A stretch of DNA of 64,000 bases from Podarcis gaigeae (Eukaryota), in NCBI GenBank assembly GCA_964106915.2, contig OZ066917.1, one strand, 5' to 3'. The notes under the pieces are model-generated. The model did no database searches and had not been told where the DNA came from. It saw nothing but the letters and a program-made list of their open reading frames with translations. The translations under genes were made by a program, and so were the position numbers. This document shows positions 1 through 64,000 of this stretch, piece by piece. The number at the start of each line of letters is the position of its first letter. Positions within the stretch are counted from its first letter, which is position 1.

Positions 1-251
1 TCTTACGTAGTGGGGGTTAACACTGCAGTTTTGCTTCATCAGCAAAGTGGACTTAGCAAAACCCAGGTGGTAGAGATGATAAGTTTTGCACACAAGTTGT
101 AGCTCAGCTTTCATATCACCTGAGAATTGCGAGAGCTAATTCCTTGCCCCTGTCCTTTTGCTGAACTGCAGCATATAGAGGGTTTTTTAAAAAACCGAAA
201 ACTTTCTTACACTTACTCAGTATTTACCCACTTCTCCAAGAGCAATATACC

Positions 252-385
252 ACAGGAGTAGCCAATGTTTTGCCCTCCAGATGCTCTGAACTGCAAGTCT
301 CATCAGCCATAGTTATGATGGCCAATGGTCAGGGATGATAGTTGTAGTCCAAAAGATCTGGAGGGCACCATATTGGCTACCCCGG
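252..385. mobile_element. Short palindromic hAT-like MITE; related pieces at ~22618-22760, ~14700-14800, ~46020-46100
   Basis: ggagtagccaatg..gccctccagat / atctggagggcaccatattggctacccc inverted arms. Confidence 0.55.
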
Positions 386-1142
386 GGTAGAGCCTTCAAC
401 TGGGGGCATTTATTGGAGTGGATGGGAAAGGAGAGGCAAAACCTCGAACTGCTGCTCAAAATGTAGCAATTTATTAATTTGCACAAAACATTTCAATAGC
501 AAGCCTCCTGGTGGAAGGTAAAGGCATTAAGATAACGTTACCAACTGGAAAGGGGTTAGTTTAACCTCCAGTTTGCTAGTAAAACTGAATTACTGTGTTG
601 CAAAATGAAGCATGTCTAAAAAGTGTGTCACCAACAGGAAAAGTTTTGAAAGCTCTGGGCTACACAGTGGCATGAGACAATTTGACTTAGAATTAACATA
701 AATATTCAGTTTTCCTAATAGTGGGTTGCATGGGGTGCTCTGCTCATGCAATAGGGCTTCCGCTTTCACTCTCCCATGCAAACTCAACATCTGCTCTCAT
801 GTCCCCCAACCATCCATGGGAGAGGAGAGTCAGGGTAATTTATATTGTGGTGGAAAGGGGGGGACTTGTGTAGCTATTGGTTACGCAACATTTTGGTGGG
901 GGAAAGGTGTAACAAGTACTCACTTTTCCAAATTCACACTAAATGTCACCATCTTCATAGTACTGCTAAAGATAGGCTGTGGTAATGTAATCACAGAATA
1001 TAATCTCCAACAAAAACAGCTCCTACAATTTAGCAAATGCCACACGACTGCTGTAGCCACAGCCCTTTTTGCTAATTTTGTTTCAAGATCTTTTGTTCCA
1101 TGATCTCAGTGATGACAAATCAATTTATATGGCTATTTTTAA

Positions 1143-1144
1143 AA

Positions 1145-1176
<32 letters not shown>
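1143..1176. repeat. (GAAA)n microsatellite
   Basis: Direct reading. Confidence 0.9.
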
Positions 1177-4100
1177 GAAAATGAGGACAACATAAATGAG
1201 TTTTTACTGGAAATGGCACATTTTGGGTTTAAATTGTGTCTGTACATGCCACTTTCCTCCTGCAAATGGCTCTTCCCGGGCACTTTTCCTGCAACACAGC
1301 AAACATGAATCCAGAACCCTGGGTGAGGGAAAAGTAAGTTGATGCTTAAGATTAGGGGGGAAAGAAAAACTGGGAGAAACTAAAATGGACAGGTTTTCCA
1401 ATGCCTACCCAACCAACGTAGAATGGAACCATGATTCATTAAGTGAAAAGCTGCTGAATGGTCCAGGAGGAACAACAGAGTCACACTCCTCCCATCTTTC
1501 CCCTGGAGAAGGTCAACAACTACCACTGCCACAGTCCTGAACTGGCTGGAAGTGAGACTAAATTGTGCCTAGATAACACATACAAACCAGAAATATGAAG
1601 AGCAGGTCAGCCACCATTTAGTCAACTATTTAAACATGAAAAGGGAAATGAAAACTTTATTTTTGAAAAACCTCTTGCCATGGTTATTTAAATACCTTTA
1701 TGAGCCCGCCCATAATCTGCTTAGGACTTATTTGCTTTGAAAGACTACATTGGTAGAGAGCTAGGACAGGTTTTGTGGTTGTGGCCCAGTGTTCTGAAAC
1801 ACATTAACTAGGCAAACCTGCCTCAGCTCCTCTCTTCAGACTATAGTAGAGATGTAAAGCATTTTTGTTTACTAGCTTTGTATTAGTTAGATGTTTCTAG
1901 TCAGGGTTGAGTGTATTTTTTCTTTGCTCCCAGTGTGTATTTTATAGAGGCTTTAAACATTGTGTAATTCATTTTTTAAAAAGTCATAAGGTTGGATGTG
2001 CACATAAAGTAGTTTGTATTAGATGGGTGAAATATAAGCTCTTGAACTAAATAAACAGTCCCTGAATGAATCGGTGCAGAATAGTTCACAATGGGCTTCG
2101 GAATATTGAAGAAGTGAACTTATGCTATTCCAGACTTCAAATGCAAAGTCAAAGCCTGTGCCATTTGTCCCACTTGAAGTATGCTGCGAATGTTCAGTTC
2201 AGATCATTTTAATAGCATGCTGTGTGTGATGGCTGCCACCTTCCTTGTTGCTAAAGATTGAACTGAGCTTCAGAGCTAAAAGGATGATGTAAAGAGTCTC
2301 TTAAAGTTATAGCCGTAAAAGAGACACATCATCCATGATTCAATCAGAGAACTATATATATGATTAAAAGGCACTGTGCTGAAGGATATTATGGGGTTCT
2401 ATGCATCTCTTTCTATAAACAGTGTGCTTTCAATTGCCAGTGCTTAAATAGTTCATGCTCAGATGAGGTGTAGCTCTGAATACTAGATGTAGGGGAACGT
2501 TAAGACAGAGGGAATAGATTTCACCATCCATACTGTGCCTGTGAGCTTTCTAGAGCAGGGCTTCCCCAAGTGTGGTTCATGGACCATCCACGAGCTACGT
2601 TCTGGTTGTTCACAGTGGTGACTCTGCAGAGCAGTGCAGTTACTTTGTGCAAATAATGGCATGGGCAGGTGGGTGTGGCTGGGTGCAAAGAACAATGAGG
2701 GCAGAAGCTGCTCCTGCAATATCTTTCATCTGGAAATTGTTCCACTGTAAGGAGTTGGGCAACTCTGCTCCTGATAGTCTGCAGTTCACTAGTATTTCCA
2801 TGTTGGAGGAAATAGCTAGTGTTTCCATGTGATAAGGAAACGTCCGTTATTTTCTGATCTGTGCGCAATTAAAATGCAGTTTATCATCATTGCCCTTCTT
2901 TCTTCCAGCTTGTCTGCATTACAAAACAGTGATTTTGCAAGACCAGACACATCACTTAATCTCTGTGAGTTCAATGTTTGTCGTACGTATAAGTGGGGAA
3001 AGCAAAGGCGCAATAAGCAGTAAGAGTGGGGGCAAAGGGAATGTTTGTTTATTTAGAAACACGCTCCTTAGTCTTCAACCTCTTTGAACATAGGTGGGGG
3101 TTTAAGTAAACAATAGCGTAATACAGGCACATCCAACTCCCAAGAGACTGCGATCTACTCTCAGTATAAAATAACTGGCAGTGATCTACCCATTGTCATT
3201 GGAGGGAGGAGGAGTGTGCATTTCTTAGGAGGGATTGGGGGGGGGGGATGGCGATCTACCTGTTGATCACGGCCAACCGGTTAGACATTGCTGGCATAAT
3301 GCATTACATTCTTCATTACATTATCTTTCCATTGATATATAATTTTATGGTGTTACTCAAAAATAAAGTGGTGTCATGAAGCCATCAAACCTCGGAAATA
3401 CACTTTCCCCAAAAGGTTTCCACTATTTTGGCCACTAGTGTATGATGGATCACACCTATCCTCATGAAACACACAGTACCTATTAGGTGGTAACTTTCCC
3501 CCAGAAACAAACAAACAAACAAAAGCCCATTCCAGGGAACCGTTCACACAGATCTCCTGAATTACACTTCAACTGTTTCCTGAATGTTCAGGTGCCATTG
3601 TTTCCCTTTGAAATAATCTGTCACAGGCCCTTATTTATAGAGTGTTAACTCATTCAAGCTAGGGATGGCCAATGTGGTAGCCATTCTAAGTTTCTTTATC
3701 TGAAGGTTTTCCACTAATCATGACTCGTTTTTGAGGGTGCACATGGATGGGAACATATGTAAGAATTGATCAGAGAAGCCAGCAAGCAGGGGAAATGCAT
3801 GACTTTTGGTGAAATTTATGACATCAGCTGCCTGCATGGTGTGACATCCAAAGGGGGGGAAAGAACAACTCAGTGGAAAGCCAAGAGGAGAAATCTTTAA
3901 ATATTTGAAGGCTAATAAGTTAAATGCTAATTGAGAGCCACAATGGTTTCCTCCCCAAGACAGATCACAATTAACATTTAATTTGTTATAAAACATTTAA
4001 AAATACGAAATATCCGAGGGCAGTGAAAATGTCACCCCTTCAAAATTGTCTCTGGACAATGCGTCAAGGGGTGAGAGGTCATGACAATAGTGGCAGGTGA

Positions 4101-4589
4101 CTTGCAGAAGTAATCTTGGCAGCATTTTGCATTCTGGGCAGAACTTTGCCCGTGGTTGACTAATGCATTAAAAGTGTGAAAAGAGCAGTTCGTGGTTAAA
4201 TCCATCTGTCGACAGGAAGCAAACAAATCATTTCAGTATTACAGTAGCATTAGTCTGTGTCATAGGAGTAACATTCGTCCCAGCAGATCACATTTGAAAA
4301 TTGGTGAATGTTCAAACTTGTTTTCTGTTCATTATTATTAAACTTATTATCTGTCCTTAACATCTGGTTCCAGGGCAAGTTACAACCATTTAAAATTCAA
4401 CTTTTTAAAACAACAACAACTTACAATCGCAGGAATAAGATGGGGTGTCCTGTAAACATATCATAAATATGTGTAATGATTTCTATTTATGTATAGGGTG
4501 TTAGGGAAGGGTATGTTGTGGAGGATACATTGTGCTCCTTTTGGGGTAGTTTGTCTACCTTTGCACTCATCTCTCACCTGTGACTTGAC

Positions 4590-5253
4590 TCCTACAAGCT
4601 GTAAGCATGTGACAGTTGCCACACCTAGGGAAATAACTTCAATTGGCCGGCTAAACCTGGTGAGGGTAGCCAACGGATGTCAAACCATTGGTGACTTAGG
4701 GACTTCCCCTACATGCAAAGACAAGCTCCAGTGGATTGAGTGGATGAGACCAGTAGTGGGCCCAATGGTCAAGAAGGCAAGTGCTGTAGAGGGAAATGAG
4801 GGGCAGATGGGGTTGTTGACCTGGGATGGGGTTGTCTGACCCTAAAACTCCACTACCTTGTGGCTATACTCATCTGTGAGAAAGGCTTTGGAAGTAAACC
4901 CCAAGGAAAGCTCTATACCCTCTGCCTTGTGGGACATCTTTGGGGCTAAGGAGTAAATCCTACACAAATTCAGAGTGGAGTCCCTAAGATGGTTGGATGG
5001 CACCTTGTACGCCTCCGTCCAGCAACTTCTGTGGCCAAACTGAAGCCAAACATATTGCTCTGCATTCCTTTGAACCACATCAGTGAGGCCAAGAGAGGGG
5101 TCTTGTCATCGGGGCAGCCCAGGACCTCCATGCGCACTGCCTGGGCTTGCACCCTAGGGAGGACATTTCAGTGCTGAAAACACAGAAGTTTGACATCTCC
5201 CCAAGAGGCGAACTCCATTGTCTCTCGTGACAGATGGGTGCCAACAACAACAA
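4590..5253 (+). mobile_element. Probable non-autonomous retroposon (RTE-like, unclassified)
   Basis: GC-richer block in AT-rich flanks ending ...gtctctcgtgacagatgggtgccaacaacaacaa ((CAA)n tail typical of RTE-clade 3' ends). No TSD found; 5' boundary uncertain. Confidence 0.4.
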
Positions 5254-5859
5254 TATAGCTATATTTGATATTTTGAATCTCTATGAGTTTGTATTGAATT
5301 GTATTAATTGTTTGGTGAATCTGTTGTGATTGTTTGGCATTATTTATATACTAGTGTGATTTTGATTTTATTAAAGTGGTTGTAATGTTCATTACTTTCT
5401 CATGCTATTGTTACTGTGAGGTGCTTTGAGTTCAACATTTATTGGAGGAAAAGTGGACCCCTAACTAATACGATCAGTAGTCAGGGATGATGGAAATTGT
5501 AGTTCAAAACATCTGGAGGGCCGAAGGTGGGGGTGCCTGTATTAAATCCTATAATGGTGGCAACTATGTAATGCAGGAACCAGATGTACCTTTGTGGGGT
5601 GGTATGTCCACAAACCAGGAGATGTCACAGAGAATGCCCTCACCTGGACCACCACTACCACCCAAAAAACCTCTGAGGGTGGTGGAACTACCAAGAGGGT
5701 CCACTCTGTTTATCTTAACACCTGAGAAGGTAAGGAAGGAGGCAGTTTACAGAAAGATTATTCATATATTTTACAATGTAGCAGAAACACAAATTAATTG
5801 AAGGAACAGAAAGCTGCGGTAAGCCATGCATGAATTTCACGGTGCTCTGTACTGAATTC

Positions 5860-5862
<3 letters not shown>

Positions 5863-5900
<38 letters not shown>
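5863..5900. repeat. (CT)n microsatellite
   Basis: Direct reading. Confidence 0.95.
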
Positions 5901-5903
<3 letters not shown>

Positions 5904-6231
5904 AATGGAACAATAGGCTATTTCTAATGCATTGGTTCCACTTTGGAAACACACCATTTGTAGCTCAAAAGTCCACTGAGGAATTATCATAAGGAGAATT
6001 CGAGAAGCATCGCTTACATGTAACAGAATTCAAAATATGTAAGTGATTCTGGTCCCAATATATTCAGATCAAGAAGCTGGTGTTAGGACTCACCCCTTGA
6101 CGAACATACTGGAGACAAAACTGACAATGGTGTGGCCATGTTTCATGCTGTATTATACCTTTTCTAATAGCTGTATGTGAGACTCCATTTTCAGTAATGT
6201 AAAATACTGATCAGCCCTCAGACACATAAGA

Positions 6232-6409
6232 CTGGGGAAGGGCTGTAGTTTGCATGCCAAAAGTTCCAGGGTCAATCCTGGGTATCTCCACACAGAGCTG
6301 CGAAATACCCCAGCTTTAAACCCTGGAGGTGCTCTCCACCTGTGTAGACAATATTGAGCTTGATGTACCAGTGGTCTGTCTCTGTATAAGACAACTTCCT
6401 GTATGCCTA
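6232..6409 (+). mobile_element. Squam2-like tRNA-derived SINE
   Basis: gggaaggggctgtag...gggtcaatcctgg...ctccac...tgtagacaatattgagct...cttcctgtatgccta. Confidence 0.65.
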
Positions 6410-6761
6410 ATATAAGCACTTGGAAATGAAAGGGGCCATTGCTTAGAAGAGCCTTTGTCTTGTGTGTGCATTAAACTCAACTGGATTTCTGCCATAAATA
6501 CTTGGTGTTCATTGATCACAAAAGAGTGTGTTTGTTTATTTTTAGGAATTAGGTGCATGCATATATCTGGGAAGGCTAGTGAACAATGAATTCTCCACAT
6601 AGTTTCCCCATGAGCTATTCCTGCTGGATTGTGTTCACAGAAACATTAAGCCTTTGAAGCAACATTTCCACTGGGTGCATGCATAAACATCACAAGGGCA
6701 TCCTCTGACCACCACTATTAGAATGGGTCCAGCCATTAGCCATCCCCAGCCTTGTTTCATT

Positions 6762-6952
6762 NNNNNNNNNNNNNNNNNNNNNNNNNNNNNNNNNNNNNNN
6801 NNNNNNNNNNNNNNNNNNNNNNNNNNNNNNNNNNNNNNNNNNNNNNNNNNNNNNNNNNNNNNNNNNNNNNNNNNNNNNNNNNNNNNNNNNNNNNNNNNNN
6901 NNNNNNNNNNNNNNNNNNNNNNNNNNNNNNNNNNNNNNNNNNNNNNNNNNNN
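6762..6952. other. Assembly gap (191 N)
   Basis: Run of N; the ORFs with X spanning it are artefacts. Confidence 0.99.
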
Positions 6953-7119
6953 TTCAGGTTTCTACATTTTACTGATTTTACAATCATTTTGACACTTCAA
7001 AACTTGACTTCCTTCTCCCTCTTTCTGCAGTTCCTTAAATTTACTTCTAATATCTTCTACAAATCCCAGTTAACTTAATTTGCCCATTTATTCAACTTCT
7101 TTAAATATATGCTCTTATG

Positions 7120-7643
7120 CGGAAGAAGGTAAGCTAGCTGAGTTTTTGACTAAAGAATTTTCCAGGTTCTGGAACTTAGAGGAAAAAGATTTTAAAATCA
7201 TATCAGCCTTTAGGCTTGGAAGACTTATAAAGAAAGAGAAGCCCAGAGACTGTTTAATAACACTGAGATCAAAGGAGGAAAGGGACAAGATTCTGGGCCT
7301 GCATTACGGAAGGTCACTGGATATTTCGGACAAAAGAATTGAAATTTACAAGGATATTCCTAAACAACTGCTGGACCTTAGATCTGACTATCTGGAACTA
7401 GTAAGACTGTTGAGGAGCAATTCAATCATTTTCAGGTGGGATTTTCCTCAGGGATTATCTTTCACTTTTAGAGGGAAGAAGATTAAAATCAGATCACTGG
7501 AAGATAGAGATAAATTTCTGATCGCGTACGGAGAGGACCTTCAAAAAGGAATTGGACTACCTTCAGGGCCTGAAACACCAGAGGAACCTGCACCCTTGGA
7601 TTCTGAAGGTTCGGCGAATAAGGTACCACCCCCAGATAAATAA
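7120..7643 (+). pseudogene. C-terminal part of L1 ORF1p (5' truncated)
   Basis: SAFRLG...KPRDCLI...RIEIYKDIP...FRWDFPQGLSFTFRGK resembles the L1 ORF1p RRM/CTD. The first ~13 aa of the ORF-track prediction come from the flank/TSD. Confidence 0.75.
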
Positions 7644-7658
7644 CCAGATTCATTCAGG

Positions 7659-10600
7659 ATGTCTCTGCAACTCTTGAGTTGGAACATAAATGGCTGTAAC
7701 ATTCCGGAAAAAAGGAGGAAAATTTTTCACATATTAAAAAAAGAACAATTGGACATTATTTGCTTACAAGAAACACACATGACTAGGCTCCACAGAAAAG
7801 TATTAATAAATAAAAGACTTGGCCAAGAATTTATATCTTCGGACAGAGTAAAGAAGAGAGGGGTGGTGATATATGCAAAAGAGAGCCTGTCACCTAAATT
7901 TTTATTTAAGGATGAACATGGAAGAATCCTAGCAATTGAGATTCAACACCAAGGAGAGAAGATTTTGATATTAGGAATTTATGCACCAAACGACGGGAAA
8001 TCGGAATTCTACAAGAAGTTGCATGAGATCATGCTGGATTATCTGGACTACAACAACATCATCATGATGGGAGACATGAATGGGGTCGTATCAACTAACA
8101 TGGATAAGTCACAAAGTCAAAATGTTACAAAAGACGGCAGACTACCAAAGACTTTCTTTGAAATGACCGACAATATGGATTGGATTGACATTTGGAGAAC
8201 CAAGAACCCCCTGGGAAGAGAAGGAACATTCTTCTCTGAAGCCCAGCTGACTTGGACAAGAATCGACCAAATATGGATATCTAGAAGTCTGGCACCCAAG
8301 GTTAGAAAGGTGGAAATCTGCCCAAAGACCTGTTCCGACCATAACGCACTGAAGATGGACATGACACTACTACCAATCGGTTCCTTCAGATGGAAGATGA
8401 ATGACAATTTGTTTAGAGATCAGGAGATTATTAAGAAGGCCCAAAAAGCTATGAAGGATTATTTTGAGATAAATATGAACACTACGGTGGAAAAAAGAAT
8501 TATCTGGGACGCAAGCAAAGCAGTGATGAGGGGGTTCTTGATACAACAGAATGCTGTAAAGAAAAGAATACAAAATGAGAGGAAAGATAAGATTTTGGAG
8601 AAAATTAAAGAATTAGAGAAGAAATTAAGATCAAATCCGAAGTCACAACCGATTCTGAGAGAAATCAAACTTCACCAAGCACAATATTCTAAACTGATAA
8701 ATCAGGAAATAGAGTGGAAGACTAAATTAATGAAACAAAAAACTTTCGAATCGGCAAACAAATGTGGGAAACTGCTAGCTTGGCAGTTGAAGAGGAGACA
8801 AAAATTAAACACAGTTACAAATTTAGAGATTGAAGGAAGAAATATTCAGAACCCCGCGGAGATCAGAAAGTGTTTCCAGAGATATTTTAAAAAATTATAT
8901 ACCCAAGGGCCGCAAGACGAGGTTGAGATTAAGCAATTTTTAGAAAAAAATGGACTTACAAAATTGTCACAAGAAAACATATCAATCCTGAATAACAAAA
9001 TAACACGACAAGAGATTGAACAAGCCATTCAGAACTTGCAATTGGGCAAATCTCCAGGGCCAGACGGCTTGACCTCCAAGTATTATAAGACATTAAAAGA
9101 CTATTTGATTCAACCAATGATGGAGGTCAGCAACGAAATCATGGAGGGGAAGAGGGCGCCGGAATCGTGGAAGGAAGCTTTCATCACATTGATACCAAAA
9201 TCGGAAATTGAGAAGACACAACTCAAGAACTATCGTCCCATCTCCCTTTTAAATGTGGATTACAAAATATTTGCGGATGTATTGGCAAGCAGACTTAAAA
9301 GAGTTTTAAATGAAGTAATTCATAAAGACCAGGCAGGCTTTCTCCCAGGCAGACATATGTTTGCTAACACAAGGAACATCATTGACATTTTGGAACTTCT
9401 GCAAACAAACATAAATACAAAAGCAGTGTTAATTTTTATAGATGCGGAGAAGGCCTTTGATAATATCTCTTGGAAATTTATGAAGGGAAACTTAAAAGAA
9501 ATGGGAGTGAGACGGGGTTTTGAGAATAGGATTGATGCAATATATTCAGAACAAAAGGCTAAATTGATAGTTAACAATGTGGTTACAGAAGAGTTTAAAA
9601 TTGAAAAAGGAACACGACAAGGCTGCCCGATTTCCCCTCTGCTATTTATATCGGTTCTGGAGGTGCTCTTGAATATGATCAGAGGGGACCGGTTGGTGGA
9701 AGGGATTCAGGTCGGAGCGAAACAATATAAACTTAAAGCTTTTGCAGATGACCTAGTTTTGACTCTGCAGGAGCCAGAATCTAGTACAAAAAGAGTATTG
9801 CAATTGATACAAGACTTTGGTCGGGTAGCGGGATTTAAATTAAATAAACAGAAAACCAAGGTGTTGGGGAAAAATTTGACAGATACAGAGTCAGAACGGT
9901 TTCAGAGAGAAACAGAACTAATTGTGGTCAAAAAAGTAAAGTACCTAGGGGTAAACATTACAGCAAAAAATCTGAGTTTATTTAAGGATAACTATGAAAA
10001 ATGTTGGTCTGAAATTAAGAGAGATTTGGACAGTTGGACAAAATTGAAGCTTTCTTTGCTAGGCCGAATTGCGGCTATTAAGATGAATGTATTGCCAAAA
10101 ATGTTGTTTTTGTTTCAAACACTACAGATTGTGGACAAAACGGAGTGCTTCCGGAAGTGGCAGAGAGACATTTCTAAATTTGTCTGGCAGGGCAAAAAGC
10201 CCAGAATTAAGTATAAGATATTAACTGACGCGAAAGAAAGAGGGGGCTTTGCCCTGCCAGACCTAAAGTTGTACTATGAAGCCGCAGCTTTCTGCTGGCT
10301 AAAAGACTGGCTACTTCTCGAAGACACTGATGTATTGGACTTGGAAGGTTTTAATAATGCTTTTGGTTAGCATGCATACCTATGGTATGATAAGGTTAAG
10401 AGCAACAAGGCCTTTAAGAACCATATTGTCAGGAAAGCAGTATTTAATGTCTGGATAAAATACAAAGACTTATTGGAAAATAAAACTCCGAGGTGGCTTT
10501 CACCTCTGGAAGCTAAGGCCCGAAAAAGACCCAATATGGAGGCCAATTGGCCAAAATATTGGGAAATATTAGAAAAAGATGGAGACAATTGGAAATTGCA

Positions 10601-11399
10601 GAGTTTGGAGAAAATGAAGGATAAAGTGCGAGACTGGTTACACTACGCTCAGATTAAAGAAGTCTTTAAAAATGATAAAAAGTTAGGGTTCCAGGTGGAG
10701 AAATCGAAGTTGGAAACAGAATTGTTAGAACCAAAGACTAAGGTATTATCAAGAATGTATAACCTGCTGTTAAAATGGAACACACAAGATGAAATGGTTA
10801 AATCGGCTATGATAAAGTGGGCTCAGGACATTGGGCATAACATTATGTTTGAGGACTGGGAAAGGTTGTGGACCACTGGGCTGAACTTCACTGCATGTAA
10901 TGCTCTGAAGGAAAATGTAATGAAAATGATATATAGATGGTACATGACCCCAGTTAAACTTGCCAAAATATACCATTTGTCTGATAATAAGTGTTGGAAA
11001 TGTAAAGAAAATGAAGGAACATTCTTCCACCTCTGGTGGACTTGCCCTAAAGTGAAGGCCTTCTGGGAAATGATATATAATGAGTTGAAAAAGGTATTCA
11101 AGTATACCTTTACTAAGAAACCAGAGGCCTTCCTTCTGGGCATTGTCGGCCAGAAGGTGTTAAAGAAGGACCGAACATTCTTTATGTATGCAACAACGGC
11201 AGCAAGGATACTCATCGATAAGAGTTGGAAAACTCAAGATCTACCCACGCTGGAAGAGTGGCAGATGCAGCTGATGGACTATATGGAACTGGCCGAGATG
11301 ACTGGCAGAATCCGAGACCTGGGAGAAGAGAGGGTTGAAGAAGACTGGAAGAAATTTAAGATCTATCTACAAAAATATTGTAATTTGGTTGAATGTTAA
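7659..11399 (+). pseudogene. L1 ORF2p (APE endonuclease + reverse transcriptase + CCHC knuckle), one in-frame stop at 10368-10370
   Basis: EN motifs SWNING, LQETH, GDMN, RIDQIW, SDHN. RT motifs KSPGPDG, YRPISLLN, DAEKAFD, GTRQGCPISP, FADD. C-terminal CWKC...HLWWTC. ORFs 7659-10370 and 10473-11399 are in the same frame. Confidence 0.93.
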
Positions 11400-11732
11400 G
11401 AAGGATGCTAGATCATAAATAATCGCCTACCATTGAATTAGACTCGAATTTGATGATAAGTGAGATTAAGGAAAATATAAATTTTTTGGAGAATTGCTAG
11501 ATTCTATTTTAAATGAGCGGATATAAGATTGTAAACAAGATGGTAATTTGCTTAGAAAAACCTTTTTTAACGATGCAAGTGAGAGCGGGAGACGTGAGGG
11601 AGTCCAAAGAAGTGATGAAATTATGCTATGATATAAATAATGTTGTTTATTATTAATGCGTTTGAATTTGAAAATCTTAATAAATATTTTTTAAAAAATA
11701 AATAAATAAATAAATAAATATATGCTCTTATG

Positions 11733-11912
11733 AAACTGCAGGTTATTACAATAATCCTGCCAATGTTTTTACCTGTTTACAATTTATCTGTAAATATTCC
11801 ATAAACCATCTCCATTCTTTTATTAAAAATTTGTTATCTTGATTTCTTATTCTTCCGGTAAGATTCGCCATTTCTGCATATTCCATAAGTTTTTTATTCA
11901 TTCTTCCTTTGT
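11733..11912 (-). mobile_element. Older L1 3' fragment (ORF2 C-terminus), antisense, interrupted by the young L1; probably continues at 6953-7101
   Basis: Minus-strand LMEYAEMANLTGRIRNQDNKFLIKEWRWFMEYLQINC aligns with the young L1 C-terminus LMDYMELAEMTGRIRDLGEERVEEDWKKFKIYLQKYC. Confidence 0.8.
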
Positions 11913-12704
11913 CCCCAGCCTTGTTTCCTGGAAAGATAGACCACCCTGAATGAATGGCAAACCACCCACTTGTTGATCCCTCCATTTATGTGGCTCCTTC
12001 AGCCTGAACCTGTGACCCCCTGCATTATGTCCTTCTCCAAGTGTGGTCTATTATGTTGCTGCCACTTCACTGCCCGCTGGGTCCAAAAATGGTGGCCAGT
12101 TCCTGCAATGGCACAGTACGTCTGTGCCACCCCTTCTTGGAGGAGTGAGCCCATTAACTGGCTGAGCTGAGATCAGTTCTGTGTGCTAATTAGGGAGCTG
12201 CCTTGGAGGATGTTAATTAGGTGTGACACTTCGGGACAAATTCCATTTTCCTTCTTCTTCATATCCCACTTGAGATGGGCTGTGCAATGTGAGTACAATG
12301 CAAATACCAAGGATGAATGAAAAAGAAATTGGCGATGAACCTGATGTAGACAGGTTACCTGAAAAGATTCTTCAGCTGGCTTTGTGGGTCAATGGAAAGT
12401 TGGCTTTTGCTTTCTACTAGGACTGGGAGCCTTTTTTTGCACTCCTTCTGGAAGGTGTCCTCTTCGATGACTATCATGGTGACAAATTTGCAAAGTACAA
12501 TTGCCCCAACCTGCCGGGAAGAATCACAGCGGGGAGGTCGACAAGGAATTCCTGCCGGTGCCTACGTTGTGGCACATTCCTCTGACCCAGGCAGAATTCC
12601 AACAGTGTGGAACTAGCAAAGCTTTCCCTCCATCAATGCATGGGTGCTGCTCTGGAAGATGCAAGAGCCACTGGAACCCTGCTAGGTTAAAGGAAGGTGG
12701 TCCT

Positions 12705-12782
12705 TATTTTATTTTATTTTACTATATTATTATATTATATTATATTATGTTATATTATATTATATTATAATTATTATATTTT
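12705..12782. repeat. (TTATA)n/(TTTTA)n low-complexity repeat
   Basis: Direct reading. Confidence 0.85.
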
Positions 12783-12834
12783 ACTAGGTATAATGTGCAC
12801 TCATATTAGAGTGCTCTGTAGACTGATAGCTATA

Positions 12835-13193
12835 AAGGTAAAGGGACCCGTGACCATTAGGTCTAGTCGTGACCGACTCTGGGGTTGTGCGTTCATCTCA
12901 CTCTATAGGCTGAGGGAGCCGGCGTTTGTCTGCAGACAGCTTCTGGGTCATGTGGCCAGCATGACTAAGCCGCTTCTGGTGAACCAGAGCAGCACACGGA
13001 AATACCGTTTACCTTCCCGCCGGAGCGGTACCTATTTATCTACTTGCACTTTGATGTGCTTTCGAACTGCTAGGTTGACAGGAGCAGGGACCGAGCAACA
13101 GGAGCTCACTCCGTCTCAGGGATTCAAACTGCCGACATTCTGATCAGCAAGTCCTAGGCTCTGCGGTTTAACCCACAGCACCACCCACGTCCC
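12835..13193 (-). mobile_element. Sauria SINE (Squam1-type), full length
   Basis: tRNA-like head at the right end, (ACCTTT)n tail at the left. 16-bp TSD tagactgatagctata at 12819-12834 and 13194-13209. Confidence 0.9.
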
Positions 13194-14408
13194 TAGACTG
13201 ATAGCTATAGTCTTGTATATATTAACATTTTTATGCTCTTTCACTCTTGTCTAATGTTCCTAACCCTTCTTTTAGATTCTCTTAGCTTCTTCTGGATTCT
13301 TATAGGCTTTTATATATACTTTCAATTTTAACTACTTTTAGTTTCTCAAAAAACTTTTTTTAAATATTTTAAATGATTGTACCCCTCCCTCCTTATGCTG
13401 GTCTACAACCGTAATAAAGACTTGTTGTTGTTATTTTATTTTATTTATGTGGGAGGTTTATGTGTCATGGGGAAAGGGTGGAGAATGATGTCTGTAAGCA
13501 AGTGAGCTGGGAAACAGTCCTGAAACAGACCACAAGTTGGTAGTGACCAGAGAGCATGAAACTCAGAGGTTTCCAAGCACAAGATGTGATTCTCTCTCCC
13601 TCTCTCTCCCCACCCCACCCCGGCCTATGTACAGTTTTCCACTTTGAATTGTGCTGATGGATAAGAACACTTAATACTGGGAAATGAAAAATTCTCCATT
13701 GCCCCGGCATTAATTTGCAGGCACTCCATTTGACAAAGGCAGTGGAGCTGGGGTGGAGGGGAAGGGAGGAGTATGATACGCCAAGGAATATGGCCTTGAG
13801 TTAGAAAGCACTTTGCAGATTGCTAAGTGTTACCGTAAGAGGGTGAAGAATGATTTTAAAGAGGAAGCGAGCAGCAGAATAAGTGAACTCCATAGAAATG
13901 ATGAACCTATTTACAAATTAATACAATAGCCTGTTTACTAAGGATAGTGAAGGGCTTTTATGTGTGGGAGTGGGTGTAAATATTAGTCATGTGTTACAAA
14001 AGCCAGCTTTTGGTAAAAAATAGCAAATGATTAAGATATACATCTGTGAAACCATAAATACAGTAGTACGTAAACCACAAAACTGTCTATCTGCAGTGTC
14101 TAATATAAAAGAAAACAGTATTTTCATTATAAAAACAAAACAGGGATAAACCACAATTTACAGAGGACTTGAAGCAAGGCACCTCGACCCAGAAGACACT
14201 GTTATTCATTACTATCCACCTCACTTCAGAAGGTGGGCATTTTCTGAATAAAACTCTGGAAGAAGATCTTAAAGGTCCGGCAATATTTTAGGCACCCTGG
14301 ACTCAAGCCATTTAGGTAATTAAAGGTCAAGGCCAGCACAGTGAGCTGTGTTCAGAAACACAATTGTGTTGCACATGCAAGAGCTCTTCTGTACATTCTT
14401 TATTAGTA

Positions 14409-14649
14409 CAGTCAAACATTGGTTCCCGAACACCTCCGTTATCATACGTTTCAGCTCCCAAATGCCAAAAACCTGGAAATAAGTATTCCAGTTTTCTAAC
14501 ATTTTTTGGAAGCCAAACGTCCGACATGGCTTCCACTTGAGTGCAAGAGGCTCTTGCAGGTAATTGGAAGCCGCACCTCGGTTGTCGAACATTTCAAAAG
14601 CCAAACTGGCTTCTGGAATAGATTACATTCGACAACCAAAATTTGGCTG
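14409..14649. mobile_element. Tc1/mariner-type MITE (degenerate)
   Basis: ta-cagtcaaacattggtt ... aaccaaaatttggctg-ta: imperfect TIRs with TA flanks. Confidence 0.65.
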
Positions 14650-15001
14650 TAGTCATGGGCTTGCTGCTGAATTTTGCACCAGCAGTAATTCTGAAACGCT
14701 CTTCAAAAGTAGTTGTACCTACTCCCTGGAACTACAACTCCCATTGTGTCCAGACAGGAGATGTTGTAATCCAACATCTGGGGACTTAAGTTTGGGGAAA
14801 GCTGTTCTAGATAGATAAGAGTTACCCAGGGCCAAGATTTTTTAAGGTCATTGGTGCAAACAATCCCAAATCTCACGTGTGCTTGAATTTACACTGGCAT
14901 TTGCTGTAGTATTTGTATCCACAGGTGCCCATAATTTGGACTCCTTTGCTTGTATTCCTCAGTGAAATATTCCTTGCAATATTTTAATGTACTTTACAGA
15001 G

Positions 15002-15426
15002 CTGGACCATTACAGCTGGACCATAAAGAAGGCTGATCGCCGAAGAATTGATGCTTTTGAATTATGGTGCTGGAGGAGACTCTTGAGAGTCCCATGGACT
15101 GCAAGAAGATCAAACCTATCCATTCTTCAGGAAATCAGCCCGGAGTGCACACTGGAAGGACAGATCCTGAAGCTGAGGCTCCAATACTTTGGCCACCTCA
15201 TGAGAAGAGAAGACTCCGTGGAAAAGACCCTGATGTTGGGAAAGATGGAGGGCACAAGGAGAAGGGGACGACAGAGGACGAGATGGTTGGACAGTGTTCT
15301 CGAAGCTACAAGCATGAGTTTGACCAAACTGCGGGAGGCAGTGGAAGACAGAAGTGCCTGGTGTGCTCTGGTCCACTGGGTCACGAAGAGTTGGACATGA
15401 CTAAACAACTAAACAACAACAAAACA
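15002..15426 (+). mobile_element. BovB (RTE-clade LINE) 3' fragment
   Basis: SWTIKKADRRRIDAFELWCWRRLLRVPWTARRSN...LQYFGHLMRR...GRQRTRWLD; (CAA)-type tail; TSD actttacagag at 14991-15001 and 15427-15437. Confidence 0.92.
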
Positions 15427-16286
15427 ACTTTACAGAGGGACACTTGTGAGTATACATTTTTGCAATAAACCCTGCTGGAGCAGACACTGAGAACAGTACC
15501 TCTTCAGTGAGGAACAATTCCCATGTGATGCCTGTATTCCAAGGTTTCATGTGGAACAATGGAAGCACAAAATTGCCCTCCCTGCATTCTTCTAGAAGAG
15601 CACCTTTTCTGGAATTGAGCTGTTGAAAGGGCACCCCTATGCAGGGAAAAGGGGTCTCCGCACAGTTCCCATAACTTCAAATTACATCAGCTGACCTTAG
15701 TGCAATGCTACCCAGGCACTCAGGATTTTTTTTCAGGAACGAAGAATAAATATTTCCAGCAAGTGCTCTTAACAGTAATTTGTTTGCCAAGTGATGTTAC
15801 CTCCTGACTTGCTTACGAGAAAGCATCTTTGTTGTTTAAATGGGAAAGCTGCTAAAAAGGGCTTGCAATCTCTTTCTCTCTGCCTCATCTCATTCATAAC
15901 CCATCATAGGGCCAGCGCAAGCTGCCTGCTAGTGACAGCTCCTCCTCCTTACCCACCCCTTTGCAGCTGGAAGTAGAACCTGCCTGTGCACCACCTTACT
16001 GGATTATTTGCCGTGAGAAGTTGACCGATATTCCATGTCACTCATGCATCTTTGCCAGATGTTCCTTTGTGAAAACCAGTACCCCTAACAGCCTGTACAC
16101 TGAGCTAAACAGGCCCATAGTTTTGAGCCTTCGAGGTTCCCAACTTGACTGACTGCATAGCATTGTAATGCCTTCCTTCTCTCTGCATTCTCCCTTGGGA
16201 TTAATCAGGGAAGGAGAAGGTGCAGTAATGAGAGGAAAATGTAGCACCAAAGCAAAAGCACATAACAGAAATAATGTCAGCCAACA

Positions 16287-16418
16287 GAAGGGTTGTAGCT
16301 CAGGGCAGAGCCAAAGGTCCCAGGTTCAATGCCTGGTGTCTCCATGTAGGTCTGTGACATTACTGGACTGAATGCACACGAACTGTGACTCAGTATGAGG
16401 CCACTACCTATGTGCCTA
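16287..16418 (+). mobile_element. Squam2-like SINE (internally deleted)
   Basis: gtagctcag (A box)...ggtcccaggttcaatgcctgg (B box)...gactcagtatgagg...cctatgtgccta. Confidence 0.6.
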
Positions 16419-17016
16419 GAACTCAACGGTAGGGGAGGTGAACAACCTCACAATTCAGTGGGAAAGATTTTTCCTCCTTCTCATCAAGCACTATTGCTGA
16501 CATAAAGGTCTGAATGGGCTGTTCAGAAGGATGAGCGGATAAAATGTCATTAAATTCTTTGCCCAGCGAACAAAATATATAAATTGTGGCAATGCTTTGT
16601 TGTTCCTCTCTTTCAGCAGCGGGTATTAGTGTCATACAATTAATACTTAAGTGAAGTACAGAAGTGCTGGAGCACTGAGATCATGAAGTGCCCTGCTTTG
16701 ATGTCTGAATGAGGAAAGTTAACAAATGAAAGCAATTGAGTAAACTTTGCTGGAGGGGCAAACTTGATTTCAAGTAATTATCCAAGCCTGATCTTGGCAT
16801 TTACATTTGCTTCAGACCCAACCTTAATCAGAAGAAAACAACTGTCTAGGGGTAATAAAGCAGACCCAGTGTGCAGAGAAGCAGTAAGAGACATAGAGCT
16901 GGCTCCAGAGGCATCCTTTCATGAGGGGAAGGGCTCCTACTGTTCACGGGGAGGATGGAGTCAATGCCAAATTCATGCAGAAGCTAAGAAAGCTACAGTT
17001 TAAGGCATCAGGTTGT

Positions 17017-17351
17017 GTAAAGGGACCCCTGACCATTAGGTCCAGTCGTGGACGACTCTGGGGTTGCGGCGCTCATCTCGCTTTATTGGCCAAGGGAGCT
17101 GGCATACAGCTTCCGGGTCATGTGGCCAGCATGACTAAGGCGCTTCTGGCAAACCAGAGCAGCGCACGGAAACGCCGTTTACCTTCCCGCCAGAGTGGTA
17201 CCTATTTATCTACTTGCACTTTGACATGCTTTTGAACTGCTAGGTTGGCAGGAGCTGGGACTGGGCAACAGGAGCTCACCCCAGGAGCGGGGATTCGAAC
17301 CGACGACCTTCTGATTGGCAAGCCCTAGGCCCTGTGGTTTAACCCACAGCG
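17017..17351 (-). mobile_element. Sauria SINE
   Basis: High similarity to the 12835-13193 copy; no clear TSD. Confidence 0.88.
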
Positions 17352-17471
17352 AGGGGTCTCTAAAAACTCTTTTCTACAAATTTAGAAACCAGACAACTTT
17401 ATAGCTTATCATTTGTTGACATGAAATTCTTGCAGGTGTGAAGAGTCAAGGTGGCAAGACTCATAGCTGAG

Positions 17472-17607
17472 TGGGAAGGGCCATAGATAAGCGGTTAGAG
17501 CATCTGTTTTGTATGTAAAGATCCTGGGTTCAATCCCTGGTGTCTCCAGACATGACTGGGAGAGATTGTGGTCTGGAACCCTGGAGAGCCCCTGCCAGTC
17601 AATATAG
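17472..17607 (+). mobile_element. Squam2-like SINE (5' part)
   Basis: gggaagggccatag...agagcatctgttttgtatg...gggttcaatccctgg...aaccctggagagccc. Confidence 0.65.
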
Positions 17608-17734
17608 AGAGGACGGAGAAGTGAAACTATTTTGAGAGTAACATCAGGGGGGAAATAGAGCACTTCATAGAACACATATTTTTAATGGAATTTGCCGCTA
17701 CACAGTAAGGTGATAGCCTTGAGCCACTAGCTTA

Positions 17735-18195
17735 TAATAAATAATAACAATAAATTCTATTTATACCCCACGTCCCTGGCCAGAGCCGGGCTCAGGGTGG
17801 CTAACAACAGTAAAATTACAGTAAAAACATAATGGGGGGGGGGGACAAAACACCAATTTAAAATACAGGTTAAAATGTAATTTATAATGCAGCCTCATCA
17901 AAACCATAAGGGGAGGGAAACATAAGGGTCAGACTGAGTCCAAACCAAAGGCCAGGCAGAACAGCTCTGTCTTGCACGCCCTGCGGAAAGATGTCAAGTC
18001 CCGCAGCGCCCTAGTCTCTTGTGACAGAGCATTCCACCAAGTCGGGGCCAGTACTGAAAAGACCCTGGCCCTAGTTGCGACCAATCTAACCACCTTGCAA
18101 CCTGGGAACGCCAAAATGTTGTCATTTGTGGACCTTAAGGTCCTCAGCGGGGCATACCAGGAGAGGTGGTCCTGTAGGTACATGGGTCCTAGGCT
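17735..18195 (-). mobile_element. L2-clade LINE 3' fragment
   Basis: YLQDHLSWYAPLRTLRS...RARVFSVLAPTWWNAL...FRRACKTELF, then a 3'UTR and (TTA)-like tail. Confidence 0.8.
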
Positions 18196-18450
18196 TAGAT
18201 GCCTTTAAAGGGGCGATTCAACAAATTTGTTGAGCATAAGACTACTGATGTCTGGTAGCCATGAAGGCTATGCTTTGCCAACACAGCTGGAGACAGTGTG
18301 CTTCTCAGTACCAGTTGCTGGAAACTGCAGGAGGAGACAGTGCTCTTGTGCTCAGGTCCCGCTTGCAGCTTCTTGTGGGCATCTGGTTGGCTACTGTGAG
18401 AACAGGATATGGGATTCGATGGGCCCCTGGCCTGATCCTGCAGGCCTCTG
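18196..18450 (+). mobile_element. CR1-like LINE 3' end fragment
   Basis: gggcatctggttggctactgtgagaacagg...gggcccctggcctgatcc; a related copy lies at 28865-29010. Confidence 0.6.
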
Positions 18451-19307
18451 ATGATGATGGCTCTATGCTACATCTAGGCTGAATGGCAGCATGCCACTAA
18501 ATAGTAATAGTTTCTGGGCAGTGCTACCACTTTAAATGACTTGCTTCTGGGATCATCCCCAAGACATCTGCCTGAGCACTGCAGGAAGCAGGAATCTGGA
18601 CTCCATGTACCTCCTTTGTTATTGTATTTTTATGCTCGTGTTCAGCAGCTTCTGTTCCACCCCCAAATTGGGGGGAGGGGGGACCAATTGTTAAGTGTAT
18701 GCAATACAAGTGGATGGGCATCGTTACTCTTTGGAAATGCCCCCCTCTTGACCCAGAGGGACCTTCTCAAGGATCACCCAAGTGTGCAGTGCCCATGATC
18801 AGACTTCCGAGACTCTGGATTCAGTGTCATTTCAGGAGCAACAGCATCACTTCCTGAACCCGCTTCCTTTGGCCCCAGTATTACTCAGGGCCTGCTCCCC
18901 ATGACGTTGACCTTGTAGCAATTCAAGGTCAGAGCTTGAAAGACTGTGATTGTGGAAAGACACCGCGCTCCCCTCTTCACAGGCAAGGGAACGGCTGAAA
19001 ACCTACCATTCAGTGGAAAGAAAGGGTTTATTGCTGTCAACCATTTTCCTTCCTTTAGAGCTTTCAACAGTGATAAGCGCTGTGAAAGATTTAGCTTAAA
19101 TTAGGTTTACAAATAGCCCAGTGAATAGGGAAATGAGCTGCATATGCTGCATGTTAAAGTATCACCGCCACACAGCCTGATGCGACTGGGATTTGGAATA
19201 TAGCCGGGTCCCAAAGATTAGGTGCAAAATGCTGTCAGTCAGTCAGGAGCAGGTTGGAAGTTACATCTGGCTGCTTCTTGGAGCCTGGCTAAGCACTGCA
19301 TGGCGAG

Positions 19308-19323
19308 GGCGACCCCTAGTGGC
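19308..19323 (-). promoter_or_regulatory. Candidate CTCF site
   Basis: Minus strand GCCACTAGGGGTCGCC, one mismatch to the core consensus. Confidence 0.4.
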
Positions 19324-22300
19324 AATCTCAAGCAGCTGGCCCTGTTCGTTCTGAGAGCTCCGGAAAAATTATGAGCTCAGACCAGAAGTCTTTTATCAAC
19401 CATGGATGTAGCGTAAGTATGACTCTGCTAGCATTGTTGGAGCAAGTTGCCAAGGACTCGGAGGACTATGAGAAAGGGTGTGCTCACTGACCACAGACTG
19501 GAGTTTAACATGTGTTAAACTCCTGGAGGAATAGTCTGTTAAAATGACAGCCCAAAGTTCTGTGTTGACTACATATATTTATTCTTCTGCCAAAGGAGAC
19601 CTCAGACACAAACCTTCTATCAACAAGGTAACTTATCTCAGTCTCTGAAACAGACACACAGAGGAAGGTGCATGGAGTTGTGCATCTATGTATACTACAT
19701 TGGCTAACATTCAACTAAGATGTCATACTTGGAGTAGAATGACAGAAATGAATGGGGCTGTCCACGGATTTTTGGGGACCTACTCTTGAATAACATTGAA
19801 TCTAACCCATTATATAATATTATCAAGAACTAGAAGTCGATCAGAATAGCCATCCCATTTGCAGATGGTGAATGGAGGGGAGGCTGATTCAGTTACATGA
19901 AGGGCACTGCTTGTCTTCCAAAATTATTTTTGACAGAAGAGAATTGTTATAATGGCTGTGGACGGTATCTCAACATCCTGCCCCTTTTTAATATGGACGG
20001 TGCTTACAATGATGGTAGGGAGAGCTCTTACTTTTCCTCCCTTTTCCTGTAACTTTGAAAACCTGCCAGTTCCGCTCATGGCTTTGACAACCAGAGTGCC
20101 TCTGCGAAGGGTGAGAGTGTGTCCCTTCAAAAAGTACAAAAAAAGGAGAGAAGGTAATTAGGCAATGCACCCAACCACCACCAAAAGTTCCCTTCTTCTC
20201 AAAATGTTTTTAAAAGGGAACCACTAATACTCTAAGCACCTTCCTGTCCCATCCCTAAGGTGCCACGGACTATGTCATGCTGCCCATTCCTTTCTCCCTG
20301 TTTTGGGATTTGACTGAATTGTCCCTACAAATCAGATGAATTTCAAATTTGGGGATGAGCCCTGAGCTTGCCCCCCAAAGGAGCCAAAGATTTGCTTGTG
20401 TTTGGGATGAACACATACAAAATCTTCAAGGGTGCTTGAGAAACACCTGCTTCGCTGACATCTTAAGCTTTATCTTCAGCATGAACAGCGTGTGATGATG
20501 AGCATCACTTTCCTGCCAATGATGCCAGAACTCTGTTTCTGAGGCTTCTTTGGGTAGGGCTGTGTTTGTCCCAGATCACATCCCCAAGCATTCAGTCAAC
20601 GGTGCTCATGGCTGGCTGAATGTTCTTGACACCCCTTCTCCTCCTTCCGATGGAGAAGCCACCCAAGGCCATTCCATCTTTACAAATGCCCTCTTCCTAG
20701 AGTTGCAACCTTTGACTGATTAATCAGTTGGTTGATTAGAAACTTTTCATTGATCAAAAAGATGTCCTGCTTAATCAGAGCATGGATATTGTTTTTAATA
20801 GGAGTGCAAAAGCTACAGACGGCAACTAGGAACTTAAGAAATTCTCCAGTATCTCCCAATGTGTTCTTCTTCCCATTGTTGACATATATGCAAATTCATG
20901 GAAATGTGATTGCCCAATTGACTAAATGTCATGCAATTAAAACAGCTGCTTTAAAGAAAACAACAAATTGAGTGACCAGCCCTAATTTTCTCAAAACATT
21001 AAAAATGCCCTAATTTTCTCAAAACATTAAATGTGTATAAAATGAGAAGAGGCAAGGTTCTCGACTGCCTCTCCAAAGAAATTCAAGTTATGAAGAATCA
21101 TTAGAATAAATGTTAAGAGAATCTCAGAATATAGTCTAGAATGATAAAAACTGGCTAAGTAAAATAGAATGCTGCCATATTCATTACTGAAAGTTATGAA
21201 GAGGCTGTTCCTAATCATTCTTGGACTATTCAGATTTTGAGGACAGAAGGATCAGTTCACTAATCCATACTCCTCCAACTTTTTAGAATATACTCCAGAG
21301 TGCATATTATAATCCATATTAGGGAGTATAAAAACAAACTCAAAAGGAAGGAATTTATTCCATGTTAATTTATTCAGTCAGTCATCCAAAATTAAAGATC
21401 ATCCGAATTTATTATATCCACCAGATGCCTGAACTGTTTTCACTAAGTACAGTCACTGGCCCATCAAGACAAGTTGTGTTTTTTGGGTTGTTATTTTAAA
21501 AAATAAGGGTTATGTTGAGCAATAGTTTCATTCACATAGGATGGGAATGCATTTCCTCAGAATAAGCAATGCAGAATAAGCAATGCAATAGGAGCAAAGA
21601 GATACAATCCTGGCTTTCAGTATGTTCAGTAGTTTTCAGTCAACTCTGTTTGGTTTTCTTTGTCATCCAGAGTTTCTTGGGATTATCTTTATTACTTCAA
21701 CTTCCTAGCCACTTATTTTTTAAGAGATAATGGGACATGGTCACAGAGTTTAGGTCTAGAAGAGTGCTCAGCAGTAGTGTAGCCAGAATTCTACATGCAG
21801 AATATGCCATCTTTCCCCTTCCCGGACTCCACTGGCAACACATGTAAGTGCTTCTTCAATATATTTCAGCAGATGTATTCAGCATGCTTTGATAGGGCTT
21901 CAAGGAACTTTCCATGGTGCTGAAATCATAGCACTGAGATGACACTAAACTGGCAAAAGAGAGTTGATGCCTTGAAGATGGTGCTGGCAATTATAGACTC
22001 CCCCGCCCCCCGCAAAAAAAAAAAAAATGCTTCTTGGATATCTCGTAAAAAGCAAATCTCATTACTGAGACCAACAACATTACAGTTGTGTTTTGGAACT
22101 GTTGATTCTAGATTCTGTGCAAAATATGTACTGATTTAGCAAGTGATGTTGGTTTGTTTAGTTCAGCTTTTAAAAAGCTAGGTGATGACCAGCCAAATCT
22201 ATCTAGTTTGGGTTTAATTTTCACTATATCATCATCATTCCATTATTTATGTGTTTTCAAATGCTATCTGAACATTGTCTCTGCTTTCTGTTCAGTTCCT

Positions 22301-22352
22301 TGACAGTGAACATTGCTGTGCAAAACCCCCCCAAAGGGTGATTAAAAAAAAT

Positions 22353-22522
22353 ATTATTACCGTAGTCCCTGAGTTGGGGAGCCCCTGAGCTCTAAATTAT
22401 TACTGTAGTCCCTGAGTTGGGGAGCCCCTGAGCTCTAAATTATTACCGTAGTCCTTGAGTTGGGGAGCCCCTGAGCTCTAAATTATTACTGTAGTCCCTG
22501 AGTTGGGGAGCCCCTGAGCTCT
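22353..22522. repeat. Minisatellite, 43-bp unit x ~4
   Basis: attattac(c/t)gtagtccctgagttggggagcccctgagctctaa starting at 22353, 22396, 22439 and 22482. Confidence 0.95.
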
Positions 22523-24961
22523 GAAAGTAATTTTGCTGCAGTTTTTCTGAGCTTAAATGATCAAGCCTTTGAGATCCTGCTGAGCTAAAAATGTAGGCAG
22601 GGTTTTCCTTTTTTTAGCAGGGGTGGGCACCATGTTTCCCCTTGCTTGGTACTGTTGGACTCCACCTCCCATCAGCCTAATCCAGCATAGCCAATGGTCG
22701 GGGAAGATGGGAGCTGCAGTCCAGCAAACACCTGAAGGACCACAGGTTCTCTACCCTTGATTGATATGCCAATTTTAGCCACCCTTCCTCTCCTATTAAT
22801 AGGAGTGGGGGCTTCTGCCAGTCACATGGACTGGGGGGGCGCTGTTGGACTTACATAGATTTTATAGAGTGCTGTCTAAACATCACTGATAATTCCTGAA
22901 GTTCCATTATACAAATGGGTGATAATATAATGAATATTCTAGGCAATACACAACAAGTTCAGTGGCGAAGCTACGGAGCCATGGTGGCAATTTCAGCCTT
23001 CTGAAACTGGACCCACTGTAATTATTGAACCAAACACATCTTCCTATTACTACAGGATGAAAGCCCAGTCACCAGATTTTGTGCCACCATGATAGATATT
23101 CGTTAGAGGATGGTATACGCTACAATTGTCTTAAATTGAAGGCCCATATTGTTAGATCCGTACTTCTGAAGCCCCACCCCATACAGCTGTTTAACTGGTC
23201 TCTTTTAAATTTTCTTATCAGTTTTTACTCATCCATTGTTTATGCTTAATAAAGTGTTCTATGTATATGTTTTAACCTACGTTTGGTTCTTGCTCCCATT
23301 TATTTAATAATTATCCACTTAGATTCATACTGTAATGCTATTTATTTAGATGCTCTGTTTATCCTGGTCTGTGACCGTAATAAAGTAAATTCATTCATTC
23401 ATGAACCGTGCACACTGTGATTAATGAACCGAAGGCAGCCGTGGCCATTAGCTTAAATGGGTCTGTTGTGAGTAGGACTATGATTCTATGACTAGCACTG
23501 AGTACCACCCTAGGTCGGTTTTCACAACACTTGTCTCAGGTTGAGCAAGTGCAAGGGGTATTTGCAACTTTGCTCACTAGAAAATGTAACATATGTTTTC
23601 TACATTCTTGTTAACTGTCAGTCACCATGTGGTTGCAGATGTGCCGCTCCTTGTCAAGTAACGTTTTTACTTAATGAACCTTTTATGATATATATTTATA
23701 AACTCACATCCATATCAGATCCTGAGCATCATCACAGGGAAAGCTTCATTCAAGTCATTAGTGCAGAACAGGTCTGTCTGTAAACATTGTACTCTCATTG
23801 ATGATTGTTCCTCTATCATGGTTGTGGGTGTGACACTGGCAATGCATACTGACTGATGTTAAACACCACTGTCTACACACTCTGCTTCAAAGCATTGTGC
23901 AGGTTATCCAAGATATAACTAGTTTATTGCTTCTCCAATTTAACCTAACAAAGGCGGCAGTGCAGACATATCTGCCAAAAACTAGTTGATAACAGTGCGG
24001 AGTTCTCCCAGCAGATGTCAGCCCAGAGCTGTGGAATAAACTGAATTTGTGACCCAAATCCGGAAGACAGCATAATCCTCAACAGCACCATGTGCTTCCA
24101 ACACACACAAACCTTCCTATTAATCAAAGGAAGCCCACCTGCCTCAGACAAACATGCACAGTCATGCTGAATATGGGCAGTTTGCAGAGAAAGGGTGCAT
24201 TCATTCATCAGGACTACAGCATTGCAACAGGTAACCAAGAAAAACAAATGATGTCCGTTTGCAGGTTGGAGATTATTAGCTCTAAACAGAAGCCTCTTAA
24301 GCAAATGTTAGATGTAGGTTCATCTGTTTCTTTACATCTGCACACAAAAGCACCTGGTCATGCACTTGCAAATACACCCATGCAAACCTATTCTGTGCTT
24401 GGAAGGAGAGTTTGGTGTATGGAGGTTAAAGTCTGCTTTTAGTCTGGTTTTTAGACCAGTAAGTGTTCTTAGTCCTGAAAGGTACACATGTATCTAAATA
24501 AATTAATGCCAGGTGTATTTGAATACCCACCAATAGTTCTCAAGAAGTGGAATCAAAGGACCATATAATGCAAATCCCTCCTCCACCCCCTGTATGTGGT
24601 AAGTTACACATGCTAATTAAGGTCTTACATGCTAATTTAATGTATACAGGGTGCAGGACTGTCAGAGATGGCATCCTTCCTAGTTCTGTGTACAACCACC
24701 AACTATTCTGGCTGGTTCCAGACTGTCACTAATTTGACACTGGGATTCAATTACATACCAGGAAATTAAAGTGGGTTTGGCCCACTTGTGCAGCAAACCG
24801 CTTCCAAAAACCACTGGATATTTTGTGGTAACTGAAGTGACAGGAAAGTGTGGGAGAACAATTGCTAGGAACAATGTCCCAGCAAACAAATCAGGACCAA
24901 TGCTTCATAGGGGATGTCCCAACAAACTGCATGCAAACAAATCAGATTGTCTGGAAGCAAA

Positions 24962-25316
24962 GGTAAAGGTAAAGTTACCCCTGACTGCTAGGTCCAGTCG
25001 TGGACGACTCTGGGGTTGCGGCGCTCATCTTGCTCTATAGGTTGAGGGAGCTGGTGTTTGTCCACAGACAGCTTCCGGGTCATGTGGCCAGCATGACTAA
25101 GCTGCTTCTGGTGAAACCAGGGCAGTGCACAGAAATGCCGTTTACCTTCCTGCTGGAGTGGTACCTATTTATCTACTTGCACTTTGACATGCTTTCGAAC
25201 TGCTAGGTGGGCAGAAGCTGGGACCAAACAATGGGAGCTCACCCCGTCACAGGGATTCGAACCACTGACCTTCTGATCGGCCAGCCCTAGGCTCAGTGGT
25301 TTAGACTATAGCGCCA
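24962..25316 (-). mobile_element. Sauria SINE
   Basis: Same family; TSD tctggaagcaaa at 24950-24961 and 25317-25328. Confidence 0.9.
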
Positions 25317-26410
25317 TCTGGAAGCAAACTTGATTTCAAACCCTGGTAATGGGATAGTGTCCTTCAGAGCATCTGAGGAAGCTAGTTCAAGTGCAGGTTA
25401 TGTGGCACACAAAGATCTGTCAAGTTTCTTTCCTGCAGCTTTGTTCTTTGAGGCAGCTAATTCACTCTGCCTCACTTCAGCACAAATAAGAAATAGAATT
25501 TGTGTTGAATAGTTTTATTCCAATACATTCGAATCCTGCTTATAAAATTCTGATATGCATACAGAAAGCTGTTGTTTTCAATGATTCTGTCACCCACACA
25601 ATGTTGCGACACACACACGATATCTATAGTCGATAAGTTTGAATTCTTATGATATATTTTCTGTAAACTCGCCAAATTCTGTCCTAGTACTATTTTTGCA
25701 AAGGCAAAATAGACATGCAGCATATTGTGCAATATCTGGTGGCTGTGCAGCTTCAACGCTACCAGTTCCGTGGCGCAGAACAAAAAGCAAAGTCCCAGTG
25801 AACTGGGATTGCTATGTGTTAATTCTGCTTCAAGACTACGTTGCATGAGTAAAGAAAGATGCAGAGCCAGTATTATATTGAACAATTGAGAAAGCAATGA
25901 ATGGACTATGAAAACAGACACGTAAGTTGACAACGTTCCATATAAGCAATGGCTTTCCTGTGACAATGTTTTGTTTAGGAATGGGAAACTAAAATAGAAA
26001 ATGGAATGAATCCCATCAGATTTGCAACAAAGGTGCCCAAATAGCAATTAGCTTCATATGACTCAAGCAAATAAGTTAAGCAGCAGATTGGAGAAGAACA
26101 AAACAGAGTCACTGGCAAATGTGACCTGGGGTGCTGGTAGACTTGGCTGGCTTCGGGGGCGGGGATGTTAAGCCATTCTCATGCTACCCAGTAGGAAAGC
26201 CAAGAAGAGGACATGACTTGGAAACCTAAACAGGTGTAAACTATATTCAAACCAATCCAAGCCTGTCTGCTTCCCAATGCTGAAAACTGCATCATGTGAT
26301 CTTGAAATCTTTTTTCTTCCCCAGTCACATGATTTATAACATTTCTTTATATAGCTATTGGGGTAAGGAAGTGTCTCATTCTAAATGTTATACCCCTTGT
26401 CCAACTATTA

Positions 26411-26641
26411 TAGTGGTACCTTGGGTTAAGTACTTAATTTGTTCCGGAGGTTCGTTCTTAACCTGAAACTGTTCTTAACCTGAAGCACCACTTTAGCTAA
26501 GGGGGCCTCCTGCTGCCGGAGCACGATTTCTGTTCTCATCTTGAAGCAAAGTTCTTAACCTGAAGCACTATTTCTGGGTTAGCAGAGTCTGTAACCTGAA
26601 GTTTATGTAACCTGAAGTGTATGTAACCTGAGGTACCACTG
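26411..26641 (+). mobile_element. Tigger-like MITE (~230 bp)
   Basis: TA TSD; termini (c)agtggtacct...aggtaccactg; repeated taacctgaa motifs. Confidence 0.85.
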
Positions 26642-28864
26642 TACTGAAATACAATGAAGAGCTTGTAATTCTGCCCTCATCTTTGCCAAACGGGATTTCA
26701 GCAAACTGCATTTTTTTTTAGCTCTTCCACAATGCAGTTAGTTGCAGGAAGCTGTATGTAAACACCACTTTCCCCCCTTCGTAAGCATGATTTGCTAAGT
26801 CCAAATCCACAAGATGACCCTAACAGTGTTGAGCACTAGAAGAATCCTCTACAAGCCCTCAGAACAAACCTCATCTAATCTCTCCTTGATGTTATTTGTA
26901 TTCCACCCCCACTCCCAGCCCAGCCCAAAAACAGATTAAAATCTGGCCAACACATTCTCTCCCGCCCTTCCTCTGAATTGGTGCTGGCTTGAGTGGTGTA
27001 TGCATGTGATTATTTAGATATTCAGTACAAGCTTGAGTTTTCATGTAGACATAACCTCATATTTTAGATTGGATGCAGCTAACCAAGACACAGGACACAG
27101 AGCCAGGCTTCACAGATAAATCAGATAAATAAATATCCAAGATACTAGAAAATTCCCCACTCAGCATAAACTTCTATCCTTATGACAGTATTCCATGATA
27201 AAATAAATCAAGGTAGCTGATTTTTCAGGGCTCTTTAGTGATTCCATTCATAGCATATTTGAGGGGGTCGGCCTCCCAGGGTTGATGGGCATTGCTGTTC
27301 AAATGGTTTGGGTGCGCCATGTCTTGTGATCAATGATGCAGGGTGGGGCTTACCTGTCCCCTATTTTATTCAAGTTGGCACCCCTGGATGAGTTCTATTA
27401 GGGAGAATCTTAAGGGCCAGACTGAGAGAGCTGAGGCTTGACGTTCCCCAATCTGGCACCTGTTTTTGAGCACTGAATCCCTAAGAATCTCTCTCTCTCC
27501 TTCCCCTTGTATAAAGCAAATCAACATTTGAAGCACCACATGTTCCACAACCCTGTCCCATACAGATACTGCTTAAAGGAAAGTTTGGTTTTCCTTCTCC
27601 CTCTTCCTCACCCCCACCCCATTCTGGACATTAATGGTTAAAGGCATCTGTATGCATATAATTAGGGCCCAGAAGGATGGAACTGCCTCACTGGGTACCA
27701 AAGGATCTGCAGGACAGTAACAAGGGATGCTAAGTTCCCTGTCTGGGGGATGGCAACCTATTGGCATCGATTCCTGGGAGTTATTCCCTTTCCATTAATT
27801 TGTGTGAGAAAACAGGGCTTGTGAAGGAATGAGATCAGCAGTGTGGAGTCTCTGGCCCACAGGCCAAATCAAGGGACCTACTTTAGCCCACAACACCGAT
27901 TTCCCTAAGCCACACCCAACTTATTTATGCCTGACATCCTGTGTGGTGTCAGATGCAGGACTGGTAACAATGCAGTTGCAAAGGACCAGTTGGGACCCTT
28001 AAGAAGCACATGCTCAATGGAAATTTTGAAGGAAAGCTCGCAAAAGCTAAACTGCCACATTCATAAAATATTTGGTCTATATACTCTCCTATCATGTCTG
28101 TGTCAGCATCTGCTATGGGTGTGCAGGGACTTGGAACTGAACCAGATTTCCTAAGAAGTTTTTAATCTGGCACAGGCTGTATTGATTGCTTGATTTTGCA
28201 TTGTTTTGATTGCAATGTTATTGTCCTATGTTGTGCGTCACTGGGAACACTTTAATAAAAGAGCAAGTAAGAAACATTAACATCACCACCATATTTGGAT
28301 GTGCTGAGTGGCACATAGGGCTTGTTCTGCAGAGTATTATTAGTTCATCAACAGCAACATCACCCTGCATATTCAGAAAACAAATATACGTATGATTGGC
28401 AGAGTGGAGATGTCTTGCCAAGGAGTGACCAAAACTCGCAGGTGCTTTGCAAAATATTATATGCAAGACATAATATAAATAACAAATGCTCATTCTTCTG
28501 AAGCTTGGAGATTCAGCTTGGGGGTAGAGGAGAGAATCAAGAACTACATTTTGGTGTCATAACAGTGGGCACCCTAATCCAGCATTCTCCCAAACAATGG
28601 TCTGATGATGTATGATATACATCAACTGTTCATTAGAATTCAATAATTGCTCTTCATCTCAAAACGCATTTGCCTAGCTTTACTTGCTTTTAGGAACCAA
28701 GCAGAAGTGGTTTTGTTTTTAGCAGAGAGTAATTGTGCCATTTGCCATGCTGTTCTGCTGCTGCTTTTAGTTGTCTTCATTGCCTGGTATATTTCCATGC
28801 ATTGGTTTGATCTCTTCCAAGCAATCTTGACGACCACTTGTTGCACAGGCAAGGTATACAGTAT

Positions 28865-29010
28865 GTGTTGCTGGCAACTACAGGAGAGGAGTGCTCTTGT
28901 GGTCAGGTGTCGCTTGCAGGTTTCCTACAGGCATCTGGTTAGCCACTGTGTGAACAGGATGCTGGAGTAGATGGGTCAATGCCTGGTCCAGAAGGGCTAT
29001 TCTTGTTCTT
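28865..29010 (+). mobile_element. CR1-like LINE 3' end fragment
   Basis: ggcatctggttagccactgtgtgaacaggatgctggagtagatggg...cctggtccagaagggctattcttgttctt. Confidence 0.6.
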
Positions 29011-29614
29011 TGAAGTATGTAAATAAAGAAAACAGTTGAAGTACAGAGGACCAGCCTGATCCTAAACAATCCTGAGGATGTTTACCAGCTCCTGGTCAAA
29101 GCACCCTTAACAGATTCTCTTAACTTGGATGGGGCCAGGTGTACAACCCTGCGATTCTTTCATGCTGCCCTCAACCAACTTGGGTGCTCTGCCCAACGTG
29201 AGAATGATGATGGGCAATGGATGCCTGGCTCTCCAAGGCTCACCCTGATGGTACATTGAGATTCCTCCAGAAGGCTCTCATTTGGAGAATAGGCGCACAA
29301 GAAGCTGCCTTCTAGCAAACCATTGCTGTTTGTCCAGCAACTACATGGAGTCAACCTTTGCTGCTGGCAACAGCAAAGCCCTGATCTCAATGGATGCATT
29401 TCTGAAGAAACTTCATCCCAGAATACACATTTTTAAAATGCAGTTTGGTATGTTCTGGGAACTGAGGACTGCATTGCAAAATTTGGGAAAAGTGCAAAAC
29501 CCAAAAGTTGACCACATTTCCAATCTGTATATTAGCCTAGACACAACAAAATTATCTTCCATCCCTAGTGCTGAAGCATGGGAAATAATAACAAAATGCA
29601 CAGACAACCGTTTC

Positions 29615-32027
29615 CCCTTTTATACGAATAAAAGTTTTATTGATTTCCCCCCTTTTTTAGACAATTAGAAAGAACAAAGAAAGAGGAGAGCGAACAGTCT
29701 CATGAAAGGTAGAACCGGGAAGGGCTTTCCGAGCACTGGAGTGTGAGCTGCCGTGGGCAGCATTCCTTGAAAACGTCCTACATTTTTCGTTGTTATAAAA
29801 GCAGAGAGAATGTGTGTCTCTGCGTTATTTTACCCCCGCCCTCTATTTTTGCATTGCTGTTTTGTTTTTTTAAAGCCACTCTTCCACCCCTCCCCTCCCC
29901 CCAAAACCCCCACCCCAACCTCCAAGTCTGGAAAGGAGAAACCGGCAGTGAGCACATGAGGAGAGAGACTGCTCCCTGGGAAATGTGTATAAATTCAGCA
30001 GCCCATCTGTCTGCCTGGTGTGCTCGGAAGTCAATGAAGCAAGTTGCGTATGTGTTATGGGGGAGAGGGGCTTAGAGGAGAGGAGGAGGAGAAGGAGGAG
30101 AGCATGGTTTGTTTGTTTGTTTGTTTTCTTTTTTAAAGCAAAGAAGGCACAGAATCTCAGCTAAGCTTCAAACCCAGTGCAACCTGAAGGACTCTCTCTG
30201 CAAGGACAGTGTGTGGGTAGAGAAGGAAATATGGCCTGGGCAGGGAGCTCTCCTAGAAGATGCCTCTGTGCCCATTTGGAAGGAAAGTATGAAGTCTGGG
30301 TGAGCCGAGTGGAAGCAGAAAGAGTAGCAAGAGACAGACCTCTAGCAAACCCCATTTCCAGTGCATGTTGGAAGGTGGGAGGAAGCCTGTGAAACAAGCT
30401 ACCCCCTTTCATAGTGCTGGGGTGAGATCAGAAAGATGTCTTTCTCTCCTTCTCTCTCTCGTATGTCAGTGCAGAGAAGGAAAGCCTGGTAAGAAGAGCT
30501 TCCAAGGGGAGCATTTTCCCGTTAAGGAGATCAGTGTGTCAGCAATACAAATGAGGCAGGTGTGGACAGCGGGACTCAAGTGACGTGTCCCTTGGCTCTG
30601 CCTCCTCGAGGTATTAGGAAATGGCCCCCCAGCTCTAAGTCTCCTCCACGGCATGAAAAGACCCTTGCTTGCTTATTATTATTTTTTCTTTTCTAAATCC
30701 TCAGTTTGAATTAAGGCTACTGAAAATTGCAAGAGTGAAACCTGTCAAGTCGGGTGGACAGGCAGGGGCAAGGAAGCAACAGGGCCTCATGCCAGCCTGC
30801 CACAGTGAGGTGCCACGTAAGAGTCAGTCATGCCACAAGGAGGGAAAGGGGGGACAGCGCTGCCACGAGCCTTCCTTTCTGCTGCTCCCTGCTTTCCCAC
30901 ACTCACTCTGTCTGTCTCTCTCTCTCTCTTTTTCCCTGCTCCCTTTACTATAATAAGCCCCAAAGATCCAAGAAAAGGAAGGTTAAATGTGAAGCCTCAA
31001 ATGTGTGAATGTTCAACTGGCCATGCAAGCCAGACCCAAACAGCCCTTATGGGGTGGGTGGGGAGGAGACGGACCCTGCCATGCAAACGCCAAAGGCGCT
31101 GAAGCCCAGCTCTTTGCAAAATGCCAGCCACACGCCCGGAAAACACAGCACAGCCCTCGATAAGCAACGGAGGCTTCAGCATTCCAACCAGCACCGTTAC
31201 TGCCTCCCCCCCATGAATCCCTCCTCTCAACAACAGCGATACAGCAGCAGCAGCAGCAGCACATTCTGGCGCCAAGCAGCTTGTTGGGGAACAATGCAGG
31301 ACTGACTCACAACAGTTTCCATGGAGGTGACAAGGGGTTGCTGGAAGCATCCAAAAAACTAGTGCAAGGTTGGGGCCGGGTGGATGGGGAAGAGAACATC
31401 CAGTCCGGGAAAAGGAGAAAGCAGGAGGGGGTGGCAAGAACAAACTAAAGAATAAAATATAACCCTCAAACCAATTCCCAATCTGCCCCTCCTCCCTTGT
31501 CTCGTAATTCTCTCTCTCTCTGTCCCTCTGAGACCAGCTTGGCTTGACCAGCATCTTTCCACTCCCCCCCTCACAGCTTCATCGTCTGTTTTAAGCCAAG
31601 CAGTCAATGTGCCATCCATAAGGCTGTTGAGTAGTCCTCCCTGCTAATGGCCCATCTGCTGACTATGGGGCCCTCTGAACCCCACCTCACTCGCCATCCT
31701 TGAGGGGGCCTCATTAGGTAGATCTTAGTAAACCAAGTGTGGCATCGTCCCCCTGTGACGCCTTGTGTGCCCCTCCCTTTGGCCTTGGCACATCCAGCCA
31801 CAGCTGAGGAGACCCCTGAGATCATAAAAAGGGTTGTGGGAAGCAAGGGGAGGGGACCATCACACACCAGTGGGAGTGACTGGGGTGGGGGAAAGACACA
31901 GAGGAGAGGCTTGATGTTCCCCTTCAACGCATTTCAGGGAGGAAGAGGAGGGTCTCTTGTTTTGGCCAGGTCTTCACCCCCACTCGGTGCAACAGGTTCT
32001 TGTTTTCCTCAGAACCATGCCCACTTC
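29615..32027 (-). other. IGSF11: Probable IGSF11 3'UTR (~2.4 kb)
   Basis: Repeat-poor stretch after the stop codon, ending at a minus-strand AATAAA (29641-29636) followed by GU/U-rich sequence (ggttgtctgtgcattttgttatt). The end point is inferred. Confidence 0.5.
29627..29641 (-). terminator. Candidate polyadenylation signal (AATAAA on both strands)
   Basis: aataaaa-g-ttttatt is a perfect palindrome; the minus-strand AATAAA has a GU-rich downstream element. Confidence 0.5.
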
Positions 32028-32469
32028 CTACACCAAAGAGCCGGCTCGGCTCTGCGCCGGCACCATGACTGGCACTGCGCCTATCCTTTCCAGCGTTGCC
32101 TGGCTCACGGCGTAGGAGCGTGTGTGCTGCGGTCTTGGCTTGCGGCTCACTGAGCCATTGCTTCTGGCCATCTCCTGTGGGGAGGGGGCTGTATTGGTTG
32201 TCACCACCAATGTCTTGGGTGGAGGGGGGGCTGGGTGGCCTCCATTGGCATAGACAGGGCGGGCGCTGGTGCTTCCAGAGCGGGTGAAGGGCTGGCGCGC
32301 ATCGTTGTTGAGGCGAGCAAAGGAGTCTGTGGCATGGTTTGCTTTGGGGTCGTTCCAGTACCGGCTGTTGTAGGTGTTGGATGATGTGAGAGTGTCGTTC
32401 TCCGAGGATGAAGCATCGCCATGGAATGCTTTTGTGGATGAAGAGCATTTGGGTGGCAGATCATCCTCC
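32028..32469 (-). CDS. IGSF11: IGSF11 last coding exon 7 (cytoplasmic tail with C-terminal class I PDZ-binding motif), 442 nt incl. stop
   Basis: (R)[38 protein letters not shown]...[21 protein letters not shown]. Acceptor cttgttttcctag; phase 2 matches exon 6. Confidence 0.96.
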
Positions 32470-33109
32470 CTAGGAAAACAAGAGGCCATTGTTAGCATTG
32501 TAGTTGTCCTCCATTCTAAACACACCCATCCCTGGCAGGAACAAAAACACCTTGCACTGGCGCAGCACAAGGAGAAAAGCAAATAACCCACACCATGATG
32601 CCATGTTGGCCCAATGATGTGCCCAACTTTGACATCTCCACCTTAAGTCTTACAATCCAATTTTCTGTGCCTCTATCTCAGCATCAGGCTGTTGGGCTTC
32701 AGGTCTAACAGAGTACAATGATGAATGACAAGCAACAATAGAATTGAGCAATGCTGGCCATGCACTTCTGGGTGTCTTTTTGGTTTTATTTCCCCTTATC
32801 AATGGGGTGTAAGTGGGGAACCCCATAAGCACTTGCCTTTGACTCCCACTACTGATCAATTACCAGGAATTGTGTATTTGTTCACATGTCAACACTTGGC
32901 AACACCTAAGGAAGAAATTATGGATGGAGCTGTCTTTTATGCCTGTGCCAGGATTCTGGGTGGTCAAGCCACTACTAGTAATGAGAGAATCATGAAAGAA
33001 ATTAGTGTACGCTAAAATATTATTCTGACAGAGGTAGGAGGAACCTTCCTTGCAGCTCAGCTGGAAAGAAACTATGGCAAAAACTCTGGTATTACTGCTT
33101 TGATCCCTA

Positions 33110-33525
33110 TTCATTTACAAAGCCCTCAACAACTTAGGTCCAGGGTACCTCAGGCACCTCAACCCTTATATCCCAGCTTGATCACTGAAACCATCTGCTG
33201 GAGAGCCATTGGTCATTCCCTGAGTTGGCAAGCTCATTTGACAACAGGAAACTGAGCCTTTTGTGTAATCAGCCCAGTGTTGTGGAAAACTCTGCCAACA
33301 TAGATTCTGCAGGCACCATCTGTGCCAACTTTTAAACGCCTGCTAAAAACTTTTCCATTCTATCAGTCTTATGCAGGCAATTCAAAATATATATTTCCAT
33401 AATAGTTAGCTGATTTCTTATTTTAACTCTTTTTGTTTTTTGATTGTGCAGCTATATGTACTTTTTTTGTAAACCACTACAATATATTTTTAAAATAAGT
33501 GGTATTTAATTTTTTGTAATAAATG
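33110..33525 (+). mobile_element. Old L2 3' fragment in IGSF11 intron 6
   Basis: Degenerate atttacaaagccctcaacaacttaggtccagggtacctc...ttttaaacgcctgctaaaaactttt, similar to the other L2 3' ends in the window. Confidence 0.55.
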
Positions 33526-33580
33526 AAGAAGATGATGGGGGAAAGGAAGGGACAGAGCAATATCTTGTCAAAGGCCAAAC

Positions 33581-33731
33581 CTTATCTCATTAGGAATTTC
33601 CTCCTCCTCTTCCTCCTTGTGTTTGTTCTTCCAGTAAAAGAGTGTCACAGCCACCACGGTGATGCAGATGATGAGCACCAAGACCCCTGCAGCTGCAGCT
33701 CCAGCAATCAGGCCAAAGCTCCGGGGGTGAG
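33581..33731 (-). CDS. IGSF11: IGSF11 coding exon 6 (transmembrane helix + acidic stretch), 151 nt
   Basis: (P)HPRSFGLIAGAAAAGVLVLIICITVVAVTLFYWKNKHKEEEEEEIPNEI(R). Acceptor cccacacag, donor AG|gtttgg; phase 1 to 2. Confidence 0.95.
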
Positions 33732-35502
33732 CTGTGTGGGACATGGAATACATGAGAAGACGGAGTAGGGAAAAGGTATGGAGCAAGTTCAGCCAAGCCT
33801 CAGCAGGTTTTCAGCATCAGGAGAGCCCGGCTTGATATCTCTTGTATCACTCCATCACAAGCTATTGTCCAGTGTGGGACCCCAAGAGACAAGTGGGACA
33901 GAAGCACTCTCAGGATGGAGCCTACTACAGCCCATTCAAACAAGACCTCTGCTGCAGCAAGGGGTTAACATTTCCCCAGAACCAATAATGCTCTGGAGTT
34001 TCACAGCTCAGAAATGTGGCAAGTAAGTGCAGCTCAGAGACATCTCCAGATGCTGTCTCATACGCTCCTCAAATCTTTGTTGCAGCATGGTGGTGGTAGT
34101 GGGCAGATATTGTCCCAAATTCTTGCCCCACTGGATGCCTCTGGGCATGTACTTTCCTGAGTGCCTCCTGCTCTAGTTTTGGTGGCATGAAATGGCTCTG
34201 TTCGCTCCCAAACACGACCAAGAAGGCCTAGCATGCCGGGGCACTTTTCACATGCCTGAAGGTTGGTGATAGGGTGATGGGTAAAAAAAAAAAGAATGAC
34301 CCCTTAGCCATATCAGAGGCCACAGCTCTGAGAACCAAACTAGCTCTTACAAAGGAGAGCTGTGATTGGGTTTAGTTTTCTTTTGCTGAAGGCAGCTGTG
34401 GGGCTTTTCCATCCATTTGGGCTGGGGCCATTGTGTAGGGGAGGCCATTGTGCTGCAGCCCCATCCAATGCGCACCCACACCCAACTGGAGTTGCCATTA
34501 GTTGCGAAAGGCATCATGTGCAGATGCAGTGGGCATCTGCAGGGTATCTTCTACATGGTTAATTATCAGCAGTCACCCTCGAAAGTGAAGAAAATTATAT
34601 CCAGTGATAGATGGGCTCTGAGCTTCCAGTGCAGTGTGAAAAAACACTGCACTTTCAATACAGTGGGTGGTGGTGGGGGGCCTCTGGTTATTTTTAGAAT
34701 GGGTCCAAATACCTGGTGCAAAGCAGTAGGTTTCATTCCCAAACATGCTCTTTAAAAAGAAGAAGCAAGCAGCAGGATCAACCCATTTTCTTTTGCCCTG
34801 AGCAAATTCTATTTCCTTTCCTTTTCCAGTATTTGCATTTCAAGCGCCTTAGTTTTGTCATAAGATTTAGGTGTTACTGAAGACATCTATATTTAAGAAG
34901 GCTTTCTTAATATAAGTTACCCAGTCACTTATAGAACATTTTTATATCTGTAGAAATCCTTTTGTTGTTTTTGGAATAATGTTACCATGTTTTATCCTGT
35001 TTTTATCCTGTTCAAGACTTTGATGGCTTAATGCTATGAAGTGGTGCATAAATCTGTTAAATAAATAAAAATGAGGTATTTACAGGGTTAGCATCTCTTA
35101 CTCTGGACTACAAATTTCCACACATGCAGCGAAGTTTCATGCATTACTAGAAGATGTGCTTCTGCTTTCCCGCTACCTGCTTCAACATAAAAAATGGGGT
35201 TCAAGGATCTCATTCATGATGGGGCAAGTGAGCCTGGGGAGAGGCTTCCAAATCTTACTACAAACAAGACTGAGGACTGCTCATTTCTCACATTACCGCA
35301 GAGACTGGGAAAACAGAAGGAAGACACTCATTCTTTTGCTTTCTCCATGTCTGTGTAATGCATGGGGAGGAAGTTGGGAGGGGCAACATACTGCTCCTGT
35401 AAGAACACCCTGCTTGCATCCAACATGTGACTTAACCTCTGACAGGCAATGAGACATGAGGCTGACTTGTGCAAGACAAGTCCCTCATTAAAACTGACTT
35501 AC

Positions 35503-35625
35503 GTGTAATCACTTGAACCTCAAGAGAACAAGTGCTGCTTCCGATGACATTAGAAGCCACACACTGGTAACGTCCTGATGACACAGTGCTAATATTGCGC
35601 AGAATGACTGTACCCTGAACTTGGT
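35503..35625 (-). CDS. IGSF11: IGSF11 coding exon 5 (C-half of Ig-C2 domain), 123 nt; not in the ORF track
   Basis: Manually translated: (D)[40 protein letters not shown]. Acceptor ttccttcccatctag, donor C|gtaagt; phase 1 to 1. Confidence 0.94.
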
Positions 35626-36106
35626 CTAGATGGGAAGGAAGGAAAAAACATAAATTAAATTAGAGACGTGGTATATGGGGGGTGGAGAGAAAGACAGCCA
35701 TTTCAATGCAGCCTTGAAAAGGCAAATCCAGTAAATCGTAAATTCTATGCAAGACTCTTAAGAGATAAATTAGAAAATAACCTTTAGATGAAAGCATCAG
35801 AAACAGACAAGATTAAGGTTTAAGGAGCTTACAGTGGACATTTTCTTCTTAAAGATTATTTTTTTATGTATGTGAAAGCTGAGGATAAGAGAATAAGGCA
35901 AGATAACTAGCAAGGGCCATCAACAAGCTAACACTTGTTCTTACAAGGAACTCAAATGCAGTTGTCAACTACTCAGCTTTTTATCATTCCAGAAGGAAAA
36001 AAAACATTTTCAGATCCTTAATCAAGAGCCATATCTGATTTTGAGGTCCAAACAAAGTGTAAAACAGTGGGCTGATTTGGGTGTAGTGCTAGAGCATAGC
36101 TCAGTA

Positions 36107-37482
36107 CAGTGGTGCCCCGCAAGACGAATGCCTCGCTAAACGAAAAACCCGCAAGACGAAAGGGTTTTTCAATTTTTTAGCGGCTTCGCAAGACGAATTT
36201 CCCTATGGGCTTGCTTCGCAAGACGACAGCCCATAGGGAAATCTCAGGAGACAGCGGGGAAGCGCAGCGCGCCTTCTCCTCTGTTCCCGGACCTGTCCTA
36301 AGGCTTGCGGTGGGAGGTCCGGGAACAGAGGACAAGGCGCGAAGGGCTTCTCCTCTGTTCCCGGGACTTGCGGTAGGAGGAGGGTTTTTTCTGAATGTTG
36401 GCGGTGGGGAGGAAAGCCCTCCTCCCACCGCAAGCCTTCAGGACAGGTCCGGGAACAGAGGGGAAGGTGCGCAGTGCTTCTCCTCTGTTCCCGGGGCTTG
36501 CGGTGGGAGGAGGGTTTTTCCTCCCCACCGCCAACATTCAGAACAGCATTCTACATGTTGGCGGTGGGGAGGAAAGCCCTCCTCCCACCACAAGCCTTCA
36601 GGACAGGTCCGGGAACAGAGGGGAAGGCGCGCAGCGCTTCTCCTCTGTTCCCGGGGCTTGCGGTGGGAGGAGGGTTTTTCCTCCCCACCGCCAACATTCA
36701 GAACAGCATTCTGAATGTTGGCGGTGGGGAGGAAAGCCCTCCTCCCACCGCAAGCCTTCAGGACAGGTCTGGGAACAGAGGGGAAGGTGCGCAGCGCTTC
36801 TCCTCTGTTCCCGGACCTGTCTTGAAGACTTGCGGTGGGAGGAAGGTTTTCCTCCCCACCGCCAACATTCAGAAGGCTGTTCTGAAGGCTGGCGGTGGGA
36901 AGAAAAGCCCTTCTCCCCCACCAGCCTTCAGAAGAGTTCCCGCCTAGGCTACGGATAGCAGCCTGCTGCCCCGCGCGAGGGGCGCTCTTAAGCAGAGCGC
37001 CCCTCGCGCGGGGCAGCAGGCTGCTATCCGCAGCTTGGAGAGCCCTCTGGACCTCTTCTGAAGGCTGGCGGGGGGCAAAAGTCTTTGTCCCCCCTGCCTG
37101 CCTTCCCGGGGGTTTTTAAATCGCCCCGGACAGCGGAGAAGTCTCCGCTGTCCCGGGGGCTTTTAAAATGCTGGGGGACGGCAGTGAAGCCTTCGCTGCC
37201 GCCTGCCAGCATTTTAAGATCGCCCCGGGACAGCGGAGAAGTCTCCGCTGTCCCGGGAAGGCAGGCGGGGGGAAGCAAAGACTTGCCCCCCCCCCCCCGC
37301 CGGCCTTCAGAAGAGTTTGGGGGACAGACTGTCCCCGGACCTGGTCTGAAGGCGGTTTCCATAGGAACGCATTGATTGATTTTCAATGCATTCCTATGGG
37401 AAACCGTGCTTCGCAAGACGAAAAACTCGCAAGACGAAAAGACTTGCGGAACGAATTAATTTCGTCTTGCGAGGCACCACTG
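36107..37482 (+). mobile_element. Non-autonomous Tc1/mariner (Tigger/pogo-like) DNA transposon, 1376 bp, GC-rich, internally palindromic (copy A, IGSF11 intron 4)
   Basis: TA TSD (36105-6, 37483-4); TIR cagtggtgcc(c/t)cgcaagacgaa; repeated subterminal CGCAAGACGAA motifs; 160-bp internal tandem units; no transposase ORF. Confidence 0.88.
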
Positions 37483-37601
37483 TACAATGATCCTAGGTGA
37501 GTCTCAGGCTTGCACACTCAGCCCTCCCTTCTGATGTGACCACAAGGAGTTCGAAAACCTTTGCTTCTGCTTTAGATTAGCTACAGCTTGCCATGTTATC
37601 T

Positions 37602-37649
37602 AAACAAACAAACAAACAAACAAACAAACAAACAAACAAACAAACAAAC
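37602..37649. repeat. (AAAC)n microsatellite
   Basis: Direct reading. Confidence 0.95.
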
Positions 37650-38315
37650 TGTGGTTAATTTTAAAATATGGTTTCTAGAAACAAACCAGCTTCAAATCAT
37701 AGTTTAAGAAGTTGGCTTGTTTCTGCAAACCATACTTAAAATTAACTGCAGTTCAGGGTTCTGATGAAACAACTGAGCTGTGGCTAATCTGAAATGGAAG
37801 TGGAAGTTGATGACCATACTAGAAGAGAAGAGGTAAGGGTTGTGTGGAATCCTGAGGCTCACTGTGACTCATCCTTATAACATTATACTATGCCTTAGTA
37901 GTTTAGTGGTATGTGTGAGCTGGACCAGTGAAACATCACATAAATCAATTAAAAACATGAAAGTAATTTAACAAAATAATATTAAACATATCAGCTAAAA
38001 GGGCCTGTGTGTGTGTGTGATTGTGGCCACTTTTACCCCCCCATCACTCTTTTTGACATTTTTTTCAGGGTGTGTTTGCACAAAAAGGATGAAAGTTCTT
38101 ACTCACTCTGAGTGATGGAAGGAAACACACTGCCCTCACTTTGAATTGGCTTTGTGATAACATCTTGTGGCCCCATGTTCTTCTGATATTATCACCATAG
38201 CTACATGAAGCCTGATTGTCTGGGATAACTATTCCCAGAAAGAAATAAAATCTACACCAGGACCTATTGACACAGGCAGTGAACAGCAGAAAACAGGCAT
38301 GAGCACAGCTAAATA

Positions 38316-38731
38316 CTGTAGTTTTCGCCCCATAGGACGCACCTAGGTTTTTTGGGGGGGAAATAACGGGGGGGGGGGAATTATTTCCCCCCCCCAGGCA
38401 CGGGGCTGGCGCGGGGGAAGCCCGAGCTTCCCCCGACCCCAGCCGCAAGAACAGCCTGCTATCCGCAAGCCTAGGGAGCCTGGCGGGAAGTCGCCCCGGT
38501 CTCCCCAGGCTTGCGGAGAGCTGTGCGAAGCCCGGGACTGCAGGCAGCTCTGCGCAGCCCTCGGGAGCCCAGTGCGAAGTCGCGCCAGTCTCCCGAGGGT
38601 TGCGCAGAGCTTCCTGAAGCCTGGAGAGCGAGAGGGGTCGGTGAAGCCTGCATTCGCCCCATAGGATGCACACACATTTCCCCTTCATTTTTGGAGGGGA
38701 AAAAGTGCATCCTATAGGGCGAAAAATACGG
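38316..38731. mobile_element. Non-autonomous Tc1/mariner (Tc2/pogo-like) MITE, 416 bp, GC-rich core
   Basis: TA TSD; TIRs ctgtagttttcgccccataggacgcac / gtgcatcctatagggcgaaaaatacgg; internal third copy of ttcgccccataggatgcac near 38653. Confidence 0.8.
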
Positions 38732-39435
38732 TATTTGAGGAACTATATCTGGAGGCTCATGAATGCGCCCCTTTTGCAACGAAAGTATTTACCTGTGAGC
38801 ATTCAGCATAGCCCTAGGATATAACCCTAGGATATAATGAGTTGGCAAACAGTAATGCAGGTGGCATGGGGGGAACACAATATACCAATTAAATGATTGC
38901 TTTACTATATGATTTTTTAAATATAAGATAATATTTCAGCACACCACCAAAGTGCACAATCAATAAATGGTTGTTTGTGCATGATCCCATGGCTGCTTCA
39001 CCCACATGCTCATATTCACTCCACACACTATGCAAACCACTTTTTTTTTTAGCATCTGTGAACTGGCCTTCACTCACAGACTGGAGTGGAACCATCAGCA
39101 GGAATGCAAGAGATGAATATTGGGCTGGCTCGTTAATTCAAATCCCTAATAGACATGAAGCATGCATCTCTAAAGTAAGGGTGGTTGAGCTGCAGCACAG
39201 TTCTGCAAGCCAACTATTATGGCACAGCACTCAGGCCTGCCTCTTCTGCACTGCACTCCCAGGCTCAACAGGCTAGAGACAAGACTGCACAACAGTAACA
39301 GGAATTGTGCAGACTGGTGTACCCTACAGTGGCACTGCCTCATGCTCTGGGGTGGATTTATGGCATGTTGGGCAGAAAAGGTGACCACCCCTGCTCTAAG
39401 GTATGTGTGCTTTTTTAATACTGTGATTAGAATTT

Positions 39436-39450
39436 CCACTAGAGGGCACC
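39436..39450 (+). promoter_or_regulatory. Candidate CTCF site in IGSF11 intron 4
   Basis: CCACTAGAGGGCACC matches the CTCF core consensus CCASYAGRKGGCRS. Confidence 0.5.
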
Positions 39451-39737
39451 CAGTACTCTAAAGGCTCAGTTGCTTTCGTTATTTTGGACAGTGTATTTTC
39501 TCCCTATTCTTTATTTTTAGTGAGTTTCTGCACTTATCACAGCAACATTATCACTCCCCTCCCCGCTGTGACCTTCTTGGATCTGGTGTTTCCTGCCCTG
39601 AAACCCAGGTAGTCCATCAGCAGTTTGGGATAGACCACATAAAGTTGTGACCTTAGTGCCAGCAGAACAAGTGAAGGGAAAATTAGACCAACTCTCTTGG
39701 AAAATGCAGTTGTAGGGTGGGGGGATGCAATGATCAC

Positions 39738-39893
39738 CTTGTGTGGCTGTCGGGGGCAGCTTGGGGGCACTGTCCAGTCTTTCCCAGTAATAGGTTGGCC
39801 GAGGGATGCCTTCTTCTGAACTGCATGTCAGTGTGATGTCACTGCCAATGTTCAAAGAGCCCTGAATTCTGCAGACTGGGGCAGATGGAGGAA
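39738..39893 (-). CDS. IGSF11: IGSF11 coding exon 4 (N-half of Ig-C2 domain), 156 nt
   Basis: (V)[51 protein letters not shown]. Acceptor ttttcttcctgcag, donor AAG|gtgatc; phase 1 to 1. Confidence 0.95.
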
Positions 39894-40933
39894 CTGCAGG
39901 AAGAAAAGATGGCAGAGCAACAGTTAGGTCAGGAGCTGCGTTCAACAGAAAAGTGTGACCAGTCAGGACTCTAGGCCCTGGAGGAGGAGGGGTGGGAGAG
40001 AAATTCAATTCAGTTCGCAACTGAAGGTGAACTTACAGATTTCACATTCCCCCCTAAAAAAAAATATCCTTCAAAATTTGCAGCTGTATGAATTTTGTAA
40101 TGTGGTTCCCCAGCCAAGTAATCTGTACAAAAATGAAGAGTGCATATACTTGCATATTTTAGGGAAAATCACATACAAAAATCCATTGTATTAGGGGAAA
40201 TTGCAGAAATGTGTATATTAGACAAAAGTGCATAAAAATGTTTATGGTAGGATGAATTTGAACACAACTGCTAATTTTCATTGGGACTTTATTTGGGGGG
40301 AAGTTCAAACTGATAGAGAAATGTGGAGAAATGAACTTAAGGATTGGAATAATGGAGTATGGGTAGATTTGATTTGATTTTTTAAAAAAGAGAGAGAACA
40401 AAAAGGCAGGCTGAGAAAACAAAAGATACAGATGGCTTAAGACTAATAGGGGAAGCAACAGGCGAGGTCACCTGCTAAGGCTTTTGTAGCTAGTGAGCCA
40501 GCTCAGTCATAACTGCTGACTTAATTGTGGCCATTTTCGATTAGTGTCCTCTACGGGGAAGAACAACATCTGCAGCTCCCCACCAGCTTATACAATAAAG
40601 ATATCATTAAAACTTTTTGCTTTAAGCCAATTCTGGTAGCAGAATGAAGATGGGAGGTTTCATGTTATTCCTTTTGCAAAATGATAACACAACTGTTGAG
40701 AAAAATAAGATACGATAACTTTGGAAACATCAAGTAATTTTTTCAATTAAATATTAGGGACATGATAAAAGTGAACCAGATACATGCATTCCCTCGTTTC
40801 TCCCACTTGTATTTAACACAGCAAGTACCACAACTGCTGTCAGTACTTAAACTGGAATGAGCATGTTTTGCTCAACTGCATAGACTAAGGAATTTTGTGG
40901 AAATGGTCAGTGAGCCTCTCCTCCTGTGATGTC

Positions 40934-40934
<1 letters not shown>

Positions 40935-40971
<37 letters not shown>
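40935..40971. repeat. (AGT)n microsatellite
   Basis: Direct reading. Confidence 0.95.
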
Positions 40972-41322
40972 ATATCATAAATACTTCAAAATATTGGGCA
41001 GAAAGTTGATAAATAGTAGAACTGATCTGAATGTTTGGTGGATTCCAGGGTGCTGTTTTTGAAAGGATTAAGAAGAGAAATCGTTTCTGTAGGTTGGGGC
41101 CTAAAGTAATACAGTAATACAAGGTAGTGGTCTGAGGGCTGCTGGCTTACCTTTAAGGAAGTTTTTTAAAAATAGTAATAATATGAAAGACACATAAAAT
41201 CTACCACCTCATATTATTTTACATTTATGAAGTATACACCGTAAGTCAAATTACTTTCTTCCTCCTCTATCAATGGCAATGAATTCCCCCTTTAATTGGA
41301 AACAAAGGTTTAATGAAGGGAG

Positions 41323-41687
41323 CAAAGGTAAAGGTAAAGGTACCCCTGCCCGTACGGGCCAGTCTTGACAGACTCTGGGGTTGTGCGCCCATCTCACTTA
41401 AGAGGCCAGGGGCCAGCGCTGTCCGGAGACACTTCCGGGTCACGTGGCCAGCGTGACATCACTGCTCTGGCGAGCCAGAGCCACACACGGAAACGCCGTT
41501 TACCTTCCCGCTGGTAAGCGGTCCCTATTTATTTACTTGCACCCGGAGGTGCTTTCGAACTGCTAGGTTGGCAGGCGCTGGGACCGAGCAGCGGGAGCGC
41601 ACCCCGCCGCAGGGATTCGAACCGCCGACCTTTCGATCGGCAAGTCCTAGGCGCTGAGGCTTTAACCCACAGCGCCACCTGCGTCCC
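41323..41687 (-). mobile_element. Sauria SINE, second (CpG-rich) subfamily, in IGSF11 intron 3
   Basis: Diagnostic gtacccctgcccgtacgggccagtcttgacag; TSD aatgaagggag at 41312-41322 and 41688-41698. Confidence 0.9.
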
Positions 41688-42649
41688 AATGAAGGGAGTA
41701 CCCCACCCTAATAAATTGTCTGTTTATGTGAGGAAAGTAAAAGTTGACTGAGGCAAAACAATAAATAAAATAAAAATCCCTAAGGCCCCAGGAACATTTT
41801 AGCCCCACTCACTTGACTCTTCTTGGTTGGCCAGGAATCAATCCAGCCCATGGACTGAAAGGCCCTACTCTACTTCATTGGGTTTACAGCCTGGTAAATT
41901 GGCCTCCAAGAGTTCCACGTAGGATGAATCACCAGTCAGCAGACCCTTTAAAATCTGAGGCTCAGAGCCCAATTCTCAGTCTGTGCCACTTGTCTGAAAT
42001 GTGAGGTCCCTGACAAACTCCTCCTCTTTCTCCTCATTGCTGTCTTGAACCACGGCCTCTGTCTAACTTAATTTTCGGCTGGCCTCTTAACTCCACAGAC
42101 CCTGATCAGCCTTCCCTGGAATTCAGCCTCACTTGTTTTGGACAGTGCTCCTGTCTCCACCCTGTGGTTTGGATCTTTGCACACGTCACTCACAGCAGAC
42201 CCCTGTTAAGTGATGGCAGGAGCAGAAGCTTAGATCTAGAGAGCCAAGGTTTGCTTTCTCCCCATGCTAATTAGGCTTCTTTCCCTAAAGGTCACAAAGA
42301 CACAAAATAGAAACGTCTGCCCGGTGCACCTTTTCCTGTCACCATGTACTACAATGGGAAAAGCCACTTGAGGTGAAATTCTCCTCTGCAAGAATACATC
42401 CAGTGCTTTCTGATACTTGTTACAGTATGTGAACGAGAGGGCAAGCTCCCTTGTTTCGTTTTTAGGCTTACACCCCTGAAGGTCTAATATTCCACCATCT
42501 GAAAGTAGTTTTGAACTCACAAGCCCAACATTTTGTCCCACCTGTGCCATTATGTAGCAGACTAGCTATTTCAAATTTCAAGGAAAACCAGCCTCCTGTT
42601 TCAGGCTTTTCATGATTATCAGTGGTCTGGAATAGAGCAAAGCACATAC

Positions 42650-42857
42650 CCAAGACGTTGAGCCCAATGACTCCAATATTCCGGCCACCTCGGTCTGGTA
42701 GATTGTTGACCAAACACTGGTAAGTCCCAGTGTCTGACAGCTGGGTATTGTTGATGAAGATGGAGGCACTGGTGGTTGGCATCGTCATTGCAAACCCCAC
42801 TCGCCCATAAAACTGGGGTGCACCATCAAAAATCTGACCACCCTGGTAAATAATAAC
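42650..42857 (-). CDS. IGSF11: IGSF11 coding exon 3 (C-half of Ig-V domain), 208 nt
   Basis: [69 protein letters not shown] with the DTGTYQC Ig motif. Acceptor tttgtttttcag, donor G|gtatgt; phase 0 to 1. Confidence 0.96.
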
Positions 42858-43514
42858 CTGAAAAACAAAGATATGACACTTCTCCTTAACAAAGCAATGG
42901 TTAAAAGAGGACTTGTTCACTCATTATACAGAGGCTTCAGTGTCCTGTGGTTTTAGTGCAATTAAAACACAACAATTGTGTTCTGAGGGTAAGATAAGCC
43001 ATATGGAGCTCCTGGGTACTTACTACGCACTGCTGCTACTTTTGCTACCATGGAGAAGTATTTGCACAATAGATTTAAAAGATATAGGGGAAACCACAAT
43101 GAAGTGTTCCCCTAAAGGGAAGAGTCAAGCCTAGTCAATTTTATATGTCTTTCTATTTAGAAGGAGGACACAAAAAGGCTTATAAGCAGGGAGGGAGTTT
43201 GCATATCTCCCTCCTCTGCATTTTGGAGTTCTGGAATACATGGTCTCATTTCCAAAGTGGAACCGATGCATTAGGAACCCTTCTCTGTTACTATTTTATA
43301 TTTGCAAATTTTGTACTGAGTATTGAACATGGTCTGTTCTTTCACATTCACCCACCCACACATAAAAACGATGTGCAGAATGCATTAGGGGAAAATAAAG
43401 CGGCTTTTATGCATTTGCATCAAGATTCATTTTTGTGTGCCGTTTTACTGTTTTGCATGTGTTATTTTACGTTTTGGTAAATCAGCACAAGAAAAAGCAG
43501 CAGTATTTACCAAC

Positions 43515-43515
<1 letters not shown>

Positions 43516-43552
<37 letters not shown>
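43516..43552. repeat. (GT)n microsatellite
   Basis: Direct reading. Confidence 0.95.
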
Positions 43553-43554
<2 letters not shown>

Positions 43555-43569
43555 CAATTCAAATGTATA

Positions 43570-45258
43570 CGTATTGATTGCTTTGGTCGCCCCATATCAT
43601 GACCTCTGTCGAGAGGGAAATGTGTCCCTGTTAATTCTTCTCGACCTCTCAGCAGCTTTCAATACCATCAACCATTGTATCCTTCTGAAGCAACTGCTGA
43701 ACTAGGGGTTGGTGGCACGGCCTTGCGGTGGTTCCAGTCCTACTTGGATGGTCATTCCTTGAGGGTGTTGCTTGGGGAGTGCTTTTCAGGCCTGTGGAAC
43801 CTTCAATGTGGGGTTCCGCAGGGCTCAAACCTATCCCCCATTGTTGTTTAACATCTACAGGAAACCGCTGGGTGGGGTTATCTGGAGGTTTGGAGTATGT
43901 TGTCAGCAGTATGCTGATGACACTCAGCTCTATTTCTCCTTTACATCCGCAGCTGAGGCAGTGGAAGTGCTGGACCAGCGTCTTGCCTCAGTAATACACT
44001 GGATGAGAGCCAACAAACTGAAACTCAATCCAGGTAAGACTGAGGCACTGCTAGTGGGTGGGAGAACGCCTGCTCTTAATGGGGTTACACTTCCTCTGAA
44101 GGAGCAGATTTGTAGCTTGGGGGCACTCCAGGATACTTGAGGCTCAGGTGGCCTCAGTGGCCCAGAGAGCATTCCACCAGCTTTGGTTGGTGGCCCAGCT
44201 ACGTCCCTATCTGGACAGGGATAGCCTAACTACTGTTGTCTATACTCTGGTAACCGCAAGGTTAGATTACTGTAATGCGTTATGCATAGGGCTGCCTCTG
44301 AAGACAGTTTGGAAACCTCAGCTAGTGCAGAATTCAGCAGCCATGTTGCTCACTGGAGCAAGACGGTTTGAGTATATTATACTGATCCTGGTCCGATTGC
44401 ACTGGCTACCAATTAGGTTCCTGGCCCAATTCCAAGTGCTAGTTTTGACCTATAAAGCCTTAAACAGCTCAGGACCACAATACTTCAAGGACTGCCTCTT
44501 TCCATATGAACCTACCCAGACTTTGAGATCATCTTCTGAGGCCCTTCTTCGTGTGCCTCCTCCTCGAGAGGTCTGGAGGGTGGCAACACGAGATCGGGTC
44601 TTCACTGCAGTGGCTCTCCCTCTGCGGAATGCTCTCCCCAGGGAAGTTTGTCTGGCACCTTCATTATACACCTTTAAAGGTAAAGGTAAAGGTACCCCTG
44701 CCCGTACGGGCCAGTCTTGACAGACTCTGGGGTTGTGCGCTCATCTCACTTAAGAGGCCAGGGGCCAGCGCTGTCCGGAGACACTTCCGTGGCCAGCGTG
44801 ACAAAGCTGCATCTGGCGAGCCAGAGCCACACACGGAAACGCCGTTTACCTTCCCGCTAGTAAGCGGTCCCTATTTATCTACTTGCACCCGGAGGTGCTT
44901 TCGAACTGCTAGGTTGGCAGGCGCTGGGACCGAGCAGCGGGAGCGCACCCCGCCGCAGGGATTCGAACCGCCGACCTTTTAATCGGCAAGTCCTAGGCGC
45001 TGAGGCTTTAACCCACAGCGCCACCTGCGTCCCTTTATACACCTTTAGGCACCAAGCAAAAACGTTCCTTTTTAACTGGGTCTTTGGATGACTTGATTAA
45101 CATCCTATGCCTTTTTAAAATGTGAGTTGTTGGGGGTTTTTTGGGGGGGCTTATTTTGTTGTAGTTGCTATTTTGATTATGTATTTTGTAGTTTTATATT
45201 TTGATTTTATTCTGTAAAGCATCCTGAGACCGCTGGGTATAGGGTGGTATATAAATTC

Positions 45259-45299
<41 letters not shown>

Positions 45300-45305
45300 T
45301 AATAA
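43570..45305 (+). mobile_element. L2-clade LINE 3' portion (degenerate RT), interrupted by a Sauria SINE, with (AAT)n tail
   Basis: Frameshifted motifs LLILLDLSAAFNTINH, QYADDTQLY, NKLKLNPGKTE, RLDYCNAL, LHWLP. Confidence 0.88.
44677..45033 (-). mobile_element. Sauria SINE, second subfamily, inserted into an L2 fragment
   Basis: Near-identical to 41323-41687; TSD ttatacaccttta at 44664-44676 and 45035-45047. Confidence 0.9.
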
Positions 45306-46440
45306 TTTCTTCATGTATTCCAGTGTATTTCAATAACAAGCATAAGCCTGAGTTTGCATTCATTTTAAAAAATGAAACAAAATGAAACAAATTATCTATA
45401 AAATAGGGACCCTTTGTCCCACCTATCTGAAATCTGACAAGTCTGATGTAATCAAAAAAAGATGCACAGGCATAGCCTAACTGTTCCCTCTCTCCTCCCC
45501 CTCCCCCAGAAACCTTTCTATGACCTGTATAGGCTATTCCAGCAGAATTCAATGTAAAGAAATGAGAAAAAACTAGATTTTCAATTGAATTTCATTTTAT
45601 TTCCTACCAGTAGACTGTAGGCTGTTATTGGAAAGTATCAGAGTTAAAGGAAGTAGAAAATTAGCTGGGCGTCCCATCAAAAGCAAATAGGAATAAGGTA
45701 AGGAAAATGAATAAACAAGTTCCAAATCAGTCATGAAATAGAATGAAAAGCAAATAAATGCATAACTAAACAAAAAAGAATGCAGTAACTAAATTATTCC
45801 ACCATCAACCCTCTGCATGCCTTTCTCCAGATTTAGGCCCTTTCACCAATCATTCCTGTACTATATCTGATTATCTGAATACTACATCAAGTGAGTTATA
45901 AGTCTCTGCTCATGCTCTTACTTCTTAGCAACACTCAGTGGCCTGTTTGGCACCACAAGGCTCAAATCAGAAGTTCCTCATACGGAATTTCCTCTGTCTG
46001 CTGCACTCCTACACCATAGGGTATGGGTAGCCAATGCTGTAGTCTCCAAAATTTCCTGGACTCCAACTCCCATTACCTCTGATCATTGGCCATGCTGGAT
46101 GTGGCTGAACACAGAGAAGATATCCGAAACACCAACAGTCAATGTGTGGGTCTCAGAAACATATGCTACAGAAACTCCCCAGAGCTTCATCAGACACACT
46201 TGTAAGATGTCCATTCACACATTGCAGCCAAAAAAGGGCATTTGTGGCTATAGTCTGGCTGCTTTCCACATTTTCAGAACGTAATTGGGGGAAACCAGCA
46301 CAACTGATGCAGCACTAGATTGTAAACCGAAGGGCAAGTCTTCTGTTATCTGCATTAATTTATAAGCCATCTTATGAGCCTATTGTTGGGGGGGGGGGGG
46401 TTGGCCAACTAGTTCTGTGTTTCCCCCAAGAGTCTGGTAC

Positions 46441-46604
46441 CTGTTCAGGTTGGTTGGCATTGGAGAGTGGCGTGACCATCCAAATGACGTTAAGGTTATT
46501 AAGCGCAGCACTGGTGGTAAAAGTACAGGGCAGGACCGCCGTCTGGCCCCGAGCAACTTCAACACTCCTTGTGTTCATGAACACTTCCAGGGGACTCACT
46601 AGAC
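46441..46604 (-). CDS. IGSF11: IGSF11 coding exon 2 (end of signal peptide + N-half of Ig-V domain), 164 nt
   Basis: Translates (G)[54 protein letters not shown], recognisable as IGSF11/BT-IgSF. Acceptor ttctttacag, donor CAG|gtacca; phase 1 to 0. Confidence 0.95.
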
Positions 46605-47313
46605 CTGTAAAGAAAGAGGCACCAAGGTGACATGCTGCATTTATCCAGGAGACCATTTTTCAACCTTTGCCTGCAATGACATACATACTTAGTAGGTGCA
46701 CAAATGCGAGAGCGAGCTTCCCATATTCCCTGCTGTGACCCTGAACATCCTCACTTCCTCTCCTGTTTTCCCTCCCCTCCCCGCAATGAGGCCACTGCTT
46801 TGGCCCACTTTCCAAGACTTTCCACTGTCTGGAGCAATCCAGGACAGTCTGTGGCGCCTCTCTGGCTCTTGGTGCGCAGGATGCAGGAGGCATATAGAAG
46901 ACAAAGATTCGTATTGCTAAGCTAAATAGCAGCTGTAGGGCTACAGATGGGGATGGCGCACACAACAACTGCTTCTGACAGGTAAACGTAGGAAAGGTGG
47001 CAAGGGAGTATGGAGGAGGAACGTATGCTGAGTTTGCATCTGCTTTTGTTGGGACAGGCTGGTTCTGAGGCGCAAATGAATGCAGCACCATAGAAGTGCA
47101 CAAAGCAAAAGCAAAATGAAAAAAGGAACTGCTCTCAACAAGCTCCTTGTTCGAGCCATGCCTTCCACCACCGCCACCATTTGTTATTTCCAGAGTCTTT
47201 AACTAGTGCTGAGCACTTTACAAGCTTTATAATAATTCACAACAGTTCTTGCCCACAGGCTTACAATCCACTACATTTATTTACACCCCACAACCTATTT
47301 GCATTCAGAAATA

Positions 47314-48806
47314 CAGTGGTGCCTCGCAAGACGAAATTAATTCGTTCCGCAAGTCTTTTCGTCTTGCGAGTTTTTCGTCTTGCGAAGCACGGTTTCCCAT
47401 AGGAATGCATTGAAAATCAATCAATGTGTTCCTATGGAAACCGCCTTCAGACCAGGTCCGGGGACAGTCTGTCCCCCGACCTCTTCTGAAGGCCGGCGGG
47501 GGGGGGGGGAAGTATTTGTTTCCCCCGCCTGCCTTCCCGGGACAGCGGAGACTTCTCCGCTGCCCCGGGGGATCTTAAAATGCTGGCAGGCGGCAGCGAA
47601 TGCTTCGCTGCCGTCCCCCAGCATTTTAAAAGCCCCCGGGACAGCGGAGACTTCTCCGCTGTCCCGGGGCGATTTTAAAATGCTGGCGAGCGCCAGCGAA
47701 GCCTTCGCTGCCGTCCCCCAGCATTTTAAAAACCCCAGGACAGCGGAGGACTTCTCCGCTGTCCGGGGCGATCTTAAAATGCTGGCGGGCGGCAGCGCTG
47801 CCGCCCGCCAGCATTTTAAAATCGCCCCGGGACAGCGGATGAATTCTCCGCTGTCCCGGGGCGATTTAAAAGCCCCCGGGAAGGCAGGCATGGGGGACAA
47901 AGACTTTTGCCCCCCTCCAGCCTTCAGAAGAGGTCCAGAGGGCTCTCCAAGCTGCGGATAGCAGCCTGCTGCCCCGTGCGAGGGGCGCTCTGCTTAAGAG
48001 CGCCCCTCGCGCGGGGCAGCAGACTGCTATCCGCAGCCTAGGCGGGAACTCTTCTGAAGGCTGGCGGGGGAGAAGGGCTTTCCTCCCCACCGCCAGCCTT
48101 CAGAACAGCCTTCTGAATGTTGGCGGTGGGGAGGAAAACCTTCCTCCCACCGCAAGTCTTCAAGACAGGTCCGGGAACAGAGGAGAAGCGCTGCGCACCT
48201 TCCCCTCTGTTCCCGGACCTGTCCTGAAGGCTTGCGGTGGGAGGAGGGCTTTCCTCCCCACCGCCAACATGCAGAATGCTGTTCTGAATGTTGGCGGTGG
48301 GGAGGAAAAAGCCTCCTCCCACCGCAAGCCCCGGGAACAGAGGAGAAGCGCTGCGCACCTTCCCCTCTGTTCCCGGACCTGTCCTGAAGGCTTGCGGTGG
48401 GAGGAGGGCTTTCCTCCCCACCGCCAACATGTAGAATGCTGTTCTGAATGTTGGCGGTGGGGAGGAAAAAGCCTCCTGCCACCGCAAGCCCCGGGAACAG
48501 AGGAGAAGCGCTGCGCACCTTCCCCTCTGTTCCCGGACCTGTCCTGAAGGCTTGCGGTGGGAGGAGGGCTGCGCACCTTCCCCTCTGTTCCCGGACCTCC
48601 CACCGCAAGCCTTAGGACAGGTCCGGGAACAGAGGAGAAGGCACGCTGCGCTTCCCCGCTGTCCCCAGAGATTTCCCTATGGGCTTTCGTCTTGCGAAGC
48701 AAGCCCATAGGGAAATTCGTCTTGCGAAGCCGCTAAAAAATCGGAAAACCCTTTCGTCTTGCGGGTTTTTCGTTTAGCGAGGCATTCGTCTTGCGGGGCA
48801 CCACTG
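47314..48806 (-). mobile_element. Same family, 1493 bp, inverted relative to copy A (copy B, IGSF11 intron 1)
   Basis: TA TSD (47312-3, 48807-8); reads as the reverse complement of 36107-37482 with module gains/losses. Confidence 0.88.
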
Positions 48807-49252
48807 TATATTTATCCTAGGGAAGGGCCTTTTTGGTAGTGGCACCTGCCCTGTGAAACACCTTCCCATCAGATGTCAAACAGATAAACAACTACACAAC
48901 TTTCCAAAGACCTTTGAAAGCAATCTTGTATCAGGAAGTTTTTTATGTTTGATGTTTTGCTCTTTTTTTTCCAAACAAACAATTTATATTAAACTTTTGA
49001 TTTACAAAAGTACATGCCTTGTCTTTTTTTCTGGTTGTAGAATCTTTTTTTACATTTGAAGTGAGTCGTTAGTGTTGTATACAGAATGAAATTGGGGAAA
49101 AAGAAGGGGGAAGCTGGGGTGGTGTGGTAACACTTGGTATACATGTGGGATTTTTATTCTCTATCTGTTCATTTATTATATTTCCTTGGAAGTGTTTTTA
49201 TTATGTTGGAAGTCGGTCAGTGTGGCTGGGGCAACCCAGTCAGATGGGTGGG

Positions 49253-49253
<1 letters not shown>

Positions 49254-49295
<42 letters not shown>

Positions 49296-49302
49296 CATTA
49301 TT
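49254..49302. repeat. (ATT)n microsatellite
   Basis: Direct reading. Confidence 0.95.
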
Positions 49303-49314
49303 ACCATCATCATC

Positions 49315-49490
49315 TTAGCTCAGTGGTAGAACATCTGCTTTGCACACAGGTTCAGTCTCAGGCACCCCCAGGTAGAACAGATAATGTATCCAGTCTGAAG
49401 CCTTGAACAGCCACAGACAGTCAGTGTAAATATTGCTGAGCTAGATGATCAACTGCTGGACTCCATACAGGGCAACTTCCTATGTTCGTA
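49315..49490 (+). mobile_element. Squam2-like SINE
   Basis: tagctcagtggtagaacatctgctttgca...cagtcagtgtaaatattgctgagctagatg...cttcctatgttc. Confidence 0.65.
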
Positions 49491-49984
49491 TCTTCTGAAT
49501 CCTAACAGCAGAATTCCCACTAAAAGAACCTTAAATACCTGAGGCCCAAACCAGATGAGACATCAATACCATGCAATTAGCAATAGCTTTTTTAAAAAGT
49601 AAACTGAAGACATGAATGTCCTCATCCATAATGGGACAATGAGGCAGGGGTGTGTGTCAAAGGGTTAAACCTCCCCTGCCCTCCCCTGCCAGGGTCCCAA
49701 TCCAGATTAGCTCCTGTTCCTGCACCTGTAATTTATTCAAAAGCTAACCACACAATCGCTGTGTGATTAACATCTCATCTAGTTTGACCTCAAGTCTACT
49801 GATTCTCCAACCAAGGTGTAATCACCAGCTATTTGCATAAATGTGATTAAATGGCAAACTAGGAGTGAGCAAACTTCTTTCCCATTCAGAATGAGTTGAG
49901 ACACGTTGGATTATTTATCTGGACTTCTAGGTGAAATCTGAATAGTTTTAGATAGTCAAAACCACCCCCTTGCACTCATATGTA

Positions 49985-50226
49985 CAGTGGTACCTCAGGT
50001 TACAGATGCTTCAGGTTACAAACGCTTCAGGTTACAGACTCCGCTAACCCAGAAATAGTGCCTCGGGTTAAGAACTTTGCTTCAGGATGAGAACAGAAAT
50101 CGCGCAGCAGCGATGCGGTGGCAGCAGGAGACCCCATTAGCTAAAGTGGTGTTTCAGGTTAAGAACAGTTTCAGGTTAAGAACGGACCTCCAGAACGAAT
50201 TAAGTTCTTAACCCAAGGTACCACTG
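49985..50226 (-). mobile_element. Tigger-like MITE, same family as 26411-26641, opposite orientation
   Basis: TA TSD; cagtggtacctcaggttac...cccaaggtaccactg. Confidence 0.85.
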
Positions 50227-53200
50227 TACATATTCCTCAGCCCTAAGTATTAGTGCATACCAATAACATTGTCAGGCACTCCAGTGCCTTGAAGGTTTTG
50301 TAATGGAAGCAATCTGAACAGTGTAGATCAGCCTTTCCTCACACATGTATACAACTTAATCTGTGCAGACTTCAGACTCTGCAAAAGCCCTTAATCCATC
50401 TGTGCATGTTTGGAAGAATTATTGGAACCATACTCTCCATGCCAGGCCCCAAGTAATCCTAAAATAATCATTTATGTTCAAGAGTGTTCAGGCCCTCCCA
50501 GTTGGCCCTGTAGGTCACGCTTTGGGGACAGATAGATTTACACTGGATAGGCCACAGCCTTTGCCAAAGCTTCTAAATTCTGATACCCAGAGGCCTCTGC
50601 AGTGGTTCATCCTACAAGGCTACTAAGAACTGTGGGATGCTGTAGAGCTGGTCAGCCAAACTGCAGATTCTAGTACAAGCCAATCCCACCCTTGACCCCA
50701 AATACCAAAAACTGCCGCCTGTAGCTTCATACTTCACTGTTTTCTTACACAGCTTTCTTTTCTGTGTAAAAAAAGGGGGTATAAATGGCAAAATAGACAC
50801 ACAAGTTTATCCTGTGTGTTTATACCTTATTGATTTATTTCCTCACTTACAGTTATAAATGAACCTTTCATCCTATCGATCCTTGGGCAAGCAACAATAA
50901 AATGCCTAACTGAACCAAGTAGGCCAGTGCCACATGAAAACATTTTAAAATACTTATCAACACTTACACATCAACTCTAAAAATACATACACACACACAA
51001 CATTGATGTGAAGTTGTCCTTAAAGGGCCAGCAATATCCATGTTACAAGTGTATACTTGCTCTCACATGTATGCAGCCGGAACTCATGTACAGTATTTAT
51101 GTAACAAACGCATGTTGTAACTCCAGCAAAAGGTCCTAAACCTTTCAGCAGTGTGTACATGTAAATACATGAATGCTGGCTGCACACATGAATCCAGGTA
51201 CACATTTGTAACATCCAGTTAACCCACACAAGCAGTAGACTAGGCCACAGCTCATGGAAACATCTCTGGCATAAATATGACTCACAGAAGTGAATGAGGA
51301 TCCCATTCAGTGCAATGAGGTTGTGCAGAAGTGCCCGGCAGTCAGTATCTTGGTAAGTGAAACTGCCCACATACAGCAGTCACCTTCCTAACCAAATCGC
51401 TTAATTAACCGGTGCATCTCCACTTCCAAAGTTCAGTCTTGGAAACATACCAGCATGCTGCAAACACGCTCAGAAGAACTCTACTCACTTACATTAGCAC
51501 CAGGGGAGCAATCTTGCTATGAGTAAGGGGACTAAGCTGCTAACAGCCTGACCAGAGTGGAATCCTTTTTCGTTTGTTTTGTTTTTTGAGGCTCTCTGCA
51601 ACGCTTTACATTCCAGCCCTGAAGCATCAGGCAGCAAAGTTAATAATAAATGTTGCAATTCCGTTTCTCCTTTGTGTAGGAGAAATGTCTGGCAGATCAT
51701 TGCTTTGGCTGGGAAACATTTTTTTAAGCCAGCAGAAGCCTTCTATTCCCAGAGCCTTCTTTAAAGACAAACACACTCACACATAGCCCATAAGAATACA
51801 ATGTGGTAAGTGAACTATTCTTCAATGTCCTCCTCTCAGGGGGTTTTTTTCCTCCCCAAAAAGATGTCCTGCTTTTACACAAAATGGTTTTGGCAACCGG
51901 AACAGGATACACAGTGGCACAAAAATTATTGGGACTTAGGTCTCATCCTTACACCAAAGGCTCAGGCCAAAAAAAAAAAAAAAAAAGATTAATAAAAATA
52001 ACAAAGAAGTATGGCCACGACTGCATGAGTGTAGTCTCTGTCTTAAGAGTCCACCACCAAAGGTCTTCAGTTCCAGGCATCAATGACATTGACAGAGAAA
52101 GGACAGCCAAAGCACAAGAAGGATGTTGTCTGTGCCACAAATCCCTTCTGGCCTATGAATGAGTCAGTCTGCTACCAGGATGCCATCCACTCCAGAAGGA
52201 GCAAAGGGGGCCCTTTCCAAGCACCAAGAAACAAAACACCAAGGCCAGAGAAAGGGCAGTGACTGTCTTTGAGTTTTTGAAGCTGAGGCACCAGCTCCCT
52301 GGGTTGGGTGGAGAGGAATCACTGTATTTGTTATCAGTGTACCGTCTTCTATCCCAAGGTGCCAGGGCTCAGTGGGATCTCCACCAGGACAATACTAGAC
52401 AGCGCAGAAGTCCAGGGTAGCTGCATCATATCTGTCAAGCTCAGATAAATCTAAAGCACAAAAGAAACAATTCAGAGTTCCTCTGTTATGAAGTGAAATT
52501 TGTAGTTGTGGTTCTCACCAACAGAGGCTGGATCTGTACAGATAAAAGAAACGCTACAGAAAGAAAGGTTGTAAGAGCTCTTAGTGGAAAATCCCACTGG
52601 CGACTGATTACTGCTCTACAGGGCCATCTGGTGCCACATGTTTATAACACAGTTATAATGATGTATTTGACTAGTGGAGCTGAGTCCAGAGTTGTAGGGT
52701 TCCTTAATCATCTATTTATTTAGCCAGTTAAAAGTTTTGTGTCAACAGAGTGTAGATGGCCAGCTTGGGGAGGGAAAGAAGCCAGGTCCTAGGTCAGATA
52801 AACTAAACTCTGGGAACACAAATGTAAATCACATTTCAGTTCTGGAGTGGGAATGCTGAACACGGAAGTGGCAGTGGTAAGGGAAGTCCTCTTCTACCAG
52901 CATCTAGCCATGACATTTCACTGGCTTTCAACTGGTAAATAACAATAGGGCATTAACAAGCACACTCCCAAGGAATGTGTTCCCTATGAACATCAGACAG
53001 TATTAGCATTTAGGCACCCTATTTAAAACCTATCTGTTCACCTAGGCTTTGCCTGAGGTAGGTCTATCCATGCTGATGTATGAAGCTAATCTATTGATTT
53101 GTAATGAATTCTGTGCTTGCTTTATGAATGTAGTTTTATTGTTGATTCAACGTTGATCACTGCCATGACATTTTTTCCTCATGCTGAAAGAGTCCCATAT

Positions 53201-53987
53201 ATATATATGGCAAGGCTAGCAGGATAAACACAAACGCTACTGGATCAGGTGATGACATCACACCGTGAGACAGCTCATGAGGAAACCACAGCAAGTGATA
53301 ATTAATTAATGGAAAACATTTCAAGACAGATGGGTAGGAAACTGAACTTTTGCCAGAGTCTAAAATTAGTATTCATCTAGGAAAAAAAGCTTTTGGTTTA
53401 TCTGCTCGTGAATGCCTGTTGGTGAATGTTTCCAAAACTTAGTTCCCAGACCTTAGCAACACCAGCCTGAACTGTTAAGATTTCTCTAACACAGAAAGGA
53501 CAGCTAATGAGCAGTACAGACCTTGAAGACCTTAAGAAAGACTGGAGACTGAGCAACAATACACTGTGGCATGTGCTGCTGATTGGTATGAAGCACAGAG
53601 AAAGGCAAAATAATTTTTGGGATGAAGTAAGGCAGTTTCTGTGACAAAAAACCCCCAAACCTCTCAAGAACTGTTGGGTCAGGGCCTGACTTTTACTTCC
53701 TAGGCAGCTAAGACCACTAATAATAACAAGGGCACACCCAGACCTTAGTTGGTGGCTTTGCTTCATTTAATTTTATTTGGATCCCAACTGTCTGTGCAGT
53801 TGATAGGGCATGCAAATATTTTTTGTCTCATATCATCCCCACGGAGTTTGGTAGTGCAAGCTGACAGTGACTTGCTCAGGATCATAGAGCAAGTATTTTT
53901 AAACTATGGTTAAAGTCTAAAATTCTAATCACTGCATTACACTAGTTCTTTGCATACAACCACCAGCTGATGTGTACTTTCTCCCTG

Positions 53988-54172
53988 TTGCTCAGTGGGA
54001 TGTTGTGCAGAGCCTCTGCCTTGCATACATCAGGTCCTGGTTTAATCTCCAAGAACAGATGAGAAAAAGACTCCTGTCCAAAATCATGGAAAACCACTGC
54101 CAGTCAGGGTAGAAAATAATGAGCCGGATGGAACAAGGTCCAACTCAATATAAGGTAGTTTCCTATGTGCCT
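53988..54172 (+). mobile_element. Squam2-like SINE
   Basis: gctcagtgg...cactgccagtcagggtaga...actcaatataaggtagtttcctatgtgccta. Confidence 0.6.
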
Positions 54173-57100
54173 ATGGGTGGGTCTATGGCTTGCGCCCTAA
54201 GTTACATTAACTTCTGGAAGCTGATAGCATGATAGTTTCATGTCCCCTAAAACCTTCTGGAGGGAGGATCTCTAGAACAACAGAGTGCAAGGAATAATAT
54301 GGGATGGGGTGAAGGGATTGCCTGGAAGGAAAGGGGAATCACCCCAAATGGGCCATAAGCTAAGTTAACTTAAGAAAGTTCAAAGGAAAGTTTCCCATCA
54401 CTTCCTTCCCTCAGCAGCCCCCAACAATGCACATTCCATGAAGTTTAGGAGGCCCTCCTGGCCCTCCAGAGAGACTGCTCATAGAGGGAAGAAGAGGATT
54501 GCAAACTTTCCTTCCACAAACTTTCTTAAGTTAACTTATTTCAGGATCCAAGCCAAAGAGTCTGTGCACAAATCCTCAAAGGGGGAAAGGAAGTGGGAGC
54601 TGGCCAAAGCTGGTCATTTTCCATCAGGCTCAACAGAAAGGAGTTTTTAACAGGGCACCTTGTCAATTTCACCTCTTCTAATCAGTTCAGCTCCAGAGCC
54701 AGAAGCCAAAATAGAAGGCAGCAATCCAGTACTACACCAGTTTTCTTGGGAGGGAAAGGACTGGAGGACGCTTACCTCTCTGAGGCATAACTCTGTTAGA
54801 GATAACTGAGCAGCCTGGCGCTTCTTGTGAAAATCAATCAAGCCATTTCGGTGTTGAGTGGTGCTCTCAAGGAGCCTGACTGATATAACCCCTTGACATT
54901 TGCCATCCTTTCCCCCTTTCCCTAAGGAAAAAAAAAAGATTTATCACTGGAGTGGGGAGGGGGCATGGATTTGCAGCCAGCAAAGGGATCCAATGGGCTT
55001 CCTCTCCTTCAGGCAAATGACTCTGGCAGCATAATTTGCCGCTGAGGATCATGTAGCCCAGACTTCTCTTTGGTTGCAAATTACCATTGCAGCATTTTTC
55101 ACACAGGATCATGGAGTTTGTATTTCAAGGTGCTGCAAGAGTCACTTCCCAGAAAAAGAAGAGATACATTAGGTCTCTGCTGTTTTTCTGCCATCTAGAG
55201 CCCTCCACTGATCTAATACGCTTTTTGTCGGAATGCAAAACTGCAGTGTCAGTTGTTAAAGCAGGTATCTAGGATCTCCTCCTTTGTTTACATATTGATT
55301 TAATAAAGCAAGGAAAAGCCTTAGCTAACATAAGCATCTTTAGAAGTGTGGGGCAGGGGGGTCTGACAGAAAACAAGGGCTGTTGTTATCTTTACAACTC
55401 ATTGTACATGGTTACATGCCATGTAGTGCTCTAAATAAGCAGACATATGCGACAATTAATGCTCAGAACCACTCAAGCCTGAGAGGTTCCTCCGCATTGG
55501 AAACTGCTCTACCAACAAATGTATTGGCAGCCACATCCATTACCCACAAATCTGCACTGCTCCCACCTGACACCCCTCTCTTGTAGCTGATAGCATACGT
55601 CTGGGCCAGGCAGAAACAAAGCAGAGTAACTGCCTGATTATCAAAGCCCCACTGACCCAGGTTGCTCTGAACTCAGCTGCTGTCTCTGTGAGCAACGATA
55701 AAAGCAGCATAGCCTCCCTTCTCCGACAGCAGGAAGGAGTCTCTCCATCCTTGCTTGGAGGCCGCTTCCAGAGATAACTGGAGGCCTGTCTACCTTCCTC
55801 TCAATGCCAAACAGCCCCTGACAGAGAAGAGGAGGAATTCAGAGCTTAAGACGATAAGATAAATATGCTTAAAATAGTTGTGCCCACAAGATGGGCTTCA
55901 GTGATTCTGCTTTATTAAAAGAGTTACTTTCGGCTCCATGCCCTGCCAGCTCTGGCACTGCCCACCCAGCTGGCATGTGCACCCCCACCAGACATGTGGA
56001 GAAATGTGGCCAATGCATGCCAACAGAAAGAGTCCCCATCCTTGAGCTGAGAACAGAGGTTTCCTTAACTGGAATGCAATGAAGGAAGATATTCTTTTGT
56101 GATGTAATGATGCTCACTAACACAAAGTTGTTCGGATACTGTTATGTGCCTCTGGGCTTTCACTGTCAGCTCTACACAAGTATAAAGCTAGTCAATTACT
56201 AGAACAGTATCAATTGTGGGGACAATAACCCTTTGCAACACACTGCACCTGTAAATTGCAACAGACTTTTCAAGGAGGCCCAGAAATTCGCAGAGCTGCC
56301 CTCATACCATTCATTACACAGAATGTGGGATCAAAGAATGATGTTATGGTTTGAACTCCGTGAATCAGTAGGCAGTAAAAGAGTTAAGCACCCATTCCTC
56401 ATAATCCATCCTTTTCTTTTACCTTTAGCCCAACAGGCACTCTCCAAAGGTTCCCAAACTGCAACTGCATGTACACTTGCTTCTGAGCAAAGTGTGCACA
56501 GGATTGGGCATCATCTTTCTATATAAACCAAATTGCCTCCTCCTGCAATGTTCTTCTAGTTCCAGTATGGTGTAGTAGTTACAATTTAGGACAAGGACTG
56601 AGGAGATCCAAGTTTAAATCTCAATTCATCAAAGAAGGTCACTTCCTCACCTCGGACCAGCCACTCTCTCTGAGCCTAACCTGCCTTACGAGGTTGCTAT
56701 GAGAGTAAAATGGCAGGGGGCTGGGGTGGAAAGATGTATGCTGCCTTCAATTCTTTAAAGGAAAGGCACAAGATAAATATTACAACAGCCACAATGTTGT
56801 CTTCATCCATGGTTAAAAAGAAAAATTGTAAAAAGGAAAAGGAAATGTTACCACACAAAGTATAGCAATAAAGCAAAGGGAGCAAATTAAGTGTGTAGCT
56901 ATGTAAATCTGCACACTTGCCTGGTTTATTTAAAGTGCAGAATTTGGATTTTGCTGGCCGCTCTACGTTTATTTGTCAGCCTCATGTGCTCTTGCCCTTC
57001 CCCCAGCCTAAACTGTGGTTGCGTTTTAGAGGATGATATCCAAGTTGTTTTGTACTATTAGTGAGACTATAAATATAAGAAAGTACACCGATAGGACTAA

Positions 57101-57475
57101 AAATAGCAACTAGAATGACATTAGCTTGCGTAAAGCTAATCAATCCCCATCAATCTCTGGGGCATGCATTAATCTCCTTCTCCTTGGTATAGCATTGCAC
57201 AATTAGGTACATTATGGGAGGTTTAATGCTTTTTCTCTGATGCATCTGACACTGGCCAAGTCTAGAGACTGCTAATTTCTGAAACAGTTAGACCTTGAGG
57301 TCCCTGCACTTTCATTTGCCTGCAGAGGAATTTTGGAACAGCTGCATTTGTAAGATTCAGTGACTCTACATGCTTTGGTGCATCAAGGCTGCCAGATACG
57401 ATGAGGAACCAGTTCCTAAATACACAATAGATGCTTTCCCCTACCTATTGTGATAATTCATGACAAAAAAGTCAG

Positions 57476-57665
57476 TCTGTAGCTCAGTGGTAGAGCATCG
57501 GCTTTGCACGGAAAAAGTTCCAGATTAAATCCAGGCATCTCCAGGAAAGTCTGGGAAGAAACCCTACTTGAAACCTCAGAGAGCTATTTCCAGTCAGCGT
57601 AGACAATTCTGAGCTAAAGGCAACAACTGGTCTGACTCACTACAAACTAGTTTTCTAATGTTCCC
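57476..57665 (+). mobile_element. Squam2-like SINE
   Basis: ctgtagctcagtggtagagcatcggctttgcacg...ccagtcagcgtagacaattctgagct...ggtctgactca. Confidence 0.7.
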
Positions 57666-60600
57666 ATGTCAGTCTTTCTAGCCGAACACAGACCATGAAT
57701 GATGCACTCCATGCAGACAGGCTAACTCAGATAATAAGAAGCAAAATCACTCTTGCATAGTAACATCCACAACCAAAGAGTCTGCAACAACATTATCAAC
57801 ATCTCCTCCACTTTGCAGATGAGCAACCTGATGCAAAGGACACCCCGTGAGCCAAGCTGAGATTTGAACCCCAGATGCCTGACTGCATTCTTCATTCACT
57901 CACCTTCATGACCACTACTACCTTCTCAGCCCAGCCCCGAAAGACAGACTTATGGGAGAGAATGCAGAGCGTCAAGTAAAAATCAGTAACACAGAAGCAC
58001 AGAGGGCAGAAACCTAATTAAAGTTCCTCTTTGGGATCTGCAGGCAGCAGCAACACTGCTACTGCTCATGCCACTTACTCTCAAACCTCTCCTCCCACCC
58101 CCAATTTCTCTGTTTAAATTCATTCAGCAGAGCCAAGTCAGCAAAGATTCACTGCGTTGCGGATCGGTGCCAAGTGCAGTCAGCAGCAGCGGCAGCAGCA
58201 GTGGCGGCAGCATGCACTCCTTTGCTGACACAGCAATGCAGACCCTCTGGGGAGATGAAAACTGCCAGTATCTCTGCAGAAGGATGCATCTGCTCGCTCC
58301 CAGAATCGGAGGGTCTGCAATAGGAGCCAGGGAATCGAAACGGGTCAGGAAGGCTCTGCCAGGGGGCTTGTTCCTATTTTCTCTTTGCCGAGCCATAAAA
58401 AATACATTAATGGCCCAGCAGCCTTGTAAATGATTTATGGTCAGGAGCGTAAATTTTCTCCTCCTCCCTGAAAAAAGGTAGCATGGTGATAAACTGCCTA
58501 ATAAAGGAAAACGACTCAAGGCGCAAACATAATCAATAATAGATCAGGGTGGAGGGGGGGAAGGACCCCCAAGAGGCGTTTGGAAATATAACCCATGGGG
58601 TGTGGGCAAACCGATATGGGGTTACATAGGCTGGAATCGTCTTAAGGTCTGCACATGTGTGCTGGAGTGTAAATAAGGATGACAAAAATGGCAGTCGGAC
58701 AGATGGGTGAAGGGAAGAATCTGCTTTAGCACTGCTATGTATAGTGCTCTGAGAGCCGACACAGAGAGAAGTATCAATCAAACAAATACACTGTTTGGGA
58801 TCTGGGATCTGAACATTTGCTATCAGGATCCCAAAGAGCCTGCAGACTGGGGAAGTAGAAAAGTACTTAGAATTTATTTTTGTTGCCATATAAATAATCA
58901 CCAGAGATAATATTATTAATAATAAATCAGTGTTGTATTCCTCCAGTAATAATCACAATCACAATGACAATAACACCCCCTTCGTGCTTTTCAGATGTTT
59001 AGAAGTATTGCTCAAGGGAAACAAATCAAAATTTGGTGCAGTGGCATGCTGAGTCTCAGAGCCAGGCTCATGGAAGCAGTCTGTGACTTCTGCATGCAAT
59101 TCATTTGCTGCAACCTCAAATGTAATTTGTGGACTATAACATTGGCACTCCTGCTCACAGAGAGTATGACTGAGCCTTAAATTCTGATATTCCCTATGGA
59201 ATTAGTATATTTGCTCCATCTGAACTAATTGTATCCACTCTGCCCTCCACTGAACTTTTGTTTTGTTTTGATGCCCTTTGGCTTTCTTTGGCTCTGATTT
59301 TTCTTGGTGCCAACTCTCTCCTTCTTAGCCCTCACTGTCCTTGCTCCCATTTGCCTCCAGTGCTGCTTTATCTAATTGGCCTCGACAATTTGGTGATTTG
59401 GTCTGTTAGTGAACAGGTTCCTTTGGGAGGAAGGATGACATATAAATTGAATAAATAATAAAATAGTGTACATGATGGCATTATGCAAGATGTCTTGCCA
59501 TCATTAAAGGGGTGTTCACACAGTGCATTCAACAAAGGCACCCCTCTATCTTTGTACTCAATAGCTGCACAATTCATACAGTTAGTCCCATGTAACCTTT
59601 AACAAGTGTAGAGCCTGTGTACACAATAGCTGAGCTGGGCAAATCAACAAGTGCACACTCTTTCACGCAAACACTTGCACACTTATATGAGTTAGTTTGC
59701 GCATGTATTAAGTGTAACATGAGAACAAGCCATATATCATTGATAAAAACATTTGCGTCACCCTGGAAAGGGGAAATTTCTTCTCTACATGGAGCTACGT
59801 TATGTCGTTTTAACTTATGTGTAATAGTGAATGAATCAGACAGTACCTTTGCCGTGAGTAGGAAGATGAAGACTGAATAAAAAAAAACCTTGGAACATGC
59901 TTGAATTAGTGATGTCACCCAACTTCCCATTGACCCAGTTTGAACTACAAGTTCAGCATACCCCTATAAGTACTACAGTAGCCTGAATCAGATCCCACTA
60001 CCCCCAGTTTTCCAGTGGCTTAGACTACAATCCCAAATAAAGTCACTCTCTGGATCATCACCTTGTTGTGGTGAGTGGGTTTGCACGTTCCTGTGATCCT
60101 TGTGAGCAAAGCTGTCAGGAGTCTCATATTCCCAGATGTCACCCAAAAGGGTAAGGTCAAAGGGGCGGAGCTAGACAAAGAATGATCCAAGAAGTCCTCA
60201 ATGGTAGAAAAGGCGGAAGGTAACAAGCAGCATGTTACAATGGCTGTGAAGGCAGATGAAGGCTGCAGTACATAAAAATCTACCGGTCGTTGTGATACTG
60301 GAATAGAGCCTTACTGTAAAGACTGTGCATTGGTCAGCGTGCACTGATCTCGACACATAAATTCATGCACAGCCATCTTCCAAAAAAAGTCTTCCCAGAT
60401 AAAGTGGATTTCATAAAGTGGATGGCAGAAGCAGATTTCGGGTATGGAGTCAGACCCTGTCATACACCTGATAATGGGGGGGGGGGGGAGCCCATTGCTA
60501 GTGCAAATCACTTTTTCTATTCTAGAGGAAGGTTGAGGACTCAAATACAAAGGGCATCTTGTTGTAACCCCTGGGCAGAGGGGCATTTTGAATGCAGAGG

Positions 60601-60995
60601 AATGTTTTAACTTCATTAACCCAAATGTTTATCAGTGCCAAAGACATATCTTCCTATTAAACACCCTTTGCAAATGAATGCAATCAGAGGGATAGAGATT
60701 GTCTGCCAGGAGGACAGAAGTCAACAGCAATTAAACACAAGTAAGTGCCACTTACTGAAACAGTTACTTCACAGCCTCTCTCACTCCCTTCCACCACTTT
60801 CCAATTCATTGTTTTTGCGTGGTAAATGTTATGTAAGAAACGTCCTGCTAAAAACTTGAGTGGAATGTGACGAGTCTCAACACCTGATACATTGCTCACC
60901 AGACAGAAATAAGATATGCATAACCTTATGATTCTATGATATGCTGACTTTGTTACATAAAAAAAATCTAAGTCTGGCCTGAACGAGAAGAACCA

Positions 60996-61151
60996 AAGCT
61001 CAGTGGCACAGCATCTGCTTTGTATGCAGAAGGTCTCAGGTTTAATCCCTGGAATCTCCAGGTAGGGTTGGGAAAGAATCTCACCTGAAACCCTGAAGAG
61101 ATGCTGCCAGTCAGTGGCCTGACTCAGTACCAGGCTGCTTCCTATATTCCT
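60996..61151 (+). mobile_element. Squam2-like SINE
   Basis: agctcagtggcacagcatctgctttgtatgcagaaggtctcaggtttaatccctgg...gctgcttcctatattccta. Confidence 0.7.
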
Positions 61152-62474
61152 AAAGAGTGTGTGTATATTCTAAACTAATTTACACATGGCAACAAACTGC
61201 CAAAGTAAGCACAACTCCACTAGGACTTGCAATTGATTCAGAGATTTTTAGACTGCAGCCCTAGTCACAGTAGGGAGCAAGCAGAACAAACCCTGCAGAA
61301 GACTCAAAGATTAAATTTGGCCAAACTGCTGATTTAAATGGGAGCTAGATTTTAATTTGTGCTGGAAAATGTAGCTGATTTAATAGAGTCAATCATTAAA
61401 AATGGCAGCCCCATTTGCTAATTGATCCTGCGATGCCTCTTTGCACCACAGAAAGAGCAACTGATTTTCTCTAGAAAGCATGGCATGGGAGACCTCTGAC
61501 CCTTTACAGGATGGAAAATGGAACAATACCAAACTGATGGTGAATATTCTAGATCACTTAATGCAGAATAATTATCCTTGGTACCATTAACCATCCTTTC
61601 AATCCTGCTAATATATGTTTACTGTAAAGTGAGGTTTTTAATCTATTTTAGTGACTGTGTCTAGAACTAGGACATGGTGGATTAATTAATGCAGAGTATA
61701 AAAGTGTGGTCTTGTGTGTGGTGTGTGAGCCATTTACTCCTGCATCACAAGGATGCGATAACACAATCCATCATTCATAATAGTAAGAAGAGTGCAATAC
61801 ATAACCCATTCACCTTTGTGCTAGTCACCTTTGTTCCTGTCAGAACAAATGGGGAAGGGGATGTAACTCAGGGGCAGAGGATTTATAGAACTAGCAGCTG
61901 CATGTGCTGTTAAAGATGGGGTGAAAGAAGCCAGTCATTTCCATTCCAAGCAGCCTTTGTCACAATCTGCACTGCTTCTGTTCCGCAGCAGTTTGGTTTC
62001 CGCCCCCCCCCCCCAAATACTGTGCTATTCGTCTCATTGTCCACTATTTAATGTAATTTATGTAAGTTACAAATTCAATTATGTAATTATTTCCACATCG
62101 TTAATTTCAGTGCAAAGCCCAGTCATTTCAATGCAAATGAAACACAATTTAAATTGGCGGGGGGGGGGGGGGGGGTTCATCAATTACTGTTTGCAGACTA
62201 AAAACAGCAGCAGAAGCAGCAAATATTGATTAGTATTTGCTAGATTTATTTCCTTTTGCAGACATGGGACAAATAAGCAAACACTGGCAATTCCAACTTC
62301 TGTTTCCATCTGAATTCTTGCACAATGTTAAGGGGGGCGGGTTAGATGGGTGCATGAACATAACCCGTTGATAAAATTTGCAGATATGTGATATGCTCCA
62401 CAGCTTCCATGGATATTCCAAACATGGGCCAGAAAAGAGGGAAACTCCACAGAATAAATGAACAATATACTAAG

Positions 62475-62575
62475 GGGGCATGCTCTGCACACAGGTTTCA
62501 GGTTCAATCCCCAGATCTCCAAGGAAGGCTGGGAACATCCCATGTCTGAATCCCTGAGGGCTTCTGCCAACTGGT
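62475..62575 (+). mobile_element. Squam2-like SINE fragment; a separate 3' fragment lies at 63273-63342
   Basis: caggttcaatccccagatctccaagg...tgaatccctgagggcttctgcca; at 63273 tagacaatactgagttagatggacc...gctgcttcct. Confidence 0.55.
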
Positions 62576-62683
62576 GCAAACTAGTGATTCTCAAAGGGAG
62601 TGATGTGCCACACTGGTGTGACAGGAGAGGATAGCAAGTGGGATGGGAAGATTCAAGGACAATCAAAGACACATTTAAACATG

Positions 62684-62741
62684 ATGGTATGGTATGTTGT
62701 ATGGTGTGGTGTGGTATGGTAGGGTAGGGTATGGTTTGGTA
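62684..62741. repeat. Degenerate (TGGTA)n pentamer repeat
   Basis: Direct reading. Confidence 0.8.
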
Positions 62742-64000
62742 TCAAACTATTTTTTTTTGGGGGGGGGGGTATACCACCAGGAACAGTATCCATGCCTCTC
62801 TTCAAGAGCATTGGCTATTATTCTTTAATTCTCCATGACACATTTTTTGTGAACTGGGATTTCCAACTCTAACAAATATGAAAGATCAGAAAAAGCAAGG
62901 CTTCTTTGTGTTGAGGAGGAGAAAAAAGTTTCTATCAAATTAGAACTAATATAAATGAGACTACTAGGCAAAGGCAAGCTCACACCTGTCATTGAGTTGG
63001 TATACTTAAGGTACAAATGTAACAGGCTTGTTTATCATTATATTTTGGGAATGATTCACGTTCTTACATAGCTGCATTGCCTTATGCTTTCTGGATGTCC
63101 CATGATCACATTATAAACTGGTTGTGTTCTATGTTATGAATCAAGCACTGCTAGGAGTTGTTTCTTTTTGTTCTAGTGTATTTCTTATCAATTTAAAAAT
63201 TGGTGTGGTGCGAGAGAGAAAAGTGTGAAAAATCTGAAAGTATGGCCCAGAGGAAAAAAGTTTGAGAACCACTGGTATAGACAATACTGAGTTAGATGGA
63301 CCACTGGACTGACATAGTATTAGGCTGCTTCCTGCACTCCTAACTAAAGTGTGAAGAGTAAGAGAAACACATTCCTGGTCCTCAAAACCAGCCCACTTTG
63401 TTTTGTCTCTGCACTTCAGATGTCAACATCCTCTCCACCGGGACTCTGTAACAGGCCTCAGGTGGGACTGCTCTCTGCTCCCATTATGACTGTCTGGAAA
63501 AACCCAAGCTATCTTAGCGATGACGCAAATGCATGCTCCAGAAATAACAAGGCACCGATATGTTTAAACAAACAACTCTCTCTTCTGAATTATGCATTGT
63601 TTTATCACACCCACGTGATAGCACATATAAAAATGAATAAAATGGATTGCATACAATGGTGGCTTTGCCATTGTTCCAAGTGGTCCCGCTTGCACAAGGC
63701 AGGATACTCCATTTTCTCCAATCCCCCGCCCCACCCATCACTGCACTTCATGCCATTTCTCACTCTATTCCAGAGGGTCATCAAACTTTAGAAGCAGCTT
63801 TATGGAAGGGATGGAGGACTTAAATGGAATTGTGAAGGGAAGCTCAGCAAAAATTGGGTACCCTGGCTTCCATGAGTAAATGCACTTACTGATAAGGCAT
63901 ACAATTCTATGGTGATAAAGATAAAAGAACTATAAATACAAGCTATGTCGTAGATGCTCCCCCTCTCATTTTCTTATAAACCATACTATTTTAATGCTGT

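What the first reader, a model, noticed from the sequence alone, without database searches (positions are those of the whole stretch)
36107..48806. Inverted pair of 1.4-1.5 kb transposons brackets IGSF11 exons 2-4: predicted back-splicing into a 528-nt, stop-free circular RNA
Seen: two long, highly similar copies of one non-autonomous element lie in opposite orientation. One is in intron 1, 710 bp upstream of the exon 2 acceptor; the other is in intron 4, ~2.25 kb downstream of the exon 4 donor. Exons 2+3+4 = 164+208+156 = 528 nt = 176 codons, and both outer junctions are phase 1. The back-splice junction ...CAA G|GT CTA... reads Gln-Gly-Leu with no stop, and there are in-frame ATGs (FMN, WMV, AMTM). 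Known: reverse-complementary intronic repeats (Alu pairs in primates) promote back-splicing and skipping of enclosed exons. Inference: this lineage may have a TE-created >1 kb pre-mRNA duplex that yields (i) a circIGSF11 with an endless ORF of Ig-V/partial C2 repeats and (ii) an in-frame linear isoform lacking the Ig-V adhesion domain. A caveat is that each copy can also fold on itself, which would compete with the long-range pairing.
Basis: partly seen in the sequence, partly recalled or inferred. Interest (0 to 1): 0.8.

Follow-up and report, generated by a model that had tools for sequence, protein, structure and literature searches.

The report
Young inverted transposon pair around IGSF11 exons
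Two recently inserted copies of one jumping gene sit in opposite orientation on either side of three exons of the adhesion gene IGSF11 in a lizard, an arrangement known to favour circular RNAs, but no RNA data were available to show that a circle is made.

Summary
Two copies (1376 and 1493 bp) of one TA-flanked, non-autonomous Tc1/mariner-type element lie inverted in introns 1 and 4 of a minus-strand gene shown here to be IGSF11. They are 97.3% alike. They bracket exons 2-4 (164+208+156 = 528 nt, phase 1 in and out, no stop, in-frame ATGs).

New here: both insertions are lineage-specific. Contigs of two relatives about 2.5% diverged cross the copy A site with a single TA. A contig of a relative about 3% diverged does the same at the copy B site. 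The family has on the order of 10^3-10^4 copies.

Folding: the A:B duplex beats the two self-folds by 844 kcal/mol. Yet each copy alone folds 44-60 SD better than shuffles and leaves only 9-12 nt unpaired, so a kinetic trap is plausible.

No RNA run holds the locus, so back-splicing and exon skipping remain untested. The mechanism is well known: young, species-specific transposon pairs and MITE pairs flank circRNAs in other animals. The "endless ORF" follows from phase-1/1 Ig exons and is not special.

Verdict: a real, clean and testable candidate of a known kind, most likely a neutral by-product.

The parts
47312..48808 (-). Copy B of the non-autonomous Tc1/mariner-type element. The element proper is 47314-48806, with TA target-site duplications at 47312-47313 and 48807-48808. 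It lies in the intron upstream of exon 2 and is inverted relative to copy A.
   Evidence: Terminal inverted repeats at 47314-47335 and 48785-48806. Alignment to copy A. Empty site in a relative: contig L001 joins 48807 to 47313 with a 2-nt TA overlap.
36105..37484 (+). Copy A of the same element. The element proper is 36107-37482, with TA duplications at 36105-36106 and 37483-37484. It lies in intron 4, 2253 nt past the exon 4 donor and 479 nt before the exon 5 acceptor.
   Evidence: TIRs at 36107-36128 and 37461-37482, with 1 mismatch. Repeated CGCAAGACGA subterminal motifs. Single-copy-depth contigs of organisms F and G skip 36103->37482.
46441..46604 (-). IGSF11 exon 2 (164 nt, phase 1 in, phase 0 out), the first half of the Ig V-set domain.
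   Evidence: AG/GT borders. Translation. V-set profile positions 4-41. Junction with exon 3 confirmed by orthologues.
42650..42857 (-). IGSF11 exon 3 (208 nt, phase 0 in, phase 1 out), the second half of the V-set domain.
   Evidence: 99% identical to Pogona vitticeps IGSF11-like isoform X2.
39738..39893 (-). IGSF11 exon 4 (156 nt, phase 1 in and out), the first half of the Ig C2-type domain. Its donor would be the back-splice donor.
   Evidence: The boundary ...PPTATQ| is confirmed by orthologues.
35503..35625 (-). IGSF11 exon 5 (123 nt, phase 1 in and out), the second half of the C2-type domain.
   Evidence: Sequence and borders. I-set profile 57-90 and Ig_3 56-78. The exon 4|exon 5 junction is seen in P0083.
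33568..33786 (-). ORF containing the transmembrane exon (...LIAGAAAAGVLVLIICITVVAVTLFYW...). Exact exon borders were not determined.
32028..32495 (-). Coding part of the last exon (cytoplasmic tail ending ...AQSRAGSLV, stop codon at 32028-32030). The upstream border is approximate.
   Evidence: Named hits are IGSF11 (Bombina 70%, Galemys 69%).

Best explanation
Two young copies of a very abundant, non-autonomous, TA-targeting (Tc1/mariner-type) DNA transposon inserted independently, in opposite orientation, into introns 1 and 4 of IGSF11 in this lizard lineage. Both insertions came after its split from relatives that differ by about 2.5-3% in flanking DNA. In the pre-mRNA the two copies are almost perfect reverse complements over about 1.3 kb. 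If they pair, exons 2-4 are looped out: the exon 4 donor is brought near the exon 2 acceptor (back-splicing to a 528-nt circle), and exon 1 is brought towards exon 5 (skipping). I infer that this raises back-splicing and/or skipping to a low but detectable level as a by-product of transposon activity, with no selected function. I also infer that the effect is damped because each copy is strongly self-complementary and is transcribed minutes before or after its partner. Shown here: the anatomy, the gene identity, the youth and lineage-specificity of both insertions, and the energies. Inferred only: any effect on splicing.
For: Pair and exon anatomy. Gene identity: tail, named IGSF11 hits; exon 3, 99% to Pogona IGSF11-like. 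Exon junctions confirmed by orthologous products. Transposon nature: TA duplications, 22-nt TIRs, repeated subterminal motif; no Pfam domain in its ORFs; repeat depth about 10^4 times the unique depth at the termini. Precise empty sites with a single TA: copy A in organisms F and G at single-copy depth, copy B in contig L001. Energetics: cofold -3073.2 versus self-folds -1043.7 and -1185.1 kcal/mol, with 1281 of 1374 pairs intermolecular; 19 perfect runs of 30 nt or more. [quoted passage not shown]
Against: There is no RNA evidence. No run on record as RNA holds the locus, and the 'RNA?' run held only transposon pieces. None of the 6 multi-exon IGSF11 products retrieved shows a permuted exon order, though these are mostly genome annotations and would not show circles. 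Each copy self-folds extraordinarily well: z = -60 and -44 against shuffles, 82-85% of bases paired, 66-78% of pairs spanning under 200 nt, and the longest free stretch only 9-12 nt. Copy B is made about 9.8 kb of transcription before copy A. Stronger hairpins can inhibit circularization (PMC4201285). Copy A is 2.25 kb from the donor. In vertebrates, long perfect dsRNA is a substrate for ADAR and helicases that counteract pairing (established knowledge, not tested here).
Confidence: 0.5

Rival explanations
1. The pair is inert for splicing. Each copy collapses co-transcriptionally into its own hairpins, and any residual long-range pairing is removed by helicases or editing, so IGSF11 is spliced exactly as in relatives without the insertions. 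The arrangement is a chance product of a high-copy family.
For: Self-fold z-scores of -60 and -44, 82-85% of bases paired, mostly short-range pairs, and only 9-12 nt left unpaired. The family is extremely abundant, so inverted pairs within about 10 kb are expected many times per genome. Strengthening hairpins can inhibit circularization (PMC4201285).
Against: At equilibrium the intermolecular duplex is favoured by 844 kcal/mol. Self-helices are 82-92% complementary, against 95-98% for A:B. Very short pairings suffice experimentally (PMC4201285).
Confidence: 0.35
2. The main consequence is the double-stranded RNA itself and not a circle. A roughly 1.3-kb intramolecular duplex in the pre-mRNA is hyper-edited by ADAR, retained or degraded, or diced into small RNAs that match thousands of genomic copies. 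The result would be lower IGSF11 output in this lineage or a contribution to transposon silencing.
For: 19 perfect runs of 30 nt or more, up to 129 nt, and 1281 predicted intermolecular pairs. High copy number of the family. This rests on established knowledge of ADAR and Dicer substrates; nothing here tests it directly.
Against: No RNA or small-RNA data. The same kinetic-trap argument applies. This is not exclusive of the circRNA outcome.
Confidence: 0.12
3. The circle is made and translated round and round from an in-frame AUG into repeats of Ig-V plus half of the C2 domain, with a biological role.
For: 528 nt = 176 codons, no stop, in-frame ATGs.
Against: Any circle of coding exons whose length is a multiple of three has this property, and Ig exons are typically phase 1/1. 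The product would lack the signal peptide encoded upstream of exon 2, so it could not form Ig disulfides in the secretory pathway. No IRES or m6A evidence. Both insertions are very young, which leaves little time for selection.
Confidence: 0.03

Closest known systems
Inverted Alu/SINE pairs that drive exon circularization in mammals (e.g. ZKSCAN1, HIPK3; Liang and Wilusz 2014, PMC4201285), and the young species-specific TE dimers of Gruhl et al. 2021 (PMC8516420)
   Same: Reverse-complementary copies of one young, lineage-specific transposon family sit in the two introns that flank internal coding exons with canonical splice sites.
   Different: The repeat here is a DNA transposon derivative of 1.4-1.5 kb and not a ~300-nt SINE. 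The pair is far more complementary (97%), and each arm is itself highly palindromic. The circle has not been observed.
nMITE/hAT inverted pairs flanking circRNAs in the newt Pleurodeles waltl (PMC11872487), and DNAREP1_DM repeats at Drosophila laccase2 (PMC4617980)
   Same: Non-autonomous DNA-transposon copies act as the complementary intronic elements.
   Different: Those cases start from observed circRNAs. This one is a prediction from DNA alone, in a squamate, with a Tc1/mariner-type (TA-targeting) element.
Loop-out exon skipping by inverted Alu pairs (PMC13019027)
   Same: An intronic inverted pair encloses exons whose removal keeps the reading frame (528 nt; exon 5 enters in phase 1).
   Different: The exon 2 acceptor has a good polypyrimidine tract, whereas the Alu study finds weak acceptors most prone to skipping. 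Skipping was not observed here.
circIGSF11 of rat mammary gland and human bone-marrow stromal cells (PMC4600687, PMC7868402)
   Same: Same host gene, and IGSF11 is a known circRNA host.
   Different: Mammals lack this element. Which exons those circles contain was not established here, so orthology of the circle is unknown.

Membership tests
Tc1/mariner-superfamily non-autonomous DNA transposon (MITE-like) | TA target-site duplication | tested here: met
   TA on both sides of both copies. Relatives' empty sites keep exactly one TA.
Tc1/mariner-superfamily non-autonomous DNA transposon (MITE-like) | Terminal inverted repeats starting CAGTG, with repeated subterminal motifs | tested here: met
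   22-nt TIR CAGTGGTGCC(C/T)CGCAAGACGAA at all four ends. The CGCAAGACGA motif occurs 10 times, and only inside the two copies.
Tc1/mariner-superfamily non-autonomous DNA transposon (MITE-like) | No transposase gene; mobilised in trans by a DD(E/D) transposase with matching TIRs | tested here: inconclusive
   The longest internal ORFs have no Pfam hit, so the element is non-autonomous. The autonomous partner was not searched for. At 1.4-1.5 kb the element is longer than classical MITEs.
Tc1/mariner-superfamily non-autonomous DNA transposon (MITE-like) | High copy number and recent mobility | tested here: met
   Summed contig depth at the termini is 0.5-2.9 million, against 45-100 on unique flanks. 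Thousands of contigs are 99% or more alike. Two insertions are absent in relatives. Depth gives an order of magnitude only.
Inverted-repeat-driven exonic circRNA locus | [quoted passage not shown] | tested here: met
Inverted-repeat-driven exonic circRNA locus | Canonical acceptor and donor at the back-splice exons | tested here: met
   Exon 2 acceptor ...ctttctttacag|GT and exon 4 donor AAG|gtgatc.
Inverted-repeat-driven exonic circRNA locus | Back-splice junction reads, RNase R resistance | not testable with these tools
   No RNA run holds the locus. The single read-laying run showed zero depth on the exons in the 'RNA?' run.
Inverted-repeat-driven exonic circRNA locus | Circle level depends on the repeats (deletion, inversion, or natural absence) | not testable with these tools
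   Natural controls were identified, namely relatives with empty sites, but no expression data are available.
IGSF11 orthologue (CTX/CAR family of Ig adhesion molecules) | V-set plus C2-type Ig domains, one TM segment, cytoplasmic tail with C-terminal PDZ-type motif; best named matches are IGSF11 | tested here: met
   Pfam hits exon by exon. TM ORF. Tail ending ...SLV with named IGSF11 hits. Exon 3 is 99% identical to Pogona IGSF11-like. CAR is the nearest solved relative.
Rolling-circle-translated circRNA (infinite ORF) | Length divisible by 3, no in-frame stop, in-frame AUG | tested here: met
   This is expected for about one third of coding-exon circles and for most Ig-exon combinations.
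Rolling-circle-translated circRNA (infinite ORF) | Cap-independent initiation and a detectable repeating polypeptide | not testable with these tools
   Needs ribosome profiling or proteomics.

The most novel reading that the evidence does not exclude
The two lineage-specific insertions created, within the last ~1-1.5% of sequence divergence, a new circular or exon-skipped output of IGSF11. This would measurably change the dosage of full-length IGSF11. The gene is needed for melanophore migration and survival in zebrafish (seurat, PMC3420941) and is a synaptic adhesion molecule. The change would contribute to a lineage-specific trait such as colour pattern in this lizard.
Probability: 0.04. Interest if true: 0.7.

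Novelty: new member of a known kind. Interest (0 to 1): 0.33.

Why it matters
If the circle or the skipped isoform is made, this locus would be a very clean natural experiment on transposon-driven circRNA birth outside mammals. Both arms are dated as younger than the split from close relatives that retain precise empty sites. The pair is the only copy pair of this family in 64 kb. The host gene has known roles in pigment-cell patterning and synapses. It would also test how a strongly palindromic element (self-hairpin) competes with long-range pairing, a question that Alu-based work addresses poorly. If nothing is made, it becomes a useful negative example: 1.3 kb of 97% complementarity would not be sufficient.

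Tried and rejected
1. RNA evidence. The look-up of sequencing runs returned no run on record as RNA. The best 'RNA?' run held only transposon fragments and had zero depth on exons 4 and 5. The single read-laying run and its 6-kb limit prevented laying exon 2 and exon 4 together, or the copy B site.

2. Joined sequences. Frames were checked exon by exon, and the junction codons were read from the sequence.

3. Exact-product look-ups of two ATG ORFs beside copy B found nothing. The homology route then worked.

4. Rfam found no family in either copy, so there is no known miRNA or other RNA.

5. Pfam on transposon ORFs found nothing.

6. The alternative tail of Pogona isoform X2 (after exon 4) has no counterpart in this window.

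7. Exon 1 was not located. There is no CpG-island-like region at 48.8-64 kb and no orthologous first-exon sequence was in hand.

8. Assembly artefact (false inverted duplication) is rejected. The copies differ at 35 positions and by two indels, each has its own TA duplication and unique flanks, same-species contigs match the flanks (1 difference in 1242 nt), and relatives show precise empty sites.

9. A composite transposon or an inversion of the exons is rejected. Exons 2-5 are collinear with orthologues.

Full report
OBSERVATION

The window holds two long, nearly identical sequences in opposite orientation, at 36105-37484 (copy A) and 47312-48808 (copy B). The repeat finder reports blocks of 715 nt (98% complementary), 249 nt (95%) and 198 nt (98%), plus shifted registers caused by internal 160-nt and ~100-nt tandem repeats. 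A global alignment gives 97.3% identity over 1304 aligned columns: 35 differences, 22 of them transitions. There are two indels, of 76 and 193 columns, inside the tandem-repeat parts.

Each copy begins and ends with a 22-nt terminal inverted repeat, CAGTGGTGCC(C/T)CGCAAGACGAA, flanked by TA. These four termini are the only ones in the 64 kb, where 0 are expected by chance. A CGCAAGACGA motif recurs subterminally ten times, and only inside the copies. The internal ORFs have no Pfam domain, and Rfam finds nothing there. This is a non-autonomous, TA-targeting Tc1/mariner-type element. At 1.4-1.5 kb it is larger than a classical MITE.

THE GENE

The exons are on the minus strand, so copy B is upstream and copy A downstream.
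- Exon 2 is 46604..46441 (164 nt).
- Exon 3 is 42857..42650 (208 nt).
- Exon 4 is 39893..39738 (156 nt).
- All three have AG/GT borders.

Translated by reference in their frames, the exons are stop-free. Exons 2+3 encode a V-set domain and exon 4 the first half of a C2-type Ig domain. Exon 5 is 35625..35503 (123 nt, phase 1/1) and completes that domain. It lies 479 nt beyond copy A, so copy A really is in intron 4.

A transmembrane exon lies at about 33.6-33.75 kb, and a cytoplasmic-tail exon ends ...AQSRAGSLV at 32028. The tail finds only IGSF11 among named proteins: Bombina 70% and Galemys 69% identity, E about 1e-50. Exon 3 is 99% identical to 'IGSF11-like isoform X2' of Pogona vitticeps. 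Annotated products from Pogona, Pavo, Polyodon, Cervus and Monodon confirm every exon border. They are collinear, exon 2-3-4-5.

The phases are 1/0, 0/1 and 1/1, and the junction codon G|GT was read directly. Exon 1 was not found in the window.

AGE AND LINEAGE-SPECIFICITY (NEW)

I laid contigs of four runs on 35400-39950.

- Copy A is absent in two relatives. In organisms F and G, one contig at single-copy depth (69.7 and 74.6) runs 35401-36103 and continues at 37482-37593. It skips 1378 nt with a 5-letter ambiguity (GTACA). That is the pre-insertion site with a single TA. Their unique flanks differ from the window by 29/1238 and 32/1219 positions (about 2.3-2.6%).
- The same-species sample (X19, 1/1242 differences) shows no empty-site contig, and its contigs break at the element.
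- Copy B is absent in a third sample. I found a relative's Logan contig through the 147-aa intronic ORF next to copy B (P0122; locus L001 from sample ERR14042333). Its bases 1-71 match window 48877-48807 and its bases 70-951 match 47313-46432 (97.05% identity). The two matches overlap by exactly the TA. This is a precise empty site.

So both arms were inserted after the split from relatives about 2.5-3% diverged. Whether ERR14042333 is the same taxon as F or G is unknown.

Depth over the element's termini is about 10^4 times the unique depth. The internal 160-nt-repeat part is about ten times more abundant, relative to unique depth, in the source species than in F or G. The tool warns that depth is not copy number, so I treat this as an order of magnitude only. 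This fits a recent burst of the family. It also means that nearby inverted pairs should arise by chance repeatedly in this genome.

Notes of other agents on this genome call it a wall lizard. I did not test that beyond the squamate best hits.

FOLDING TEST

On the transcribed strand:

| Measure | Copy A | Copy B |
|---|---|---|
| Self-fold energy (kcal/mol) | -1043.7 | -1185.1 |
| Bases paired | 82% | 85% |
| Pairs spanning under 200 nt | 66% | 78% |
| Mean energy of dinucleotide shuffles (kcal/mol) | -564 | -635 |
| z-score against shuffles | -60 | -44 |
| Longest unpaired stretch in the self-fold | 12 nt | 11 nt |

Folding the two copies together gives -3073.2 kcal/mol. That is 844 kcal/mol better than the two self-folds combined, and 1281 of 1374 pairs are intermolecular. 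The A:B alignment has 19 perfect runs of 30 nt or more, the longest 129 nt.

Kinetically the caveat stands. Copy B is transcribed about 9.8 kb before copy A and can fold into tight local hairpins. Neither copy carries AATAAA/ATTAAA or a consensus donor on the transcribed strand, so premature termination or exonization is not suggested.

RNA EVIDENCE

There is none. No run on record as RNA holds the stretch. The best 'RNA?' run had only transposon pieces and zero depth on exons 4 and 5. Back-splicing and skipping remain predictions.

COMPARISON WITH WHAT IS KNOWN

- Inverted intronic repeats of 30-40 nt suffice for circularization. More stable hairpins do not always help and can inhibit (PMC4201285).
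- In a newt, nMITE and hAT inverted pairs are the most frequent pairs flanking circRNAs (PMC11872487).
- Inverted Alu pairs also promote loop-out exon skipping, especially at weak acceptors (PMC13019027). The exon 2 acceptor here has a good pyrimidine tract.
- IGSF11 already hosts abundant circRNAs in rat mammary gland and in human stromal cells (PMC4600687, PMC7868402).

The locus is therefore a new candidate member of a known kind. Three things set it apart: the length and near-perfection of the duplex, the palindromic nature of each arm, and the demonstrated youth of both insertions.

The 'endless ORF' is unremarkable. It follows from phase-1/1 Ig exons, and the product would lack the signal peptide encoded upstream. 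The skipped isoform would lose the V domain and half of the C2 domain and would probably misfold.

VERDICT

- Most likely (about 0.5), the pair causes low-level back-splicing or skipping as a neutral by-product.
- About 0.35 that it has no measurable effect because of self-folding and unwinding.
- Smaller odds for dsRNA-centred effects or a translated circle.

IGSF11's role in zebrafish melanophore patterning (PMC3420941) makes a phenotypic consequence imaginable, but it is very speculative. Interest is moderate to low: the case is clean and testable and the natural controls are identified, but the mechanism is well known and the key product is unseen.

Noticed in passing
window 38316-38731: A second, unrelated-looking TA-flanked MITE of about 416 bp in intron 4 (TIR CTGTAGTTTTCGCCCCATAGGA...). 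A contig of organism G joins 38313->38732 (empty site), while contigs of E and F break there. It is therefore older than copy A but still absent in one relative. It shares a short GCTGCTATCCGCA-like segment with the large element.
   Followed up: partly
window 7080-11399 (+): L1-like LINE with long open frames of 187, 903 and 308 aa. The 903-aa frame starts with an endonuclease-like MSLQLLSWNINGCN... sequence. It is possibly a recently active copy, downstream of IGSF11.
   Followed up: no
window 41324-41687 and 44676-45033: Two SINE-like copies, 98-99% identical, in direct orientation in introns 3 and 2. Older relatives of the same family lie at 12.8-13.2 kb, 17.0-17.35 kb and 24.97-25.3 kb.
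   Followed up: no
window 26409-26644 and 49982-50228: Another inverted pair (about 235 nt, 91-93% complementary). One arm is in the intron upstream of copy B, the other about 5.4 kb past the IGSF11 stop codon. It is probably outside the transcript or in a long 3' UTR.
   Followed up: no
window 36105-37484 and 47312-48808: Both transposon copies meet CpG-island-like criteria (GC 0.60, CpG observed/expected 0.70-0.75 over 1.4-1.5 kb). This fits their youth, and they could act as intragenic methylation targets.
   Followed up: partly
window 36312-36919 (internal 160-nt repeats of the element): Relative to unique depth, this internal part is roughly ten times more abundant in the source species' sample than in the two relatives. 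The termini are similarly abundant in all three. This suggests a recent burst of this particular subfamily.
   Followed up: partly
window 60997-61052 (+): The only Rfam hit in the window is a tRNA-like sequence (34 bits, model positions 9-63), perhaps a SINE head or a tRNA pseudogene.
   Followed up: no
window 22353-22567: A tandem repeat with a 43-nt unit and about 4-5 copies.
   Followed up: no
protein P0050 (Pogona vitticeps IGSF11-like isoform X2): This annotated short isoform starts at the ATG that corresponds to the in-frame FMN ATG of exon 2. It leaves the canonical path right after exon 4 (...TATQ|GKRQGAKK...). No counterpart of that tail exists in this window.
   Followed up: yes
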